From a virus: a DNA stretch of 64,000 nucleotides. Below, piece by piece: positions 1 to 64,000 of this stretch. A program made the position numbers and the translations under genes. Location of the stretch: positions 1-64,000 of IMG/VR virus record IMGVR_UViG_3300045450_000145; one strand, written 5' to 3'. The notes under the pieces were generated by a model. It ran no database searches, was not told the DNA's origin, and saw only the letters and a list, made by a program, of their open reading frames with translations. Position 1 is the stretch's first letter; every line of letters begins with the position of its first letter.

Positions 1-75
1 ATCACATGTGGTAAAGTAAACAAAGCCAATGCCAAGTTTTGCTCTGAATGTGGCACATCTCTAGAAGTTAAATAA
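1..75 (+). CDS. 3' end of a zinc-ribbon protein (partial)
   Basis: Frame 1 reads ITCGKVNKANAKFCSECGTSLEVK*, with Cys spacing typical of a zinc ribbon. Confidence 0.55.
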   Translation: MTCGKVNKANAKFCSECGTSLEVK

Positions 76-78
76 ACT

Positions 79-108
79 GTGTACAACCTCTGCATAAATT
101 GGTATAAT
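79..108 (+). promoter_or_regulatory. sigma70-like early promoter KTGTAC-N18-TATAAT
   Basis: gtgtac 79-84, tataat 103-108; motif recurs 7 times in intergenic DNA. Confidence 0.75.
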
Positions 109-136
109 TTACCTATCAACTTAATGCAGAGGTTCT

Positions 137-466
137 ATGAACAAAATCGAGCAGATCGTCAAGGAATTTGGAGTCAAGAACATTCGCTTCTTTATTCCGA
201 TGCGCCGTATTGAGCGAATCGCTGGAATTGGTTTTACGTCTAGTACTACTTCAACTGAAATTGTTGAATGCGTTATTAACGAAGACCAATATAAGGTGGC
301 TGACGAGTATAAAATTACCCTTCAAGGCCCTGCCGGTTTTGGAAAAGAACATTTCTATCTGATGGACCTGAATAGCATTTTGCGTGATTATCCAGACGAT
401 CACACAGTCTACTACATCACGATTGACGGGTATGTCAAGCTTGACTTTACCAAGGAGATTGTATGA
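137..466 (+). CDS. hypothetical protein
   Basis: 109 aa ORF after promoter, SD-like gagg. Confidence 0.7.
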   Translation: MNKIEQIVKEFGVKNIRFFIPMRRIERIAGIGFTSSTTSTEIVECVINEDQYKVADEYKITLQGPAGFGKEHFYLMDLNSILRDYPDDHTVYYITIDGYVKLDFTKEIV

Positions 467-663
467 AATTTACCCGCGAGCAAGTTATCGAAGGTGCAAA
501 GGCCCAATACAAGAAGCAAATATGTATTGCATCCATTGACGATGCAATGAGGGAACATACCCTCGAGAATGCCATCTTGGTGATCTTGATGGACAGCTGC
601 ATGTGGGATAGCCCATCTGGTTCGTGTTTCGATACAGAACATGTAAAGTTTGACTATGAATAA
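463..663 (+). CDS. hypothetical protein
   Basis: 66 aa ORF, ATGA overlap with upstream gene. Confidence 0.6.
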   Translation: MKFTREQVIEGAKAQYKKQICIASIDDAMREHTLENAILVILMDSCMWDSPSGSCFDTEHVKFDYE

Positions 664-871
664 CGAAATTATCAATACCCTTGAAGAAGCCCTTCAGACT
701 ATGCAGTCTGTCCATAATGCCAAACTGGATGTTACTATTGACATTCAGAACCAGCTGAATAGTTCTATCTTCAGGACACACCAGCTTCTGCGTAAGCTAA
801 AATTAGAGCAGCAAAATGCTATGGAAATGCAGATTGTAAATGCAACTTCACGTTACATGATTAAGGATTAA
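650..871 (+). CDS. hypothetical protein
   Basis: 73 aa ORF in tightly packed operon. Confidence 0.6.
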   Translation: MTMNNEIINTLEEALQTMQSVHNAKLDVTIDIQNQLNSSIFRTHQLLRKLKLEQQNAMEMQIVNATSRYMIKD

Positions 872-872
872 G

Positions 873-1301
873 ATGTCGATTCTAAATAAAATTAAACAAG
901 ACCAGTTGGCGGCTCGTAAGGCACGCGATTCAGACACTGCTCTAAGCCTAACTACTCTGATCGGCGAACTTGAAACTATTTCTAAGAAGACTGGTAAAAG
1001 CACTGAAGATGCTGACACCATTAAGCTGCTGAAAAAGTTTGCTGAAGGCGCGCGCGAAAATGCAGTTATTGCTGGTGATCGCCGTGATTCTGACTGGGCA
1101 GATAGAGCATGGGCAGAAGTAGAGCTCTATGAAAAGTATCTACCAAAGCAGCTGTCTGAAGCTGAGCTTTCTGCCGCAATTAAGGACATTATTGTAGAGA
1201 ATAACACCATGCCTCTTATTCAGAAGGCACTGAAGGAAAAGTATAATGGCTTGTATGATGGCAAGAAGGCAACTGAAATTATCAAGCAACAGCTAGCTTA
1301 A
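873..1301 (+). CDS. GatB/YqeY domain protein
   Basis: KQDQLAARKARD, E..LYEKYLPKQLSEAEL, YNGLYDGK match the YqeY pattern. Confidence 0.85.
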   Translation: MSILNKIKQDQLAARKARDSDTALSLTTLIGELETISKKTGKSTEDADTIKLLKKFAEGARENAVIAGDRRDSDWADRAWAEVELYEKYLPKQLSEAELSAAIKDIIVENNTMPLIQKALKEKYNGLYDGKKATEIIKQQLA

Positions 1302-1315
1302 CTTATTTTAGGAGT

Positions 1316-1684
1316 GTGGTGATGGACAGGAAATTTATTGCGACTAAAATCAGGCAGCTTCGCTTTGATCTCAAGCAACGCACAGATGCTTTTCCATCCC
1401 TAAAGAAGGACATCTACTTTGCCGACCACCTTGCGACTCGAATGGTCGAGCGCAAATTAGAGAAAGATGCGCCATTTGTGATCGCTGTTGCAGCCTATTT
1501 CATGGAGAATTATTTCTATGAAAATACCTACACGAATCGCAAATACATTATGCAATTCAAAGGACTAAAGGTTGGCATCATGATTAAAATGGGTGCAATG
1601 ACTGAAAAAAGATACGCAATTGTCTCAACTGCATTCACGTCGGATCAAACCTACGAGTGCGATGAACTAGTAACTATAAAATGA
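1316..1684 (+). CDS. hypothetical protein
   Basis: 122 aa ORF with SD aggag. Confidence 0.65.
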   Translation: MVMDRKFIATKIRQLRFDLKQRTDAFPSLKKDIYFADHLATRMVERKLEKDAPFVIAVAAYFMENYFYENTYTNRKYIMQFKGLKVGIMIKMGAMTEKRYAIVSTAFTSDQTYECDELVTIK

Positions 1685-2733
1685 AACACGAACCAAAACT
1701 TCTCTCCCGAGATGAGTTTCGGGAAGGGGTTTTTGCTCGAGATAACTTTAGGTGTGTCTTCTGTCAAAAAACCGCCGCCGAAACTCCAGAAAATAAACTT
1801 GACGCCCATCATCTTATCGAGCGCAGGCTCTTTGACAATGGCGGTTACTTCTTAGAAAATGGAATCACAGTCTGCGAAGACCACCACCGCGAATGTGAAA
1901 TGACCACCATTTCTGTCGAGGAGGGTCGAGAGGCGGCTAACATTACAAAAATTGTAGTCCCTGATCAATTCTATCCAGAACAGCCCATCACTAAGTGGGG
2001 CGACTACATCTTAGAAGATAATAAGCGCACCAAGGGGGAGCTATTTTACGATGAGTCTGTTCAGAAAATTCTAGCAAAGGGCGACGTCTTAAAATTATAT
2101 GTGCCATACACCAAGTATGGTAGGACGATGCACCTGCCATGGTCTCCTGGCATTCACGACGATGACAAGGCGTTGAAGGGCACAATACACTTTAATAATA
2201 AAAGAGTAATTGTTACTAAAAAGATGGATGGTGAAAACACCAACATGTACACAGATTACATTCACGCTCGGTCATTAGATAGTAAGGGCGGTGAGGATCG
2301 TGCGTGGGTCAAGAGGTTCCATTCAGAAATCTGCTACAATATACCAGAAGGGTGGCGGGTGTGTGGCGAAAATCTATGGGCAAAGCACTCTATCCAGTAT
2401 GAAGACTTGAAATCTTATTTCTATGGCTTTAGCATTTGGGATGAGCGCAATATTTGCCAGAGTTGGGATGACACCCTCCTGTATTTTGATGTGTTGGGAA
2501 TTACACCCGTTGAAGTTATCTATGATGGCATCTGGGATGAAGATAAAATTAGACACATTGAAAAGAGCTTGATGTGGGAAACTGACGAAGGATATGTTGT
2601 TAGATTGGCAGATGCCTTTTCATATGGTGAGTTTAAAAATTCCGTTGCGAAGTATGTCAGAAAAGGTCATGTACAGACAACCCGCCACTGGAGACAAGGT
2701 CAGCGGTTTATTCCAAACACCTTAATTAAGTAG
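1681..2733 (+). CDS. HNH domain fused to ATP-dependent RNA ligase (Rnl2-like)
   Basis: N-terminal CVFC..DAHHL..NGITVCEDHH; C-terminal KKMDGEN (motif I), GENLWAKHSI, EGYVVR, KYVR. Confidence 0.8.
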   Translation: MKHEPKLLSRDEFREGVFARDNFRCVFCQKTAAETPENKLDAHHLIERRLFDNGGYFLENGITVCEDHHRECEMTTISVEEGREAANITKIVVPDQFYPEQPITKWGDYILEDNKRTKGELFYDESVQKILAKGDVLKLYVPYTKYGRTMHLPWSPGIHDDDKALKGTIHFNNKRVIVTKKMDGENTNMYTDYIHARSLDSKGGEDRAWVKRFHSEICYNIPEGWRVCGENLWAKHSIQYEDLKSYFYGFSIWDERNICQSWDDTLLYFDVLGITPVEVIYDGIWDEDKIRHIEKSLMWETDEGYVVRLADAFSYGEFKNSVAKYVRKGHVQTTRHWRQGQRFIPNTLIK

Positions 2734-2762
2734 TGTACATTTGGGTTGGTAAGGGTTAAAAT
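2733..2762 (+). promoter_or_regulatory. early promoter KTGTAC-N18-TAAAAT
   Basis: gtgtac 2733-2738, taaaat 2757-2762. Confidence 0.6.
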
Positions 2763-2789
2763 ATAACTCTACCAACCCAATATTGTTTT

Positions 2790-3611
2790 ATGACCAAAGC
2801 CAAAAATCCTAAGTACAAGCTCACCAATGAGACCTGCGATGTATACTATAACGGTGAATTTATTAGACTTTACCGAATCGAGGCTCTACGTGATATTGAC
2901 GGCTATCCAACTATTAATGTAGGTGCCAAAGGCGGCTTTGTCCAAAGCAAAGCAAACCTCGCTAATAAGGGAAATTGCTGGATTGCAGATGATGCTAAAG
3001 TGTATGGCACAAGTAAAGTGAGTGGCAATGCTCGCGTAACAAACAAATCAGTGGTAATTGATTCTAAAATCATTGAAGATGCTGATGTAAGCGGTAATGC
3101 TACAGTGGTAGGCAGCAACATGAGTGGCTGTTCTTCAGCTGAAAACGACACTATTATTCGAGATTCAAAAATTTTTGGAGGAACTTCTATCCTTCACGAA
3201 GCCCGCATTTTGGAATCGGAAATTAAAGTCAACACGATTGGTGGTGATGCAATCATTGATGAGAGCATTATTGAGGAAGAAGATTTTTCAGAAATTATCA
3301 TTAAAGATGGTAAGTTTTTCCAAGCTGATATCCAAGGCGCCCGTGAATTTATTCTTGTGCCAAATGTCGGTACTGAAAATGGCACACTGACAGTTTATCC
3401 AGGTAAAAATAACAAAGTTTGCGTTTCTCGTGGGTGCTTCAGCGGCACCGCCGAAGAATTTCTCGCGGCATCTGTTACCGCTCACCTTGAGGAAAGCGAT
3501 AATGAAGAAATTTACAAGGAATACAAGGCGCTAATTAAGATTGGAAAGAAGCGAGTCAAGAAGGCGCTAAAGAAGCGTATTATTCTGGATGTAAGTGGAT
3601 CGATGGAGTAA
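2790..3611 (+). CDS. hexapeptide-like (beta-helix) repeat phage protein
   Basis: LYRIEALRDI..GAKGGFV..GNCWIADDAKVYG followed by V.GNA.V-type repeats. Confidence 0.65.
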   Translation: MTKAKNPKYKLTNETCDVYYNGEFIRLYRIEALRDIDGYPTINVGAKGGFVQSKANLANKGNCWIADDAKVYGTSKVSGNARVTNKSVVIDSKIIEDADVSGNATVVGSNMSGCSSAENDTIIRDSKIFGGTSILHEARILESEIKVNTIGGDAIIDESIIEEEDFSEIIIKDGKFFQADIQGAREFILVPNVGTENGTLTVYPGKNNKVCVSRGCFSGTAEEFLAASVTAHLEESDNEEIYKEYKALIKIGKKRVKKALKKRIILDVSGSME

Positions 3612-3615
3612 AAGC

Positions 3616-3954
3616 ATGGAGCCAAATGTAGTTATTTTCCGGGTGCCTTCGGAGATAGAAGGTGAAGCGCTCTTTGCCGAGCTTCCATATAAGAACGGCT
3701 TCGTGTCTGAAAATGGTGTTCTATTCACAGTAGAGTCGGGAGATACCTACAACGACCTCACCTTTTCTCACCTAGTATTAGCTGCTAAGGATGAAGAAGA
3801 TGGGTCATCTTATGAGATTGCGCGAATCCTGTGCGGGCAAGGCAAAACTGAGGTAGATGTGTATGACACACCTATTGAAGCCATTACTTTGATCGTGCGC
3901 ACAGCGCTGCAGCAAATTTCAGATAAGCCTGGAGCCGGTCATGTCATTCACTGA
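3616..3954 (+). CDS. hypothetical protein
   Basis: ORF from MEPNV, SD ggag. Confidence 0.6.
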   Translation: MEPNVVIFRVPSEIEGEALFAELPYKNGFVSENGVLFTVESGDTYNDLTFSHLVLAAKDEEDGSSYEIARILCGQGKTEVDVYDTPIEAITLIVRTALQQISDKPGAGHVIH

Positions 3955-4471
3955 TTTATTTGTTAATGTAACGCTAGAGTTAGTTGATAAGCCGCCAATT
4001 AGGTGGAAAGGTAAGCCTTTTAATTACAAGGTAAAAATGGTCAGGATTGGCGGTGGGCTCGGCTGGTATGAAGAAGATGAGGACCCAAAATACACCGAGT
4101 ATCACACAATTTCAGTTGCAGGTGAAAAAATTACATTTGAGCTTTCTTCATTTGGGCGAACTGAGATTGACATGATCATTTTATTAATTAATAAGGTGAC
4201 TGACGATAAGGGTAAGACTTATCCTAAAGCTCATAAGTGGATCACGGCAAATCTAAATGCTATTAAGAAGTCTATTTTTTATCTGCGGTATGAGCACTGC
4301 AAAAAGCTAGCTGATGATTTCGATAAAAAGATTGAGAGAATGAAACAAAGCCAGCAAAACCTGCGAGCAGCGCAATCTGCATTCGCAACTGAATTTATCA
4401 AGAATAAGCAGCTAACTAACACAGAGCGTGACATGGTGATGAAGGAATACGGCTATGTCCCTCTTGAGTAA
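3941..4471 (+). CDS. hypothetical protein
   Basis: 176 aa ORF overlapping upstream gene. Confidence 0.65.
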   Translation: MSFTDLFVNVTLELVDKPPIRWKGKPFNYKVKMVRIGGGLGWYEEDEDPKYTEYHTISVAGEKITFELSSFGRTEIDMIILLINKVTDDKGKTYPKAHKWITANLNAIKKSIFYLRYEHCKKLADDFDKKIERMKQSQQNLRAAQSAFATEFIKNKQLTNTERDMVMKEYGYVPLE

Positions 4472-4660
4472 GGCAACTCAAATTAATAATTTTTCACTTC
4501 GCACAATAGTTTGTGCGTCTCTGCTGTGTTATTATTTGCTCGAATTGGTTATAATCTTACTTGTGAAGAGGCCATCAAGGCTCTTGCACTTTGGCTTCTG
4601 GGAAAGTCAAATACAACTGTTGTGTGGTGTTTGTGGTGGCCATCTTAAGAGGAAGAAATA

Positions 4661-5065
4661 ATGTCTGCAACAAAGCGTCTTTGGAAAAATCGATTTAGTG
4701 CCTGGAAGGTCATCATCACAGGTCTTTTTAAACATAAGCTGCCGTCATTCAAGCCGCTTAAGTTTTTAAAAGCTAATTTTATTGCGCTGCTCGGTAACAC
4801 CTTAATAACTGGAGCAGCAATTACGATGGTGCTGTGTTTGTACTATGGCATGTATAGAAATGACACCGAAAGGGAGAGGCTCGAGCAACCAGCAACAATA
4901 GAAGCGCTTGAAGCTGCTGCCACAAATAAGTGCGAGCGCGCCTTTATTAAAAATGCAAATAGCGAAAAAGTAATTATTAAGGTGTGGCAGCTCGAGAAGA
5001 TGCAAAATCAATGTAATGAGCTCCGTGAACGTGACGCCCAACTTGCCAAACAGCGGCTTAAGTAA
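4661..5065 (+). CDS. membrane-anchored protein, paralogue 1 of 4
   Basis: MSATKRLWKNR, hydrophobic segment, C-terminal Cys pair. Confidence 0.7.
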   Translation: MSATKRLWKNRFSAWKVIITGLFKHKLPSFKPLKFLKANFIALLGNTLITGAAITMVLCLYYGMYRNDTERERLEQPATIEALEAAATNKCERAFIKNANSEKVIIKVWQLEKMQNQCNELRERDAQLAKQRLK

Positions 5066-5070
5066 AATAT

Positions 5071-5361
5071 ATGATTGATAAACTTCGCAAAGACCCTACT
5101 ATGCTGGTTGCAATTATTATTGCCGTTATGCTAATTTCCATTCATCTAGGCATTCTATACGATCTAATTACCCCAGATAAGAAATATCAGCCTGCTACAA
5201 GTTTGTCAGTCATGACGGTCGCAAACAAAAGTAACTGCCGCATGGAGCAAATCGAGCGCAAGGTAAAATACAACATCATAATTAACAATGCAGAGCTTGA
5301 AAGAATAGACGTGTTGTGTGCACAAAAAGAAAGTATACAACTTAGAATGGAGATGAAATGA
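5071..5361 (+). CDS. membrane-anchored protein, paralogue 2 of 4
   Basis: N-terminal TM segment, C-terminal Cys pair. Confidence 0.65.
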   Translation: MIDKLRKDPTMLVAIIIAVMLISIHLGILYDLITPDKKYQPATSLSVMTVANKSNCRMEQIERKVKYNIIINNAELERIDVLCAQKESIQLRMEMK

Positions 5362-5744
5362 ATCCTACAACAAGATTATGGATTAAACGGTGTATTAAAG
5401 TAGGTGAATTTCTTGAAATGCATCTAAGCGGTACTTGGCGCGTGATTAAGAATTTCTTCTTAGTAGCGCTCATGCCTTTAGTGGGCTTTGGAACTATTGC
5501 GGCCATGTTCTATTTTATGAATTATGCGCTGAACACTAAGTATGAGAACGCGTCTTTAGATGCAATTTCAAACCTAGTAAATTCAAGTGAGTGCGCGAAG
5601 CGGGAAGTTCTTATAATTAACAGAGCTGGTAGGGTAGTAAGGAACTACGATGTAGAAAGCATCAAGAAGGAATGCAAATCACTAGCCATTGCAAAAGTTG
5701 CACTTGAGAATCAGAATAAACTGCTTTCACCATTAAAGGACTAA
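5358..5744 (+). CDS. membrane-anchored protein, paralogue 3 of 4
   Basis: MNPTTRLWIKR, TM segment, Cys pair. Confidence 0.7.
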   Translation: MNPTTRLWIKRCIKVGEFLEMHLSGTWRVIKNFFLVALMPLVGFGTIAAMFYFMNYALNTKYENASLDAISNLVNSSECAKREVLIINRAGRVVRNYDVESIKKECKSLAIAKVALENQNKLLSPLKD

Positions 5745-5748
5745 AGAT

Positions 5749-6147
5749 ATGAAACCGACAACTAGGCTGTGGCTCAAGAGATTTATCCGCACGTGGAACT
5801 TTATCTTTTTTATTCCAGCAAAAGCGTGGGGCGTTTTTAGTCGTAATCCATTTGAATGCATCATGTCCGTTGTGGTGATTTTCTTTGTAAGTGCGTGTGC
5901 TTATACTGGCGCTAGAGAAATCCGTCTTAAAAAGGTTGCAACGCCTGAACAGATCGCTTTGTATACTAACAATGACTATTGCATGACACGATTTTTACCA
6001 GAATTGAGCGAGCGCTATAAGCGGCCCCTCACAGTGCAGGACCTAGAACTGGCAGTTGATGGGTGTAAGGTCGCGAAGGAAAAGTTTGAACAGCAGAATG
6101 AGCAAAACAAGGCGTTTGAGGTTGCACGAAAGAAACTAAATGCGTAA
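5749..6147 (+). CDS. membrane-anchored protein, paralogue 4 of 4
   Basis: MKPTTRLWLKR, TM segment, Cys pair. Confidence 0.7.
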   Translation: MKPTTRLWLKRFIRTWNFIFFIPAKAWGVFSRNPFECIMSVVVIFFVSACAYTGAREIRLKKVATPEQIALYTNNDYCMTRFLPELSERYKRPLTVQDLELAVDGCKVAKEKFEQQNEQNKAFEVARKKLNA

Positions 6148-6400
6148 ATTTCTAAAGTTCCCGTATTTTTACATGTCTTGGTTTTACTGGTTGCTAGGGC
6201 ATATCTCATACAAGATTTGCGACCACTTTGACAATGCAAAGTGGAATGCATTTTGGTATGCGCCTTACAATTTTTTCATGATTCAATCATATAGAGAGCA
6301 GCGAGATGTCAATGGAGAAGGCAAGTGGTGGCCTTGGGGAGAAGCTGCAGATATTACAGAGGACGAGCCCAAGTCTCACGACCTTGATAGTCACGGTTGA
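6140..6400 (+). CDS. hypothetical aromatic-rich protein
   Basis: 86 aa ORF overlapping upstream stop. Confidence 0.55.
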   Translation: MRKFLKFPYFYMSWFYWLLGHISYKICDHFDNAKWNAFWYAPYNFFMIQSYREQRDVNGEGKWWPWGEAADITEDEPKSHDLDSHG

Positions 6401-7043
6401 AGATGTCAATTTGAAGTTGCAGTAGCATTCTTCTAATTGCCTGAATTTCAGGCGTATTCTCATTTGCAGGAATGTTGATCGGAACAACAATAGCGATGTT
6501 CACATTTTCATCAAAAGGTGGAATGGTGGCTCTGCAAATTCCCTTCGCATGCTTAGAAATATCTGGCACTAACTTAGGTACGTTCGTCTGATCAAGAGGA
6601 CCACACCTAATTAGGCCAGTTTTCGCTTCTTCAGAATTTCGAAGAGACTGTGCGCTAGATGCATTTAGCTCAGAAGATGAGAAGCCGTTGCCTGATGCCT
6701 GCTTTGCAGCATAGTTCGTCATTAAGGTATTAATTATAGGGTCTTTAGCGACGTAAAAGATAACTGGGTTTTCAGTCTTTTCGTATTCATTTTTAGCAAC
6801 CCATGCACCAATCGCGTGTGGATTCTCTTTAATTAGCGTGTCAATTTGGGTCTTTGACCTTTCACTAATTTGATTCTTTGGGCCAGGTAAGTCTGTTGCT
6901 GACACCCGATCTACGCGCCGAAGTATTTCATTCTGTAAATCTTTGGCGCTGACAACAAAAATAGTTAAAATAGCACATGCAATGGCAAGTAAGATAGCAG
7001 CAACGCTAATCCAGATTACATTGCGATGTAGAAATGCCTTCAT
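6354..7043 (-). CDS. single-TM protein with periplasmic domain, holin-T-like
   Basis: N-terminal TM; ICRATIPPF motif shared with ORFs 23754 and 24609. Confidence 0.45.
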   Translation of the reverse strand: MKAFLHRNVIWISVAAILLAIACAILTIFVVSAKDLQNEILRRVDRVSATDLPGPKNQISERSKTQIDTLIKENPHAIGAWVAKNEYEKTENPVIFYVAKDPIINTLMTNYAAKQASGNGFSSSELNASSAQSLRNSEEAKTGLIRCGPLDQTNVPKLVPDISKHAKGICRATIPPFDENVNIAIVVPINIPANENTPEIQAIRRMLLQLQIDIFNRDYQGRETWARPL

Positions 7044-7099
7044 CTTTTCTCTCCCTTTAATGTTATATTTAGCATAACCTGAAGGTTAGTTGCAAAAAG

Positions 7100-7129
7100 T
7101 TGTACAAACCAAGTTTTGCTGTATATAAT
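7100..7129 (+). promoter_or_regulatory. early promoter upstream of tRNA-array leader
   Basis: ttgtac 7100-7105, tataat 7124-7129. Confidence 0.75.
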
Positions 7130-7152
7130 TACAACATCAACAAAACAATGTT

Positions 7153-7206
7153 GATAAATTTAAAATCTCTTTAAGTTATGCAGGTTGAAAAGATTTTAAA
7201 TTTATC
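7153..7206. repeat. perfect 16 bp inverted repeat in tRNA-array leader
   Basis: gataaatttaaaatct (7153-7168) / agattttaaatttatc (7191-7206). Confidence 0.9.
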
Positions 7207-7268
7207 GCAAAAGCGATATATAATTAATCAACACGAAGCAATACTGCTTTATAAACTAGGAATTACTA

Positions 7269-7385
7269 ATGAGCTTTATTATGAATCAACGCAATGAGAA
7301 ACAGTGGCAAAATTGCCATAATGTTTCTGTGCGCTTTGATCGTGATGAGATTATTGCCCTGGACGAAGGAGTAGGATACGCATAA
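7269..7385 (+). CDS. 38 aa candidate leader peptide MSFIMNQRNEKQWQNCHNVSVRFDRDEIIALDEGVGYA
   Basis: SD-like aggaa upstream; its 3' end overlaps the predicted antiterminator. Confidence 0.6.
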   Translation: MSFIMNQRNEKQWQNCHNVSVRFDRDEIIALDEGVGYA

Positions 7386-7413
7386 AAGACGTATCTAATA
7401 CTAAGAAAGTCCA

Positions 7414-7450
7414 GGGAAACAGCGAAAGTTGTTTCCCTTCTTTGTTTTTG
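7414..7450 (+). terminator. intrinsic terminator (attenuator)
   Basis: gggaaacagc-gaaa-gttgtttccc followed by ttctttgtttttg. Confidence 0.8.
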
Positions 7451-7464
7451 TAGGTTAAAATTTA

Positions 7465-7494
7465 TTGTACTTTGATCGTAGAGTGCATTATAAT
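7465..7494 (+). promoter_or_regulatory. early promoter directly upstream of first tRNA
   Basis: ttgtac 7465-7470, tataat 7489-7494. Confidence 0.75.
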
Positions 7495-7529
7495 AAAAGT
7501 TCTTTAAAATATTAGTAGCAAAATTAATT

Positions 7530-7604
7530 ACTGCGTTCGACTTCTGGTGAGGTCATCACCCTTTCAAGGTGACTAGATGGGATCGTAACCCATACGCAGT
7601 ACCA
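7530..7604 (+). tRNA. tRNA-Glu(TTC)
   Basis: actgcgt/acgcagt acceptor; tcacc-ctttcaa-ggtga; T-loop ATCGTAA; CCA encoded. Confidence 0.9.
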
Positions 7605-7618
7605 CCAAATTAAATAAC

Positions 7619-7693
7619 ACTCACGTAGATTAGAAGTTAGATCACTTGGCTTTCACCCAGGAGAAACGGGGGCAGTACCCGTCGTGAGTACCA
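7619..7693 (+). tRNA. tRNA-Glu(TTC), second divergent copy
   Basis: actcacg/cgtgagt; cttgg-ctttcac-ccagg; T-loop GGCAGTA; CCA. Confidence 0.85.
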
Positions 7694-7701
7694 AAATTAT
7701 T

Positions 7702-7851
7702 ATGTTAGATCACATCAAAGATTGCCCACTCTGTTGGACAGAAGTAGAAGACGAAAGTCATTCATGCAATTATTGTGGTTATAAAATTTCCCAGTTAGTG
7801 TATAATGAAACTGACTGGGAAGAAATAACAAACGTAATTATACCTGCATAG
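7702..7851 (+). CDS. 49 aa zinc-ribbon protein
   Basis: MLDHIKDCPLC..CNYCGY; stop lies inside tRNA-Ile 5' end. Confidence 0.5.
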   Translation: MLDHIKDCPLCWTEVEDESHSCNYCGYKISQLVYNETDWEEITNVIIPA

Positions 7852-7915
7852 TTCAAAGGTAGAACAAAGTGCTGATAACGCTTAGACGATGGATCGATAC
7901 CATCTGCAGGTACCA
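7842..7915 (+). tRNA. tRNA-Ile(GAT)
   Basis: acctgca/tgcaggt; aagtg-ctgataa-cgctt; T-loop ATCGATA; CCA. Confidence 0.9.
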
Positions 7916-7934
7916 AGTATAAGAATACTTAGGT

Positions 7935-8005
7935 GTGACGGTAACTCAATGGTAGAGTTCTAGACTGTGACTCTGGATGCGCGGGTTCGATTCCCGTCCG
8001 TCACC
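7935..8005 (+). tRNA. tRNA-His(GTG), no encoded G-1, no encoded CCA
   Basis: gtgacgg/ccgtcac, C73; ctaga-ctgtgac-tctgg; position -1 is T; 3' reads CCT. Confidence 0.9.
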
Positions 8006-8018
8006 CCTAAGTATTTTT

Positions 8019-8094
8019 GGACTATTAGCTCAATCGGGAGAGCACGTCACTGTCACTGACGAGGTAAGGGGATCGAAACCCCTATAGTCCGCCA
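8019..8094 (+). tRNA. tRNA-Asp(GTC)
   Basis: ggactat/atagtcc; cgtca-ctgtcac-tgacg; T-loop ATCGAAA; CCA. Confidence 0.92.
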
Positions 8095-8200
8095 AAATTT
8101 TCTAAACCGGATCGCGACAAGAAGGTTATCAACTTTTACTTGAAAACCCCTTCTAACTGCACTATCATTTATGATAATTTGTTTAGAATTACATTTTTAA

Positions 8201-8276
8201 TCCCTAGTAGCTCAGTTGGTAGAGCGTTCCGCTGTTAACGGAAAGCGCGTTGGTTCGAACCCATCCTAGGGAGCCA
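8201..8276 (+). tRNA. tRNA-Asn(GTT)
   Basis: tccctag/ctaggga; ttccg-ctgttaa-cggaa; CCA. Confidence 0.93.
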
Positions 8277-8291
8277 GATAAAGGAAGTATA

Positions 8292-8459
8292 ATGTCTGAT
8301 AGCAGAAGCTCATATTACTACTCTGAAGAATCTCAGAAGATCAAAGATTCTCCGTGTATTACAGCCCCTGATAAGAAGCATGACTGGGAACAACATGGCA
8401 GTTGGCCATCTACCTGGTATAAATGCAGACATTGTAGCGATACACGATATAATAAGTAA
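8292..8459 (+). CDS. small Cys/His protein
   Basis: 55 aa, SD aagga, HDW..WYKCRHC motif. Confidence 0.55.
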   Translation: MSDSRSSYYYSEESQKIKDSPCITAPDKKHDWEQHGSWPSTWYKCRHCSDTRYNK

Positions 8460-8467
8460 AGAATTAT

Positions 8468-8544
8468 TCCCCAGTAGCTCAGTCGGTAGTAGCAGAGCAC
8501 TGTTAATGCTCGGGTCGGTGGTTCGAATCCATCCTGGGGAGCCA
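8468..8544 (+). tRNA. tRNA-Asn(GTT), second copy
   Basis: tccccag/ctgggga; gagca-ctgttaa-tgctc; CCA. Confidence 0.92.
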
Positions 8545-8549
8545 AATAT

Positions 8550-8999
8550 ATGACAATAAAATATGAGAAAATTTCATCAGCTTTAAAAGCATACTTTAGT
8601 GAAAACGATCACGTGTCTAAGGGAACTGGAGGTTGGCACCAATCACCAGAACATATTGCAAAGAGAATGAAATCTTTACAAGAAACTATAGACAAAAAAG
8701 GTCGTAAGACTGAAGCGCAAAAGAAAGCAGGTAATAAAGCAGGAGTTTATGCATACCGAGCAAGAAAACGGAATGCGATTCCTGAAGATGCTGACTTGAA
8801 ATTGATAAAAAGAATTTATGAGAATTGTCCTGAAGGCTATCACGTTGATCATCGTATTGCGTTAGCTTCAGGTGGAATGCATCACCAAGACAACTTACAA
8901 TATCTTCCAATATCGGAGAATTGTAGAAAAGGAAAGAATAGCTCATATGATGAGTCATTAGCTATTCAGTGGAAAGATTTAATGGGGTTGAAGCTTTAA
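8550..8999 (+). CDS. HNH homing endonuclease
   Basis: YHVDHRIAL..GGMHHQDNLQYL..SENCRK; stop lies inside tRNA-Lys. Confidence 0.85.
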   Translation: MTIKYEKISSALKAYFSENDHVSKGTGGWHQSPEHIAKRMKSLQETIDKKGRKTEAQKKAGNKAGVYAYRARKRNAIPEDADLKLIKRIYENCPEGYHVDHRIALASGGMHHQDNLQYLPISENCRKGKNSSYDESLAIQWKDLMGLKL

Positions 9000-9057
9000 A
9001 GTGAAGCAACTGGCTTTTAACCAGTAGAAGAGGGGCCGGTACCCTCCAGCCCTACCA
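8984..9057 (+). tRNA. tRNA-Lys(TTT)
   Basis: ggggttg/cagccct; actgg-cttttaa-ccagt; T-loop GCCGGTA; CCA. Confidence 0.85.
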
Positions 9058-9073
9058 ATATAAAGGAAATGAG

Positions 9074-9322
9074 ATGAGGATTATTGATACACAGGATATT
9101 AATAAGATTGCAGAAATCTTAGGCATTGAAAGTAAAATCCCACCTTCATTTACCATGTCATTTAAAGAAGTAAATGCTCTGAATGACATCATGCTAAGTA
9201 ATAACGCTGACGATAAAAACCTTAATGCAACAATTGAAGTTGTGCAAACTGGTATAAGCAATGCAATTAAAGTGCGTGTAGGCGGTATAGAATACGACAT
9301 CACTGATTACGATCGGTGGTAA
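9074..9322 (+). CDS. hypothetical protein
   Basis: 82 aa, SD aagga. Confidence 0.6.
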   Translation: MRIIDTQDINKIAEILGIESKIPPSFTMSFKEVNALNDIMLSNNADDKNLNATIEVVQTGISNAIKVRVGGIEYDITDYDRW

Positions 9323-9325
9323 AAT

Positions 9326-9401
9326 AAGGGTGTAGTAGTAATTGGCAACACAACGGCTTCCAACCCCGTAATTCTCAGTTCGAATCTGAGCATCCTTGCC
9401 A
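9326..9401 (+). tRNA. tRNA-Trp(CCA)
   Basis: aagggtg/catcctt, G73; acggc-ttccaac-cccgt; CCA. Confidence 0.75.
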
Positions 9402-9463
9402 AATTTGCTGAATTTCACAGTAGAAATTTAGAGGTCATAGTATAACGTGATGGCCATGAATTT

Positions 9464-9539
9464 ATCTCAGTAGCTCAATTGGCAGAGCGCCGGTCTCCAA
9501 AACCGTAGGTTGAGGGTTCGATTCCTTCCTGGGATGCCA
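9464..9539 (+). tRNA. tRNA-Trp(CCA), second copy
   Basis: atctcag/ctgggat; anticodon loop ctccaaa; CCA. Confidence 0.9.
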
Positions 9540-9618
9540 AAATTTTTGAAACCGCTAATGAAGGTTTATCTGCTATATAAACACCTTTATAACTTTTTGT
9601 TTCAATATATTAAATTAC

Positions 9619-9694
9619 GCCGCTTGAGCAAGTGTGGTCATTGCGGGAGACTGAAAATCTCTAGAACTCGGTTCGATTCCGGGAGGCGGCACCA
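9619..9694 (+). tRNA. tRNA-Phe(GAA)
   Basis: gccgctt/aggcggc; ggaga-ctgaaaa-tctct; CCA. Confidence 0.92.
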
Positions 9695-9707
9695 GATAGT
9701 ATAATTT

Positions 9708-9783
9708 GCCTCTGTAACTCAGTGAACAGAGTAGCGCGCTTCGAACGCGAAGGTCGGGGGTTTGAATCCCTCCAGAGGCTCCA
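9708..9783 (+). tRNA. tRNA-Arg(TCG)
   Basis: gcctctg/cagaggc; anticodon loop cttcgaa; T-loop TTTGAAT; CCA. Confidence 0.88.
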
Positions 9784-10203
9784 TTAAATTTGCTTAATTA
9801 GTAAGGTACTATGTTTATCGCTGGTTCTTTTATAACCACGTTTTTCATAGTATGATGCAGCAATCTTACTAGAAACTAAGGTTACATTTTTCTTCTTACG
9901 CTTTGCGAATCTTTCAACTGCAGTTAAGAGCTCAGCTCCTGCGCCAGGTAAGATTGAACCGAAGTGTGAGATATGAATAGCTTCATCTTCACTGAATGAT
10001 ATAGCCGCTGCGATTCTGTGATCTTCTATCTTTGCCCACTTATGAGGCACATTATCCAGCAGCGCAGCTTCTAATTCAGAATGATTCTCAACTTTTTCGT
10101 CGTGAAAATTCTCTTCCTCAAAGCGACGGGCCCAATACATGGCACTGGCTTCACCTTTAGGTAGCTTTTCAATTTCTTCTTTAAGTAATTCAGATATTTT
10201 CAT
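9784..10203 (-). CDS. GNAT-family acetyltransferase
   Basis: From MKISELLKEE; HISHFGS..GAGAELL..VTLVSS..AASYYEKRGY; TATAAATA just upstream. Confidence 0.7.
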   Translation of the reverse strand: MKISELLKEEIEKLPKGEASAMYWARRFEEENFHDEKVENHSELEAALLDNVPHKWAKIEDHRIAAAISFSEDEAIHISHFGSILPGAGAELLTAVERFAKRKKKNVTLVSSKIAASYYEKRGYKRTSDKHSTLLIKQI

Positions 10204-10215
10204 GCACATATTTAT

Positions 10216-10289
10216 ACCCGCGTAGCTCAATGGTAGAGCGCTGCTTTGACTCAGCAGATACGAAGGTCCGATTCCTTCCGCAGGTACCA
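10216..10289 (+). tRNA. tRNA-Val(GAC), atypical U37
   Basis: acccgcg/cgcaggt; ctgct-ttgactc-agcag; T-loop TCCGATT; A73-CCA. Confidence 0.7.
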
Positions 10290-10296
10290 CATTTAT

Positions 10297-10368
10297 TGGG
10301 GTGAGACTTGGTAGTCGCGAACGGCTTTGACCCGTTACGAAAAGAGTTCAATTCTCTTCACCCTTGCC
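10297..10368 (+). tRNA. tRNA-Gln(TTG)
   Basis: tggggtg/caccctt (U1.U72), G73; aacgg-ctttgac-ccgtt; CCA not encoded. Confidence 0.8.
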
Positions 10369-10375
10369 CGTATAT

Positions 10376-10450
10376 CGTCCGTTGGCAGAACGGTTATGCA
10401 CCTGGCTCTTACCCAGACCTACCTTGGTTCGACCCCAAGGCGGACGACCA
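10376..10450 (+). tRNA. tRNA-Lys(CTT)
   Basis: cgtccgt/gcggacg; ctgg-ctcttac-ccag; CCA. Confidence 0.8.
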
Positions 10451-10471
10451 CAATTTTAAAAGGAGTAATAT

Positions 10472-10645
10472 ATGAACGTCAGCAACATTAACTATACTCC
10501 CGGCTCTGAGCCTGCAACCCGCGCAGAGGTAGAATTGGAAATTACAAAGTCGCTTGATCGAATTAAGATTGAAGGTGAAAGCATTTCTGTCTTGGTAGAT
10601 GGCAAGTATAAGCGTTTAGATAACCTTCGGGCTAATAATGGTTAA
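10472..10645 (+). CDS. 57 aa hypothetical protein
   Basis: Strong SD aaggag; MNVSNINYTPG... Confidence 0.6.
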   Translation: MNVSNINYTPGSEPATRAEVELEITKSLDRIKIEGESISVLVDGKYKRLDNLRANNG

Positions 10646-11024
10646 GTCATATTTTCCAGACGATACTCCTGAAGAGTTAGAGGCTAGAGTCGTAGAGGTT
10701 ACCAGGGCTGCAGCAATCATAGCTGCAAAGTGTGGCTCCATCCCCACGATATTAGTTAATGGAGTTGTATATTGGTCTATGCCAGATGGCAACAACATTG
10801 AAACATATAATGGCGATAGAAACACAAGTTCGTATGAAGCATATACGAACAGACAAATACTAATAATGGCAATTCAAACTAGAATTAAGCTTGCTAAATT
10901 AGGTGATGAATATAAACACATTTTAGAAGAGGCATTATATTCGGAGTTGCTTGAGATAAATGCATCACTAAGAGAAAAATATCCGACTCAAAGTGATGTA
11001 CTTTTTGACAAAGGTGAGTTATAA
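10638..11024 (+). CDS. hypothetical protein
   Basis: 128 aa ORF. Confidence 0.6.
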   Translation: MVKSYFPDDTPEELEARVVEVTRAAAIIAAKCGSIPTILVNGVVYWSMPDGNNIETYNGDRNTSSYEAYTNRQILIMAIQTRIKLAKLGDEYKHILEEALYSELLEINASLREKYPTQSDVLFDKGEL

Positions 11025-11044
11025 TTCTTCTAACAGGAGAAGAT

Positions 11045-11380
11045 ATGGCAAAATCTGAAAAGGTAGTTATGAAAACTGTCGAGAAGCAGCTTGGCATTCA
11101 AGATATAAGCTTTACTCGGGAGCTCCTAATTAGGATGCTCGATGACGTCATCGTAGATGTGCCGGAAGAGTTTCGCTCTAGTGTCGTATTTGAAGTTGAA
11201 CGGCACATGGAAACTTATAGTGATGATTATCATGCTGACATGTTTATGCGTTATAAACGACCGGAAAATGAAGTTGAGCGTGCTGAACGTTTAAACAAGG
11301 AACAGCGTCTCAATGAGCTGCAGGAAAAGCGCCAACGTGAGCAGTATGAAGAGCTAAAGAAGAAATTCGAAGGAAAGTGA
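11045..11380 (+). CDS. hypothetical protein
   Basis: 111 aa, SD aggag. Confidence 0.7.
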   Translation: MAKSEKVVMKTVEKQLGIQDISFTRELLIRMLDDVIVDVPEEFRSSVVFEVERHMETYSDDYHADMFMRYKRPENEVERAERLNKEQRLNELQEKRQREQYEELKKKFEGK

Positions 11381-11381
11381 T

Positions 11382-11633
11382 ATGAGCGCGCTTCGTCAAG
11401 AAATTTATAATGCGATTCAACGAAATGCAGAATATAATGGCGGAATTAATAAGGGCCGTTATAATGGATGCAAAGAGTTTCTACGAGAAAAGCTTATCAT
11501 GTCAGGCATTTCAAATATGCCTAAACTGAAAAACTTTGATCCTTCAGATGAGCAGTGGCTTAATAAGCTAAGCGATGTCTTTCTGCTAGAATACTACGAA
11601 CGAGTCGTAGTTGCAACATATAAACAAATGTAA
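11382..11633 (+). CDS. hypothetical protein
   Basis: 83 aa ORF. Confidence 0.6.
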   Translation: MSALRQEIYNAIQRNAEYNGGINKGRYNGCKEFLREKLIMSGISNMPKLKNFDPSDEQWLNKLSDVFLLEYYERVVVATYKQM

Positions 11634-11645
11634 TAATATTTTTAT

Positions 11646-11719
11646 ACCTCTGTAATTCAATGGTAGAATGCCGTGCTGATAACGCGGTCACACAAGTTCG
11701 AATCTTGTCGGAGGTACCA
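11646..11719 (+). tRNA. tRNA-Ile(GAT), second copy
   Basis: acctctg/cggaggt; ccgtg-ctgataa-cgcgg; CCA. Confidence 0.92.
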
Positions 11720-11725
11720 GTCTAT

Positions 11726-11800
11726 GGAGAACTAGTGAAGTGGCTATCACGCGGCACTCATAAGGCCGAATAGACGGATCGTAACCGTCGTTCTCTACCA
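11726..11800 (+). tRNA. tRNA with CAT anticodon (elongator Met or Ile2)
   Basis: ggagaac/gttctct; anticodon loop ctcataa; T-loop ATCGTAA; CCA. Confidence 0.8.
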
Positions 11801-11808
11801 TAATAAAT

Positions 11809-11882
11809 TGGGGTGTAGCTTAAAAGTAGAGCACGGTGCTTTGACCACCGGGAAGAAGGGGCAGTACCTTCCACCCTTGCCA
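11809..11882 (+). tRNA. tRNA-Gln(TTG), second copy
   Basis: tggggtg/caccctt (U1.U72); cggtg-ctttgac-caccg; T-loop GGCAGTA; CCA. Confidence 0.85.
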
Positions 11883-11890
11883 TATAAATA
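11883..11890 (+). promoter_or_regulatory. T4-type late promoter TATAAATA
   Basis: Exact T4 late consensus 28 nt before ORF 11918. Confidence 0.65.
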
Positions 11891-11917
11891 TTACTCCATT
11901 AATATTGGGGTAATAAG

Positions 11918-12214
11918 ATGTTAGTCGAAGAGCTGTTGAATGAAAAAGAATGGTCTCAAGCCGTAACTGATGGTCCTGCCCGAACCTTTGCTAAGAAGGG
12001 CATCCACACTAAAAAGGCGGAAGAGATTGTTGCAGAATATAAACGTAAGGGCGTTAGCCCAAAAGGTTTAGGGTCTGCAATTAGAATGTTACAATTCTAC
12101 ATTAATCGTGCAGGTAAAAACCTGCACAACGGCCCAGAGATTAAAAAAGCTATCAAGATGTTGCAAGCAGACTTAGCTAAGGAACACGCCAAGGCTGAGA
12201 AAAAGAAGGATTAA
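11918..12214 (+). CDS. DUF3175-like protein
   Basis: WSQAVT...SAIRMLQFYINRAGKNL resembles the DUF3175 signature (from memory). Confidence 0.6.
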   Translation: MLVEELLNEKEWSQAVTDGPARTFAKKGIHTKKAEEIVAEYKRKGVSPKGLGSAIRMLQFYINRAGKNLHNGPEIKKAIKMLQADLAKEHAKAEKKKD

Positions 12215-12219
12215 ATATT

Positions 12220-12402
12220 ATGGACATGTTCCCCTCTTTCATTCTGGACGATGAGCGCGAAGCCGCCAAGAAAATTGTTGATAACAAAGGACCGTACCTT
12301 GATATTGGGATGCATTTTTCAAATCATAGTCCTGCAGATATCGGTGGACAGTATGAAGAACGTCAAGGCTTTCTAGCTAAGTTGAAAAACTTATTCAGAT
12401 AA
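12220..12402 (+). CDS. hypothetical protein
   Basis: 60 aa ORF. Confidence 0.5.
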   Translation: MDMFPSFILDDEREAAKKIVDNKGPYLDIGMHFSNHSPADIGGQYEERQGFLAKLKNLFR

Positions 12403-12416
12403 AATAATTTTGCGGT

Positions 12417-12770
12417 ATGAAATTACAAGAATTAAATTCACCAAAGTGGATAGTCATTTATTCAACTGGCAACAATCCTAGAGCTCCAGTTCTAAACGCG
12501 GTTGTAGTTAGTGCTGAAAGCAAAGATGCTGCCGCATTACATACAACTAAACATTTATCAAAGAATGTTATTGATGTGGTATCTTTTTTACCTGCAAAAA
12601 TGACAAAAGTTCGGGTAAAAATGAAAGATGCAGATGAGCAAGGTTTACCAGGTTACTTTGACGGAATGGTATTTTTAGCTAACAAGGAAGAAGCTGAAAT
12701 TATACCAGTTATTTTAGTACCTTATTATGAAAAAATTCACAACGTCAAGCTTGACGTTGCACGAGCTTAA
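12417..12770 (+). CDS. hypothetical protein
   Basis: 117 aa, starts MKLQEL. Confidence 0.6.
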   Translation: MKLQELNSPKWIVIYSTGNNPRAPVLNAVVVSAESKDAAALHTTKHLSKNVIDVVSFLPAKMTKVRVKMKDADEQGLPGYFDGMVFLANKEEAEIIPVILVPYYEKIHNVKLDVARA

Positions 12771-12845
12771 ATCACCGTAGTATAGTGGAAAATGCGATGG
12801 CTTGCGAAGCCGTAAACACAGGTTCGATTCCTGTCGGTGGTACCA
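12771..12845 (+). tRNA. tRNA-Arg(GCG)
   Basis: atcaccg/cggtggt; atggc-ttgcgaa-gccgt; CCA. Confidence 0.85.
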
Positions 12846-12851
12846 TTTTAT

Positions 12852-13118
12852 ATGACATACATCAAAAAAGCACTTGGCACATTTAATATTTACCTAACCA
12901 CACCTGACAAAGTCAACGAGGTGCTTAAAGACATGGGCGAGGAGATGAGAGATTATACAGATCGAGCAGCGAGAAAAGAATGTGCTTGGATATGTTCTTC
13001 TTGCGGTGGCTTAGATTCTAACGGCATGCCAGATGAATGCTTTGGTAAAGATGAATGGTGTAATAACGTAATTAAAATTGATAAGGCACGAGCTTTCTGT
13101 TTACAAGATGGTGACTAA
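12852..13118 (+). CDS. Cys-rich hypothetical protein
   Basis: From MTYIKK; CAWICSSCGG..C..C. Confidence 0.6.
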   Translation: MTYIKKALGTFNIYLTTPDKVNEVLKDMGEEMRDYTDRAARKECAWICSSCGGLDSNGMPDECFGKDEWCNNVIKIDKARAFCLQDGD

Positions 13119-13156
13119 GTAATATAATTACTCATACGCAATCTTTAAGGATTAAT

Positions 13157-13411
13157 ATGAGCCAACGTTCTAAGCTGCTTGACCAGATTACTCTTTGCTC
13201 TATTGTCGATCTGCAGAAACTTTTTCGGTCGGCTCTAGTCCAAATTAGTCGTGAATCGGCAAACTCTGGCTCTCATGAAGGTCTTCGTCGAGAAATCGAT
13301 CGCATTATGTGCGAAACTATTATGCTGGAAACTGATCAAGCTAATATTCGCGACAAAAAACTACAACAAGTAAACGAGATGAAATTCGATGACGAAGATG
13401 AGGACTCTTAA
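13157..13411 (+). CDS. hypothetical protein
   Basis: 84 aa, SD aagga. Confidence 0.65.
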   Translation: MSQRSKLLDQITLCSIVDLQKLFRSALVQISRESANSGSHEGLRREIDRIMCETIMLETDQANIRDKKLQQVNEMKFDDEDEDS

Positions 13412-13574
13412 GGACATGATCGATCAAATGGCAATTGATGAATGCCCTGACGAATTCATAGAAGGCCAGCAGGCATATGAGAAAGGCAAGTATACTAACC
13501 CGCATAATCCAGGGTCTATTAAGTATATTGCCTGGTTTGAAGGATATAGGATTGCGAAAGCAGAAGACGAATAA
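13389..13574 (+). CDS. hypothetical protein
   Basis: 61 aa; NPH..W..G motif; start uncertain. Confidence 0.55.
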   Translation: MTKMRTLKDMIDQMAIDECPDEFIEGQQAYEKGKYTNPHNPGSIKYIAWFEGYRIAKAEDE

Positions 13575-13581
13575 TTTTAAT

Positions 13582-13652
13582 GACTCGGTGGTATAGTGGT
13601 TGTGCCGTGGATTGCAAATCCACAGAGGGCGGTTCAATTCCGTCTCGAGTCT
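13582..13652 (+). tRNA. tRNA-Cys(GCA)
   Basis: gactcgg/tcgagtc, U73; gtgga-ttgcaaa-tccac; CCA not encoded. Confidence 0.9.
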
Positions 13653-13694
13653 CAGGTTACATATTTGCATAAATAATCCTTTTAAGGAAATAAT

Positions 13695-14324
13695 ATGCAA
13701 AGAAGAGCAGACCAAAGATCATATCATTACATATACAAAATAACTAGAAATGATGGTAAGTACTACATTGGAATGCATAGCACGGATGACTTAGAAGATG
13801 GTTATTTTGGTAGTGGGCAAAGATTGTCTAGATCCATTAAGAAGCACGGTAAAGACATCCATAGTAAAGAGATATTAGAATTCTTGCCATGTAGAGAAAC
13901 GTTAAAGGCAAGAGAAAAAGAACTGGTAAACTATGAATGTTTAGCAGATGCATTTTGTATGAATCTTCGAGTAGGTGGTGAAGGTGGTGGATCATTTACT
14001 TTTGAACAAAGATCAGCAGGCGGTAAGAAGGGTGGCAAAAAGATAGGTAAAATAAATGTAAAGTTTATTCAAACACCTGAAGCAAGGGAAAAAGCCAATA
14101 TAACTAAAAAGAAAAATGGTAATAATGGCTGGCTCGGTAAGACGCATAAAGAAGAAACTAAAATCAAAGTGGGTTTAGCTAATTCAGAGCACCAGAAGGG
14201 AAATAAAAATTCCCAGTTTGGAACTTGCTGGATTAATGACGGAACTAGAGCAATAAAGATTAAAAAGATAGAGCTTAATGAATATCTTGAAAAAGGTTTT
14301 AGCCTTGGAAGAAAAATGACATGA
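13695..14324 (+). CDS. GIY-YIG (Seg-like) homing endonuclease
   Basis: YIYKIT..KYYIGMH..YFGSG..E..N; NUMOD3-like GKTHKEETK. Confidence 0.88.
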   Translation: MQRRADQRSYHYIYKITRNDGKYYIGMHSTDDLEDGYFGSGQRLSRSIKKHGKDIHSKEILEFLPCRETLKAREKELVNYECLADAFCMNLRVGGEGGGSFTFEQRSAGGKKGGKKIGKINVKFIQTPEAREKANITKKKNGNNGWLGKTHKEETKIKVGLANSEHQKGNKNSQFGTCWINDGTRAIKIKKIELNEYLEKGFSLGRKMT

Positions 14325-14641
14325 ACTTACAAAATTCCCTAGTTCGCTACATTGAGAATCAGCTTAAAAATAATCATGGAGGTGATTGTTCTAAGGTGGG
14401 TGTCAGGCTTGCATTTCCAGCCATTGTGTTTTATAATGAAGAGCCCATAAATAAAGCGCTAATAGCTTTAGATAAAATATTGATGCTAGAATCCACGGGG
14501 ATTGATAAAATGGATGATGCGCATAAGTTGCTCCTTAACCTATTAATTGATGCTGCCAATATTGAACTAAAAGATATTCCTGCTAGTCTCAAGCGTTTTG
14601 AGGAATGGGAAGCAAAACAGAAACTTGAAGAACAAAAATAA
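14321..14641 (+). CDS. hypothetical protein
   Basis: 106 aa, ATGA overlap. Confidence 0.6.
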   Translation: MNLQNSLVRYIENQLKNNHGGDCSKVGVRLAFPAIVFYNEEPINKALIALDKILMLESTGIDKMDDAHKLLLNLLIDAANIELKDIPASLKRFEEWEAKQKLEEQK

Positions 14642-14659
14642 TAACAAATTGGAACTACA

Positions 14660-14842
14660 GTGAATAGCGATATTGTAAAGCATTATTTCAAACCTATCTC
14701 GTCGGAAAAACTAAAAGAGATGAGTAAAAACGATAGAGAAGAATGTGTTGGTCTTGATGAAGTCAATATTGATAAATCTATAGTTAATGAAATTGCGCCG
14801 ACCCACCGGCATACTGTTAGTTTGAAAAAACAGTGGGACTAA
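14660..14842 (+). CDS. hypothetical protein
   Basis: 60 aa, GTG start. Confidence 0.45.
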   Translation: MNSDIVKHYFKPISSEKLKEMSKNDREECVGLDEVNIDKSIVNEIAPTHRHTVSLKKQWD

Positions 14843-14846
14843 TTAT

Positions 14847-14923
14847 TGCGTCGTAGCTTAAATGGAAGAGTGGCCTGATTCTGAGTCAGGAGGGCCCGGG
14901 TCCGATTCCCGGAGGCGTTGCCA
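14847..14923 (+). tRNA. tRNA-Gln(CTG), weak acceptor stem
   Basis: cctga-ttctgag-tcagg; T-arm ccggg-tccgatt-cccgg; U1.U72, G73-CCA. Confidence 0.7.
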
Positions 14924-14971
14924 ATACTATTTTGCTTAAATAGAGCATATTTCATAGATGTGGGGTTGCAG

Positions 14972-15265
14972 ATGTTAAGTAGAAAGCTTATAATTATTTT
15001 AGCAGCTGTAGTTGTCATTTTGACTGCTATTGCTGCTTTTTTCGTTGGTGGAAGATATTTTGATTTAACACCATATAATGAAGCAACTAAAACTGCAATT
15101 GAGGATGCAGACAGCGCATCAAAAGCGGCAGATAAGGCAGCCGTTTCTGCTCGTCGAGCTGCAGATTCTACGCGGGCTACAGCATCACAAGCAGAATCTT
15201 CTGCAAAGGACGCCTCAAATAGCGCTAAAGATGCACAAGAGAGTGCAAACCGTAAACCACGCTAA
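14972..15265 (+). CDS. membrane-anchored Ala/Ser-rich coiled-coil protein
   Basis: TM LIIILAAVVVILTAIAAFFVG then A..SA..A heptads. Confidence 0.65.
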   Translation: MLSRKLIIILAAVVVILTAIAAFFVGGRYFDLTPYNEATKTAIEDADSASKAADKAAVSARRAADSTRATASQAESSAKDASNSAKDAQESANRKPR

Positions 15266-15275
15266 TTAAATTTAT

Positions 15276-15728
15276 ATGACTAATTTTACTCTTATCCCCG
15301 CCGGATATCGGCTCAGTGTCACTTCTTGGGAGAATGACGCTGACAACTATCAAACTGAAGTGCTAGAAGGCCTAACTAGGGAAGCGGTAATTGCATATAC
15401 TGAACTTCTAAAACTAATTAAGAAGACGGATGGCGGTGGTTTAAGTAATAACTCTTATATGAGTACAGAAAAATTTGAGTTCATTGAAACATTCAGGCCC
15501 TTAATGCGTGAGCATACTGAGCTAGCATTGTTTATCCTTGAACAAGTAGAGGAAGATGTTGATGATGAGGAATTTGCAGATAAGCTAATTAGCTTTATCA
15601 ATGATAAATTGCTAGGTTATAGCGAAAGTTATATTATGCGCGTGTTTGAAAGCTTCAAAGTAGAATATATTCCACATGATATTCAGTTAGAAGATGTAAC
15701 TAAGGAGTTTCAAGATGTTGCTCGCTGA
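15276..15728 (+). CDS. hypothetical protein
   Basis: 150 aa ORF. Confidence 0.7.
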   Translation: MTNFTLIPAGYRLSVTSWENDADNYQTEVLEGLTREAVIAYTELLKLIKKTDGGGLSNNSYMSTEKFEFIETFRPLMREHTELALFILEQVEEDVDDEEFADKLISFINDKLLGYSESYIMRVFESFKVEYIPHDIQLEDVTKEFQDVAR

Positions 15729-15954
15729 TGAATTCAAAGAAGTAGTTTTAAAACACCTGCAGACAAAGTATTTTAAAGAGCGAGAAAAACTTGCCGAGCT
15801 AGATGGGTTTATGGCTAAAAATAGTGCATATTCATACGGCGATGAAGATAAAATTATAAAGTATCATAGTGCAATTGAGGCGACTCGCCAGAAGATGGAC
15901 ATGCTGTATAAATTATTTGGTGAAATCAACGCGATGAAAGTAATAGTAGAATGA
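15715..15954 (+). CDS. hypothetical protein
   Basis: 79 aa ORF. Confidence 0.6.
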   Translation: MLLADEFKEVVLKHLQTKYFKEREKLAELDGFMAKNSAYSYGDEDKIIKYHSAIEATRQKMDMLYKLFGEINAMKVIVE

Positions 15955-16484
15955 ATCACGATGAGCTTGCCAAGTTAGGTCGGAGTAAGGACCCCGAGGA
16001 TCGTAAGAAGTTCAAGGATGCATTGCCCTACATGCACGATTACGATAACATTGACTTTAAAAAACACCCTGAAAAATACAAAATCAATCGAGGTGAGCAG
16101 GGCGTTTTAATGGCAGAGCCATATAAGTCAGATATTGTTAAACACTGGAGATTTAAAACTCCAGAAATTGCGACTGAAAGTGCCAAGAAAATCTACAAGA
16201 TGTTTCTAGAATATCTGGAAAAGGAAGACTTTGTTGGCGCAGATATGGCGCGAAAGTTCTTAATGATGGGCTGGACTCGAGCACGTAGATATGCAAATCA
16301 CCCATCAGGCCGGAAGTATAAGAAGGGCACCAGAGAAATTTTGCCATTTGCGGACGATCACCAAACGTCAGACAAAGCTGAGTCGGCAAAAATCTTCAAG
16401 GAAGTTTATGATAAAGCCAGGCAAAATGCTACCTACCTTAAGTTGAAGGAAGCGCACAAGGCTATGTTAAAATTACAAAAGTGA
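15951..16484 (+). CDS. DUF4385-family protein
   Basis: YKINRGEQGVLMAEPYKS..HWRFKT..GADMARKFLMMGWTRARRYANH. Confidence 0.8.
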   Translation: MNHDELAKLGRSKDPEDRKKFKDALPYMHDYDNIDFKKHPEKYKINRGEQGVLMAEPYKSDIVKHWRFKTPEIATESAKKIYKMFLEYLEKEDFVGADMARKFLMMGWTRARRYANHPSGRKYKKGTREILPFADDHQTSDKAESAKIFKEVYDKARQNATYLKLKEAHKAMLKLQK

Positions 16485-16731
16485 TGTTATAATTATTCTT
16501 CAAATATATGTTTGCCAAAATCTTCTTAAAGCTGTTTAGGGTGTGCGATCACAAGTGGAAAATACACCGTGAGATTTTAGTATTTGCTAAAGCCGGTGAT
16601 AAACTGCCCGTAAGTCGAGACTACGTAATGCAGTGTGAGAAATGCGGCAAGTTAAAGAAGGAAAGTATCTAATGCGCAGAAATGACCGTCGGCCTGATCC
16701 TATTCGAGTCGTAATGATGACCAAGAAGCGT

Positions 16732-17253
16732 ATGAAAATTGCGCAGAGATTCATCACAATCAATGGCCAAGTTTGCATGTGCAGCTTTGAGGACGACATT
16801 AATTTTGCGTATCATATTGAGTATGTAATTGGGAGTAGCTACAAAGGCAAACACCTTGAAGTTGTCAACACCTTTACCGACTTAAATTATGGCTCCGCGC
16901 CGGAGCTGGGCGATATGAAAAGATTTGGGTCTGGTCATGACGGTGCATTGGAGGAAGTTAAACGACTAGATGAATTGTTTGACATTAAGCCAGGTGATTC
17001 GCTGCATCACAGCATCCAATATAGAGTGTTCGAGACGCCAGTGTATTCAGTTGGCCGCGACTACTATGAATTTGAGCAACATGAATTTTTCATCGATAAT
17101 CACGATGGCATTGCTGAGAGGTATGAAGAGTTGATTAAAAACGGTAAGGGTGATGACGCATATGACATCGCCTTCGAGCGACAGATCATCAAGAATCATA
17201 ATAACTTCAATACCTTTGAAGAGTGTATGAATTTTGTAAAGACCAAGCTATGA
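16732..17253 (+). CDS. hypothetical protein
   Basis: ORF from MKIAQ (track start at 16642 is probably too early). Confidence 0.65.
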   Translation: MKIAQRFITINGQVCMCSFEDDINFAYHIEYVIGSSYKGKHLEVVNTFTDLNYGSAPELGDMKRFGSGHDGALEEVKRLDELFDIKPGDSLHHSIQYRVFETPVYSVGRDYYEFEQHEFFIDNHDGIAERYEELIKNGKGDDAYDIAFERQIIKNHNNFNTFEECMNFVKTKL

Positions 17254-17465
17254 GAAACTTTGATGGCGCGCCAGGTATTGAAGATGTGGCTGGGTTTCTA
17301 CCAGTGTTTGTCATTTTGCCTCATGAACAAGCAGATGACAGCTTGGAAGAATACCTATGTGAGGTTGGTTTCACGGTGACTGGATTTTGTCCTGAAGAAT
17401 ATCCAGTTGCAGTAAATGTTGATTACGACTTTAATAAGATGGTTGCGACCATTAAAAGTAATTAA
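17250..17465 (+). CDS. hypothetical protein
   Basis: 71 aa from MRNFDG. Confidence 0.55.
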   Translation: MRNFDGAPGIEDVAGFLPVFVILPHEQADDSLEEYLCEVGFTVTGFCPEEYPVAVNVDYDFNKMVATIKSN

Positions 17466-17498
17466 ATAACTTACGTGTAACACATAAGGATTAATACC

Positions 17499-17750
17499 AT
17501 GGCAGCGACAAAATGTGAAATTGGTAATTGGTTTGATTACGGTGTCCAGCAAGGTGCAACCCACATGATCGTGGCATCTGATCTTTTTGATTACGAGGAC
17601 TTCCCAGTCTTTGTGAAACCGTCACAAGATGTAAATGAGACATATAAGCAATACACAAATGGCGAAAAAATGCTTACCGTGATGGAAGTTTACAATCTAT
17701 CTCAAGATAAAGCATTACAGATGGATCAGCGACGAGCCTTCAACTTCTAG
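17499..17750 (+). CDS. conserved small phage protein
   Basis: 83 aa, SD aagga; WF..G..GATHMIV..D.FDYEDFPV. Confidence 0.7.
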   Translation: MAATKCEIGNWFDYGVQQGATHMIVASDLFDYEDFPVFVKPSQDVNETYKQYTNGEKMLTVMEVYNLSQDKALQMDQRRAFNF

Positions 17751-17779
17751 TGTACTAATTCTATCACATGAGTTATAAT
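17750..17779 (+). promoter_or_regulatory. early promoter KTGTAC-N18-TATAAT
   Basis: gtgtac 17750-17755, tataat 17774-17779. Confidence 0.75.
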
Positions 17780-17804
17780 TCTCTTACTTAAGGAGAATTA
17801 TCAT

Positions 17805-18320
17805 ATGCTGGGAAAAGGTTTGAAGCGAGTATATTTGGCCGGGCCTGACGTCTTCTTTCAAGATGGATATGAACTGCTGCGCCAAAAGTCAATGCAGGTA
17901 AATAACTACCTGGCAAAGGCCATCACGCCATTTGACTTAAACGAAGATGAACTTATCTTTGACTGTTTGCCTCGAAAGAAACAGGCGGAAGTAATTGCTA
18001 AAAATAACTACAACCTAATTAGGTCATGTGATGTAGTACTTGCAAATTTAATGCCATTCCGTGGCACTGAGCCAGATGCTGGTACAGTAGCCGAAGTAGG
18101 TTTTGCATTTGCCCTCGGCAAGAAAATTATCGCCTATAATGTGCCTAAGAAAAGCTATATCCGCCAAGTACAGGAGCGAATCGGTGCCCCATTTGGGCTT
18201 GACGATGATGGTCACAATGTTGAGGACTTTGATGGGCGCATTAACCTCATGCTAACTCACGCATGTGAAATCTGCGATGACTTTGACTCGGCACTCGATA
18301 CCCTGAGTAATCTACCATGA
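17805..18320 (+). CDS. nucleoside 2-deoxyribosyltransferase family protein
   Basis: VYLAGPDVF..N..LI..CDVVLANL.PFRG.EPD.GT..EVGFAFALGK. Confidence 0.88.
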   Translation: MLGKGLKRVYLAGPDVFFQDGYELLRQKSMQVNNYLAKAITPFDLNEDELIFDCLPRKKQAEVIAKNNYNLIRSCDVVLANLMPFRGTEPDAGTVAEVGFAFALGKKIIAYNVPKKSYIRQVQERIGAPFGLDDDGHNVEDFDGRINLMLTHACEICDDFDSALDTLSNLP

Positions 18321-18514
18321 TTATTTTTATCTGCTACCTGGTTATTTGTCTGCTTATCTTTTTAGGATTAGCAGCAAAAGAGTATAATGAATACTCTAAG
18401 ACAAAGCAAGGGTTTGATGAACAGTTCTGGGTAGCAGTATTATGCCTTGCATGTCCTGTAGCCAACATTATGTTTCTAGTTCTTTTAATTGTCGAGTATT
18501 GCAGATATATCTAA
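18317..18514 (+). CDS. small two-TM membrane protein
   Basis: Two hydrophobic segments. Confidence 0.55.
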   Translation: MIIFICYLVICLLIFLGLAAKEYNEYSKTKQGFDEQFWVAVLCLACPVANIMFLVLLIVEYCRYI

Positions 18515-18571
18515 AACAGGTTACACCTTTAAATCTGTAAGATATAATCAAACTCTTATAAATATACATTC

Positions 18572-18645
18572 GCTCCTGTAGTACATTGGTAATATACGTC
18601 TTTGGTATGGACGGGAAGTAAGTTCGATTCTTACCTGGAGCACCA
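18572..18645 (+). tRNA. tRNA-Thr(GGT)
   Basis: gctcctg/ctggagc; cgtct-ttggtat-ggacg; CCA; TATAAATA at 18557-18564. Confidence 0.85.
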
Positions 18646-18652
18646 TTCACAT

Positions 18653-18940
18653 ATGAAATATCTTTTGTTCGCGGCTCTGTTAATTTCAGGCTGCGCATCT
18701 CAACTTCCAGTGAAGACTGCAAGTCTTACTGATATTGACAAAGTAAATGAAATCTTAGAGGGCGGGTCTGAAGACCTTCCTGTTACTTGGGTAGGCGATT
18801 ATGGCAAAACCACCGTTACTCCAGTCAGAACCTTTAAGATTGATAATGAGGACTGTCGAGATTACGAAATGACAATCCAACGGAATACTAGAAAATATAC
18901 CGCCTGCCGTGATGATAATGGTAAGTGGCATAATAAATAA
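18653..18940 (+). CDS. lipoprotein, 17 kDa surface-antigen-like
   Basis: Lipobox LISGC; C-terminal DCRDYE..TACRDDNGKW. Confidence 0.7.
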   Translation: MKYLLFAALLISGCASQLPVKTASLTDIDKVNEILEGGSEDLPVTWVGDYGKTTVTPVRTFKIDNEDCRDYEMTIQRNTRKYTACRDDNGKWHNK

Positions 18941-19024
18941 CTTGACTCTAAAGTCATAATAAAAGACCCGTAAGGGCAACTCTTCTAATTAGAAGTTGTG
19001 TACACTTAAAATTCTTGAAGGAGA

Positions 19025-19426
19025 ATGGCTATGATGAAAATGAAACTCGCGGCTGTTGTTGCAGCCGCTCTTATGGCGACTGGCTGTGCAACTCACCAAC
19101 AAACTGGCATGCTAGTTGGTGCTGTTGTAGGTGGAGGCCTAGGTTCTGCAATTGGTGCTGGTACAGGCGCTATTGTTGCAGGTGTAGTGGGTGTTGGCGT
19201 TGGTGCTGCTATTGGTGGCTCCGTTGGCAAAAGCATGGACCGTCAAGACGAAGCACGTGTTGTTCGCTCCGTTGAAACCCAGAAGACCGAAACTTGGACC
19301 TCCAAGTCAGGTGCTCAAATGACATCAACTCCAAGCGGTGAACGCGTTGTTGTTGAAAGCCGTAAGGAAGGTCGCGTAGAGCGCGCCTCCGTAATTCGCC
19401 GCGATGGCAAGTGGATCAAGGAATAA
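19025..19426 (+). CDS. glycine-zipper lipoprotein
   Basis: Lipobox MATGC; GAVVGGGLGSAIGAG..GAAIGGSVG. Confidence 0.85.
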   Translation: MAMMKMKLAAVVAAALMATGCATHQQTGMLVGAVVGGGLGSAIGAGTGAIVAGVVGVGVGAAIGGSVGKSMDRQDEARVVRSVETQKTETWTSKSGAQMTSTPSGERVVVESRKEGRVERASVIRRDGKWIKE

Positions 19427-19456
19427 AGGGCTTTGCCCTTTCTAAAGGAGACAACG

Positions 19457-19726
19457 ATGATTGCAAAAAAGATGACAGGTATTCTATTAGTCACCGCAGC
19501 AGCTTTTTCACTAGCTGCTTGTGATGATAGCCGCGAAGTTAAGTCTGGCACAAAGACTGTTACCGAAACAGAAACAACTCGTAAGGTTGAAGCACCACGT
19601 GCAGACACCCCAACAGTAGTTGCACCGGCACCAATGACACCAAGCGACACAACTGGCACTGCAGTTACACCTGCTCCAACTACAGGTACAACTGAATCCA
19701 AGACAACAACTACAGAAAGCAAGTAA
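19457..19726 (+). CDS. Thr/Pro-rich lipoprotein
   Basis: Lipobox LAAC; low-complexity T/P tail. Confidence 0.7.
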   Translation: MIAKKMTGILLVTAAAFSLAACDDSREVKSGTKTVTETETTRKVEAPRADTPTVVAPAPMTPSDTTGTAVTPAPTTGTTESKTTTTESK

Positions 19727-19742
19727 ATAAACTTGTCTACTC

Positions 19743-19770
19743 AAAAAGGGGACCTAGGTCCCCTTTCTTT
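19743..19770. terminator. palindromic intrinsic terminator
   Basis: aggggacctaggtcccct flanked by A and T tracts. Confidence 0.8.
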
Positions 19771-19786
19771 TGCTTGAAAGAATCTT

Positions 19787-20146
19787 ATGTCACTATTCAC
19801 AGAGCTCGTTAATAACCCACCAAAAACCCAAACAGGGGCAGTTACTGCCCAGTCTGAAGTTGTAATGGAAGCAATTTTTGATTTGTTTGAGGCACAAGAT
19901 GCCGCGCAAGGCAAGTTAAATTTAAAGAAGGTCCACACAGTAGTTCTATCGCCGGAAGATGGACTTGGCTTGAAAGATAAGGTGTTTGGTATTCGTAATG
20001 AGGACCCGATCGTCGCCTTCATGCTGGATATTATGGGTGTTCCTCGCGATAATACACCCATCCGCATTCGTTCAGGTTTTATGAAGTACGACACGAAGAG
20101 CAAGATTTTGTTTATTGCTAAATTTAAGTCTGACCTTCCACAATGA
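19787..20146 (+). CDS. hypothetical protein
   Basis: 119 aa ORF. Confidence 0.65.
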   Translation: MSLFTELVNNPPKTQTGAVTAQSEVVMEAIFDLFEAQDAAQGKLNLKKVHTVVLSPEDGLGLKDKVFGIRNEDPIVAFMLDIMGVPRDNTPIRIRSGFMKYDTKSKILFIAKFKSDLPQ

Positions 20147-20297
20147 TTGAAATTTGGTCTTGCAATCCTAAGGACATTCCAGAATGGACCTATGAAAAGG
20201 AACTGGAATTACAAACGGCGCTAGTTAATATTTTCAACTTAGACCCAGCTACTTTAGAAGATGCTAAGTTAAAACTGAAAGAAAAGTATAACTTACA

Positions 20298-21464
20298 ATG
20301 ATGAATACTACGATGACAGAAAAGCCATTCAAATCGTTCTTGATGGGAGGCTTTGAAGGAGCTGATCACATCAATGCCCGCCAAATGCAGTTAGATATGG
20401 TTGAAGGAAGTGGCCACTTATATCACTTCAAAGATGACTACAAACAACTTAAGTTACATAATATTAACACGGTAAGGGAAAGCGTTGGCTGGCGCATCTC
20501 CCAACCAACTAAGAAAGATAAGCTAGATTTAAGCCGAATGATAAGCTTTGCAAAAGAAGCAAAGAGTCAAAATGTGCAAGTGGTGTGGACATTTATGCAC
20601 TACGGTACACCTACCGGAATTTCTATTTTAGATGACTCATTCATTGAGTACTTTGTCGAATATGCCAAACAGGTAGCTGCGGCGTTAGAGCCACATACTA
20701 TAGGCGCACCTGTCTTTAACCTAATTAATGAAATTAGCTTTTTGGCCTGGGCTTCATCTCAAACAGACTACATGTGGCCGTATAGGGGAAATAACGATGG
20801 GGCAAACACTGAAGCTGCACATGAGGGATTTAGAACAAAGTGCCGCCTAGTAAAGGCAGTGATTGAAAGTATTAAGGCTATTAAGAAGATTATCCCACAC
20901 GCAAGATTCATTCACATTGAACCCATATTACACATAGTAGCCCCAGTAGATAGACCTGATTTACAGCACATGGCAGACGAAATTAGAAATTATCAGTGGC
21001 AGACGTGGGAGCTAATTAAAGGCAATATGCACCCTGAGCTTGGTGGTAAGCCTGAATATCTAGACCTGATGGGTGTAAATTATTATTATAATGGTCAGTT
21101 GGAAATAATATCAGATAAGCACCTTGAATGGGAGAAACCCGACGCTCGTCGCTTGCCATTCAGCTGCTTACTTATTGAGGCATATCAGCGCTACACCCGC
21201 CCGCTAATTATATCAGAAACTGGCCACGTTGGCACCGGCCGTGAGCAGTGGCTTAGAGAGATTTTACACGAAACAGACACCGCTCTTTCACAAGGAGTCG
21301 ACTTACAGGGGTTATGTATCTACCCTATTCTGGATCGGCCATGTTGGCATGAGCCAGAAAAAATGATCAGGTGCGGTTTGTTAGAAATAACAGACACTGG
21401 TAGAACCCAAAATGCAGGCTACCTAAATGCACTTAAGGATTGGAAAAATTTAACTAAAGGATGA
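20298..21464 (+). CDS. GH1-like (clan A) glycoside hydrolase
   Basis: FLMGGFEGADH, NEIS acid/base, GVNYY, ISETG nucleophile, LCIYPILD. Confidence 0.8.
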   Translation: MMNTTMTEKPFKSFLMGGFEGADHINARQMQLDMVEGSGHLYHFKDDYKQLKLHNINTVRESVGWRISQPTKKDKLDLSRMISFAKEAKSQNVQVVWTFMHYGTPTGISILDDSFIEYFVEYAKQVAAALEPHTIGAPVFNLINEISFLAWASSQTDYMWPYRGNNDGANTEAAHEGFRTKCRLVKAVIESIKAIKKIIPHARFIHIEPILHIVAPVDRPDLQHMADEIRNYQWQTWELIKGNMHPELGGKPEYLDLMGVNYYYNGQLEIISDKHLEWEKPDARRLPFSCLLIEAYQRYTRPLIISETGHVGTGREQWLREILHETDTALSQGVDLQGLCIYPILDRPCWHEPEKMIRCGLLEITDTGRTQNAGYLNALKDWKNLTKG

Positions 21465-22630
21465 TGATAATGCAGATGAATGCAAATTTAGTAGTGTTTT
21501 CCCACCTCCGTTGGGATTTCGTTTACCAACGCCCGCAACACCTACTATCTAGACTAGCTCAACAGGGGATGAACATTATCTTTATTGAGGAGCCATTTAA
21601 AACTACAGCTGAACCATATTTGGAAGAGATGCATTATAATGTCGAGGGAAGTAGCGGCATTAAAGTGATTCGACCGCACACCAACTTGGATGAATTTGGC
21701 TTTAGTAATAATCAGATGTCCGTTATGGAGCCAATGATTGAATCTTTGCTTAAGAACACTGACTTACAAGGACCAGTAGGTGTGTGGTTTTACACACCTC
21801 AGGCGTTGCCACTAATTAAAACTTATCTCTACGACATCGTCATCTTTGACGTGATGGATGAGCTTAGCTTGTTTGCAAATGCGCCTGCTGAATTGCTAGA
21901 AAGAGAAGCACAGCTATTGAAGATCGCTGATTTAGTATTTACTGGCGGGCCTTCGCTGTGGAACTCAAAGATTAAAGTCAGACCAGATGCATTCTGTATT
22001 CCATCCTCAGTTGACGCAAAGCATTACAGCCCAAATAACCTAGATAAGTTAAAGGTTGCTGCTGTGGAAGAAAGGTATCAAAAGAATATTCCAAAGGGTA
22101 ACAGAATCGGCTTCTTTGGTGTAATTGATGAGCGACTAGATTTAGAACTGCTAGCAGAAGTTGCAGATGCTGATCCACACTGGCACCTAATTATGGCAGG
22201 CCCAGTTGTTAAGATTGACCCAGCAACATTGCCTCAGCGAAAAAATATTCACTACCTTGGTAAGCAGGAATATGCGGACTTGCCAGCGTTAGTCTCAACA
22301 TGGGACGTATGCATTATGCCATTTGCGCTAAATGATGCGACAAAATTTATCAGCCCAACTAAAACCCTTGAATACCTAGCCGCATTCAGGCCAGTTGTTT
22401 CTACCAACATCTACGATGTTAAATTCCTATACAGTGAAGCAGTTGAGATTGGTATGAATCACCAGGAATTTATTAAACATATCAGGACTATTCTTAAAGA
22501 GGACATTGGCGAAATGGCCGTGCGTGTTGCAAATGCAAGGCAGACAGTTGAGAAGACCTCATGGGATCAAGCAGCTGAATTTGTAAAAAACGAAATCGTC
22601 GGTGTACTTAAGTTAAATTTAGTTGTATAA
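21461..22630 (+). CDS. GT-B glycosyltransferase (family often linked to glf)
   Basis: FSHLRWDFVYQRPQHL, DVMDELS, GFFGVIDER, SPTKTLEYLA. Confidence 0.85.
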   Translation: MMIMQMNANLVVFSHLRWDFVYQRPQHLLSRLAQQGMNIIFIEEPFKTTAEPYLEEMHYNVEGSSGIKVIRPHTNLDEFGFSNNQMSVMEPMIESLLKNTDLQGPVGVWFYTPQALPLIKTYLYDIVIFDVMDELSLFANAPAELLEREAQLLKIADLVFTGGPSLWNSKIKVRPDAFCIPSSVDAKHYSPNNLDKLKVAAVEERYQKNIPKGNRIGFFGVIDERLDLELLAEVADADPHWHLIMAGPVVKIDPATLPQRKNIHYLGKQEYADLPALVSTWDVCIMPFALNDATKFISPTKTLEYLAAFRPVVSTNIYDVKFLYSEAVEIGMNHQEFIKHIRTILKEDIGEMAVRVANARQTVEKTSWDQAAEFVKNEIVGVLKLNLVV

Positions 22631-22658
22631 TTAATTTTTAAATAAAAAGGAATACTAT

Positions 22659-22892
22659 ATGCTGAATGCCCAAACCGCTCTCTTCCGTCGACTTTCAGAT
22701 GTGGAACGTATTCAGCTTCGCGCTGTCACGAGCCGTGATGGTCTGATTAGCAAGTACTATGACTATCAAGCAGAGCTCCCTGGTGGGGTTATGAAGGGCG
22801 GCTCAGTTGAGGAAGGCATCCAAGCCATGCAGGAAGTTCATGATATGGTGATGGAAGAATTTAAAGCTAAAAGCAACACCAACTGCTTCTAA
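22659..22892 (+). CDS. hypothetical protein
   Basis: 77 aa, SD aagga. Confidence 0.6.
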   Translation: MLNAQTALFRRLSDVERIQLRAVTSRDGLISKYYDYQAELPGGVMKGGSVEEGIQAMQEVHDMVMEEFKAKSNTNCF

Positions 22893-22913
22893 TATCATTA
22901 GATAGCAAATAAG

Positions 22914-22942
22914 AAAAAGGGAAGTTTTAACTTCCCTTTTTT
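22914..22942. terminator. intrinsic terminator
   Basis: aaaaagggaag-tttta-acttcccttttt hairpin with T tract. Confidence 0.75.
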
Positions 22943-22989
22943 CTGCCTGCTCCAAGCATAAATATATGTAATTAACTTGGAGCTAAAAA

Positions 22990-23856
22990 ATGAAACAACT
23001 ATTTTTAGCATGCATTCTTTTATTGGGGTTAAACGCCGCATTTTCCAAACCTTTATATACGATCTTTACTGGCATAAAGAAAGGTACGTATTATGAAGTG
23101 GCCGAGGATATACAGAAATCATGCCCGCAATTTGAAATCAATATTGAGTCTACGATAGGCTCGCTGCAGAATATTAACTCGCTAATTACAGCACCGGTAA
23201 TTAAGAATGGTTATAGGTTTGCTTTAGTGCAGGAAGATGCACTCAACGCCGTAATTGGCTCAGAGGAAAGAGCAAAGGAAGTTTATAAAATCGTCTCATA
23301 CTTGTATAAGGAAGAGATCGTTATTATTACCTCCAGAAAATCAAATATTAAATCAGTGAGTGATTTATCTGGTAAGAAAGTCGCGGGTGGCTTACCTGGG
23401 TCTGGAATTTGGTTTACCAGTAATAAGCTCAGAACTTCTTTAAACTTGAAGTGGATCAACATTGATAAATCACCGGAAGAATCCATTCTATCAGTTTTAA
23501 CTGGTGAAGTTGATGCTATGATTATGGTTGGCGGCTCGCCCGTAAGATTATTTGAGGAGCTGGGTAAACCCTTATCCCAATATATAGTAGCGATTCCACT
23601 TATTAACCCAATATTAAATACAATGTATGAGCCTGCTCAAATTAATAAGGGCACGTACCCATGGCAAGATTACCCAATTGAAACTAAAGCAGTAAAATCG
23701 ATAATGATAGCTGGCGCCGACGTGCCAGATAATGCTATTAAGGAGCTTAAAGAATGTCTGACACAGAACCAAACGGCGATACAGAAGTTCGGCCACCAGA
23801 AGTGGAAGGAGATTCTGCCCCTGAAAGCAGACCAGAAAGCAAGTCAGGAAAAATAA
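22990..23856 (+). CDS. TAXI-family TRAP solute-binding protein
   Basis: Signal peptide; TG..GTYY, GS..N, VQED, LY.E, GSG..W motifs. Confidence 0.75.
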   Translation: MKQLFLACILLLGLNAAFSKPLYTIFTGIKKGTYYEVAEDIQKSCPQFEINIESTIGSLQNINSLITAPVIKNGYRFALVQEDALNAVIGSEERAKEVYKIVSYLYKEEIVIITSRKSNIKSVSDLSGKKVAGGLPGSGIWFTSNKLRTSLNLKWINIDKSPEESILSVLTGEVDAMIMVGGSPVRLFEELGKPLSQYIVAIPLINPILNTMYEPAQINKGTYPWQDYPIETKAVKSIMIAGADVPDNAIKELKECLTQNQTAIQKFGHQKWKEILPLKADQKASQEK

Positions 23857-24536
23857 CATTTACCTTAGACAAGGAAAAGTTTTTAACATTCATTGAGAAC
23901 TTAATTGACATACTAACTTTAAAGAGAGTTGGGTTAATTGCTATATTGTCTATTGTAGGGTTATTATTGTTCTCTTTATATGAAAATAGGGTTGGCATTG
24001 TAGAGCGCATTACGCAACCTGTGGCGGTTGAAGAAGAAACAGTTAACGCGAACTGGGCATTATCAGAAAATAGTAAAACTAGTCTAATTAGATTGGCACA
24101 GTCAACCGCTGTTTCATTTGTAGTTATTACTGATGCAGACTTAAAGAAAAATAGAAAGCTAGTAAAGTTTTGGAATATTGATGATCCAACAATTAAGCTG
24201 ACACAAGCACAAGAGCAAGCATTAACTATTCCACAGGCAGTCTTTGATTATGATGCTAAGAATACCGCACAGATGGTTTCTATCTTAAGCAATGAGTTTA
24301 GGTGCGATCTTTTTAAGGACACTGTTTACAATAGAATTGCACCAGACTTAGCAGACAAATTACCGACAATTTGCAGAATTGCGATTCCACCGTTCGTCGG
24401 TCAATTTGCCGGCTTTATGACCTTGGGCATTGATAGACAAATGTCAAAGCAGGAGCTAGACTCAATTAGACTAGAGGCTTCTAGAATTGCGGTTGAAATC
24501 TACCTGACTGACGTGATAAAGAAGCCTGCTAGATAA
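23754..24536 (+). CDS. single-TM protein with periplasmic domain, holin-T-like
   Basis: SD aaggag; TM; ICRIAIPPFVGQFAGF. Confidence 0.45.
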   Translation: MSDTEPNGDTEVRPPEVEGDSAPESRPESKSGKITFTLDKEKFLTFIENLIDILTLKRVGLIAILSIVGLLLFSLYENRVGIVERITQPVAVEEETVNANWALSENSKTSLIRLAQSTAVSFVVITDADLKKNRKLVKFWNIDDPTIKLTQAQEQALTIPQAVFDYDAKNTAQMVSILSNEFRCDLFKDTVYNRIAPDLADKLPTICRIAIPPFVGQFAGFMTLGIDRQMSKQELDSIRLEASRIAVEIYLTDVIKKPAR

Positions 24537-24608
24537 GAATAAATACCCGCCCATTTTAATTACCCGAATAACAAGTGCCCTAAATAGCTTGTATGAATTA
24601 TTCGGGAT

Positions 24609-25301
24609 TTGAAAATGTCTGTGCAAGAAAAGGTATTTGAACTACTTGCCAAAATCGTTAAGGTCATTTCATTAAAGAACATTTTGATCTGGTCCTTAAC
24701 GGCTTTGACAGCAATTGTAGGTTATACAATATTCGAGAATAGAGTTGCCATTACAAATTACGTTGTAAATGGTCCTGAAAATGAGGCGCCTCAAATATCT
24801 ACATTTACGGTTAGTGATACCTCCAAGTCGCGGATTAAACAACTTGTAGACACAGATGATCAGATCAACGGGGTCATCATTTTAAACGCAGACATCAGAA
24901 ATAACAGACGAGTACCAATTGAGTGGTACTCAGACGATAGTAGCATTCAAAAACAGATTGACACTTTATTTGGTGGTAAGTATGGAGGCATTCCATTATT
25001 CACATCAGATGAAAAGAACAATGAGAATATTGTAGGTGTTATTAATGGTGAATTTGCATGTAGCTCATTTGACGAGGGTGGCAATGGCTCTATTTTCCCA
25101 GGCTTAAGCTCCCGCATGCCATTTATTTGCCGCACGTCTTTGCCCCCATATTATGGGCAATTTAGCGGCTACATTTTGGTGACATTGAATCGAGTACCGA
25201 CAGCTTCTGAATTGGATAAGATAAAATCTGAAACGTTAAATATTTCAACCGAAATTTACTTTAGAGACGTCTTACCTAACAGTCGCAAACTATCATCATA
25301 A
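24609..25301 (+). CDS. single-TM protein with periplasmic domain, holin-T-like
   Basis: TM; ICRTSLPPYYGQFSGY; evident paralogue of ORF 23754. Confidence 0.45.
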   Translation: MKMSVQEKVFELLAKIVKVISLKNILIWSLTALTAIVGYTIFENRVAITNYVVNGPENEAPQISTFTVSDTSKSRIKQLVDTDDQINGVIILNADIRNNRRVPIEWYSDDSSIQKQIDTLFGGKYGGIPLFTSDEKNNENIVGVINGEFACSSFDEGGNGSIFPGLSSRMPFICRTSLPPYYGQFSGYILVTLNRVPTASELDKIKSETLNISTEIYFRDVLPNSRKLSS

Positions 25302-25389
25302 TCAACCCGCATTTAATAGCATTAGTTGCTAAATAGTGGTGCGTGTGCATATAAATATTTCATGTTAACATTTTTTGAGGAGAGAAGAT

Positions 25390-25806
25390 ATGTTTGAAAA
25401 TCTAAAGAGATGGTGGGCTGAAATGCAAATTAAGCTTAGCGCTAAAACTGAAGAAGTTAAAGTCAAGGCAGAAGAAGCCAAGGAAAACATCGAGTACAAG
25501 TACGATGCATATCAAGCAGAAGAAAAAGCTGATAATCGTCTAGAAGAAGCGCAGAAGAGAGTTGAAATTGCAGAGGACAATGCACGTGTACAGGCTACTC
25601 TTGATACTCCAACTTCTACAAGCGCGGATGTCCCAATGACAACCTACCTAAATGACCGTGTTGAACCTGGTTATACTGCTGAAAACTTTACATCTCCTGT
25701 TACCCCTTCCATCGTCGAGGCGAAGGAAGAGCTAGCTAAGGCGGAAGTAGCGCACACAGCTGCAAAGCAGAAAAAGAAGCGCGCAAAGCAAAAGAAGATT
25801 CTATGA
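25390..25806 (+). CDS. hypothetical coiled-coil protein
   Basis: TATAAATA at 25350-25357, SD gagga. Confidence 0.65.
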   Translation: MFENLKRWWAEMQIKLSAKTEEVKVKAEEAKENIEYKYDAYQAEEKADNRLEEAQKRVEIAEDNARVQATLDTPTSTSADVPMTTYLNDRVEPGYTAENFTSPVTPSIVEAKEELAKAEVAHTAAKQKKKRAKQKKIL

Positions 25807-26165
25807 CCTATGCACTGTGGTTTTGGCTAATTGTCGTTACACTGATCGCTATTGTGATCATTATTGGTGCACTGCGCAAGAAGCCTGGCTACAGACGTAA
25901 GAAGGCTGATCCTTCATATTGCGGCCCAGAAAGACGGACTAGTCCTAAAAATATAAAGTGATGCTCAATATGAGTGTTACAATGGTGTTATAACTTCTGG
26001 ACCTTACATGCAATTCCCTTCAATCTCATTTATTACTGGCCTTTCACTCGGATTTGAATTCGTAAATGAAATGCCAGAAGAAAATATCCCAGCGTCAATC
26101 CTTATTGACCTCTTTGTTCTTCGGTTTATCTTTGCTGTCTAGGAATTAGATACGCGCACATGAGC

Positions 26166-26192
26166 ACAAAAGGGGTCCTAGGACCCCTTTGC
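26166..26192. terminator. palindromic intrinsic terminator
   Basis: aaaaggggtcctaggacccctttg. Confidence 0.7.
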
Positions 26193-26228
26193 TGTTTACT
26201 TTCTATTTAACCTAACTTATAATACATC

Positions 26229-26708
26229 ATGCACGACAAAGATGAAACACAATATGAAAAGAGAGCACGAGCCGGTTTAATCCCATACATCAAGACCCCT
26301 GATGGCTACCAATACCTGATGATGATTAGTTCTGATCCAAAGTTTGGTGGTCCTAAGCCGATGATATCAAAGGGAAAAATTGAACCGGGCGAGACACCGG
26401 CCCAAGCCGCACTTCGAGAAGCCGAGGAAGAGCTCGGCTTAAAAGCATTTAACATTAAAGATGAGTCGTTTGACTTTTTAGTTGGCGAGCGAGTTATCTT
26501 ATACTCGGGTACTTATGACCTTAGTCTGTACTCGTGTGAAATTCTGGATCGACATGACTTTGACAAGTGGTGTGATGAAACGGAATATACAGAGTGGTTT
26601 TCATTGATGGACTTTCAGCAGCGGGGACGTCGAGACCACATCAAATATGTAGAGCGATTGGAGAACAAGTTACGATCGTATAAATTGGCTAGCACAAATA
26701 TGGAGTAA
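26229..26708 (+). CDS. NUDIX hydrolase
   Basis: Nudix box GKIEPGETPAQAALREAEEELG. Confidence 0.92.
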   Translation: MHDKDETQYEKRARAGLIPYIKTPDGYQYLMMISSDPKFGGPKPMISKGKIEPGETPAQAALREAEEELGLKAFNIKDESFDFLVGERVILYSGTYDLSLYSCEILDRHDFDKWCDETEYTEWFSLMDFQQRGRRDHIKYVERLENKLRSYKLASTNME

Positions 26709-26710
26709 AA

Positions 26711-27289
26711 ATGAAAATTCTAGCATTAGATTCACAAGGTCAACCGAACGAATGGCTTTCCAAGCAGGAAGCGATTATTCAGCATGCAAAGGGCAACGTC
26801 ATCTGGCAACTAGGAAACGAAGATGATGAAACTTTATTCCGTGGCGGTATCAACCGAATCACAGGACTGCAGTCTTCAATTGTGACCGCGCCAATCATTG
26901 CTATCCGTGGCGTTGCAGCCCGCTCATCTAAGCTGGCAGGTCGTGCTCCATCACTAACCAATGCGGAACTCTTCCGTCGTGACTTGAATATTTGTGCTTA
27001 CTGCGGTAAGACCTTTCACGCGCTGCGTCTTACCCGCGATCACATCATCCCTCAGTCACGAGGCGGTGTTGACAAGTGGACTAACGTTGTAACTGCATGT
27101 GAAAGCTGCAATCACATGAAGGATGACAAGTTGCTGAGTGAGTGTGGTATGCAACTACTTTATGTGCCATACGTTCCAAACTGGTCAGAAGGCCTGATTT
27201 TGGAAAACCGGAACGTCCTTGCTTGCCAGATGGCATATTTGAAGTCTTTCTTGCCGGAGCACTCTCGAGTGTTGCAGGCAATTCATTAA
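26711..27289 (+). CDS. HNH endonuclease (McrA-like)
   Basis: RRD..CAYCG..TRDHIIPQSRGG..WTNVVTACESCN..K. Confidence 0.92.
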   Translation: MKILALDSQGQPNEWLSKQEAIIQHAKGNVIWQLGNEDDETLFRGGINRITGLQSSIVTAPIIAIRGVAARSSKLAGRAPSLTNAELFRRDLNICAYCGKTFHALRLTRDHIIPQSRGGVDKWTNVVTACESCNHMKDDKLLSECGMQLLYVPYVPNWSEGLILENRNVLACQMAYLKSFLPEHSRVLQAIH

Positions 27290-27339
27290 AAACGCAGGAT
27301 GAATTATATGATTTTTAGTGTATAATTCATTCTTACGTT

Positions 27340-27624
27340 GCAGATATAAAACATCAGCCGCAGTAATTGATTACCTTAATCGTACTTCCCCCAGGGATAT
27401 GCAAGAGAACTTGCTATACGTGACAATACAAATAGTTACTATGCTTGATGATGAATTCATCAATAGGTGCTTATGCCGAAGTATAAGACGTTATCGAGAT
27501 CGTATGCTCTTTCACGCCGCTCAAAGCTTGAAAATTTGGGATAGACTAGGGATGAAAGTCCTATCGCGAAAGCGTAAAACTAGTTGAAATAATTCAATTG
27601 CACCTTTTGCTGATGTTTATTTGC
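27340..27624 (+). ncRNA. candidate structured RNA upstream of Ro60 (Y-RNA-like or regulatory leader)
   Basis: Ends pair (gcagat..aaacatcagc / gctgatgttt.atttgc); inner stem aggtgc/gcacct; several hairpins; -10 box tataat at 27321-27326. Confidence 0.6.
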
Positions 27625-27653
27625 TGTTAAGTCAGCCGTTTTAAGGAGAAAAC

Positions 27654-29273
27654 ATGGGTTCCAATATCTACACATCTTTCGCTGCAGAAAATTCTGTCAA
27701 GCCAACTAAGCAATCTACCCCACAAACTCAAGCTATTCCAGGCCGTGAAGCCGAAATGGCGCGTAATAACGCCGGAGGTTTTTCCTTCACTCTTGGTGAT
27801 TGGGGTGTCCTAGACCGCTTCCTGATGATCGGCTCTGAAAGCGCAGGCTACTATGTCGGTGCCAAGGAAACTACCAAGCTAAGCTTCGACACACTTAAGA
27901 AGTGCATCGCAGAAGATGGTGTTCGCGTCGTCAACCGCATTGTCGAGTACTCTGTTGCAGGTCGTGCGCCAAAGAATGACCCAGCTGTTGTTGCTCTTGC
28001 AGTAACAGCAGTTTATGGCAATCAAGAAACAGTTCAAGCCGCATATGGTGCTCTGTCACAAGTAGCTCGCACTGGTACCCATCTGTTCCTATTTGTTTCA
28101 ATCCTCAATGACCTTGGTAAGTGGAATGCAGCTGCAAAGCGCGGTGTTTCCGCATGGTATAACGGTAAGCGAGATGACAAGCTAGCAGTTCAGCTGCTAA
28201 AGTACCAAAGCCGTAATGGTTGGTCTCACCGTGACGTTCTTCGCCTGGCGCACGTCAAGGCTGGAACTCCAGCTCAGAATGCGCTCTTCCGCCTGGCGGT
28301 TAAGGGTGAACTGACTGATGAAGCCGGTGTAATTCTACCGCGTCTCGTTGAAGACTTCCTAACCTTGAAGGGTAATACCGACAAGCGTAAGGTCCTGTCT
28401 ATCATTGAGCAGAATGACCAGGTTTCTTGGGAAATGATTCCAACCGAGTTCATGAAGGACAAGGACATCTTGTTCGCGCTTGTGAAGAACATGGGTATGA
28501 CCGCGCTTATTCGTAAGCTTGGTTCTCTGTCTGCACACGGTGTAATTGATCCCCTGTCTGAAGGTGCAAAGCTAGTTAATAGCAAGCTTGCGGACACTGA
28601 AGCGCTAGTTCGTGGTCGTGTTCACCCAGTTACTATTTTGCAGGCAATGAAGCAATATGCTCAAGGTCGCGGTGAAAAGGGTTCTCTGGTTTGGACTCCA
28701 AATCAATTTATTGTTTCCACTCTAGATGATGCATTCTATGCGTCATTCGGTACCATTGAAAAGACCAACGAGTCTTACCTACTTGGTGTTGACATCTCTG
28801 GTTCCATGACTGGTGCGATGGTAAATGGTTCGCCTAACCTTCGCGCGTGTGATGTTGCAGCCGTCATGGCAATGGCAATTGCGCGCAACCAGCCAAATAG
28901 CCACATTGTTGGTTTCAACCAAAAAATCAAGGAGCTCAAGATCAACTCTAAGATGCGCCTTGACCAGGCGCTAGGTGAAATGCGTAACTGGGATGGTGGT
29001 GGCACCGACTGTGCGAAGCTCTTTGAGTATGCTAAGCAAAAGGGTATGCACGTCGACAAGTTTGTGTCTATTACTGACAATGAAACTTGGGCTGGTAACC
29101 AAGCTCCTGTACAGGCACTGAAGAAGTATCGTGCAGCAAAGAACCAAAATGCTAAGTCTGTTGTGATTGGTACCTCGGTATCCAACTTCACAATTGCCGA
29201 TCCTAAGGATGCAGGTATGCTAGACATTGCTGGCTTCGACTCAGCAGCACCGCAAATCATTGCAATGCTATGA
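27654..29273 (+). CDS. rsr: Ro60/TROVE-domain RNA-binding protein
   Basis: NNAGGF..LDRFLMIGSE, YQSRNGWSHRDVLRLAH, vWA MIDAS DISGSM, TDNET, GFDS. Confidence 0.93.
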   Translation: MGSNIYTSFAAENSVKPTKQSTPQTQAIPGREAEMARNNAGGFSFTLGDWGVLDRFLMIGSESAGYYVGAKETTKLSFDTLKKCIAEDGVRVVNRIVEYSVAGRAPKNDPAVVALAVTAVYGNQETVQAAYGALSQVARTGTHLFLFVSILNDLGKWNAAAKRGVSAWYNGKRDDKLAVQLLKYQSRNGWSHRDVLRLAHVKAGTPAQNALFRLAVKGELTDEAGVILPRLVEDFLTLKGNTDKRKVLSIIEQNDQVSWEMIPTEFMKDKDILFALVKNMGMTALIRKLGSLSAHGVIDPLSEGAKLVNSKLADTEALVRGRVHPVTILQAMKQYAQGRGEKGSLVWTPNQFIVSTLDDAFYASFGTIEKTNESYLLGVDISGSMTGAMVNGSPNLRACDVAAVMAMAIARNQPNSHIVGFNQKIKELKINSKMRLDQALGEMRNWDGGGTDCAKLFEYAKQKGMHVDKFVSITDNETWAGNQAPVQALKKYRAAKNQNAKSVVIGTSVSNFTIADPKDAGMLDIAGFDSAAPQIIAML

Positions 29274-29278
29274 AAAAA

Positions 29279-29304
29279 TAAAGGGACCCAAATGGGTCCC
29301 TTTT
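29279..29304. terminator. intrinsic terminator
   Basis: aaagggaccc-aaat-gggtcccttttt. Confidence 0.8.
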
Positions 29305-29334
29305 TAATTTATAATTGTAATTTTAGGAATTAAC

Positions 29335-29529
29335 ATGATCACACTCTTTATTGCCACTTTGGTAATTTCGGTGCTTATTGGCGCACTTGGAATTTGGTTT
29401 GCATTTGAAAAGACTGACTCTTCAGAGGGCGCTTTTGGCGTATGTGTATTGGTTTTATGTTTTGGCGTCGCCATGATCTTTATGTTGAACGACATGCTGC
29501 AACACATTATTAAGCTGACAATTGTATGA
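29335..29529 (+). CDS. small two-TM membrane protein
   Basis: Two hydrophobic segments. Confidence 0.55.
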   Translation: MITLFIATLVISVLIGALGIWFAFEKTDSSEGAFGVCVLVLCFGVAMIFMLNDMLQHIIKLTIV

Positions 29530-29686
29530 ATGAAGAAAAACTTAAGCTCTTTATTAATGGCGAGATTGATGGCACCGAGCTAACAGATGAAGAAGTACAT
29601 TACTTGGAAGAACAAGTAAAACAGGTGGTTGCAGAAATGGCTAAAAATGGCTATGCGCCTGGTTCAAAAACCATCCAATAAAACTG

Positions 29687-29716
29687 TTGTACTTTGGATA
29701 GGTGTAGTGATATAAT
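29687..29716 (+). promoter_or_regulatory. early promoter KTGTAC-N18-TATAAT
   Basis: ttgtac 29687-29692, tataat 29711-29716. Confidence 0.75.
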
Positions 29717-29722
29717 TTTCAT

Positions 29723-30100
29723 ATGACTAATACACCTATCCCACTTCAGCTCTTTACAACGCTCAATTTTGAGCACTCGTATATCTATTACGAGGGTCGA
29801 GATTTTCTAATTAAGCTAACCTCAGATGCTGGGCTTACCTACATCGGCATTCTCGATCGAGATGATGAAAAGTTATTTTATACACTTATCGAGATTGATC
29901 AAGCTAAGGCAAATGCCTACGAAGAAGGTAAAGTTTCCCTCCGCACCCTAATGGATGAAAACACCCTCTTTGCGGCAGAAGGTGCTAGCGTTCACGACAT
30001 TCAATTTATCGAGCAGATTAAGCTGGAAGACATTCCTGAAAATGAGCGTCCTACCTACGATGCATACTTTGACGAAGAATTTATGGTAAAACCCTACTAA
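29723..30100 (+). CDS. hypothetical protein
   Basis: 125 aa; start about at the transcription start, probably leaderless. Confidence 0.65.
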   Translation: MTNTPIPLQLFTTLNFEHSYIYYEGRDFLIKLTSDAGLTYIGILDRDDEKLFYTLIEIDQAKANAYEEGKVSLRTLMDENTLFAAEGASVHDIQFIEQIKLEDIPENERPTYDAYFDEEFMVKPY

Positions 30101-30106
30101 GATTCA

Positions 30107-30136
30107 GTGTACTAATCTTAGTAGAGTGGTTATAAT
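30107..30136 (+). promoter_or_regulatory. early promoter KTGTAC-N18-TATAAT
   Basis: gtgtac 30107-30112, tataat 30131-30136. Confidence 0.75.
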
Positions 30137-30169
30137 TCATCTATCGCAGCAAATCTTCAAGGATTACAT

Positions 30170-30421
30170 ATGAACATCGATTACACTCTCATTGGTCGTT
30201 TTCCTAACATTGCTTCTACCATTAAGGAAGAGCCGCGGGCCCTTGAGCTGGCTGTAGAAGCCATTCACGACGAGCTCACCTACACTGAACTCCACGGCAT
30301 GGTCGATCTGTTCATTTTTGAGTATGCTGCCCATTACTATGGCATCGACACCAACTCGCTGTGCACCTACGAAGTGCTTGAGCTGATTAAGGCCGCAGAG
30401 CAAGAATTGGCGGTTCGTTAA
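30170..30421 (+). CDS. hypothetical protein (paralogue of next ORF)
   Basis: MNIDYTLIGRFP..HYYG. Confidence 0.6.
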   Translation: MNIDYTLIGRFPNIASTIKEEPRALELAVEAIHDELTYTELHGMVDLFIFEYAAHYYGIDTNSLCTYEVLELIKAAEQELAVR

Positions 30422-30688
30422 ATGAAAATCGATCCTAAGCTAATTGGGACGATCCCGGAAGTCGAGTGCCTGCGGGATGAGTTAGATATTATCGTCTTGC
30501 GATACGAGACCGAAGTTGCGCGCCGCCGGAGCAACATCCCATTTATTGAAGGCAGCGAGATTCGGCCCGACATTATCGCAGACGCAATCATCATTGAGAT
30601 GTGTGCCACTCACTTCTACGGTTTTGTGGTAGAAGAATTTAACACCATGACAGATTTAATTGCTGCCATGTATAATTTGGAGACATGA
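30422..30688 (+). CDS. hypothetical protein (paralogue of previous ORF)
   Basis: MKIDPKLIGTIP..HFYG. Confidence 0.6.
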   Translation: MKIDPKLIGTIPEVECLRDELDIIVLRYETEVARRRSNIPFIEGSEIRPDIIADAIIIEMCATHFYGFVVEEFNTMTDLIAAMYNLET

Positions 30689-31530
30689 TGGGACGGATTG
30701 ATAATGACGCGCTCGGAGATAGGATGAAGCAATATGAGGCGGTAAGTACGTCTCGCAAAGCTTTCAAGGGGCAGCCTCTTATTGCTCGGCTTGATGGCAA
30801 AAATTTTAGTACCTTTACTGGTGGTTTAACTAAGCCTTACCATGAAGGCCTAATTAAGCTAATGCAACATCTTACGCGCTATCTAGTCGAAGAATATCAA
30901 GCCACAATTGGATACACTCAAAGCGACGAAATTACACTCGTCTTTTTGTCTAAAACTAACGACGCTGGCGAGCTTCTGTTTGATGGGCGCTTTCAAAAGT
31001 TGGATTCTCTATTGGCCGCAGATGCATCAGTTGAATTTAATTCCCTCATTGAACGCTATCTACCAGAACGAAATCCCCAGCTTGGGTATACTGGCAAGAA
31101 GCCAAAGTTTGACTGTCGCACCTACATTGTGCCGACTGTAATGGAGGCATACAACACGGTGCTATGGCGTCAGTTGGATGCAACTAAAAATGCGATCTCG
31201 ATGGCTGCTCAAAGCTGCTTTAGTTACAAAGAACTGCATGGTAAAAACGGCGGTGAGATGAAGAAAATGCTGCTCTCGAAGCATGGCATTGACTTCGATT
31301 TAGACTATCCATTTCATTTTAAGCGAGGCAGTTTCTTTAGTAGACAAAAAATGTCAATGCCTCTGTCTGAAGAGCAGCTTGCTAAGATGCCAGCTCACCT
31401 CCGTGCAACTCAAGAGAATGCAGAGTTTGTGCGTAGCTATACTAGATGTAGCGACATCGATCTGCTAACTCAAGAAAATCCCATTGTTGCCCTTTTTGGC
31501 GATAAGGTTATTAAACCGATCGGTGAGTAA
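30685..31530 (+). CDS. thg1: tRNA-His guanylyltransferase Thg1-like protein
   Basis: LGDRMKQYE, ARLDGKNFSTFT, YTQSDEITL, FDCR, WRQLDATKNAISM. Confidence 0.92.
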   Translation: MMGRIDNDALGDRMKQYEAVSTSRKAFKGQPLIARLDGKNFSTFTGGLTKPYHEGLIKLMQHLTRYLVEEYQATIGYTQSDEITLVFLSKTNDAGELLFDGRFQKLDSLLAADASVEFNSLIERYLPERNPQLGYTGKKPKFDCRTYIVPTVMEAYNTVLWRQLDATKNAISMAAQSCFSYKELHGKNGGEMKKMLLSKHGIDFDLDYPFHFKRGSFFSRQKMSMPLSEEQLAKMPAHLRATQENAEFVRSYTRCSDIDLLTQENPIVALFGDKVIKPIGE

Positions 31531-31544
31531 GATATAATATCATC

Positions 31545-32201
31545 ATGACTAATAACCTTACAAGAGCCGACAAGCTAATGCTTGCAGCCCGATTCTGGCT
31601 CATCGGGATGGCAGAGAATGACGAACAATATTACCAAGTTCTCAAGGCCCTGGAGATTGCGTCAAAGCACCACAATGGAAAACGAAATGGTGGTGACCCG
31701 GAGATTATTCACCAGCTCGGCATCTTCCATCGTCTTCGAACACTTCATCGTCACATTAAGAACCCAGTTACGGTTTATTGTCTAGTGTTTCTGCATGACT
31801 CACTAGAAGACCCTAACCAGGAAACTAAAGAATACATTTCACCTCAACTTATCGAGGAAGAGTTTGGACTTGAGTTCCTAATTAAGTTGAAAAAGATGAG
31901 CAAGGAAATCATGGGAGTCAAGAACCCAGATTACTCTCTGCAAACTATATTTGAAGATGAAGACACTGGCGTCGCCAAGCTTGGCGACCGAGATGACAAC
32001 GTTTCTAGCATGTATGGCGTCTTCAAGCCCGAGCGACTTGCACGATATGTTAAAGAAACTGAAGAACAGTTCTTGCCCCTCATCAAGGTCCACCGCCGCA
32101 AGTTCCCTTATCAGGAAGCAGTGATGGAGAATTTAAAGCTATCGCTAGTGAATCAACTGCGTCTCATTAAGAGCAAGAGAGAAGAACATGACCCAACCTA
32201 A
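31545..32201 (+). CDS. HD-domain hydrolase, RelA/SpoT-hydrolase (SAH)-like
   Basis: H.G.RNGGDPEIIH, LHDSLED, KLGDRDDN. Confidence 0.75.
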   Translation: MTNNLTRADKLMLAARFWLIGMAENDEQYYQVLKALEIASKHHNGKRNGGDPEIIHQLGIFHRLRTLHRHIKNPVTVYCLVFLHDSLEDPNQETKEYISPQLIEEEFGLEFLIKLKKMSKEIMGVKNPDYSLQTIFEDEDTGVAKLGDRDDNVSSMYGVFKPERLARYVKETEEQFLPLIKVHRRKFPYQEAVMENLKLSLVNQLRLIKSKREEHDPT

Positions 32202-32646
32202 TGCTTTAGGTTTTCAAGATAACATTAGTCTTTCAGTTTATGAAAAGCTGCTTTTTCTGGAGTTTGAGGCAAAGAATCACTATTTCGATGCCAAGAAAAC
32301 ACTTGCAAGCATTACTCCTGATAAGGAGGATGAAGGTATTGCATTCTTTGCACAAGATTCAATGGATCGGTGGGAATACACAGCACAAACTTTGCAATTA
32401 ATGAATCTTCGTATTGGCGCATGGCATCTCAATAAGACTATGAATTTCTGCTCACAGTGCGAAAGACCAACTAATATTAAGGATTTTCTTCTGTTTTGCG
32501 AAGGTCAGGTTAAGGCAGCGTATGCTTCTGTTTATGATGCCGAAGATAATGGAGACTATGAAATTAAGTGTCACAACTACATCTTTACTAAGTTCTACGA
32601 GTGGCGAGATTTTTCATTCTTTGCGCAAGGCCTACTAAATGATTAA
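32188..32646 (+). CDS. hypothetical protein
   Basis: 152 aa ORF. Confidence 0.6.
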   Translation: MTQPNALGFQDNISLSVYEKLLFLEFEAKNHYFDAKKTLASITPDKEDEGIAFFAQDSMDRWEYTAQTLQLMNLRIGAWHLNKTMNFCSQCERPTNIKDFLLFCEGQVKAAYASVYDAEDNGDYEIKCHNYIFTKFYEWRDFSFFAQGLLND

Positions 32647-33193
32647 GTTAATTGTCGCCGTAGACCAAACGAATGCCATCGGCAATAGTGATGGTTCATT
32701 ACCATGGAAGTGCAAAACTGACATGGATAATTTTAAGCAGAAAACAAAAAATGGGGTCGTTGTCATGGGTAGAAAGACCTTTGGCACCCTTAAAAGGCCT
32801 GATGGTTTGCCCAATCGTATTAATGTCGTAATTACACGAAATACGCATTTGCCATTTTCAGCTAGCATAGTTCAATGTTATGATATTGACCACTTGCATA
32901 ATGCCATTAATAACGCTTTTAAAGGTAAAGATATTTGGGTAATCGGCGGGGCTGAAATCTACAAGCAATTTCTAGATCGAAAACTAGTAGATGAGATTCA
33001 CCTCAGTATCATTAACGTTGCAACTGACGCATCTGTTAAATTCCCATATAATCTGATTGATCATTCATCCAACCAGGGTTTCTTTAATATGCAGGCAGAA
33101 TTAGGTGTAAAATGGGACATCGCTGATACTTATCAGCCAGATGAAACATGCGCTTTTATAACGATCAAAAAGGTAAATGATGTCAGTATTTAA
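32639..33193 (+). CDS. folA: dihydrofolate reductase
   Basis: IVAVD..AIG..LPW..D..FK..T..VVVMGRKTF..LPNR.N, WVIGGAEIY. Confidence 0.95.
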   Translation: MIKLIVAVDQTNAIGNSDGSLPWKCKTDMDNFKQKTKNGVVVMGRKTFGTLKRPDGLPNRINVVITRNTHLPFSASIVQCYDIDHLHNAINNAFKGKDIWVIGGAEIYKQFLDRKLVDEIHLSIINVATDASVKFPYNLIDHSSNQGFFNMQAELGVKWDIADTYQPDETCAFITIKKVNDVSI

Positions 33194-33668
33194 AAACAAG
33201 GGGTTTGATTCCATTATTGGTAAGGGAATTGAGGTCTATGGCGGCCTCAATATTAGCAAGGGCCAAACTCTAATTATTGATGGCAACTGCTACATGACGC
33301 ATGTCAGGCAGACATCTCTAACTGATGAAGCAGGTAGGTCAGACTTTACGAAGCTGGTGGTAAATGGTATTCTATATCCACAAATTGCTTTAACTTCTGA
33401 TCAAAAGACAGAGCTAAATGTCGAAGTTGATAATGTTACTATTACCGGTACGGTATGTTGCAATCAACTCGTAGTGCCAGGAACTCTCGCCATTAAAAAG
33501 GGTGCAAATGTTTCTGCAAAGGTAATCTATTATCGTAATCTAATTATGGAACCGGGTGCGGCGGTTCACGCAGAGCTTCGTCACATTGACCATTACGTTG
33601 ATCAAGATAAAGTTAACCAGAGTGATAAAGAAGTTGCTGCAGTAAATGCATTAGGTCAGCCAGAATAA
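33177..33668 (+). CDS. bactofilin (polymer-forming cytoskeletal) family protein
   Basis: SIIGKGIEVYG..LIIDG..V.G.V....L.I..GA.V...V.Y..L.MEPGA. Confidence 0.7.
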   Translation: MMSVFKNKGFDSIIGKGIEVYGGLNISKGQTLIIDGNCYMTHVRQTSLTDEAGRSDFTKLVVNGILYPQIALTSDQKTELNVEVDNVTITGTVCCNQLVVPGTLAIKKGANVSAKVIYYRNLIMEPGAAVHAELRHIDHYVDQDKVNQSDKEVAAVNALGQPE

Positions 33669-33686
33669 CCGTGAAAGGTATTTAAA

Positions 33687-35651
33687 ATGAGTAAACTCAA
33701 TTCCTTAAAGGCATCCTTCACTGAGAAGTTTGCTAAGCCAGAAACAATGTCTCTAGAAGATTATCTAGAGCTTTGCAAAACCGACAACATGGCATATGCC
33801 ACCGCTGCAGAGCGAATGGTTGAAGCTATCGGTCAGCCTGAAGTTATTGATACGAGCGGTGATCCACGTCTCTCGCGCATTCACTCCAACAAGAAGGTTC
33901 GAATTTATTCAGCATTTAAGGACTTCTACGGCGCTGAAGAAGCTGTTGAGCGTATTGCGGCGTATTTCCGTCATGCCGCAGCTGGGCTGGAAGAATCAAA
34001 GCAAATTTTATATTTGAAGGGCCCAGTAGGCGGTGGCAAGTCCTCACTTCTTGAGCGCCTCAAGGCCCTCATGGAGAAGCACCCAATTTATGTACTGTGC
34101 GATCCAGCGGAAACCGACCCTGAACTAAAGGTATCACCTGTCTTTGAGTCACCACTAGGCCTATTTGACTATAATGACCCAAATCACCAGGAGCTTCTAG
34201 ACGACCTCGGAATCCCAGCGTCATATGTCAATCAAACCGTTCTGTCCGGGTGGGCCCAGCAGAAGCTGCAGGAATTTAATGGCGACGTAACTAAATTTAG
34301 CGTCGTTAAGCTGTATCCTAACAAGGATCGACAAATTGCGGTCATGAAGGTTGAACCAGGTGATGAAAACAACCAGGACGTTTCAGTTCTAGTTGGTAAA
34401 ACTGACCTTCGTAAGCTAGAGCAATACCCGCAAAACCATCCATTCGCATACTCTTATTCCGGCGGGTTGAATAGAACCAACCAAGGTCTGCTAGATTTTG
34501 CTGAAATGTTTAAGGCCAACATTAAGACCCTGAACCCGCTGCTAATGGCGACTCAAGAGCACAATTATAATGGCACCGAAGCTATCCCGTCAATGCCATA
34601 TACCGGCATTATCTGCGCTCACTCAAACGAGTCAGAATGGTTTGCATTTAGAAATAACAAAACAAACGAGGCGTTCTTAGATCGCGTCTTTATTGTTAAC
34701 GTCCCATACTGCTTACGTGTAGATGAAGAAGTTAAGATTTACGAGAAGATGCTCAAGGGCTCCAACCTGCGCGACGCACCAGTTGCACCTCACACCCTCA
34801 ACCTGCTTGCGCAGTGGATGATTCTTACTCGTCTAGTAGCACCGGAAAATAGCACCATCTATGCTAAACTAAAGGTCTATAATGGCGAGAACGTGAAGGA
34901 CACGATGCCAAATGCCAAGCCATACGAAGAGTATCGGGATGCAGCTGGTATTGATGAAGGCATGAAGGGCATGTCAACCCGCTTTGCATTCAAGATTCTA
35001 TCTTCGACATTTGACCTGCGCCCGGAAGAATTCCAAGCAAATCCAATTGACCTAATGTACGTCATTGAAGAGTCAATTCGTAAGGAAGCACTGGAAGAAG
35101 ACCTACTTCGCAAGTACCAAGACTTCATCAAGTCTCACCTCCAACCAAAGTACTTTGAGTTTGTTGAGAAGGAACTACGCACAGCGTATCTTGAATCATA
35201 CAGCTCATTTGGGCAAAATATGTTTGAACATTACGTTCTATTCGCTGAAGCGTGGATTAACGATGAGCAGTGCCGTGATCCAGAAACCCACACTCTGCTA
35301 AATCGCGAAACTCTGAATAAGAAGCTCGAACAAATTGAAAAGGCAGCTGCTATCACTAACGCGAAGGACTTTCGAAACGAAATCGTTAATTACGTCCTGC
35401 GTTATAAAGCTAAGAATGCCGGTCAAACCCCAAAGTGGGACCAGTATGAAAAGATCAAGAACGTTATTGAGAAGCGTATGTTCTCAGCAACTGAACAGAT
35501 CATGCCAGTCATCGCCTTTGGACCAAAGCAAGACAAGGACCTGGAAGAAAAGCACGCTGGCTTCGTGCAGCGTATGATAGAAAAGGGTTATACTGAGAAT
35601 CAAGTTAAGGTTTTAGTTAGCTGGTTTGCAAACAATCGCAAATCGTCGTAA
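33687..35651 (+). CDS. yeaG: PrkA/YeaG-family AAA+ serine kinase
   Basis: Walker A GPVGGGKS, MKVEPGDENNQD, NQGLLDFAEMFKA, HSNESEW, DEGM.GMSTR. Confidence 0.95.
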   Translation: MSKLNSLKASFTEKFAKPETMSLEDYLELCKTDNMAYATAAERMVEAIGQPEVIDTSGDPRLSRIHSNKKVRIYSAFKDFYGAEEAVERIAAYFRHAAAGLEESKQILYLKGPVGGGKSSLLERLKALMEKHPIYVLCDPAETDPELKVSPVFESPLGLFDYNDPNHQELLDDLGIPASYVNQTVLSGWAQQKLQEFNGDVTKFSVVKLYPNKDRQIAVMKVEPGDENNQDVSVLVGKTDLRKLEQYPQNHPFAYSYSGGLNRTNQGLLDFAEMFKANIKTLNPLLMATQEHNYNGTEAIPSMPYTGIICAHSNESEWFAFRNNKTNEAFLDRVFIVNVPYCLRVDEEVKIYEKMLKGSNLRDAPVAPHTLNLLAQWMILTRLVAPENSTIYAKLKVYNGENVKDTMPNAKPYEEYRDAAGIDEGMKGMSTRFAFKILSSTFDLRPEEFQANPIDLMYVIEESIRKEALEEDLLRKYQDFIKSHLQPKYFEFVEKELRTAYLESYSSFGQNMFEHYVLFAEAWINDEQCRDPETHTLLNRETLNKKLEQIEKAAAITNAKDFRNEIVNYVLRYKAKNAGQTPKWDQYEKIKNVIEKRMFSATEQIMPVIAFGPKQDKDLEEKHAGFVQRMIEKGYTENQVKVLVSWFANNRKSS

Positions 35652-35695
35652 TTAGAAAATGGGTCTCTGCTAAATAAAATTATGCAGAGACCCAG

Positions 35696-35980
35696 ATGAA
35701 GGATAACATGGCTAAAAATTTACCTGTTTCAATTGCGAAGAAGGTTGCTGATGATAATAACTTGAAACAGGTTATTATACTCGGGTGGGACGGTGAAACT
35801 ACCCACGTCATAACATACGGTCAAACTATCAATGACTGTGATCAAGCTGCACAGGGTGGTAACAAGCTCAAGAGAGTATTGGGGTGGCCCGAATCATTGA
35901 ATGCAAATCCACCACGGGTAGAATCCTTATTAAAGAAAATTGCAGCGCTCGAGGTGCAGCTAAAGGAATTAAATGGCTGA
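35696..35980 (+). CDS. hypothetical protein
   Basis: 94 aa between yeaG and yeaH. Confidence 0.65.
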   Translation: MKDNMAKNLPVSIAKKVADDNNLKQVIILGWDGETTHVITYGQTINDCDQAAQGGNKLKRVLGWPESLNANPPRVESLLKKIAALEVQLKELNG

Positions 35981-37286
35981 TAAACCAATTTCCACAACAT
36001 TTATTTTCGTCGATCGTAGAAATACAGGTCGAGGCAAGTCTGTCAATAATAGGCAGAAGCTACTAAAGAGAATTAAAGATTCTATTCGACAATCTAAGCC
36101 AACCGACATCGCAGTTGGGGGTGTAGCCGACGCGGGTAAAGGCGGCGCTTCTAATAATCAAGTTAATCCAATTCGTGTTGCTAGAAATGCACTCGCTGAG
36201 CCTGTATTCCACTACACACCTAACATGGGTGAAAGAGAAATCGTTCTAGTTGGCAATGATAGGTGGCTGAAGGGTGATCAATTCCCACTAAGTGGCCAAG
36301 GTGATAGTGGTGGCGATAGTGATGCAGGGCATGGTGAAGACACTGAGGACGACTATATTGTTAATGTCAGTAAGAATGAATTCTTTGACGTCTTCTTTGA
36401 AGACTGCGAATTGCCAAACATGCAGGAGAATCATGAGAAGGATACGCCTGAAGCAACGTGGCAACGAGCTGGATATCAGAAAAGCGGTAATGCCGGTCAA
36501 CTTTCTGTCATTAGGTCGTTCAAGCAAAGCAAGATGCGTCGGATCGCTCTAACGTCAACCAACAAGAAGCTAATTGAAGAGCTTGAAGAGGAACTCAATA
36601 ATACTGCTGATAAGGATAAAATTGCTGAGATTGAAGCTGATATTATAAAACTCAAGATAAAAAATAACGCAATCAGCTTATTTGAGAATGTAGACTTGCG
36701 ATACTGCAAGCAGGAGAAGGTGCAAGTCAAGACTTCAGACGCGGCTTTCTTTATGTTGATGGACGTGAGTGGCTCAATGGATGAAGAAAAGAAACTTATT
36801 GCGCGGCGTCTTTTTGCATTGCAGTTTGCATTTATTAAGAGAGTCTATCCTAACATTGACATTATTTTTATTGCCCACACTGATGAAGCGCAAGAACTCG
36901 AAGAAGATGAGTTCTTTACAACTAAGCTAAGTGGCGGTACGACTGTTTCTTCGGCATTTAAGCTTATGCATGAAATCATTAAGGAACGATATGATGCAAA
37001 TATCACTAACATCTATGCATCCTATGCCGGTGATGGTGATAACTGGGTAGATGATAATGCAGTCTTAATGAATGAGATTGAAGACAGCGGTTTGCTTTCA
37101 AAGCTTCGCCACGCGGTGTATTCACAAATCAAGGAAGGATTCATCTCCTCATATGGCGGGCAGAATAACTTGTGGAATACTATGCAATCAATTTCTAAAA
37201 GCACAAAAAAGGTGTCAGTGATTAAAATAGCTAGTGAAGACGAAATTTTTGATGCGTTCAAAACTATCTACAAGAGGAAGGCCTAA
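35973..37286 (+). CDS. yeaH: YeaH/YhbH (DUF444, vWA) protein
   Basis: DRR..GKSVNNRQK, FMLMDVSGSM, SGGT.VSSA, GDGDNW. Confidence 0.93.
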   Translation: MADKPISTTFIFVDRRNTGRGKSVNNRQKLLKRIKDSIRQSKPTDIAVGGVADAGKGGASNNQVNPIRVARNALAEPVFHYTPNMGEREIVLVGNDRWLKGDQFPLSGQGDSGGDSDAGHGEDTEDDYIVNVSKNEFFDVFFEDCELPNMQENHEKDTPEATWQRAGYQKSGNAGQLSVIRSFKQSKMRRIALTSTNKKLIEELEEELNNTADKDKIAEIEADIIKLKIKNNAISLFENVDLRYCKQEKVQVKTSDAAFFMLMDVSGSMDEEKKLIARRLFALQFAFIKRVYPNIDIIFIAHTDEAQELEEDEFFTTKLSGGTTVSSAFKLMHEIIKERYDANITNIYASYAGDGDNWVDDNAVLMNEIEDSGLLSKLRHAVYSQIKEGFISSYGGQNNLWNTMQSISKSTKKVSVIKIASEDEIFDAFKTIYKRKA

Positions 37287-37287
37287 T

Positions 37288-38805
37288 ATGACAGAAAAAC
37301 TGTGGATAACAAGTAAGACGGACTGGACGCCAGAGTTAATTAAGCAGTCATACGAGGAAATTGAAAAGATTGCTTTAGAGGAAATGGAACTAGAGGTTTA
37401 TCCAAACTCAGTCGAAATTATTTCAGCTGAGCAAATGCTAGACGCATATTCAAGCATCGGCTTGCCAATCCATTACAATCACTGGTCATTTGGTAAGGAC
37501 TTTGAATCTAACTTTAACTCATACTCAAAAGGGCGTCAAGGTCTAGCGTATGAGATTGTAATTAATACTAATCCCTGTATTAGTTACCTAATGGAAGAAA
37601 ACAACATGATGATGCAGGCGATGGTGATTGCCCACGCTGCCTTCGGTCATAACGCCGTATTTAAAAATAATGAATGTTTTAAGCAGTGGACTGAAGCATC
37701 TAACATTATTGACTACATGATGTTTGCACGCGATTACATTCGACAGTGCGAAGAGCGTTATGGTGAAAGCGAAGTTGAGAAGGTATTAGATGCGGCTCAC
37801 GCCCTCGCCCCACATGGCGTGGACAAATTTAGTCGAAAGCATACCCCTCGACTCTCAGAAGAAGCCCGGTTGCAAAAGCTAATTAGTGAAGAGGATGCTA
37901 AACAGAAAGAGTTAGATATTATTCTAAAGCGCACCTCATACAAGGATGTCGACTTAAGTGAGCATGATGATGGGGATAATCCTGAAGAAGAGGAAAATCT
38001 GCTTTATTTTATCATGAAGAAATCTCCATCTCTACCTCAATGGAAAAGAGAAATTATTCGCATTGTCTATAAGATCAATCAGTATTTCTACCCACAGGGC
38101 CAAACTAAAAACCTAAATGAAGGTTTTGCATCCTTTACGCATTATTATATTATGACTCGAATGGAAGAGAAGGGCATGATATCTCCAGATGCATTTATGT
38201 ATTTCTTAGAGAGCCACAGTGGAGTTATCTTCCAGCCTGAATACCACCGCAGATATTATGGTGGCATTAATCCATACGCCCTAGGCTTTGCTATCTTCCA
38301 AGATATCAAGCGCATTTGCGATAATCCAACTGAAGAAGATAAGTATTGGTTTCCTCACCTCATTGGTAAGAGATGGCAGGATGCAGTTAAGGATGCTGCA
38401 TTTGAATACCGTGATGACAGCTTTGTAAGTCAATATTTGTCACCTAAGGTAATTAGAGACCTTAAACTATTTTCAGTTAATATTTTAGTTACTGAAGGTA
38501 AACTTGAAGATGCGGCAGTAATTCAAACTGATGCAGATGGCAATACTCACTCGGCTAGAGCAATTGTAAGTGACATTCACGATGAAGTTGGGTATAGAAA
38601 CATTCGTAATAACCTAGCTAAGAGCTTTGAACGTATTAATTTCGTTCCTCAAATTATGGTTGTTGGGGCAGACTTAGATGGTGACCGCGCACTTAAGCTA
38701 AAGTATAATTCATACATGGGAAGAACTTTAGATGTAGAGGACGCTATACTGGTTACATCCTATATTGATTCTCTCTGGGGCTATCAAGTAGATTTAGACT
38801 GTTAA
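37288..38805 (+). CDS. ycgB: SpoVR/YcgB-family protein
   Basis: YSSIGLP..HWSFGK, GLAYEIVIN, AHAAFGH..FKNN, NEGFAS. Confidence 0.93.
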   Translation: MTEKLWITSKTDWTPELIKQSYEEIEKIALEEMELEVYPNSVEIISAEQMLDAYSSIGLPIHYNHWSFGKDFESNFNSYSKGRQGLAYEIVINTNPCISYLMEENNMMMQAMVIAHAAFGHNAVFKNNECFKQWTEASNIIDYMMFARDYIRQCEERYGESEVEKVLDAAHALAPHGVDKFSRKHTPRLSEEARLQKLISEEDAKQKELDIILKRTSYKDVDLSEHDDGDNPEEEENLLYFIMKKSPSLPQWKREIIRIVYKINQYFYPQGQTKNLNEGFASFTHYYIMTRMEEKGMISPDAFMYFLESHSGVIFQPEYHRRYYGGINPYALGFAIFQDIKRICDNPTEEDKYWFPHLIGKRWQDAVKDAAFEYRDDSFVSQYLSPKVIRDLKLFSVNILVTEGKLEDAAVIQTDADGNTHSARAIVSDIHDEVGYRNIRNNLAKSFERINFVPQIMVVGADLDGDRALKLKYNSYMGRTLDVEDAILVTSYIDSLWGYQVDLDC

Positions 38806-38807
38806 AA

Positions 38808-38834
38808 TAAAGGGGACCTAAGGTCCCCTTTTCA
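38808..38834. terminator. bidirectional terminator between convergent operons
   Basis: aaaggggacc-taa-ggtcccctttt. Confidence 0.8.
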
Positions 38835-39698
38835 TTTATATGTTTCCGGCCAACCTTGAGTAATATCAAAAGAGGCTGGATTAACGCTGCTCATTAGTTG
38901 CAGCTTTAACTGCTCAGCATACCTGAAAATATTATTGTTGGCAATAATAGATGCATTGTAAATGTCATTGACCAAGCTCGGCGTTAAGGTTACAAAATCA
39001 CCAGTCATTGTCTTCCACTGCATGTTTGAGGGCAGATTTGACCCTGCCGCATGTAATGCTAAGTATCTAATTAGTGAATCAGTGTCAGTGTGAAACCACA
39101 TGTTATTCACCTTAATTCCACCTGCAACCTTCTTATCGCGTAAAGCCATAATTCTTTCCCACTGCTCGGCTTGAATTACGCTCATTGGTAACACTTGATT
39201 TGGTGCCTCAATAGTTTGTTTCAAGCTATCAGATAATGGAATGTCTGCCGGCCATTCATATGATTGAATGAAATTAAGTTGAGTTGGCCTAGTTGGCCAC
39301 TTTACATTGAATACGTCCTGCTTAGTAATATCTCTTAGCGCTTGTCTATATTCTGTAATTTTACGTTGTGCAACGACATCTAAGCTATTCCATCTATCAG
39401 CAGTAGCTGCAATATCTGTAATGGACAAGAGGTGGTCACGCTGAGTTCTAATATACTCTTCAACCAAAGGTAAAGCGCTTTGCTTGGCCTTAATTAAACT
39501 ATCTCTGCTCATTGCCCCCTCAGCGGCTTCAGGAGTTAAGAAACCACGATTAAAAACTGCAAAGCTTAAGTCGCTTAAAGTTTCATCTGATAAATCTTGT
39601 ACTGACCCCATGTTGCCATAATACTCAGGCAGTTGCATATATGAGATTGCGATCTTATTCTTGAGGTCGCACTCGTAATACCATTTAGAATTTTTCAT
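38832..39698 (-). CDS. tail-fibre assembly chaperone plus DUF4376-like domain
   Basis: R.QRD.LL..YRQALRDIT.Q..WP.P; C-terminal WFHTD.DS..WKTM. Confidence 0.7.
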   Translation of the reverse strand: MKNSKWYYECDLKNKIAISYMQLPEYYGNMGSVQDLSDETLSDLSFAVFNRGFLTPEAAEGAMSRDSLIKAKQSALPLVEEYIRTQRDHLLSITDIAATADRWNSLDVVAQRKITEYRQALRDITKQDVFNVKWPTRPTQLNFIQSYEWPADIPLSDSLKQTIEAPNQVLPMSVIQAEQWERIMALRDKKVAGGIKVNNMWFHTDTDSLIRYLALHAAGSNLPSNMQWKTMTGDFVTLTPSLVNDIYNASIIANNNIFRYAEQLKLQLMSSVNPASFDITQGWPETYK

Positions 39699-40435
39699 TT
39701 GTCACCTCGATGATCATAAGGGCATTTCATAATAAAGGTCTTCTTTGAAGACAAGAACTTTCTATAATATCTTTTTATTCTTGACGGCATGTTAAACATA
39801 TGCTCGTCTATTTCTTTTATAGTCGCCTTATCACATTCAGCCGTGACGATTTCTCTTTTTAGAGGCAATACCTGTAATAATGGAGCCCCAGCCGGAATGG
39901 TAAATTCACATTCCTTTAAGGGACTAAAGATAAAATTGACTGTGTGGAATTTATCATAATCGACAATGCCAGGATAGACAAATATTTTATCCAGATAATC
40001 AGCATGCATTAAAGCCGGCATGACATATGCAGAATATCCTTCTTCAGCAATAATGCTCCATGGCAAAGGAATCTTCCACGCTGACTTTTCAACGTCAGGG
40101 GTATTTAGCATGCCATCTACAACCTCGTAATTAAATTTAGTTGGATTTAGGCGATGAGCTTGATCTGCAGGTACTGCAGTGCCTTCAACGACAATCATAG
40201 TGCCAGCACTATTGGCTTTAATGTGAATGTCAGTGTGCGCAGTGATGATATACCCAGCGTGAGAATAATCTAGCATGCCAGGGCAATCATGAAATTTTTG
40301 AGAACCTATTTGCTTTCTCAACCACTTAGGTTTAATCCTAGATGCATTCATGACTGGCGTCGCTACCGCAAAATTGCCGATATAAGATTTAAACTTAAAC
40401 GTCGGTTTCTTTTTAAAAATGTCTTTAAAGTTCAT
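39695..40435 (-). CDS. DUF6065-like protein
   Basis: DCPGM.DY..GYII, WKIPLPW.I, PGIVD.D, IPAG.PL.QV.P. Confidence 0.55.
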   Translation of the reverse strand: MNFKDIFKKKPTFKFKSYIGNFAVATPVMNASRIKPKWLRKQIGSQKFHDCPGMLDYSHAGYIITAHTDIHIKANSAGTMIVVEGTAVPADQAHRLNPTKFNYEVVDGMLNTPDVEKSAWKIPLPWSIIAEEGYSAYVMPALMHADYLDKIFVYPGIVDYDKFHTVNFIFSPLKECEFTIPAGAPLLQVLPLKREIVTAECDKATIKEIDEHMFNMPSRIKRYYRKFLSSKKTFIMKCPYDHRGDK

Positions 40436-41187
40436 TTTCTGTTGGCTCTCACTTCATTAGTGTAGACATGACGGCGTGACTGCTGCTTCTTACCAAGAGT
40501 GTCTGCAAATTCAAACTCTTCTTTTGTCATTTTACGCGGGGTAGCTTTATATTCTAAATCATCACGATGAACAGGTATTACAGTTACTAGTGGTGTGCCG
40601 GCAGAAATAACATCATCGTGATTGTTTATATGCCAAATGGCTGGGAAGTTAACTTGTTTTGCGTATGCATCCGTGTCAACTAATCCTGAAAAACAAGTAA
40701 ATCTCTTCTCGAAGTGGTTTACCGGTGGCATGAAGAAACTTGAAATACCAGGTTTAGTTTTAATAATCCAAGGATTAATAAACTTTATCGCATGGCCCGG
40801 ATATGTCGGCGATGTCTTATTGCCAAGCTGAGATAAAGAGTGAGATTCAATAATAGGCCCTAGCGGATTCTTACCAGCATCGATAATGCTACAGTCATCG
40901 TTGGTTGCAACATTTACATCACCGAATAGCGGAATAATCCACCCGGCCGTCATTGCATCCAACAGCGGCATGCATTTTTTAGCAGACATGCCTTTTGCAT
41001 CAAACTGATCTCTACCAGTATCTACGATTGGTTTGATTGATTTAAACCATGGTGCAATGCATTTGCTGGCAGGTGTAGGGTGAGGAATGACGTCAAATAA
41101 AGCAGGGTCACAGTAGAATTGAATTAAATCATCTTCTGCAACCTTAACTAAGTTTTTAATAGATTTAGTTAAGTAATGCAGCATCAT
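40432..41187 (-). CDS. DUF6065-like protein (paralogue)
   Basis: KKCMPLLDAM..GWII, KFINPW.I.T.PG, SGLVDTD, ISAGTPL..VIP. Confidence 0.6.
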   Translation of the reverse strand: MMLHYLTKSIKNLVKVAEDDLIQFYCDPALFDVIPHPTPASKCIAPWFKSIKPIVDTGRDQFDAKGMSAKKCMPLLDAMTAGWIIPLFGDVNVATNDDCSIIDAGKNPLGPIIESHSLSQLGNKTSPTYPGHAIKFINPWIIKTKPGISSFFMPPVNHFEKRFTCFSGLVDTDAYAKQVNFPAIWHINNHDDVISAGTPLVTVIPVHRDDLEYKATPRKMTKEEFEFADTLGKKQQSRRHVYTNEVRANRK

Positions 41188-41795
41188 CTAATCTTCTCAC
41201 CTAGCGCCCATGTAACTAATGCTAGTCGTGTGCCTTTTATAACTGGCTCGACATTATGCGGAATATGAGAGTAAAATAAGATCATCTCACCCTTCTTGAG
41301 CTTAACTTTTATTAAGTCCTTCTCAGCCCCACTTGCATCCAATACTAGTTCACCACCTTCGTATTCGTCTGGCTCGCTCAACATTACGCTCATGGATAAC
41401 TTACGATATAATCCGCCAGGCGGATTAATGATAATGTCGGTGTGTCTCTTGTAATGACCATTTAATTTATACTTGGAATATTGGAAGCCATCAAATGAAG
41501 TCAAGTCCATCTGAAAGTGCATAAAATTTAAGTAAGCAACGACCTCATTCATTCTATCAAATATCCAGTGATTTTGTGGTTCAGGCATAATCCAAGTGAT
41601 ATCAGTATTTCGATATTCTTGGTCCTCACGTCCTTCATTACTGCCCATCTTTGCCTTTTTAAATTCTAGCAGCTCACCAACCTGCTTGATTTTGTCGCAT
41701 TCTTCTGGCTCAAATGCCTTCCACGCCACATATGGCACCATTGGTGGAATGTAGGTATCAATCTGTCTTGTCATATATGAATTATGGTTGGCCAA
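41184..41795 (-). CDS. 2OG-Fe(II) oxygenase (PKHD/prolyl-hydroxylase-like)
   Basis: H.D (RHTD), RKLS.SV.L, YEGGEL, H.V.PV..GTR. Confidence 0.92.
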   Translation of the reverse strand: MANHNSYMTRQIDTYIPPMVPYVAWKAFEPEECDKIKQVGELLEFKKAKMGSNEGREDQEYRNTDITWIMPEPQNHWIFDRMNEVVAYLNFMHFQMDLTSFDGFQYSKYKLNGHYKRHTDIIINPPGGLYRKLSMSVMLSEPDEYEGGELVLDASGAEKDLIKVKLKKGEMILFYSHIPHNVEPVIKGTRLALVTWALGEKIR

Positions 41796-42384
41796 CTGGC
41801 GTAATAGTTACATACCCTCCAGATGGCACGGTAATAGAAATTCCGCTCTGTTGATATTTAAGATTAGATAAGGTGCTTGGGACAATCGGTGCTGGATTGC
41901 CTGCAGGTCCACCAGGAAACACGACTCCTCCAATCCCCACCATAGCACCGTCTGTCCCTGGATAATATGGGTTGTAATACACTGGATTGTAGTAAGTGTT
42001 GCCGGGCACGTAGTATGAAACAAAGTAGTTTACATAGGAAGAACCAGGCGCACCAGGGTTTGCATAATATACGTATGGAGATGGGGTGCTATAAGATGGC
42101 CCCCAAGGGTGGTCGTTGTTACTATATGCATTACCGCCATTAGTAAAGTCATAATAGGTGGTGTAGGCATTACCACCCATCAAGGTTGGGTTGGAAGATT
42201 GATTGCCTCCACTGGCATAGTTGCCACCAGTGGGTGAATTACCAGAAGCGCCTCTCCCACCAATTAACACCGTGTGCGTTGCATATGGCACAGGATAAAC
42301 CCCGGGCGCATACATAGTTACAGTATTAGCGAGGGCTTGAGCTAAGTTAGACTTGCGTCTGCGAAGTTTTCGTGCTACGTACAT
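41782..42384 (-). CDS. Gly/Pro/Tyr/Asn-rich virion-associated protein
   Basis: YNPVYYNPYYPG-type low complexity; follows tail-fibre gene. Confidence 0.6.
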   Translation of the reverse strand: MYVARKLRRRKSNLAQALANTVTMYAPGVYPVPYATHTVLIGGRGASGNSPTGGNYASGGNQSSNPTLMGGNAYTTYYDFTNGGNAYSNNDHPWGPSYSTPSPYVYYANPGAPGSSYVNYFVSYYVPGNTYYNPVYYNPYYPGTDGAMVGIGGVVFPGGPAGNPAPIVPSTLSNLKYQQSGISITVPSGGYVTITPVGQP

Positions 42385-42392
42385 TGCAAACC

Positions 42393-44816
42393 TTATCTAG
42401 CATCTAATACTGATAGAGAGCCGTAAATTATGCCGTTATCCAACACAAATGTCCAGATATCAACGGCATTAGCAGCTGTGGTTCTATTAGGCGGTTGACC
42501 ACCGGCCCATTTAATGATTGAATCCCAGCTTAACGCTCTTCCGGCAGTTCCATCATTCGTGATCTTTGTGGTCCACGAATAAACTTTATCTGTTGATGCT
42601 GGCAAATTAGCAAATGTAATTTTTGTGTTTGACTGCAACGATACTCTAAAGTACGAAACATCTCCACCCTGGATGATATTGATTGTTGTATCAGTTGTAG
42701 TCGCAGATATATTTGCAACAGTTTCAGATGGCATTGTAGGAATAACAATTGCCCTAGAATAGCTAACTAATATTGTTGTTCCTTTGCCATCCCCTACAAA
42801 TACACCGATGTCGTTTGGTATTACATTAATATTTTTCGCATTTGGCAAGAGCAAGTTTGTGCCATGAACTATTGTTGGGCTACCGGTAAATTTTACAATT
42901 CTTAGTGCGCCTTCATTCAAGTCCAGTGTTGTAATTCCCATATCACCAGTTATCGTGACATAATTACCTGTCGCAGCCTGCAAGTTCATATTTTTAGCGG
43001 ATGCAATATCTGCCCCCTTCTTAAAGTCCAAGTAGGAAGTTAAGACGTTTGGCACTTGAGATGCAGTTAACTTTGAGTCTGATCCTAACGTTGCCAAGCC
43101 GCTAGGAGCGCCTATAATTGCACTAGATACTGCATCTGTAATTCCATAACCCGCAATAGTTGTTGGCTTGTTTGTAATTTCACTAAATGCAACTCTACGA
43201 CCAACATTCGAAGTGTAGATATATCCTAGGGCGGTGTTGTCAACAGAAACTAATAATCCTTCAGCGCCAGTTGACCAGCCAATCTTTACTGCATTAGTTC
43301 CTTGATTTGCGCCAGTTCCTTGCTCAACCGGGGTATAACCTAATCCATTTACAACATTTGTTTTTGTAATCTCGCTTCTAATAGTATTGGAGGATTTATT
43401 TTCAACATTTCCTAAATTTACATCCACGTTGGTTAGTGTAATGTCTCCTACTCTTCCAGCCACACTTGTTACTTCTGTAGGCCCACCTTCTAATCTATCC
43501 CATGTAGAACCATCAAAAATGACCATGTCGCCAATTTGCCAATAAGATTGACCATCTAAAGTGGTAGTTCCTTTTGTGCTGACTTTATAAAACTGCCCCT
43601 TAGTACCAGTGCCAGAGGTTAAAGTCGGCGTGTTAGTATTAGCATCCCAAAGTCCTTGATATTGTAAAGCCCCGACTAGTGATGATGGGATTTGGTTAGT
43701 ATTAAGCTTGCCATTGCCATCTAAAGTCGCAACTCCATTATTTGCGCCGAGAAGGCTGGTATTAACTGCATCCCTAATACCATATCCAGCCAAGTTAGTC
43801 GGCTTGTTGGTAATATCGGCGAACGCGGGTGGCGCCACATCTTTTAAACTAATTGCAGTAATGCGGCCCTTTGAATCTACAACTAAGGACGGAATCTTAT
43901 CCGCCGCACCATAGGTGCCTGCACTTACACCAGAATTTGCGAGGGTGACGCTAATATTGATGTCTTTAGACCCATCAATACTCACTGTGCCTAGTGCATC
44001 CTGACTCATTGTAAGTAATCTAGAAGTTGTCCATTTGTCTGCAGTCGCAGATGTTGATAAGTTAAATGGTCTATTTGTCCATGAAGAGCCATTCCAAACT
44101 AAACTATCATTTATTGCCTTAGAATTAATTGCAACGTTTTTTAATTCGTCAAAATTGGGCATATTATGGACGTGGTCAGCTCTTGCTGCGGTTGTTGCTA
44201 CACCTACCGCAGCAGTACCTAAATTGGCGCCTGTGTTATCGCCTAATTTTAGGTCGTCAGTAATACCATAACCAGATAAAGTTGTCGGCTTATTTGTAAT
44301 GCTAGCAAATGTAGGGGTGATTAAAATATTGCTCGCACTCATGACTCTACCAAATGCATCGACGGTAAATGCACCTGTTTGCGTAGAGGAACCAAAAGTA
44401 CCTGGAGTAACGCCAGTGTTAACTAACCCAATTGTTGGGTTGCCTAATACCCCGTTTGCATTAGATATTGAGATGCCACCCGCATTTATAATTGCGCGTG
44501 TAGCAACTATGCCATCGCCTGTGCGAGCTAATAAGCCAGTGGATGTTAATTCAGCCAACGCGGTTAAATCAATATCTAGTTTTTGACCATCGGTAATTCC
44601 ATAACCACTTAGGGTATTAGGCTTGTTAGAAATGACATCCCACGCAACTGCCTTGAAATCAATCCAATCCAAATTACTGAAGAAGTAGAATGCATTTAAG
44701 TCAGTTCTAAAAAATAATTCTCCTGGAGACGGATCATCTGGGAATTTGTCGCCGCTCGCAACCGTAGCGTTAAGGATCGAACTGCCTTCTGTGATTTTTG
44801 GACCGTCAATTAACAT
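42393..44816 (-). CDS. tail fibre protein with internal repeats
   Basis: Four (F/W)..I.NKPT.L.GYGI.D repeats, G-rich beta repeats; TATAAATA at 44843-44850 on minus strand. Confidence 0.85.
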   Translation of the reverse strand: MLIDGPKITEGSSILNATVASGDKFPDDPSPGELFFRTDLNAFYFFSNLDWIDFKAVAWDVISNKPNTLSGYGITDGQKLDIDLTALAELTSTGLLARTGDGIVATRAIINAGGISISNANGVLGNPTIGLVNTGVTPGTFGSSTQTGAFTVDAFGRVMSASNILITPTFASITNKPTTLSGYGITDDLKLGDNTGANLGTAAVGVATTAARADHVHNMPNFDELKNVAINSKAINDSLVWNGSSWTNRPFNLSTSATADKWTTSRLLTMSQDALGTVSIDGSKDINISVTLANSGVSAGTYGAADKIPSLVVDSKGRITAISLKDVAPPAFADITNKPTNLAGYGIRDAVNTSLLGANNGVATLDGNGKLNTNQIPSSLVGALQYQGLWDANTNTPTLTSGTGTKGQFYKVSTKGTTTLDGQSYWQIGDMVIFDGSTWDRLEGGPTEVTSVAGRVGDITLTNVDVNLGNVENKSSNTIRSEITKTNVVNGLGYTPVEQGTGANQGTNAVKIGWSTGAEGLLVSVDNTALGYIYTSNVGRRVAFSEITNKPTTIAGYGITDAVSSAIIGAPSGLATLGSDSKLTASQVPNVLTSYLDFKKGADIASAKNMNLQAATGNYVTITGDMGITTLDLNEGALRIVKFTGSPTIVHGTNLLLPNAKNINVIPNDIGVFVGDGKGTTILVSYSRAIVIPTMPSETVANISATTTDTTINIIQGGDVSYFRVSLQSNTKITFANLPASTDKVYSWTTKITNDGTAGRALSWDSIIKWAGGQPPNRTTAANAVDIWTFVLDNGIIYGSLSVLDAR

Positions 44817-44896
44817 AGGACCTCATTTATAATAGAACAGAATATTTATAAGCATGCCAACTATAGTATAATGTAAATAGTGCTGAGGAAATACTT

Positions 44897-45796
44897 ATGA
44901 AACTACAAGACCTATTTGAAGCAAAAAGCAGCGGTAAATCGACCGCCCACCTTGGCACTGTAAAGGCAAATAAAGATGACATTTTAAAAGCCTTACAGTT
45001 CGTGTCTCAAGTCACAAACTTAAGCGTAGAAGACTTGAAAGACAGCTTACTTGGCTCTACTAAAAAGACACTTGCTGGGAAGCAAGAAGAGTCAGGCGAC
45101 ATTGACATTGCGATTCAAGATCAGGGAGAGGAGTATCGCAATAAGATCGTTAAGCTAATGCTCAAGCAAACTAATACAAATGAGATTCACCGGGCCGGCG
45201 ATGGCGTCTTTTCTTTTGCCGTGCCAGTCAATGATAAGAAGGTGCAAGTTGATTTAATGTTTGTCAAGTCAAAGGACTGGGCTAAGTGGTCATACCATTC
45301 AGACGTTAATTCAAAATACAAGGCTGCGGTTCGTTCCTTGCTATTTGTTAATGTAATGAAGCAAATCTTCGAGAAAGATAAAGATTTGGAGGTGAAGGAC
45401 GAGGGTGGTGATACTATTATTAGAGTCAGACGTTCTTTTAAGGCTGACGTTGGTCTAGAGCGTTTATTCAAAGTAAAGCCAATGAGGAAAGACGGTAAAG
45501 GCCGTACTAAAACTCTGGCCAAATCCACTGCAAAGGAAGTTCAAAAGGAACTTGATAAAATGGGGCTATCTCATAAGTTTGACCCAAACCCAGACAATAT
45601 TACTGACCCAGAAAAAGCGGCGCGGCTTATGTTTGGCAAGAGCGTAAAGGCTGAAGATGTAAAGTCAGTCGAGCAGGTTATTAGCTTAATTAAGAAACGT
45701 AAAGACGCCGATATTATTTTTAAGAATACCGCTGACGACCTAAAAGATGCGAAGTTTGAAATCCCTCCCGAGATAAAATCACATCTTTCCCAATAA
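44897..45796 (+). CDS. Pol-beta-superfamily nucleotidyltransferase-like protein
   Basis: LGS..SGDIDIAI..VQVDLM; starts MKLQDLFEA. Confidence 0.6.
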   Translation: MKLQDLFEAKSSGKSTAHLGTVKANKDDILKALQFVSQVTNLSVEDLKDSLLGSTKKTLAGKQEESGDIDIAIQDQGEEYRNKIVKLMLKQTNTNEIHRAGDGVFSFAVPVNDKKVQVDLMFVKSKDWAKWSYHSDVNSKYKAAVRSLLFVNVMKQIFEKDKDLEVKDEGGDTIIRVRRSFKADVGLERLFKVKPMRKDGKGRTKTLAKSTAKEVQKELDKMGLSHKFDPNPDNITDPEKAARLMFGKSVKAEDVKSVEQVISLIKKRKDADIIFKNTADDLKDAKFEIPPEIKSHLSQ

Positions 45797-46276
45797 TTGC
45801 AGCTGTGCAATTTGCATCTCAAAAATTTCCATTTTGCGATTCCAATATTCGTAAAAAGCTTCTCTATTATCGGTCGTAATGAATGAAGTTTCAAAATCCA
45901 CAATTTGCAGTTCGCCATCATCACCAACAACAATATTGGTAATTTCTGGGCAATTCAACATAATGAAGCCATACCCGAATGTATTAAATGAATCACACGC
46001 ATTCCTGTATTTCTTCATAAAACAATCTAGTTGAGCATGCAGTTCTGGTGTGTAACTTCGAATATTATAGATAGTTTTACCGGGAATGACTTTGCGCTTT
46101 ATCTTTAAATTAAGCGCACCTTCTTCAAGTTGAAGGTATTTGTACTTAATGCAGCCATGTCTTTCCAACATCATAATTAGCATTTTAAGCTTAACCATGG
46201 TTTGAGTAAAAGGTTGCACCCTAACAATCAAGTTAGACGGTTCCTCCGGAGGTGTTAAAATTGTCGAGTCTTTCAT
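45779..46276 (-). CDS. degenerate kinase-like protein
   Basis: NIVV..GELQIVDFE resembles kinase subdomains VIb-VII but the HxD motif is absent. Confidence 0.4.
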   Translation of the reverse strand: MKDSTILTPPEEPSNLIVRVQPFTQTMVKLKMLIMMLERHGCIKYKYLQLEEGALNLKIKRKVIPGKTIYNIRSYTPELHAQLDCFMKKYRNACDSFNTFGYGFIMLNCPEITNIVVGDDGELQIVDFETSFITTDNREAFYEYWNRKMEIFEMQIAQLQLLGKM

Positions 46277-46331
46277 AAATAATTTTGGTTATAGTAATCA
46301 TTATCATTTTATCATACCAAACAATGTTAAA

Positions 46332-46356
46332 AGCCCTGATTAATCAGGGCTTTTAT
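46332..46356. terminator. intrinsic terminator
   Basis: aaagccctgatt-aatcagggctttt. Confidence 0.7.
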
Positions 46357-46357
46357 T

Positions 46358-46810
46358 TTATTCCCAGGTTAATGCTGGTAATTCTTTCTCAATTTCCTTA
46401 AAGTTTGTAGGAGTTGGTCGTTTGCCACTTTCGGCTTCCTCCATAATGGTATATAATTGGGCCCAAGTTTCATCTCTTAAATCAACTGCACGTTGACCTT
46501 CCTTTGCAAACCTTTCAATTTTAGAGGTTGCATAAGTAGTCGCAGATAAAATGGAGTCGTAATTTTTAGTTTTGGCAAAGTTATCTAAACGCTCTTGAAC
46601 TTTAGCAACTACCTGAGCTTTAAAATCTACCATCGGTAAGTCGGACTTTGTAATAAAGTAATTTGGAGTTAAGCTTGTTGCAATAAATGCTCTTACTTCG
46701 TCTTCGCTATTAAACTTTTCTTGGGTTAGTGGATTAAAATTGCTTAAGCCGGCAATTGCCGTGTCAGTTTCAATCGTGCTTGATAAATCTTCCTTGATCG
46801 TTATTTTCAT
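46358..46810 (-). CDS. tail-fibre assembly-like protein
   Basis: LDNFA..NYDSILSA..YA.S..F..EG..RD..W. Confidence 0.65.
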   Translation of the reverse strand: MKITIKEDLSSTIETDTAIAGLSNFNPLTQEKFNSEDEVRAFIATSLTPNYFITKSDLPMVDFKAQVVAKVQERLDNFAKTKNYDSILSATTYATSKIERFAKEGQRAVDLRDETWAQLYTIMEEAESGKRPTPTNFKEIEKELPALTWE

Positions 46811-47112
46811 CTTTCTACTCCTAAAATATAAGCACTTCCACCATTACAGTAGGCAGTTAAAACCGTTCCAGCTACAAACTCAAAGTTTTCAGCCACCCCA
46901 TAATATCCACCTGACGCAGTCACCCATGGTGTTTGAATGCCATTTACATAGATGGCAGAGCCGGTCGTGCAGAAAAGCTTCCCAACAAACACTTTACCAG
47001 ACGGCACTGTGTAAAGAGAAAATTGGCCGGGACTACTAGAATTTGCGCCAACTGTCATTGCAATCTGTTTAGATATGGCTTCAGTTTGCGCGTAATTTTT
47101 AAATTCTAACAT
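46807..47112 (-). CDS. tail-associated protein
   Basis: LYTVPSGK motif in tail operon. Confidence 0.6.
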   Translation of the reverse strand: MLEFKNYAQTEAISKQIAMTVGANSSSPGQFSLYTVPSGKVFVGKLFCTTGSAIYVNGIQTPWVTASGGYYGVAENFEFVAGTVLTAYCNGGSAYILGVER

Positions 47113-47123
47113 TTTGTTTTTCC

Positions 47124-48473
47124 TTAAGTGGTCTTAATGCCAGTTACTCTAATACCTACTGTGCCAAAATCGTTCTTAGCCACACTTGCATTGGCGTCCT
47201 TGACGGTAATAGTTCCATCGAATGCAGGTAAAGTAGTTTTATTTAGTTGAGTAAAGTTTTTAGTTTCAATATCATAAATGCCAATCTGGCTTGTTATCTG
47301 GTCCTGTGATTTAGTTCCCAAGAAAACATACCTGTCTCCTTGAGCATTTTTTACAAATGGGGTATGAAAAATAAAACCATTATACCCGTAAGCATATTGA
47401 GAAATGTCATAACCATCGCTCTTCATGTATTGCTCAGTTGAATAAACTCTAAGCGTTTCAGAGATGGTAGTACCTAAATTAATTAGCTTTGGGGTAAACG
47501 CCGTAGTTGGGCCCGCAAGCAAGGCATAATACATACCACTAGAGTCTTTTAACGCGGCGATAAAGCTGGCGTCATATTTGTTTGTGTTATTATCTAGATT
47601 ACCTGGTGCAGCAAAGCTACCAATAAGTTTTTGGGTCTTGAAGTTAATCACGTAAACTAATGAGTTTACGGGAGTGTACACGAATACAAAATCTTCAATA
47701 GCTGAAACTGAAGCGCCCAAAATAGAATTATAGGGAGAAGGCGTAAATTCAAAAACTGTGCTGGTGCCAGTTGTTGTATCGTAGGAAGTAACTGCTATGC
47801 TGTTGTCAACGTAACTAAGCTTTAAACTTGATGTTGCGACGTGAATATATCTTTTTCCATCCCAGCAGAATTTTTGAGTTAATGGCCCATCATCATGGGC
47901 GGCAAGCTGAAGTGCCGTAGATTGAGTGCCATTAACCCCACCTTCTCTTCTGTACAACTTATTTTTTATGCCTTTCGCTGACTCAATTTGGCCTTGTTGA
48001 GAAGCGTTCGGCTGCAAAGCTGCGTAATAATAGTTATTATTTTTATCAACGCAGTTAAAATTAGGTGTAACCGTTGGTAAAGGACCAGTCACACTTTCAA
48101 ACAAAAAGCTATTACTTGACTTAACTACATCGTCAAAAACAGTATCTAGAGTTACTGTAGTTGCGACCAGGTTTGTAGCATTATATGTGTAGTAAGTATA
48201 TTGGTTAAAAATTGCTGCCGCTTTAGTATAAAGCTTTACGTCTGAGCTTTTCCCTACTAATTCCGTGCCTGTTAGTTTTGCGCTCGATCTAACCTTTACA
48301 AGCTCAGTTACCCCGTCTGTTAAAATTAAAGTTCTTTCCTTTTGCACAGAAAAGCTCACGTCCTTAATTACAGCTGTTTCGGATGAGGAATTAGATAAAA
48401 CTGTTATGCCTGCCTTTAGCGCGTCGTATGTCAAGTCGCTTCTATTAATGAAGGTGGTAATGGTATCTGCCAT
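47124..48473 (-). CDS. beta-rich tail/adhesin protein
   Basis: 449 aa, T/S/N/Y-rich, in tail operon. Confidence 0.6.
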   Translation of the reverse strand: MADTITTFINRSDLTYDALKAGITVLSNSSSETAVIKDVSFSVQKERTLILTDGVTELVKVRSSAKLTGTELVGKSSDVKLYTKAAAIFNQYTYYTYNATNLVATTVTLDTVFDDVVKSSNSFLFESVTGPLPTVTPNFNCVDKNNNYYYAALQPNASQQGQIESAKGIKNKLYRREGGVNGTQSTALQLAAHDDGPLTQKFCWDGKRYIHVATSSLKLSYVDNSIAVTSYDTTTGTSTVFEFTPSPYNSILGASVSAIEDFVFVYTPVNSLVYVINFKTQKLIGSFAAPGNLDNNTNKYDASFIAALKDSSGMYYALLAGPTTAFTPKLINLGTTISETLRVYSTEQYMKSDGYDISQYAYGYNGFIFHTPFVKNAQGDRYVFLGTKSQDQITSQIGIYDIETKNFTQLNKTTLPAFDGTITVKDANASVAKNDFGTVGIRVTGIKTT

Positions 48474-48481
48474 GGTTATCC

Positions 48482-48952
48482 TTAGTTGTACTTTAGGTGA
48501 GTTGCGTAATCTGACGAAATGGCAGAAGAAGCATCTAAGCCTGTCATCTGCAAGACGGAAGTTTTATTTCTAAAGTACAGTTTGCCGTCGGTTGTATTTA
48601 TAATTATTTCGCCCTCTTCCATCTCATTAAATGAAGGAACTTTATCCTTTATATCTGTTCTTTTTAGCTTGAGCTTGGTTGAATTTGCATCAACAATGCC
48701 ATTAACGGTTAGGTCGCCATTAATAACACCACCAGTTAATTTTAAATAAAGCCCATCTCCACCCTGATCTAAGCTAATAACTTGCCACCCTTGCGTCACT
48801 TGATCACCTAAAGCGGCATTACCATCTTGTCTAAAGGCGTAGATGTATAAGCCTCTGGCACCTTCAGTTAGATAAAATAGTGAACCGATATTTGCAAATA
48901 TTGGTAATACAGTGCCGGTATCAATTGAACTTGTAGTATTAGTTTTAAACAT
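48482..48952 (-). CDS. short tail-fibre-related protein
   Basis: Shares ALGDQV.QGW with ORF 49459; GEIIINTTDGKLYF. Confidence 0.65.
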   Translation of the reverse strand: MFKTNTTSSIDTGTVLPIFANIGSLFYLTEGARGLYIYAFRQDGNAALGDQVTQGWQVISLDQGGDGLYLKLTGGVINGDLTVNGIVDANSTKLKLKRTDIKDKVPSFNEMEEGEIIINTTDGKLYFRNKTSVLQMTGLDASSAISSDYATHLKYN

Positions 48953-49191
48953 TATTCAAGCTCCGGAAATTGTAATGCCTGTAGTTCTTCAAGAGTTTTT
49001 ACATCATTAATTTTCAATGGCAAATCTCTTAAAGTTTGCTTCTGAGCAATAATATTATCTTTCTTCTTGCGATCAGTGCCCTCAAGAGCGCGCATAAACT
49101 CAACATCAAGTTGAGCCAATTTAGCATCTCGTTGAGTCCTAATACTGTTTGCAAAAATTGCCTTGGCTTTATCTAGGTTAATTTTAATCAT
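48952..49191 (-). CDS. tail assembly chaperone-like protein
   Basis: IR.QRD..L..LDV.FMRALE..KQ.LRDLP. Confidence 0.7.
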   Translation of the reverse strand: MIKINLDKAKAIFANSIRTQRDAKLAQLDVEFMRALEGTDRKKKDNIIAQKQTLRDLPLKINDVKTLEELQALQFPELE

Positions 49192-49193
49192 AA

Positions 49194-49448
49194 TTAGAAT
49201 TCTTTATTTGCACGTTCGCCGGAACTTATACCATCAGATTTACTAAAGTCTACCTCCCATGCACCCAAATATTTTAAATCTTTAGGTATATCTTCTCTTT
49301 TTACGAACTTGTACTCTGCTCCCTTAGGTACATCCTGATTTGCTACTTGCAAAAGGTTTAAACCACTATTAGGATTTGGATTGCATAATACTAATCCAAT
49401 ATCATCTTTATAAAATATGACGTAATCTTTAATGTCTAGTTGTGCCAT
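49194..49448 (-). CDS. tail-associated protein
   Basis: DVPKG..Y..V...IP......AW. Confidence 0.65.
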   Translation of the reverse strand: MAQLDIKDYVIFYKDDIGLVLCNPNPNSGLNLLQVANQDVPKGAEYKFVKREDIPKDLKYLGAWEVDFSKSDGISSGERANKEF

Positions 49449-49458
49449 ATTTTTATCC

Positions 49459-50877
49459 TTAATTTGAAATAATAGCGATAGATAATGTAGAAATATTTAC
49501 CGCACCGATTACGCCACTTCTTGACTGCGTTAAGTAATATGATTGAAATGACACGCTATTTTGCGATTTTCCTGATGATATAATCGGAGCGTCTGAAACG
49601 AGCGCATAATTTGAAGTAGGAATAGCAACAACAAAATTGACAGTAATTGTTAATCTATCTGTTTCTTCACCAGCCCCGCTATTAGTAGCTCTTGAAGAAA
49701 CAGACGAAATATTATTACCTTCTAAATAGTTACCATCAACAATAGAAACCCAAGCTTTAACTTTTCCAAACGAATTTGCTACATTACCCGCATTATCGGC
49801 ATAATCAGCGGCTTGCGCTCTACTTGCATTGCCCGCACTATCTGCAAATCCAGCAGTAGAAGCCCTATTGGAGTTAGTTGCGTAGTTTGCATTACCCGCA
49901 TTATCGGCATAATTAGATGCTAAGGACCTATTTGAGGTGTCTGAAGTGTTAGCGTAATTAACGCTCAGTTGGGATGGGGAATAAACATACATGTTAGTCC
50001 CGTCGACACCGCCCCATAGCCAGTTTGGATTAGTTTTCGCATCCCAAGTAAAAATTAAATTTCTATCATTTGGATTACCAGCATTTCTAATACCACGGGC
50101 AGAAATAGCGTTGGCTGCATTTGCTGCATTTTGCGCAGTAGCAGCATCGCCGTTAATGTCGATTGGCCATATATTGTTAAATGGATTAGTGTCAACAGAA
50201 ACTAACAATCTATTAGAACCATTCCAGCCAATATTGACTTTGTTATTTTGTTGGCCAGGGCCCCCACCCTGCTGGACAGGTGTAAATGGCAGCCTACTTA
50301 AATTGATTGTGCCAGCATTAATATTGCTAGCATTTGTGAAGTAAGCTGCATCTAATCCATCAAGCAAATCAGCATCTAAGCCACTGCCTTGCCCGTCATT
50401 TAAGCTGGTCCAAACTTTACCATTGCCAATGCCAGTATTCAAGGTTAGATTGCCACCGACGTCGAGGGTCATCCGGCTCTCATTGCCTGTGATAAAATTA
50501 ATTGGGCCGCCTTCACCACTGAGGGTAATACCACCAGCAGTTGGTGTATTAGCGCTAATGCTACCGCCTCCATCGCCCTTCATATTCACGACCCGTAATC
50601 CGCGAATAGGACCAGGTGATTGGACTGTGATATCACCAGTGACTACGCCGCCAGCTTCCTTATTGATAAACTGCTCAGATGGGGTTGTTGCGACCCAGCC
50701 CTGCCTAACTTGATCACCTAATGCATTTGCATTACTATCTTGGATGAAGCCAAAAACATACAGCCCTGAACCGGGATTAGATGTCTTATAAAATAGCGCG
50801 CCGTCATAAGCGGTTGATGGATCAGGTAGCTCAGCACCGTAATTTATGAGGGCATTCCCGGAGAGATTTTTGTGCAT
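49459..50877 (-). CDS. tail fibre protein
   Basis: GSGLDADLLDG, A.NA repeats, KAWV; TATAAATA at 50902-50909 on minus strand. Confidence 0.85.
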   Translation of the reverse strand: MHKNLSGNALINYGAELPDPSTAYDGALFYKTSNPGSGLYVFGFIQDSNANALGDQVRQGWVATTPSEQFINKEAGGVVTGDITVQSPGPIRGLRVVNMKGDGGGSISANTPTAGGITLSGEGGPINFITGNESRMTLDVGGNLTLNTGIGNGKVWTSLNDGQGSGLDADLLDGLDAAYFTNASNINAGTINLSRLPFTPVQQGGGPGQQNNKVNIGWNGSNRLLVSVDTNPFNNIWPIDINGDAATAQNAANAANAISARGIRNAGNPNDRNLIFTWDAKTNPNWLWGGVDGTNMYVYSPSQLSVNYANTSDTSNRSLASNYADNAGNANYATNSNRASTAGFADSAGNASRAQAADYADNAGNVANSFGKVKAWVSIVDGNYLEGNNISSVSSRATNSGAGEETDRLTITVNFVVAIPTSNYALVSDAPIISSGKSQNSVSFQSYYLTQSRSGVIGAVNISTLSIAIISN

Positions 50878-50960
50878 GATTCAACTCGAATTTATAGACC
50901 TTATTTATATCCTTTCACGTCACCCGAAAGTATTACAATTTAACATTCTGAAGGACTTAC

Positions 50961-51905
50961 ATGGAACAAACTGGACACCTCAACAACGACTTTCGGCTGT
51001 GCTTGAAGCACCTCATGGATCATGGCTATACTGCTAATCCTCGTGGCACGACTAGCAAGGAAATCCTTAACTACAACATCACCCTAACTAATCCTCGTAA
51101 CCGCGTCATTACCTTCAAGGACCGCAACGTCAAGACAGAATACTTGATGGGTGAACTAATCTGGTATACTAGCGGCGAAGACACCCTTGACGGCATTCTT
51201 CCTTACTCCAAGTTTTGGGCTAACATTACTAACTCTGGCAGTGAGCATCAGTACGATGCCAATACTGTCAATTCCAACTATGGCAACCGTCTCTTCGGCG
51301 TTACTAAGTTGGCTGCGTTCTCGGGCATGAATCAGTGGAACAATACTATCAATATCTTGAAGAATGACAAGGATTCTCGTCAAGCGCTGATGAACATTCA
51401 CGTGCCATCTGACCGCCATACCGGCAACAAGGACGTACCATGCACCATCGCGCTCCAGTGGTTCATTCGTGACAACAAGCTATCTCTCATTACCTACATG
51501 CGGTCTAATGACATCATCTTAGGTTTTACCAACGATGTCTTCCAATTTACCATGCTACAGGAAGCAATGATGGTAAATCTTCGTGAGTTCTATCCTGACC
51601 TTGAACTTGGCTACTACTATCACAACGCAGGATCGATGCACGTCTATGATCGTCACTTCGAGATGGCAGACAAGATCATCAATGCTGAGAATGCATTTGA
51701 CATGAACATGATTCCGATGGATAAGTTCAACTTGGATATTGTTAATGCTCTAGTGAGTGTCGAGTGTGAGTGGCGTAACAATCACGTTAAGTTCGAGAAC
51801 ACCGTTGATTGGGAGCAACTAACTCCATACTGGCAGCTGTGCATGAAGGCCTTCATGGAGAAAGATGAAGAAGCAATGCACCAAATCTTCGGCATTGAGG
51901 ACTAA
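50961..51905 (+). CDS. thymidylate-synthase-fold enzyme with dCMP-type Asp (T4 gp42-like dCMP hydroxymethylase candidate)
   Basis: DSRQA, DVPCT, MRSNDIILGFTND (Asp at the ThyA Asn177 position), GSMHVYDRH. Confidence 0.75.
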   Translation: MEQTGHLNNDFRLCLKHLMDHGYTANPRGTTSKEILNYNITLTNPRNRVITFKDRNVKTEYLMGELIWYTSGEDTLDGILPYSKFWANITNSGSEHQYDANTVNSNYGNRLFGVTKLAAFSGMNQWNNTINILKNDKDSRQALMNIHVPSDRHTGNKDVPCTIALQWFIRDNKLSLITYMRSNDIILGFTNDVFQFTMLQEAMMVNLREFYPDLELGYYYHNAGSMHVYDRHFEMADKIINAENAFDMNMIPMDKFNLDIVNALVSVECEWRNNHVKFENTVDWEQLTPYWQLCMKAFMEKDEEAMHQIFGIED

Positions 51906-51963
51906 AAATAATGTATAATGGCAAGTTAGGGATAAAGCTTCCTAACTTGCCAAAAGGAACTAA

Positions 51964-53715
51964 ATGCGATACGAAAAACAAATTCTTGAAGCCTACGAGC
52001 GAATCGGCTTTAAGCCACGAGATAAGCAAGTTGAGCACATTAATAAGATTCTGATCGCGTTTCTTGACGAACAATTCAAGAACGTTATTTTGTCTGCGCC
52101 GACAGGTACTGGTAAATCCATCATCGGGGCGGTGGTGGCCGATGTAGTTCAAACCATCAAGAATCCTGGCGTAAATCGCGGCGCATCATTTCTGCTCACT
52201 GCGACTAACGTATTAGCTGAGCAATACCACGAAACTTTCGTTGACGACGATGCCCCACACGACGAGGTCTTCCACATCATCAAGGGCGCCGGCAACTATG
52301 AATGTGCCGCATTGTCTGAACCACAAGAGCCACAATCTGCCGAAAATTGCGCCATCATGCTTTTCAAGAAGAGCGGCATGGATGACATTATCAGCCAATA
52401 TTGTGATAGCTGTGAATTCCAATTCAGCCGGAAGATGAAGGAAAAGGCGCGGCACCTAATCACAAACTATTCATACTATTTCGTTGACCGCATGTACTCG
52501 CAGCACCCAATGGAGAAGCGAGCAGTTTGTGTCTTCGACGAAGCCCACCTATTGAATGACCTTTTCACTGAGCATAATGCAATTTACTTTAGTGAGAAAA
52601 GGCTTCACACAATGGCTGACGAGATTTCTGAAAGCTTAAAGTTGGGCAACACTGACATCTATAAAAAGATCAAATTAATTAAGGACCACCTCGTCGCCAA
52701 AAAGATCACCGAAGATAACTACAAGACATATCTGAAGACGCTACTTGAAGTGTACAATGACATCTCAGATGCAGCAAAGAAGGAAGCAGAGCGTAACGTC
52801 CGCTCTCAAAGCACCTACTTGAAATTAAACAAGCTCAGCAAGAAGTACTTCAATTTTGGGTGCAAAATTGATGACCTATTCATCTTTGACTATCCTCACG
52901 TCTTTGAATTCAAGGAAAAGGATGTCAAGAAGGGCAATAACGACAACGAGATTTCTGTCAAGCCCATCTTTATTGGTGAGATGTTCCAAGCGCTAGATAA
53001 TGCCGATCACAACTTGCTAATGAGCGCCACCATCAGTGAGCAGTATGCGAAGAGAACCATGGAGTTACCTGGCACTACGAAGCACATTCGGCTTGAGCCA
53101 CAATTCCCACCTGCAAACAAGAAGGTAATCTTCTTCAAGACGCAAAACTTGAACTACACCTCGATGAAAGACCCAGTTACGACCAAGAAACTGTGTGCGA
53201 CGACTTATCAGATTGTGAAGCACCATACTGACAAGGGAGAGCGCGGCATTATCTTGGCTCCGTCCTTCAATGTAACTCAGTCTTTGGCTGAAACTTTGCG
53301 CATGATGGGAAATGAGTATAAAGTGTTTGAGCATGAACGTGGTCAGAAGCTGGCCGACATTCTTGAGGACTTTAAGGCTTATACTGGAAAGCCTGCGGTA
53401 TTGCTGACTCCATCAGGCTTCGAAGGTGTTGACTTGCCAGGTGACTTGAGTAGATTCCAGATCATTGTCAAGATGCCATTCGCCTCACTTGGCGATAAGC
53501 GAATTGCGCACATTTTAAGTGTATATCCTGACATTTATGGTCTAACTGCGCTAATGAAAGTCGTGCAAGGTGCAGGCCGGTCGGTAAGATCACATGCAGA
53601 CTGGGCGACCACTTACATTCTAGATAACGCAGCTCAGCGATCTTGGGCCGCCAAAAACAATGAATGGACTGACGAATTTTCCACCAGTTACACTTCACAA
53701 TTAACGCAGGATTAA
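51964..53715 (+). CDS. DinG/Rad3-like SF2 helicase
   Basis: SAPTGTGKS, Cys cluster, DEAH, MSATI, EGVDLPG, QGAGRSVR. Confidence 0.9.
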   Translation: MRYEKQILEAYERIGFKPRDKQVEHINKILIAFLDEQFKNVILSAPTGTGKSIIGAVVADVVQTIKNPGVNRGASFLLTATNVLAEQYHETFVDDDAPHDEVFHIIKGAGNYECAALSEPQEPQSAENCAIMLFKKSGMDDIISQYCDSCEFQFSRKMKEKARHLITNYSYYFVDRMYSQHPMEKRAVCVFDEAHLLNDLFTEHNAIYFSEKRLHTMADEISESLKLGNTDIYKKIKLIKDHLVAKKITEDNYKTYLKTLLEVYNDISDAAKKEAERNVRSQSTYLKLNKLSKKYFNFGCKIDDLFIFDYPHVFEFKEKDVKKGNNDNEISVKPIFIGEMFQALDNADHNLLMSATISEQYAKRTMELPGTTKHIRLEPQFPPANKKVIFFKTQNLNYTSMKDPVTTKKLCATTYQIVKHHTDKGERGIILAPSFNVTQSLAETLRMMGNEYKVFEHERGQKLADILEDFKAYTGKPAVLLTPSGFEGVDLPGDLSRFQIIVKMPFASLGDKRIAHILSVYPDIYGLTALMKVVQGAGRSVRSHADWATTYILDNAAQRSWAAKNNEWTDEFSTSYTSQLTQD

Positions 53716-53734
53716 AAATTGTTATAATTCACTT

Positions 53735-54913
53735 ATGAATTACAAACCCGACCCGTTGGCTTCCCGCCGAGACCAAGCAATTGACAAAGCACTCGGCATT
53801 AAGCGGCGAAAGAGAAACAAATCTATGAAAATTCGAAGAAAGGTTATGCCCATGTCACATCCAATCCGCTCATACGAAGCAATGGACGACACCCACGTTT
53901 ACAAGCAGGGTGTTCGTCGAGATGAAGTCGTGTTGGGAGTTTACGGCACCGAGGAATGGATCGTCAGCGACTTCGCTCGTGATCAATACCTAGCAGGCAG
54001 CCGGTGTGTTCAGATCGACAACATCTACATTGTCCCGGCCGGCTTCAATCTAGCTGAGTGGGTGATGAGTATTACTGACGACCAGTTTAACTTCTTCTCC
54101 TCAAACCGCGTGTTGATCCGCAGCACCAATGCTGATGGTAAACCAGACTGCCTAATTAAGGTAACTTCAGGTCGTGGTAAGATGGAAGTCGAGCTGCTAG
54201 GTGAAGTCAGCAAAGTCAAGCAGTGGGATGGTAAAATCAGCGCCATGTTCAAGAAGGCGCAAAACCTAATTCAGTGGGTTTACAGCCAACGTGGTGATGA
54301 AATTAGCGTGCCACTAAATTACCGCCCACCGGTCGAAGGCGCATATCCATTCCTCGATAAGCCAATCATGGACTACATCGATGACTACCTCAACAGCAGC
54401 GCCAGCATCTTGATCCTGCAAGGTCCACCAGGTGTGGGTAAAACCAGCTTAATTAAAGCGCTCATTCACCGTAGCGCCGCAAATGCTAAAGTTGCATACG
54501 ATGAGAAGGTGATGGCAGATGATAATCTCTTCGCGATGTGGATCGAAGATGACAGCCGCTTCATGGTTCTGGAAGATGCTGATGCATTCCTGAAAACTCG
54601 TGAAGATGGAAACACGATGATGCACAAGTTCCTCAACGTGTCAGATGGATTGATTTCAGCTGCAGATAAGAAGCTAGTTTTTTCCACCAACCTGGACAAC
54701 ATTAAGGACATCGATTCAGCTCTAATGCGACCAGGCCGGTGCTACGACGTTGTCGAAGCCCGCGCCCTAACTGCTAAGGAAGCTCAGAATGTATGCGATC
54801 TAAATCCGGACGCGAGAATGCGCAGCGACAAGTCATCATACACACTAGCTGAACTGTTCTCCGAGATTGGTTCGTCAGAAAAGAAAAAGGACCGCAGAAT
54901 CGGCTTCCTATGA
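53735..54913 (+). CDS. AAA+ ATPase
   Basis: GPPGVGKT, VLEDAD, FSTN..D.ALMRPGR; start uncertain. Confidence 0.9.
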   Translation: MNYKPDPLASRRDQAIDKALGIKRRKRNKSMKIRRKVMPMSHPIRSYEAMDDTHVYKQGVRRDEVVLGVYGTEEWIVSDFARDQYLAGSRCVQIDNIYIVPAGFNLAEWVMSITDDQFNFFSSNRVLIRSTNADGKPDCLIKVTSGRGKMEVELLGEVSKVKQWDGKISAMFKKAQNLIQWVYSQRGDEISVPLNYRPPVEGAYPFLDKPIMDYIDDYLNSSASILILQGPPGVGKTSLIKALIHRSAANAKVAYDEKVMADDNLFAMWIEDDSRFMVLEDADAFLKTREDGNTMMHKFLNVSDGLISAADKKLVFSTNLDNIKDIDSALMRPGRCYDVVEARALTAKEAQNVCDLNPDARMRSDKSSYTLAELFSEIGSSEKKKDRRIGFL

Positions 54914-55206
54914 TCTTGTCATCACGCACCAAGTCATACACCATGGGGGAGGGCGAATACGCTCTTCACCTTAATGCCGCACAACTTGAACTAATCACTG
55001 CATATTTGAATAATACCATCTTAGGTGATAGTGGTTATAAGGGTGCGGCATTTGATTTAGCACTAGCCATTGAGAAGAAAATGGGGCCTGATTTCTTCGA
55101 CCACAGCACCAAACAGGTAATGCTGTGTGTTAACACGTTAGACAAAAATGGTGTTATAATTGACACTATTGATGGATGTGATGCTGCAATTGAGGTAAAA
55201 GAATGA
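54910..55206 (+). CDS. hypothetical protein
   Basis: 98 aa, ATGA overlap. Confidence 0.6.
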   Translation: MILSSRTKSYTMGEGEYALHLNAAQLELITAYLNNTILGDSGYKGAAFDLALAIEKKMGPDFFDHSTKQVMLCVNTLDKNGVIIDTIDGCDAAIEVKE

Positions 55207-55778
55207 AGAAGATTTTTGCAATCGAAGGGCTTGATCGACTTGGTAAGTCAACTTTAATTAAGAACATCCAACATAAGCTTGGCTTTTACCAAGTCATTCA
55301 TTTCTCTAAGCCTGTGGTTCTAGACTGCAAAATAGCTCTTTATAAAAATTTAGGTGGTGACACGCTAGAAAATCGGCGCGAAGCACTAGCAATGTATCAA
55401 AGCGAGTCTTTTTGTAATTCCTTTGTTTTAACTAAAAGTTGCGCTAATATTATCTTTGATAGGTGGCACCTAGGTGAAGCTGTATATGCAAAAAGGTATC
55501 GCGGGTATGATGGTGATTATGTCTTTTGTTTAGAACATATCGGCGATTTAGATAAAGTTAGGCTTATCTTACTAACTGAGAACTTTGACGTGAGCAACCA
55601 TTTCATTAGTGATGGTGAAAGCTTTGATGATAGCAAACGTCTAGAAGAGCAGGAAGACTTTAAACGTGCATTTAATATGTCGCGTATTAAAGACAAGCGA
55701 ATCATCTGCGTAACTGACCCACTGACGGGCTTATTCAGATCAGAAAAAGATATTTTAGCGGAAGCACTGGCGGATTAA
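55203..55778 (+). CDS. dNMP (thymidylate-kinase-like) kinase
   Basis: IEGLDRLGKST P-loop, IFDRWHLGEAVY. Confidence 0.85.
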   Translation: MKKIFAIEGLDRLGKSTLIKNIQHKLGFYQVIHFSKPVVLDCKIALYKNLGGDTLENRREALAMYQSESFCNSFVLTKSCANIIFDRWHLGEAVYAKRYRGYDGDYVFCLEHIGDLDKVRLILLTENFDVSNHFISDGESFDDSKRLEEQEDFKRAFNMSRIKDKRIICVTDPLTGLFRSEKDILAEALAD

Positions 55779-55919
55779 GATGAATGCTGATACCTGGATT
55801 TTACTTATTGCGGCGGTTGTAATTTTCGGGTTTATGTATTCGATGGAATACATCCGGCATGACGTCACTAAGCCGATTATTTTAGTCGTTTTAATTACAA
55901 TTTTGTTAATAATTTTGAT

Positions 55920-56429
55920 ATGAGCTTATTTGGAAAACAATTCGATAACTTAGATCGTGACGTGCAGTCAAAATATAGTCGCATGCTTCGTATTAGAATG
56001 CTAGCATATATGCAGGCGCTGCGACGAGGATATAATGCTGATATTAAGGCGGTAATTATCGGTGATACTCCCGGACCGGGTCGGCCTACTGACCCAAACT
56101 ATCACCACACGCCATTTTACTCAACTAAGAATTCTTCATTCTGGTTGAATAAACAACTCATTGAAAATGGTATCGATGAAAATAAGCTGCTTTGGTATAA
56201 TGCACAGCTTGCAGATAATTCATACCTCGATAAGGTACATGTTGAGGACGTGCTACGTTACAAGCCACAATTTATTGTATTAGGCGGCAATGCAGAAAAG
56301 TGGTTCAAAAAGGCATTACCTAATATGCCTTATGTTAAGGTGTACCATCCACAATTTGCTAAGCGCTTCAAATCTAAGGAACAATACCAACTCATTGAAG
56401 TATTAAAGAATGCCCTATCCTCCTCATGA
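55920..56429 (+). CDS. uracil-DNA-glycosylase-superfamily protein
   Basis: IIGDTPG, PF..S..L, WYN, VLG.NA, YHPQF. Confidence 0.6.
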   Translation: MSLFGKQFDNLDRDVQSKYSRMLRIRMLAYMQALRRGYNADIKAVIIGDTPGPGRPTDPNYHHTPFYSTKNSSFWLNKQLIENGIDENKLLWYNAQLADNSYLDKVHVEDVLRYKPQFIVLGGNAEKWFKKALPNMPYVKVYHPQFAKRFKSKEQYQLIEVLKNALSSS

Positions 56430-56643
56430 GCTGAATGAAAAGGAGCTGATGGAATATCTTACGAAGTATGAAAATGGTGAGATTATTCCAGCTCTAATTA
56501 TGCATCAAGTGTTCATGCTTGCAAGAGCCGAACTAAAAAACAAGGAGTGGTTAAATTACCTAACCACACGTCACATTTCACAATATGGAAAGCCTCTAGA
56601 TGATGTCGCAATTTACCCCAATGACCGAAGACGAGCTCGATGA
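56410..56643 (+). CDS. hypothetical protein
   Basis: 77 aa ORF. Confidence 0.55.
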   Translation: MPYPPHELNEKELMEYLTKYENGEIIPALIMHQVFMLARAELKNKEWLNYLTTRHISQYGKPLDDVAIYPNDRRRAR

Positions 56644-56742
56644 ATGGATTGCGTATTATAATGCCGGCAATGAGCTTGAAGATGACATCATGATAAAGTT
56701 ATTTGCCAGTTTGAAATATTACCTAAACAGGGAAAATGTAAA

Positions 56743-57030
56743 ATGAGAAGCATTGACATTCCACCAGGCGCGCTAAAGGTGACACGTTTTAAGCAATATG
56801 ACGATCACCCTGAAGTGTGGGAAGATTATATTTCAAGTTGTGGCGGTGACACTGGCACGGGTGAATACTATATTACAACCGCAGATGAAGAAGTCACATA
56901 CAATGGAGGAAACTCCTATACAACAAAAGAAATTAAGAGACACATTCGTGTTAATAAAGGTGACTATATTTTTGACATGCCAGGTGGCAATTATATTGTA
57001 GTGCCTAAACCGAGAAAATCTAGTAGTTAA
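56743..57030 (+). CDS. hypothetical protein
   Basis: 95 aa; V..GDYI motif. Confidence 0.6.
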   Translation: MRSIDIPPGALKVTRFKQYDDHPEVWEDYISSCGGDTGTGEYYITTADEEVTYNGGNSYTTKEIKRHIRVNKGDYIFDMPGGNYIVVPKPRKSSS

Positions 57031-57049
57031 TTTAAGGTATTGATGAGGA

Positions 57050-57433
57050 TTGAGAATGGAAGAAAATTTTTCATATATGGAAGATGCCGCAGATAAAATT
57101 TGCCATGCTCTTATAAATGACCCTGATAGGTGGATAGTCTCAACATATTCTCTTTTGGATATTAAAACTAAAATTGACTACTGGATCGGCAGTCCTGAGG
57201 GATACATCATCAATACTTGGAATGGCAACTCAAATGATCGGGTTTTCTCGGATAAACAAGGAAAACGAATCTATGATGCCTTCCAAGCTATGCTAAAGTA
57301 CAAAGAAAGCGAGGCGCAGAAAAGGGTTTTAAAGGGGATGTGCTCTAATACTTCATTAAAAAATCTAGACGATTCTACTTCTAAGCAACCTAATAAAAAT
57401 AAAACTAGTTTTTGGAAGTGGCTCTGTAGCTAA
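57050..57433 (+). CDS. hypothetical protein
   Basis: 127 aa ORF. Confidence 0.6.
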   Translation: MRMEENFSYMEDAADKICHALINDPDRWIVSTYSLLDIKTKIDYWIGSPEGYIINTWNGNSNDRVFSDKQGKRIYDAFQAMLKYKESEAQKRVLKGMCSNTSLKNLDDSTSKQPNKNKTSFWKWLCS

Positions 57434-57469
57434 GATAAGTAAAAGAGTTAAACTCATTTAGGAATAAAG

Positions 57470-58348
57470 ATGAAAGTTTTGGTGACCGGCGGAAGCGGGT
57501 ATATTGGCGCTCATGTGTTGATGGAATTAACAAAGCGGGGCGTTAATTATATTGACGTTATTGATAAGAAATTAACTACGTCACCAAATGACATTTCTTA
57601 TTTGGCAACTAATACTTATGATGGAGACATCTTGAGCGAAGGCGCTCTCAGTATGCTAAGAAAGGACTACGATGCAATCATTCACCTTGCTGCGTATATT
57701 TCAGTTGAAGAGAGCGTGAAGGAGCCAGTCAAATATTGGCGCAATAATTTACTTTCAACGAGCAAAATCATTGATCATGCCAAAGGTGCACATTTAATAT
57801 TTGCATCTACAGGAACTGCATTTAACCCTAATAACCCTTATGCATATTCTAAGTTAGCGTGTGAGCTTGAAATTATTAAAAGGCTTAAAACCAACTATAC
57901 TAATTTTAGGTTCTATAATGTTAGTGGCATGCATTATGTTTTCAAGCCGACTGGTGAAGCTACTCACCTTATTCGACGGGCTGCAATGGCCGCTCGAGGT
58001 CTTATTCCAGAACTAACTGTATTTGGTAATGACTGGGATACTTTGGACGGCACGTGCGTTCGAGACTACATCCACGTTAAAGACCTAGCAGCATCTATCG
58101 TAAATGCGGTCTTTGAAGGTCCAGCTAACACCCCATATGAATGTTTAGGCACTGGTGATGGTTATACCGTAATGCAAGTTATTCAATCGATGAAAAAGGT
58201 AAGCAATACGGATTTCAAGGTTAATGTTTCTGACAAACGACCGGGCGATGTGGGAAGTATGATCTGCGATTCACAATACAAACACATCCGTTTGCATTAT
58301 AATTTAGATGACATGTGCAAAAGTGCATATGAAACTATTGGAGATTAA
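57470..58348 (+). CDS. galE: UDP-glucose 4-epimerase-like NAD-dependent epimerase
   Basis: VTGGSGYIG, HLAA.ISVEES, YAYSK, RFYNV, DGTCVRDYIHV.DLA. Confidence 0.9.
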   Translation: MKVLVTGGSGYIGAHVLMELTKRGVNYIDVIDKKLTTSPNDISYLATNTYDGDILSEGALSMLRKDYDAIIHLAAYISVEESVKEPVKYWRNNLLSTSKIIDHAKGAHLIFASTGTAFNPNNPYAYSKLACELEIIKRLKTNYTNFRFYNVSGMHYVFKPTGEATHLIRRAAMAARGLIPELTVFGNDWDTLDGTCVRDYIHVKDLAASIVNAVFEGPANTPYECLGTGDGYTVMQVIQSMKKVSNTDFKVNVSDKRPGDVGSMICDSQYKHIRLHYNLDDMCKSAYETIGD

Positions 58349-58350
58349 AA

Positions 58351-58542
58351 ATGATCAGAGCATTTTTTACAACATATGTGATTATTGGGATTATCACTTT
58401 AATTGGCTGGATTGCAAATTTAGTGCAACTAGTAAATGGGCCTTCAGTTCTGAAAGACCCTTCCAATGTTACTATCGTTAAAGTGATTGGCGTTCCAGTG
58501 CCGCCAATCGGCGTTATCATGGGTATTATTGGGCTATTTTAA
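58351..58542 (+). CDS. small membrane protein
   Basis: Hydrophobic 63 aa ORF. Confidence 0.6.
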   Translation: MIRAFFTTYVIIGIITLIGWIANLVQLVNGPSVLKDPSNVTIVKVIGVPVPPIGVIMGIIGLF

Positions 58543-58544
58543 AA

Positions 58545-59702
58545 ATGAAAATTTTAATTACCGGTTTTAATAAAAATCAGTGCACTAGAAAATTTTACCT
58601 GCGGCAGCAGCTGAAAGTCGTGCCTTCACATTACAGCCTTTTTAACTGCTTGACTGCGATGGGGCATGAAGTTGAACAGCGCCAAGCGCAGATCGGTGAG
58701 GACCTCTCTGCATATGACGAGGTGATAGTCTTTATCGCAGGTCCTCGTCAACTTGTCGCAACTACAGTATTTGAGGGGCTATGGGCCATCTCACAGAAGC
58801 CAGATTGTATCTTGGCTTTTGATGACTGGCAAGTGCCTGACTTATTCAAGGGCGTCGCAAAGTGCCAAGATCAGAAGGAACTATTTGCGCAGTTTATCTT
58901 AGATGTGAATAAGAAAACCGTAGATCAGCTTGAGCCATATGCAGATGCATTTAGTAAGGCGATTGATGTAATTGTCAAGAAGCAGAATCGAATGCTAATA
59001 TCAGCATTTAAAACTGATCATCTAAATGACGACTCATTTGGTGCCCATCTGCTATTTGACAAAATTGATTACCCAAAAGATCGGCTCTTTGTCTATAATC
59101 CAAATCCATATCACCGCAATCGAAAATGGAATGATGAAGATCATGAGGGTGAAGAAGACCCAACATTTAAGCCATCTTTATTATCAGCAACTTGCAATCC
59201 TCGACCAGGCAAGGAACGACGATTTAACTTTGCAAGTTTAGTACAATCTAAAACGCAGAAGTGGTTGAAAAAGCAAGGCTATACTGGCAATCCAAAGAAT
59301 GACGAAGAAGGTGATATTGGTGGGTGGCCGGTTGATTTGTATGGTTCAAAGTCAGATACACAAAAACGTCTAACTGAAGATCAGATGGTGCAGGTGTTTA
59401 CGAGGGATTGGGCATGTCTAATGCCAGCATATGATCACGCTGGTTCTGGCTGGTGGAGAGCGCGCCCATTACAATGCGCGGATGCTCGTTGCATTTTGAT
59501 CGGAGATGACAAGGAACTTGCAGTGTATTATGGTAAAAACTACCCCCTATTTGGCTTAACTGCGAAGGATATTGTTGATATTTCCCTAAATGATTTGAAG
59601 GAAATTACTGACATTCAAGGTGCTCTTTTATATCAAAATCACCCGCTAGATAAACAAATCCAGCAAAAAGAAATTTCAGAAGTTTTAAAGGCGCCAAAAT
59701 GA
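58545..59702 (+). CDS. GT-B glycosyltransferase, T4 beta-glucosyltransferase-like (DNA-modifying candidate)
   Basis: MKILI..N..KVVPS..L..MG..V resembles T4 BGT N-terminus; C-terminal R..Q...A..IL.D. Confidence 0.5.
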   Translation: MKILITGFNKNQCTRKFYLRQQLKVVPSHYSLFNCLTAMGHEVEQRQAQIGEDLSAYDEVIVFIAGPRQLVATTVFEGLWAISQKPDCILAFDDWQVPDLFKGVAKCQDQKELFAQFILDVNKKTVDQLEPYADAFSKAIDVIVKKQNRMLISAFKTDHLNDDSFGAHLLFDKIDYPKDRLFVYNPNPYHRNRKWNDEDHEGEEDPTFKPSLLSATCNPRPGKERRFNFASLVQSKTQKWLKKQGYTGNPKNDEEGDIGGWPVDLYGSKSDTQKRLTEDQMVQVFTRDWACLMPAYDHAGSGWWRARPLQCADARCILIGDDKELAVYYGKNYPLFGLTAKDIVDISLNDLKEITDIQGALLYQNHPLDKQIQQKEISEVLKAPK

Positions 59703-60256
59703 ATGTATACACCCTCGAAGAGATGAATGACTTACCGGCAGGCACATGCATTCAAGATGCAAAGCTAAAATTAATTAATAATATTGAATACTATGAAGGT
59801 ACAGTATCATTTCGAGGGTGCTCATTTGAAACTTCAGTCTTAGCGTCAATGTGTGAAGAACGTAATAACACGCCTCATAAAGAACTACTAGAAAAAATGA
59901 GTGTCGCTAGAACGAATAGCGCAATAAAAACATTAAAAGACCTTTCACTTAAGAACAAACGCGAGCGGTTAACAACCTACATTGTAATTAATAACACTGG
60001 CTTGGGCGGTTTACCTATCGGCACAAAACTTATCGACTGCGTGCAAGATACCAGCGATCAAAATTTTATTGTTGGTAAAGCTGAACACACTGGCAGCACG
60101 TGGTGTATTGCAAAATCTAAAGTTCGGCCGATTGCAAATGACACAGCGCAGGAAAATATTTCAGTTCTTCTTAAGCAGGTCATTATTGACTTGGCAAAGC
60201 TACAAGCTGATATACAATATATTGCTGATTTAAATCGCTCATATTATGGAAATTAA
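59699..60256 (+). CDS. hypothetical protein
   Basis: 185 aa between GT and glf. Confidence 0.65.
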   Translation: MNVYTLEEMNDLPAGTCIQDAKLKLINNIEYYEGTVSFRGCSFETSVLASMCEERNNTPHKELLEKMSVARTNSAIKTLKDLSLKNKRERLTTYIVINNTGLGGLPIGTKLIDCVQDTSDQNFIVGKAEHTGSTWCIAKSKVRPIANDTAQENISVLLKQVIIDLAKLQADIQYIADLNRSYYGN

Positions 60257-60265
60257 AGGATAAAG

Positions 60266-61525
60266 ATGAATATTTTAGTTGTGGGAGCGGGCTTCTCCGG
60301 TGCAGTTGTGGCCCGTGAACTTGCAGAGGCAGGGCACAAAGTTACAGTAATTGATAAACGTGATCACATTGCAGGCAATGCATTTGATTACGTAAATGAA
60401 CACGGCATTCGAGTTCACAAATATGGGCCCCACCTGTGGCACACAAACAGCGAAGAGGCGCATGCTTGGTTTAGCAAGTTCACAGACTGGCTTCCATACC
60501 GTCACAAGGTGCAAGCATTACTGCCTAATGGTAAGTATACTCCACTACCTATCAATAACCAAACTATTTTGGATATTTTTGGTGAGGAATTCAGTAAGTT
60601 TGTTGATTGCGGCAATCCTAATACCCAAAAATATTGGGGCTATCAGGATGAAGAGGCTGATAACTTGTATTATTACAAGCAGCTCGCATTTAATGACTTC
60701 ATGATGATAAAGAGCGTAGATCATGAAGAAGTCACTAACTCACGTGAGCATGTAGAAGTTTCAGTCGGTAGAGAGCTGTGTGAGCTATTCTTTGCGCCAT
60801 ACACAAAGAAAATGTGGGGTATGGACTTGTCAGAATTGCCAGCTTCTGTTGCTGCGCGTATTCCTACAAATCCTAGCTTCCAAAACGAGTACTTCCCAAA
60901 AGATAAGTTCCAGGGAATGCCGGCAGAAGGTTATACTAAAGCATTTGAAAAAATCTTTGATCACCCAAACATTAAGGTTTTACTTTCTACTGGTAGAGAG
61001 CAATTCTTAGGTGGTAATTTCTATGAAGATCACCGTCGATCTGCTGAAAAGTTCGATCATATCTTCACAGGCGAACCGATCGATACGTATTTTGACTGCA
61101 AGCTAGGTGAACTACCATGGCGTTCCATTAAGTGCAATGTTTACTCAGTGCCATACCCATTAGTATTGCCAGAGTCAGTAGTTAATTTTACGCATGATGG
61201 TCCATATACTCGCATTACAGAGTGGAAGCAACTACCTGGTCATGGTGAGAACCCTTATTGGACTACTTTAACTGCAGAAGAGCCATGCGATTACAAGGAT
61301 AATAGAAATGAGCGCTATTATCCAGTCAAGACCTCGCAGCGCGATGATCCACACCGCAAGTTATATCATGAATATGTAGAATTGGCAGAGAAGGAAGAGA
61401 ATGTCACCTTCATCGGCCGGTGTGGCACATATCAATATTTAGATATGTGGATTGTCATCATGCAGACCCTAAAGATCGTTGAACAATTTAAGGCCCAATT
61501 TAAGGGTCAATTGCCTGTAGTATGA
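60266..61525 (+). CDS. glf: UDP-galactopyranose mutase
   Basis: VVGAGFSG, RDHIAGNAFD, HKYGPHLWHT, YTKKMWG, RYYP, GRCGTYQYLDM. Confidence 0.95.
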   Translation: MNILVVGAGFSGAVVARELAEAGHKVTVIDKRDHIAGNAFDYVNEHGIRVHKYGPHLWHTNSEEAHAWFSKFTDWLPYRHKVQALLPNGKYTPLPINNQTILDIFGEEFSKFVDCGNPNTQKYWGYQDEEADNLYYYKQLAFNDFMMIKSVDHEEVTNSREHVEVSVGRELCELFFAPYTKKMWGMDLSELPASVAARIPTNPSFQNEYFPKDKFQGMPAEGYTKAFEKIFDHPNIKVLLSTGREQFLGGNFYEDHRRSAEKFDHIFTGEPIDTYFDCKLGELPWRSIKCNVYSVPYPLVLPESVVNFTHDGPYTRITEWKQLPGHGENPYWTTLTAEEPCDYKDNRNERYYPVKTSQRDDPHRKLYHEYVELAEKEENVTFIGRCGTYQYLDMWIVIMQTLKIVEQFKAQFKGQLPVV

Positions 61526-61552
61526 TATAATTCCTGACATAGGAGATAAACT

Positions 61553-61858
61553 ATGTCAGGAATTTTTGACGCAGACGTAAAAAGGCGAGCGTTAGTTCGC
61601 AAGTGGCACTCACAACGCTACGGCACAGATATTAACGAGTGGGAAGTCATTGAGCTCAATACCTGCAATAATCAACCATTAAAACCTGGTGATGTGCCAG
61701 ATATTGTGTTAGGGAGTCGCAATCATGATGACGATGTGTGGCTCTATATTACTGGCAACTTTGACTATAAGCAGAAGCGTTGGGTTGCTGATGAGCTCTG
61801 CGCGCAACTTAACATGATCGAAAACCTTCAAGCCGAGAAATTTAAAGATGAACTTTAA
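61553..61858 (+). CDS. hypothetical protein
   Basis: 101 aa, SD aggag. Confidence 0.65.
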   Translation: MSGIFDADVKRRALVRKWHSQRYGTDINEWEVIELNTCNNQPLKPGDVPDIVLGSRNHDDDVWLYITGNFDYKQKRWVADELCAQLNMIENLQAEKFKDEL

Positions 61859-62474
61859 TAAACCAACCCTTATTACCTTGACTGGGCCTACTTGCTCTGG
61901 TAAGTCACACATGCTCACAAAGCTCATTCAGGAAGGATTTACCCGAATTGTTTCCACTACCACCCGTGAATGTCGATCTGGTGAGAAGGAAGGAGTAGAT
62001 TATTTCTACATCAGTGAAGGTGAATCAAATGAGATGGAATTAAATGGCGAGTTTGCAGAACTGGTTACGTTCCTAGGGGTTAGGTATGGTGTTACAAACC
62101 AAGAAATGGCTGGTAAAATGTCGCAAGACACTCCACCAGTTGTAATTCTAGAGCCATCAGGTTTAGAGATGTACAAACATTATTGTAATGCTCACGGTTA
62201 TGGCATCTACTCGATTTATGTTCATACACCAGAAGACACACGAATTACTAGAATTAAGCAGCGTGCTTACAATGACTTGACATTTGGTAAAGCGAACTTT
62301 AAAACCGTAGATGTACTTGCATCACGCATCATCTCGGCGGTGGGTGTAGAGCGCACTTGGATTAGCCAACATAAGTATGATTTAATCGTTGATGGCACAA
62401 ACGAGCAGAAGGCCTTACAAGACATCTATCTTGGGATTGAGCAGCGCAATAAGAGGCAATCAATTTACTCATAA
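61848..62474 (+). CDS. gmk: guanylate-kinase-like NMP kinase
   Basis: GPTCSGKS, STTTR..R.GEKEGVDYFY, YGV. Confidence 0.85.
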   Translation: MNFNKPTLITLTGPTCSGKSHMLTKLIQEGFTRIVSTTTRECRSGEKEGVDYFYISEGESNEMELNGEFAELVTFLGVRYGVTNQEMAGKMSQDTPPVVILEPSGLEMYKHYCNAHGYGIYSIYVHTPEDTRITRIKQRAYNDLTFGKANFKTVDVLASRIISAVGVERTWISQHKYDLIVDGTNEQKALQDIYLGIEQRNKRQSIYS

Positions 62475-62505
62475 ATAAAACCTTTGATGACAAGGGAACG
62501 ATGAC

Positions 62506-62964
62506 ATGATTAATTCCTCCTTAGGAGAACTACAACATACCAAGCGCGTCGGCTTCACGTGCTCCTGCTTTGATCTATTCCATGCAGGCCACGTGTTAAT
62601 GCTAAGAGAGGCACGGAGCAAGTGCGACTATCTACTTGTTGGAATGCAAACTGACCCAACGATTGACAGGCCAGAAAAGAACAAGCCAGTGCAAAGCGTC
62701 TTTGAGCGCTATGTTCAGCTTGACGCATGTAAGTACGTCGATGAAGTTGTGATGTATGCAACTGAAAAAGACCTAAAAGATATTTTACTTGCATATCCAA
62801 TCGATGTTAGAATTTTAGGCGATGAGTATGAAGGTAAGCCATTTACCGGCTTTGACATCGACATGGAATTCTACTTTAATTCCCGTAAGCATAGCTTCTC
62901 AACCAGCGAACTTAGACAGCGGATCGCTGAAATTGAAAGGCAGAAATTAGAGAAGATGAAATGA
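62506..62964 (+). CDS. HxGH cytidylyltransferase (TagD-like)
   Basis: FDLFHAGH, ER..L.ACKYVDEV, FSTSELR. Confidence 0.88.
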   Translation: MINSSLGELQHTKRVGFTCSCFDLFHAGHVLMLREARSKCDYLLVGMQTDPTIDRPEKNKPVQSVFERYVQLDACKYVDEVVMYATEKDLKDILLAYPIDVRILGDEYEGKPFTGFDIDMEFYFNSRKHSFSTSELRQRIAEIERQKLEKMK

Positions 62965-63147
62965 CACCAATTGTAGCCGCATTGTTAACACCAGTTCCAG
63001 GTTTAGGGGGCATGCTAGGTAGTTATTTGCTGCCAGTTTTGATCTTGGTTGGGATTGTATGCTACTTAATTGGTAAGGGTAACAAAGGGTAATATTATTA
63101 CCCTTTTTCTTTGTTTAATTTTATAATTTAATTTTATAGGACTTTGT

Positions 63148-63339
63148 ATGAAGCAAATTAACACGGTTAAGAATTATGAGGTGTCTTTTATCAATATGCG
63201 AGAACTGCTGGCTGAGAAGCTGGGCGTCAAGGCAAATCAAGTCAGTTTTCATATGACTGTAGAGCATGTCGGCTACGGACTGCCTGGATCAGATGATGAA
63301 GGATATGCACCAGTAATGAAAGTTAGCGTCGAAGAATAA
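63148..63339 (+). CDS. hypothetical protein
   Basis: 63 aa, SD agga. Confidence 0.5.
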   Translation: MKQINTVKNYEVSFINMRELLAEKLGVKANQVSFHMTVEHVGYGLPGSDDEGYAPVMKVSVEE

Positions 63340-63353
63340 GTCGAAGAATTTTC

Positions 63354-64000
63354 ATGATTAATGAACTCAACACTGGCCTTAAGGTCTTTTCTCAGCTATA
63401 TGTCGGCATTACACCCACCGCTAAGACGCTAAAAAGCCATAACCATCGGCAAGTTGAAGATGACTATGTGCCACTTGGCTTTGCGACGCCATACGAAGAC
63501 AATACTGCGGGTCGTAAGCGACAGGACACTGTCAATAATTGGCTTAAGAGTAATAGCCAGATTAATGGCAAGTACATCAATGGGCGGCATGTATTTGAAT
63601 ACATGAAGACTGAAATTAAAATCATTGACAACGAACCGCTTGAAGGGTTTAAAGTTACTGATGACGTCAAGCGAAAATACTATGGTGGCGGTAATGTGGT
63701 CTTCCGCATTGCAGACCCACGCGGATTTGAAGTAGAAATTGAAAGCCAAAATCTAATGGCTTTAATTTTATTTGCAGGAATTCAACCAGGTGGTATTATT
63801 AATGGCAAGTGCTGCTGGGGTAGGGATGCTGGCAAGAACATTCTTATTCATGAGTCCAGTCAAGAATATAAGAATGCTAGAATGGCGGCAGAAACTATTA
63901 AGCCTCTGTCTGGTCTTAAGAAGAGCAGCTTGCAACGCGGCAGTAAAGTTTTGCTGACAAATGGTAAAATTGGAACCTATCTTGGTCGCTTCTATTGCTA
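63354..64000 (+). CDS. conserved phage protein (runs off window end)
   Basis: Open frame MINELNTG..LGFATPY..FRIADPRGFEVEI.. to the end; absent from track because it has no stop. Confidence 0.7.
   Translation, partial: MINELNTGLKVFSQLYVGITPTAKTLKSHNHRQVEDDYVPLGFATPYEDNTAGRKRQDTVNNWLKSNSQINGKYINGRHVFEYMKTEIKIIDNEPLEGFKVTDDVKRKYYGGGNVVFRIADPRGFEVEIESQNLMALILFAGIQPGGIINGKCCWGRDAGKNILIHESSQEYKNARMAAETIKPLSGLKKSSLQRGSKVLLTNGKIGTYLGRFYC

Follow-up and report, generated by a model that had tools for sequence, protein, structure and literature searches.

Does the gene block at 50961-62964 of the window (the whole 64,000-nucleotide stretch analysed, positions 1 to 64,000 of IMGVR_UViG_3300045450_000145) encode a DNA hypermodification pathway, and which sugar would it attach to which base? 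The block comes from an uncultured jumbo phage; the record is 183.5 kb in length and about 51% complete. All the genes named in a preliminary description of this DNA lie on one strand (+), as had been stated there, which Pfam and NCBIfam matches confirm for all but the glycosyltransferase; neighbouring genes overlap by up to 20 bases or are up to 141 bases apart. The same gene order is found again in many independent viral contigs, and the juxtaposition is therefore not due to chance. The features are as follows.

50961-51905 (+): TS-fold enzyme, 314 aa, predicted dCMP hydroxymethylase (5hm-dCMP synthase)
51964-53715 (+): XPD/DinG-like superfamily-2 helicase (Pfam Helicase_C_2, 2e-19; DEAD_2; ResIII)
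53735-54913 (+): AAA ATPase (Pfam AAA, 6.6e-10)
54910-55206 (+): 98-aa protein, overlapping neighbour genes at both ends
55203-55778 (+): Tmk-like nucleotide kinase, candidate hm-dCMP kinase
55920-56429 (+): cysteine-free protein of UDG-superfamily fold, motifs GDTPGP and HPQFAKR
56410-57433 (+): three small ORFs (77, 95 and 127 aa) with no Pfam match
57470-58348 (+): short GalE-like UDP-hexose 4-epimerase, 292 aa
58351-58542 (+): 63-aa ORF with no family match
58545-59702 (+): GT-B glycosyltransferase (GT), T4 BGT-like, predicted DNA 5hmC galactofuranosyltransferase
59699-60256 (+): 185-aa ORFan separating GT and Glf
60266-61525 (+): UDP-galactopyranose mutase (Glf), putative maker of UDP-galactofuranose
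61553-61858 (+): 101-aa ORF
61848-62474 (+): guanylate-kinase-like (Gmk-like) NMP kinase
62506-62964 (+): small HxGH nucleotidylyltransferase, cytidylyltransferase-like, with an HAGH motif
63084-63106 (+): terminator-like hairpin (10-pair stem) followed by a T run, from a consensus scan

Judged from sequence, structural models and gene context, the block is most likely a T4-type phage DNA hypermodification module with a different sugar, and its product is probably galactofuranosyl-5hmC DNA. In the proposed pathway, the TS paralog would use methylene-tetrahydrofolate and water to convert dCMP to 5-hydroxymethyl-dCMP, as its active-site residues suggest; the Tmk-like kinase, perhaps aided by the Gmk-like one and by host NDP kinase, would then convert hm-dCMP to hm-dCTP, which the phage replisome would use instead of dC. 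The GalE-like epimerase would convert host UDP-glucose to UDP-galactopyranose, and Glf would contract the ring to give UDP-galactofuranose; for both enzymes family membership is clear and the substrate presumed. Finally, the BGT-like GT-B enzyme (58545-59702) would flip 5hmC out of duplex DNA and place galactofuranose on its hydroxymethyl group, yielding galactofuranosyl-5hmC, a role suggested by its fold, synteny and position, while the HxGH nucleotidylyltransferase may provide an activated precursor. If this is true, the modification shields the genome against restriction enzymes, CRISPR nucleases and hmC-specific type IV enzymes, as a variant of the T4-type sugar camouflage of phage DNA against host nucleases.

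The glycosyltransferase and its sugar donor

GalE and Glf, both named in the preliminary description, truly belong to their families and retain the catalytic motifs. The GalE-like epimerase keeps the GxxGxxG motif, the catalytic Ser and YxxxK, and it matches TIGR01179 (galE) at 1.1e-61 (208 bits, below the 262-bit cut-off); its best 30 PDB matches are all UDP-glucose/galactose 4-epimerases (best 4.4e-41). Glf matches Pfam GLF (3.4e-54) and NAD_binding_8, as well as TIGR00031 (289 bits, under the cut-off of 303.75), and aligns with the D. radiodurans UGM (1.1e-74) at the mobile-loop Arg, the LPxRS Arg and the YYPV motif. Each of the two proteins lies slightly under its NCBIfam equivalog cut-off.

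The protein encoded at 58545-59702 has no match in Pfam, the BGT family included. Its predicted fold (AF2; pLDDT 93.2, pTM 0.91) bears out the earlier view of it as a GT-B protein whose N-terminus resembles that of T4 BGT. The latter accounts for all of the first five Foldseek matches (best E 3.1e-6) and aligns with a VIA Z of 18.3 and an rmsd of 3.7 over 304 residues; the next-best family reaches a Z of 16.0, so that T4 BGT leads unrelated GT-B enzymes by about 2. Direct comparison with T4 BGT by hhalign, a check proposed with that observation, covers the N-terminal 73 columns only (probability 62%, E 7.5e-5). Fold, conserved synteny and position suggest that this enzyme transfers galactofuranose onto 5hmC DNA; its donor sugar is not readable from the structural model.

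The conservation of the neighbourhood was assessed in 80 IMG/VR viral contigs (loci) encoding a homolog of this GT. In 64 loci Glf closely follows the GT, its start lying anywhere from 3 bases inside the GT gene to 545 bases beyond it; the GalE-like gene lies immediately 5' of the GT in 54, and a TS-fold gene is found upstream near the GT in 67; among the 67 non-ThyA TS genes of the loci, 66 carry the gp42-type signature MRSND....G..ND, and D169N occurs in none. T4-like contigs have the GT between the gp42 homolog (gene 42) and uvsX, which in T4 is the slot of beta-gt. Erwinia phage FBB1 carries the same GT-Glf pair, as do cultured T4-like phages of Aeromonas (among them phage 25 and 50AhydR13PP) and Stenotrophomonas; the gp42 proteins that were checked, those of Aeromonas 50AhydR13PP and FBB1, are of the hydroxymethylase type. 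In phage C48C1, where no TS homolog was found, the gene immediately 5' of the GT-Glf pair encodes a Tet_JBP dioxygenase (E 3.3e-19), a separate source of hydroxymethyl-pyrimidine. The pair thus shows a close and widespread linkage with gp42-type enzymes, in keeping with the connection to the TS enzyme drawn earlier. Glf adjacency occurs in every clade of the GT tree but one; the GT family is therefore not bound to a furanose donor.

This exceptional clade bears on a rather unlikely alternative, in which 5hmC DNA is made but the BGT-like enzyme adds a pyranose (glucose or galactopyranose) and Glf serves another acceptor, such as a second sugar added by the GT4-like gene product of 21461-22630 or a host or virion glycan. 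Since the clade is without nearby Glf or GalE, a common host sugar nucleotide must be the donor for some of the family. UDP-glucose is the donor of T4 BGT, the closest fold, and RL38JI, DLP3 and RB69 use several GT-B enzymes in series (PMC13326640). The GT4-like gene lies in the window and is retained in the closest relative (G001), but it is 36 kb from the block and absent from G002-G004, which retain the GT-Glf pair. The close spacing of Glf behind the GT in the 64 loci, which span almost all of the GT tree, and the lack of any other transferase conserved with the pair also argue against this alternative.

The TS-fold enzyme and the nucleotide pool

The enzyme at 50961-51905 belongs to Pfam PF00303 (Thymidylat_synt, E 4.5e-25), and its motif MRSNDIILGFTND occupies residues 180-192 (nt 51498-51536), exactly where the preliminary description had located it. 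Key residues are Arg140, Cys161, Ser182, Asp158 (Leu143 position), Asp184 (Asp169 position) and Asp192 (Asn177 position). In a MAFFT alignment of this enzyme with T4, RB69, P10VF and ThyA sequences, MRSNDIILGFTND corresponds to MRSNDVVFGFRND in T4 gp42 and QRSVDxxLGLPFN in ThyA; the 5-hydroxy-dCMP synthases (RB69, P10VF and Morganella Rgz1) read MRSQN...D. The enzyme matches the T4 gp42 signature (D169 kept, N177D, an acidic L143 position and deoxyribose-type Ser/Arg), in contrast to the 5-hydroxy-dCMP synthases described in 2026, which have D169N. The combination of D169, N177D and acidic L143 has been tied to hydroxymethylation and D169N to hydroxylation (Lee et al., 2026, PMC13326640); this rule is empirical and derived from a limited number of tested enzymes, and the present enzyme falls in a MilA-like branch with a C-terminal extension, apart from those behind the rule. 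Its best PDB matches by sequence search are MilA CMP hydroxymethylase (2.7e-32) and T4 dCMP hydroxymethylase (5.9e-16). A deoxy substrate is predicted because Ser182 and Arg140 replace Ala176 and Lys133 of MilA (PMC5175136). In addition, phmmer gives 55-70 bits to gp42-type enzymes versus 24-25 bits to the 5-hydroxy type. A canonical ThyA is encoded elsewhere in the genome (G000 76151-77023, E 4.7e-100), the TS-fold enzyme being a second copy; the dCMP-type Asp noted earlier in the paralog belongs to a hydroxymethylase-type active site. These residues suggest that the enzyme makes 5-hydroxymethyl-dCMP from dCMP.

It is decidedly unlikely that the paralog makes another base, whether 5-hydroxy-dCMP (as in RB69 and RL38JI), 5-methyl-dCMP (XP12-type) or 5hm-dUMP, glycosylated or not. 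MilA is the best solved-structure match reported for 5-hydroxy-dCMP synthases too (PMC13326640), RL38JI has both a synthase of that type and a phage Glf, and the residue rules are empirical; but the D169 kept here is Asn in all tested 5-hydroxy-dCMP synthases (PMC13326640), Asp at the N177 position speaks against dUMP, Asp at the L143 position favours water access and hence hydroxymethyl over methyl, and a methyl group gives the conserved adjacent glycosyltransferase no hydroxyl.

The Tmk-like candidate hm-dCMP kinase has a weak, below-cut-off match to Pfam Thymidylate_kin (4.6e-5) and matches to phrog_761 (7e-11) and yeast Tmk (E 0.011); it is found in 11 of the 80 loci, and the published RB69, DLP3 and RL38JI clusters include a Tmk-like 'nucleotide kinase' (PMC13326640). 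The Gmk-like kinase matches Pfam Guanylate_kin (7e-14), phrog_1815 (8e-30) and PDB guanylate kinases (to 8e-11) and is syntenic in seven loci plus L112. The HxGH nucleotidylyltransferase, which may activate a sugar phosphate or alcohol phosphate, matches Pfam CTP_transf_like (9e-15), RfaE domain II (5e-19) and, in the PDB, ethanolamine-P cytidylyltransferase (3.6e-24) and TagD (4e-15); it adjoins the GalE-GT-Glf core in 23 of the 80 loci (54-81% identity). A genome search proposed earlier for thyA and a dCTPase recovered the former; no dCTPase (MazG, dUTPase_2 or T4 gp56 homolog), dCMP deaminase or clear dUTPase was found in the 183.5-kb, about 51% complete record. MazG-like matches in relatives that are 97-100% complete are weak only, and full dC replacement is therefore not supported.

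Relation to published furanose modifications

Arabinofuranosyl-5-hydroxycytosine is established in RB69, DLP3 and HY126, and in Rhizobium phage RL38JI the sugar of galactosylated 5-hydroxycytosine has been proposed to come from phage-made UDP-Galf (Lee et al., NAR 2026, PMC13326640). The earlier remark that no Galf-DNA had been described is thus out of date; with a furanose on modified cytosine already published, galactofuranosyl-5hmC would be a chemically unproven variant of such a modification. The testable parts of the preliminary reading of hmC-DNA with a furanose are supported by active site, fold, family motifs and linkage. Its choice between galactofuranose and arabinofuranose now favours galactofuranose, arabinofuranose being less likely because the arabinose-5-P isomerase and AfhE/AfhF of the known Araf pathway are absent from the block.

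For arabinofuranosyl-5hmC, a very doubtful product, UDP-arabinofuranose would have to come from Glf acting on UDP-arabinopyranose, and the GalE-like enzyme would have to be a UDP-xylose/UDP-arabinose 4-epimerase. Bacterial UDP-galactopyranose mutases can indeed interconvert UDP-Arap and UDP-Araf in vitro. A distant homolog of the GT (23% identity) lies in the arabinose cluster of Morganella phage Rgz1, adjoining an arabinose-5-phosphate isomerase, and no furanose modification of DNA is better documented than arabinofuranosylated cytosine (PMC13326640; He et al., 2026, cited there). However, the known phage route leads from ribulose-5-P via an isomerase, a kinase/pyrophosphorylase and a phosphatase, and Pfam and NCBIfam detected no such enzyme in the block; UDP-xylose is not made by most bacteria and no UDP-xylose synthase was found in the block; and the best PDB matches of the epimerase are all UDP-glucose 4-epimerases.

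It is highly improbable that GalE, GT, Glf and the nucleotidyltransferase are auxiliary genes for host-surface remodelling or virion-protein glycosylation, placed beside nucleotide-metabolism genes by mere position: Glf and GalE are classic surface-polysaccharide genes, the Glf of Agrobacterium phage Atu_ph04 is annotated as such a surface-polysaccharide/auxiliary type (PMC6630229) and the acceptor of the GT is predicted only, but the closest fold is a DNA glucosyltransferase, the GT fills the T4 beta-gt slot, and it is joined by a gp42-type enzyme in 67 of the 80 loci or, in C48C1, by a Tet/JBP DNA-base dioxygenase.

Accompanying genes

Several small genes lie within the block. Family searches (Pfam, PHROG) gave no match for the 98-aa protein, which has homologs in the same slot of L027 and L031; L112 has a 102-aa gene at that place. 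The three ORFs at 56410-57433 had no tblastn match in the 80 loci and are not conserved in relatives, and the 127-aa ORF matches phrog_15249 (4.9e-11). The 63-aa ORF has a single weak match among the 80 loci (L057). The 185-aa ORFan has no match in Pfam, PHROG, NCBIfam or Atlas features and no homolog in the 80 related loci, and the 101-aa ORF has no match in Pfam, PHROG or NCBIfam. The hairpin at 63084-63106 is a possible end of the transcription unit, for which it is weak evidence because the 14 sites of this kind observed are no enrichment over the 10.7 expected from shuffles.

The helicase has a counterpart in the same slot of L026-L031, L033, L057 and L112 (49-73% identity), the AAA ATPase is syntenic in L026, L027, L031, L033, L057 and L112, and the UDG-fold protein in L026, L027, L033, L057 and L112. 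The last has a below-cut-off match to Pfam UDG (0.0011), and its AF2 model (pLDDT 93.9) has family-4 UDG 1ui0 as the best Foldseek match (E 6e-5). These three genes accompany the module within this phage lineage.

The gene block and its predicted pathway

The window covers the first 64 kb of G000, an IMG/VR virus record of 183,546 bp to which CheckV assigns about 51% completeness. Closest to it are two uncultured phages, one of 349,660 bp (G001, 97% complete) and one of 358,444 bp (G002, 100% complete, with direct terminal repeats), and from the sizes of these two the window genome is taken to be that of a jumbo phage of about 350 kb. The 12-kb block at 50961-62964 had no megablast match among 50,697 deposited phage records. 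Its genes lie on one strand, neighbours overlapping by up to 20 bases or standing up to 141 bases apart, and every gene named in the preliminary description is real; a promoter and terminator scan gave no enrichment over shuffled sequences.

Genes of the block, in order (coordinates or position, strand, assignment; family searches unless stated)
50961-51905, +, thymidylate synthase (TS) paralog, PF00303
After the TS paralog, +, XPD/DinG-like helicase
After the helicase, +, AAA ATPase
55203-55778, +, Tmk-like kinase
55920-56429, +, weak UDG-like protein
57470-58348, +, GalE-like epimerase
58545-59702, +, glycosyltransferase (GT), no family
Between GT and Glf, +, 185-aa ORFan with no match in Pfam, PHROGs, NCBIfam or Atlas
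60266-61525, +, UDP-galactopyranose mutase (Glf)
After Glf, +, guanylate-kinase-like (Gmk-like) protein
After the guanylate-kinase-like protein, +, HxGH nucleotidylyltransferase

A near-whole module with the order kept is present in an NCBI metagenome contig (L112) and in five IMG/VR loci (L026, L027, L031, L033, and L057, the last in G001): TS paralog, helicase, AAA ATPase, small ORF, Tmk-like kinase, UDG-fold protein, GalE, GT, Glf, Gmk-like kinase, and nucleotidyltransferase. G001 is without a GalE gene at the module site and has two genes that have no counterpart in the window: a GGDEF diguanylate cyclase gene (L057 12680-13810, E 1.2e-44) that separates Glf from the Gmk-like kinase, and, after the Tmk-like kinase and before the UDG-fold gene, a 237-aa ORF with a weak MazG-like match (L057 8263-9033, E 0.004).

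The route that we infer, in each of its substrates and products, would begin with conversion of dCMP to 5hm-dCMP by the TS paralog; kinases, the Tmk-like one among them, would take 5hm-dCMP on to hm-dCTP, which would be built into DNA at replication. GalE would convert UDP-glucose to UDP-Galp and Glf would convert UDP-Galp to UDP-Galf, from which the BGT-like enzyme would move galactofuranose (Galf) onto 5hmC in DNA. What the analysis shows directly is that Glf, GalE, and the TS fold belong to their families, that the active-site signatures are present, that the GT has a BGT-like fold, and that synteny is conserved.

The UDG-like gene of the block (55920-56429, + strand) encodes a cysteine-free 169-aa protein of the UDG-superfamily fold with the motifs GDTPGP and HPQFAKR (model pLDDT 93.9); its best match is a family-4 UDG (E 6e-5). 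Most of its 131 homologs lie on metagenomic contigs, of which several are as long as a phage genome, and the gene is kept between the Tmk-like kinase and GalE in L026, L027, L033, L057, and L112. The protein could repair uracil or act on unmodified cytosine DNA.

Active-site residues of the TS paralog

The TS paralog is a 314-aa protein of the thymidylate-synthase fold (PF00303, E 4.5e-25), in which the catalytic pair Cys161 (VPCT) and Glu65 (GELIWY) aligns with C146 and E60 of E. coli ThyA. Canonical thyA and a dCTPase gene were both proposed as search targets in the preliminary description; the former lies elsewhere in G000 (76151-77023, E 4.7e-100), making the TS paralog a second, divergent copy, and the latter was not found in the ~51% complete record. 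The best matches of the paralog among solved structures are two cytosine-nucleotide hydroxymethylases, MilA (2.7e-32) and T4 gp42 (5.9e-16), with any thymidylate synthase ranking behind.

In enzymes of this fold, cytosine specificity is conferred by N177D (E. coli ThyA numbering), an acidic residue at 143, linked to water access, accompanies hydroxymethyl rather than methyl products, and D169N occurs in all tested 5-hydroxy-dCMP synthases (Lee et al., NAR 2026, PMC13326640), a residue rule for the product that rests on a limited set of tested enzymes. The paralog was aligned with gp42 of T4, Aeromonas phage 50AhydR13PP, and Erwinia phage FBB1, with the 5-hydroxy-dCMP synthase of RB69 and its counterpart in the Pootjesviridae phage P10VF, and with four ThyA proteins. 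Like T4 gp42, it retains Asp169 and carries Asp both at 177 and in place of Leu143. The motif MRSNDIILGFTND at nt 51498-51536 corresponds, as first described, to this protein (residues 180-192), and its proposed cytosine-type Asp is borne out: Asp192 in GFTND aligns with GFRND of T4 and LPFN of ThyA. The Leu143 region reads KDVPC in the paralog, SDFMC in T4, and ALPPC in ThyA. Asp184 stands in MRSND, so that the D169N signature is not present, in contrast to the MRSQN of RB69, P10VF, and Morganella phage Rgz1.

Similarity scores follow the same division, since gp42-type enzymes reach 55-70 bits in phmmer searches with the paralog and the 5-hydroxy type 24-25 bits. Exchange of Ala176 and Lys133 in MilA turns its preference from CMP to dCMP (PMC5175136); where MilA has MRA and DSK at these positions, the paralog has MRS and DSR, with Ser and Arg as equivalents of Ser167 and Arg126', a pair that goes with deoxyribose preference. 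On the basis of these residues the TS paralog is concluded to be a predicted dCMP hydroxymethylase, and its retained Asp169 predicts a hydroxymethyl bridge between base and sugar. The Tmk-like kinase has no phmmer similarity to genes of the gp42/TS-paralog regions in RB69, P10VF, and Rgz1.

Searches of G000 for a dCTPase, dCMP deaminase or dUTPase with PF03819, PF00383, PF00692, and PF08761 were blank or at chance level, as were phmmer searches with gp56 of T4 and Aeromonas phages and with the weak MazG-like ORF of G001; because the record is about half a genome, the missing enzymes are uninformative either way. The complete relatives have weak MazG-like matches only, one of them inside the G001 module. 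A weak dUTPase match at 39857-40057 was dropped, as it lies in an ORF of the tail-fibre operon that belongs to no family.

Predicted donor synthesis, glycosyltransferase, and gene neighbourhood

Glf, which has an N-terminal FAD-binding Rossmann motif, matches PF03275 (3.4e-54) and NAD_binding_8 (1e-18) in Pfam and the Deinococcus radiodurans enzyme UGM at 1.1e-74, with ASVxARxPT, LPxRS, and YYPV aligned (mobile-loop and substrate-binding Arg); its 289 bits on TIGR00031 fall slightly under the equivalog cut-off of 303.75. The GalE-like epimerase is of the SDR fold and has the motifs GGSGYIG (GxxGxxG), STG (catalytic Ser), and YAYSK (YxxxK), and its top PDB matches are all UDP-glucose 4-epimerases (best 4.4e-41). 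Its substrate is a predicted one, because it scores 208 bits on TIGR01179 against a cut-off of 262 and is about 45 residues shorter than a typical GalE. The HxGH nucleotidylyltransferase (HAGH at residues 26-29; PF01467, CTP_transf_like, 9e-15) resembles ethanolamine-phosphate and glycerol-3-phosphate cytidylyltransferases and RfaE domain II and scores under every equivalog cut-off; by analogy with the NDP-sugar pyrophosphorylase of the RB69 and DLP3 clusters it may, tentatively, activate a sugar phosphate.

The GT has no Pfam-A family at E<=0.01, no PDB sequence match by phmmer even at E<=10, and no detectable homolog in the T4, RB69 or P10VF genomes; a sequence search found 443 relatives among 1.84 billion representatives. 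Its AlphaFold2 model, for which 64 of the 443 relatives served as alignment input, has a pLDDT of 93.2 and a pTM of 0.91, and T4 beta-glucosyltransferase (BGT) accounts for all top five Foldseek matches (best E 3.1e-6). Alignment of model residues 1-383 with T4 BGT by VIA-align gives Z 18.3 with 304 of 351 residues aligned at an rmsd of 3.7 Å, followed by SenB (16.0), PimA (15.6), T4 alpha-glucosyltransferase (15.3), and the HY126 DNA arabinosyltransferase (14.6), so that BGT leads the other GT-B folds by about 2 Z units; the match to its two-Rossmann GT-B fold runs over the full length. A BGT-like N-terminus had been noticed from the sequence, and a profile-sequence comparison (hhalign) agrees, matching the N-terminal 73 columns only to T4 BGT (62% probability, E 7.5e-5). 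The GT is therefore BGT-like by fold, while by sequence it does not belong to the BGT family. Across the GT family, four residues are invariant or nearly so: Asp94, where strand 4 ends, and Glu278, Arg305, and Arg307. Asp94 could correspond to the catalytic Asp100 of BGT, and the other three to its UDP-binding Arg and Glu residues. The predicted activity is glycosylation of 5hmC in duplex DNA.

The strongest evidence comes from gene context. GT homologs directly adjoin Glf in the T4-like Aeromonas phages 25, Aes508, Aes012, phiAS4, and 50AhydR13PP, and in Stenotrophomonas phage IME13, Erwinia phage FBB1, and Kyanoviridae phage C48C1; gp42 reads MRSND...RND in the two of these that were checked (50AhydR13PP and FBB1). 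A scan of IMG/VR with 12 close GT sequences as query found 219 relatives, from which 80 loci with 10-kb flanks were kept, and neighbours were counted by tblastn with the window proteins.

Neighbours of the GT in the 80 loci
TS-fold gene, 67 of 80
Glf, 64 of 80, starting from a 3-base overlap to 545 bases downstream
GalE-like gene, 54 of 80
HxGH nucleotidylyltransferase, 23 of 80

In an alignment to one profile, MRSND....G..ND occurs in 66 of the 67 non-ThyA TS copies of these loci and D169N in none. A maximum-likelihood tree of the GT family places Glf adjacency in all clades but one, which looks like a single loss; in the clade of the window GT, Glf is found in every member with enough flank.

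The gene order of a T4-like contig (L081) is gp42 homolog, GT, UvsX, gp41 helicase, and that of L053 is gp42 homolog, nucleotidyltransferase, GalE, GT, Glf, C5-methyltransferase-like gene, UvsX. The order in T4 is 42, beta-gt, uvsX, and members of the GT family in these contigs thus sit in the beta-gt slot, the window itself belonging to a jumbo phage. The C5-cytosine-methyltransferase-like gene (L053 12033-13292; PF00145, 2.7e-14), right after Glf and before UvsX, is seen in a group of T4-like marine contigs. In L081 (11086-13425) UvsX is interrupted by a Hint (intein) domain and a NUMOD3-containing ORF.

C48C1 has no TS homolog and was considered as a counter-example; this was overturned by a 472-aa protein with a Tet_JBP dioxygenase domain (E 3.3e-19) encoded directly upstream of its GT-Glf pair.

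L004 10586-14033 (OQ984149.1 49583-53030), Tet_JBP, GT, and Glf of C48C1

Two unrelated enzymes that make 5-hydroxymethyl-pyrimidines, TS-type elsewhere and Tet_JBP in C48C1, therefore adjoin one type of GT-Glf pair. The C48C1 genome has no C5-methyltransferase match, and the substrate of its Tet_JBP protein could be thymine (base-J-like) or 5mC from another enzyme. A methylate-then-oxidise route is rejected for the window, since the Tet_JBP and C5-methyltransferase families were not found in G000 and G001; a divergent ORF of the window that is also 472 aa (49459-50877) was considered as kin of the C48C1 protein and is unrelated.

Morganella phage Rgz1 (L024 6372-12791, OK499989.1) has a distant GT homolog (23% identity) flanked by an arabinose-5-phosphate isomerase on one side and an NDP-sugar enzyme on the other, in a cluster whose TS homolog is of the D169N type (MRSQN). 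The BGT-like family thus also serves a presumed arabinosyl-5-hydroxycytosine pathway.

Relation to known cytosine modifications

The closest working analogue of the module is the glucosyl-5hmC pathway of the T-even phages, which consists of the gp42 dCMP hydroxymethylase, the gp1 dNMP kinase, the gp56 dCTPase, and alpha- and beta-glucosyltransferases. Both have a TS-fold enzyme with MRSND...ND and an acidic residue before the catalytic Cys, together with a nucleotide kinase; BGT is the best structural match of the window GT, and T4-like relatives carry their GT between gene 42 and uvsX. Whereas T4 uses host UDP-glucose, the window donor would come from phage GalE and Glf, and a furanose galactose is therefore predicted. 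The window also differs in that its GT has weak N-terminal BGT similarity only and no Pfam BGT match, in that no gp56-type dCTPase or dCMP deaminase was found in the ~51% complete G000, and in that the genome is that of a ~350-kb jumbo phage and not T4-like.

The closest published use of Glf is that of Rhizobium phage RL38JI, in which galactose is base-proximal on 5-hydroxycytosine and phage-made UDP-Galf is the proposed donor (Lee et al., NAR 2026, PMC13326640); the statement in the preliminary description that no Galf-DNA had been described is accordingly out of date. RL38JI and the Pootjesviridae resemble the window in combining a phage Glf, a TS-fold cytosine-modifying enzyme, a Tmk-like kinase, and GT-B transferases in one virus. 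In contrast to the window, the RL38JI enzyme is of the D169N type and yields 5-hydroxy-dCMP, with an ether link directly at C5; its relative P10VF has MRSQN and no detectable homolog of the window GT; and Glf in the Pootjesviridae is distant from the TS gene rather than adjoining the GT.

Among published furanose modifications, the one nearest to the prediction is the arabinofuranosyl-5-hydroxycytosine of phages RB69, DLP3, and HY126 (Lee et al. 2026, PMC13326640; also He et al., Nat Chem Biol 2026, cited in that paper). In these phages too, GT-B enzymes put a furanose on C5-modified cytosine and the genes for a TS homolog, a Tmk-like kinase, and NDP-sugar synthesis are clustered; the equivalent cluster of Rgz1 holds the distant homolog of the window GT, which RB69 lacks at a detectable level. 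Their sugar is a pentose made from ribulose-5-P via isomerase, AfhE, and AfhF and their base is 5-hydroxycytosine (D169N), whereas the window would use a hexose made via GalE and Glf on a predicted 5hmC.

The cultured carriers of the GT-Glf pair (Tulanevirus 25, Aes508, and 50AhydR13PP; IME13; FBB1; C48C1) share the GT at 28-35% and the adjoining Glf at 38-41% identity, but their locus is without the GalE, helicase, AAA, UDG-fold, and cytidylyltransferase genes, and C48C1 has the Tet/JBP dioxygenase in place of a TS homolog. Literature searches found no published chemistry for these phages, and full-text searches found no report of galactofuranosyl or Glf-dependent 5hmC modification. Because furanose cytosines and the Glf of RL38JI are published, the finding extends a known kind of modification and is not a new category.

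Sugar-bearing cytosines set the vulnerability of a phage to restriction systems, CRISPR nucleases, type IV enzymes, and DNA glycosylases, and they also provide tools for 5hmC mapping. Galf-5hmC, if present, would be a new sugar chemistry on hydroxymethylcytosine; it would connect the classical pathway of T4 with the furanose modifications found on 5-hydroxycytosine in 2026 and give a role to the BGT-like transferases, a family whose members number in the hundreds in viral metagenomes. Since the family occurs in cultured Aeromonas, Stenotrophomonas, and Erwinia phages, the prediction is directly testable in existing isolates, and its position beside either a TS-type hydroxymethylase or a Tet/JBP dioxygenase suggests a modular logic in which a hydroxymethyl group is made and then furanosylated.

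A wider reading would have Galf-5hmC in virion DNA of this lineage and of many T4-like GT-Glf phages, with the HxGH enzyme supplying a second activated group (e.g. a CDP-alcohol phosphate or an NDP-sugar) and the UDG-fold protein, XPD-like helicase, and AAA ATPase acting on host DNA with unmodified cytosine, as a set that would stand in for the T4 nucleases DenA and DenB. Taken as a whole, this combination is improbable.

At 20298-22630 of the window (+ strand) a weak GH1-like gene overlaps a GT4-like glycosyltransferase gene (Glyco_trans_1_4, 1e-7), which could encode a second DNA glycosyltransferase or a surface enzyme; the pair is kept only in G001, where the GT4-like gene has 56% identity. 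At 38832-44816 (- strand) a tail-fibre operon includes a 2OG-Fe(II) oxygenase (2.5e-17), a DUF6065 protein, and a tail-fibre assembly chaperone with DUF4376.
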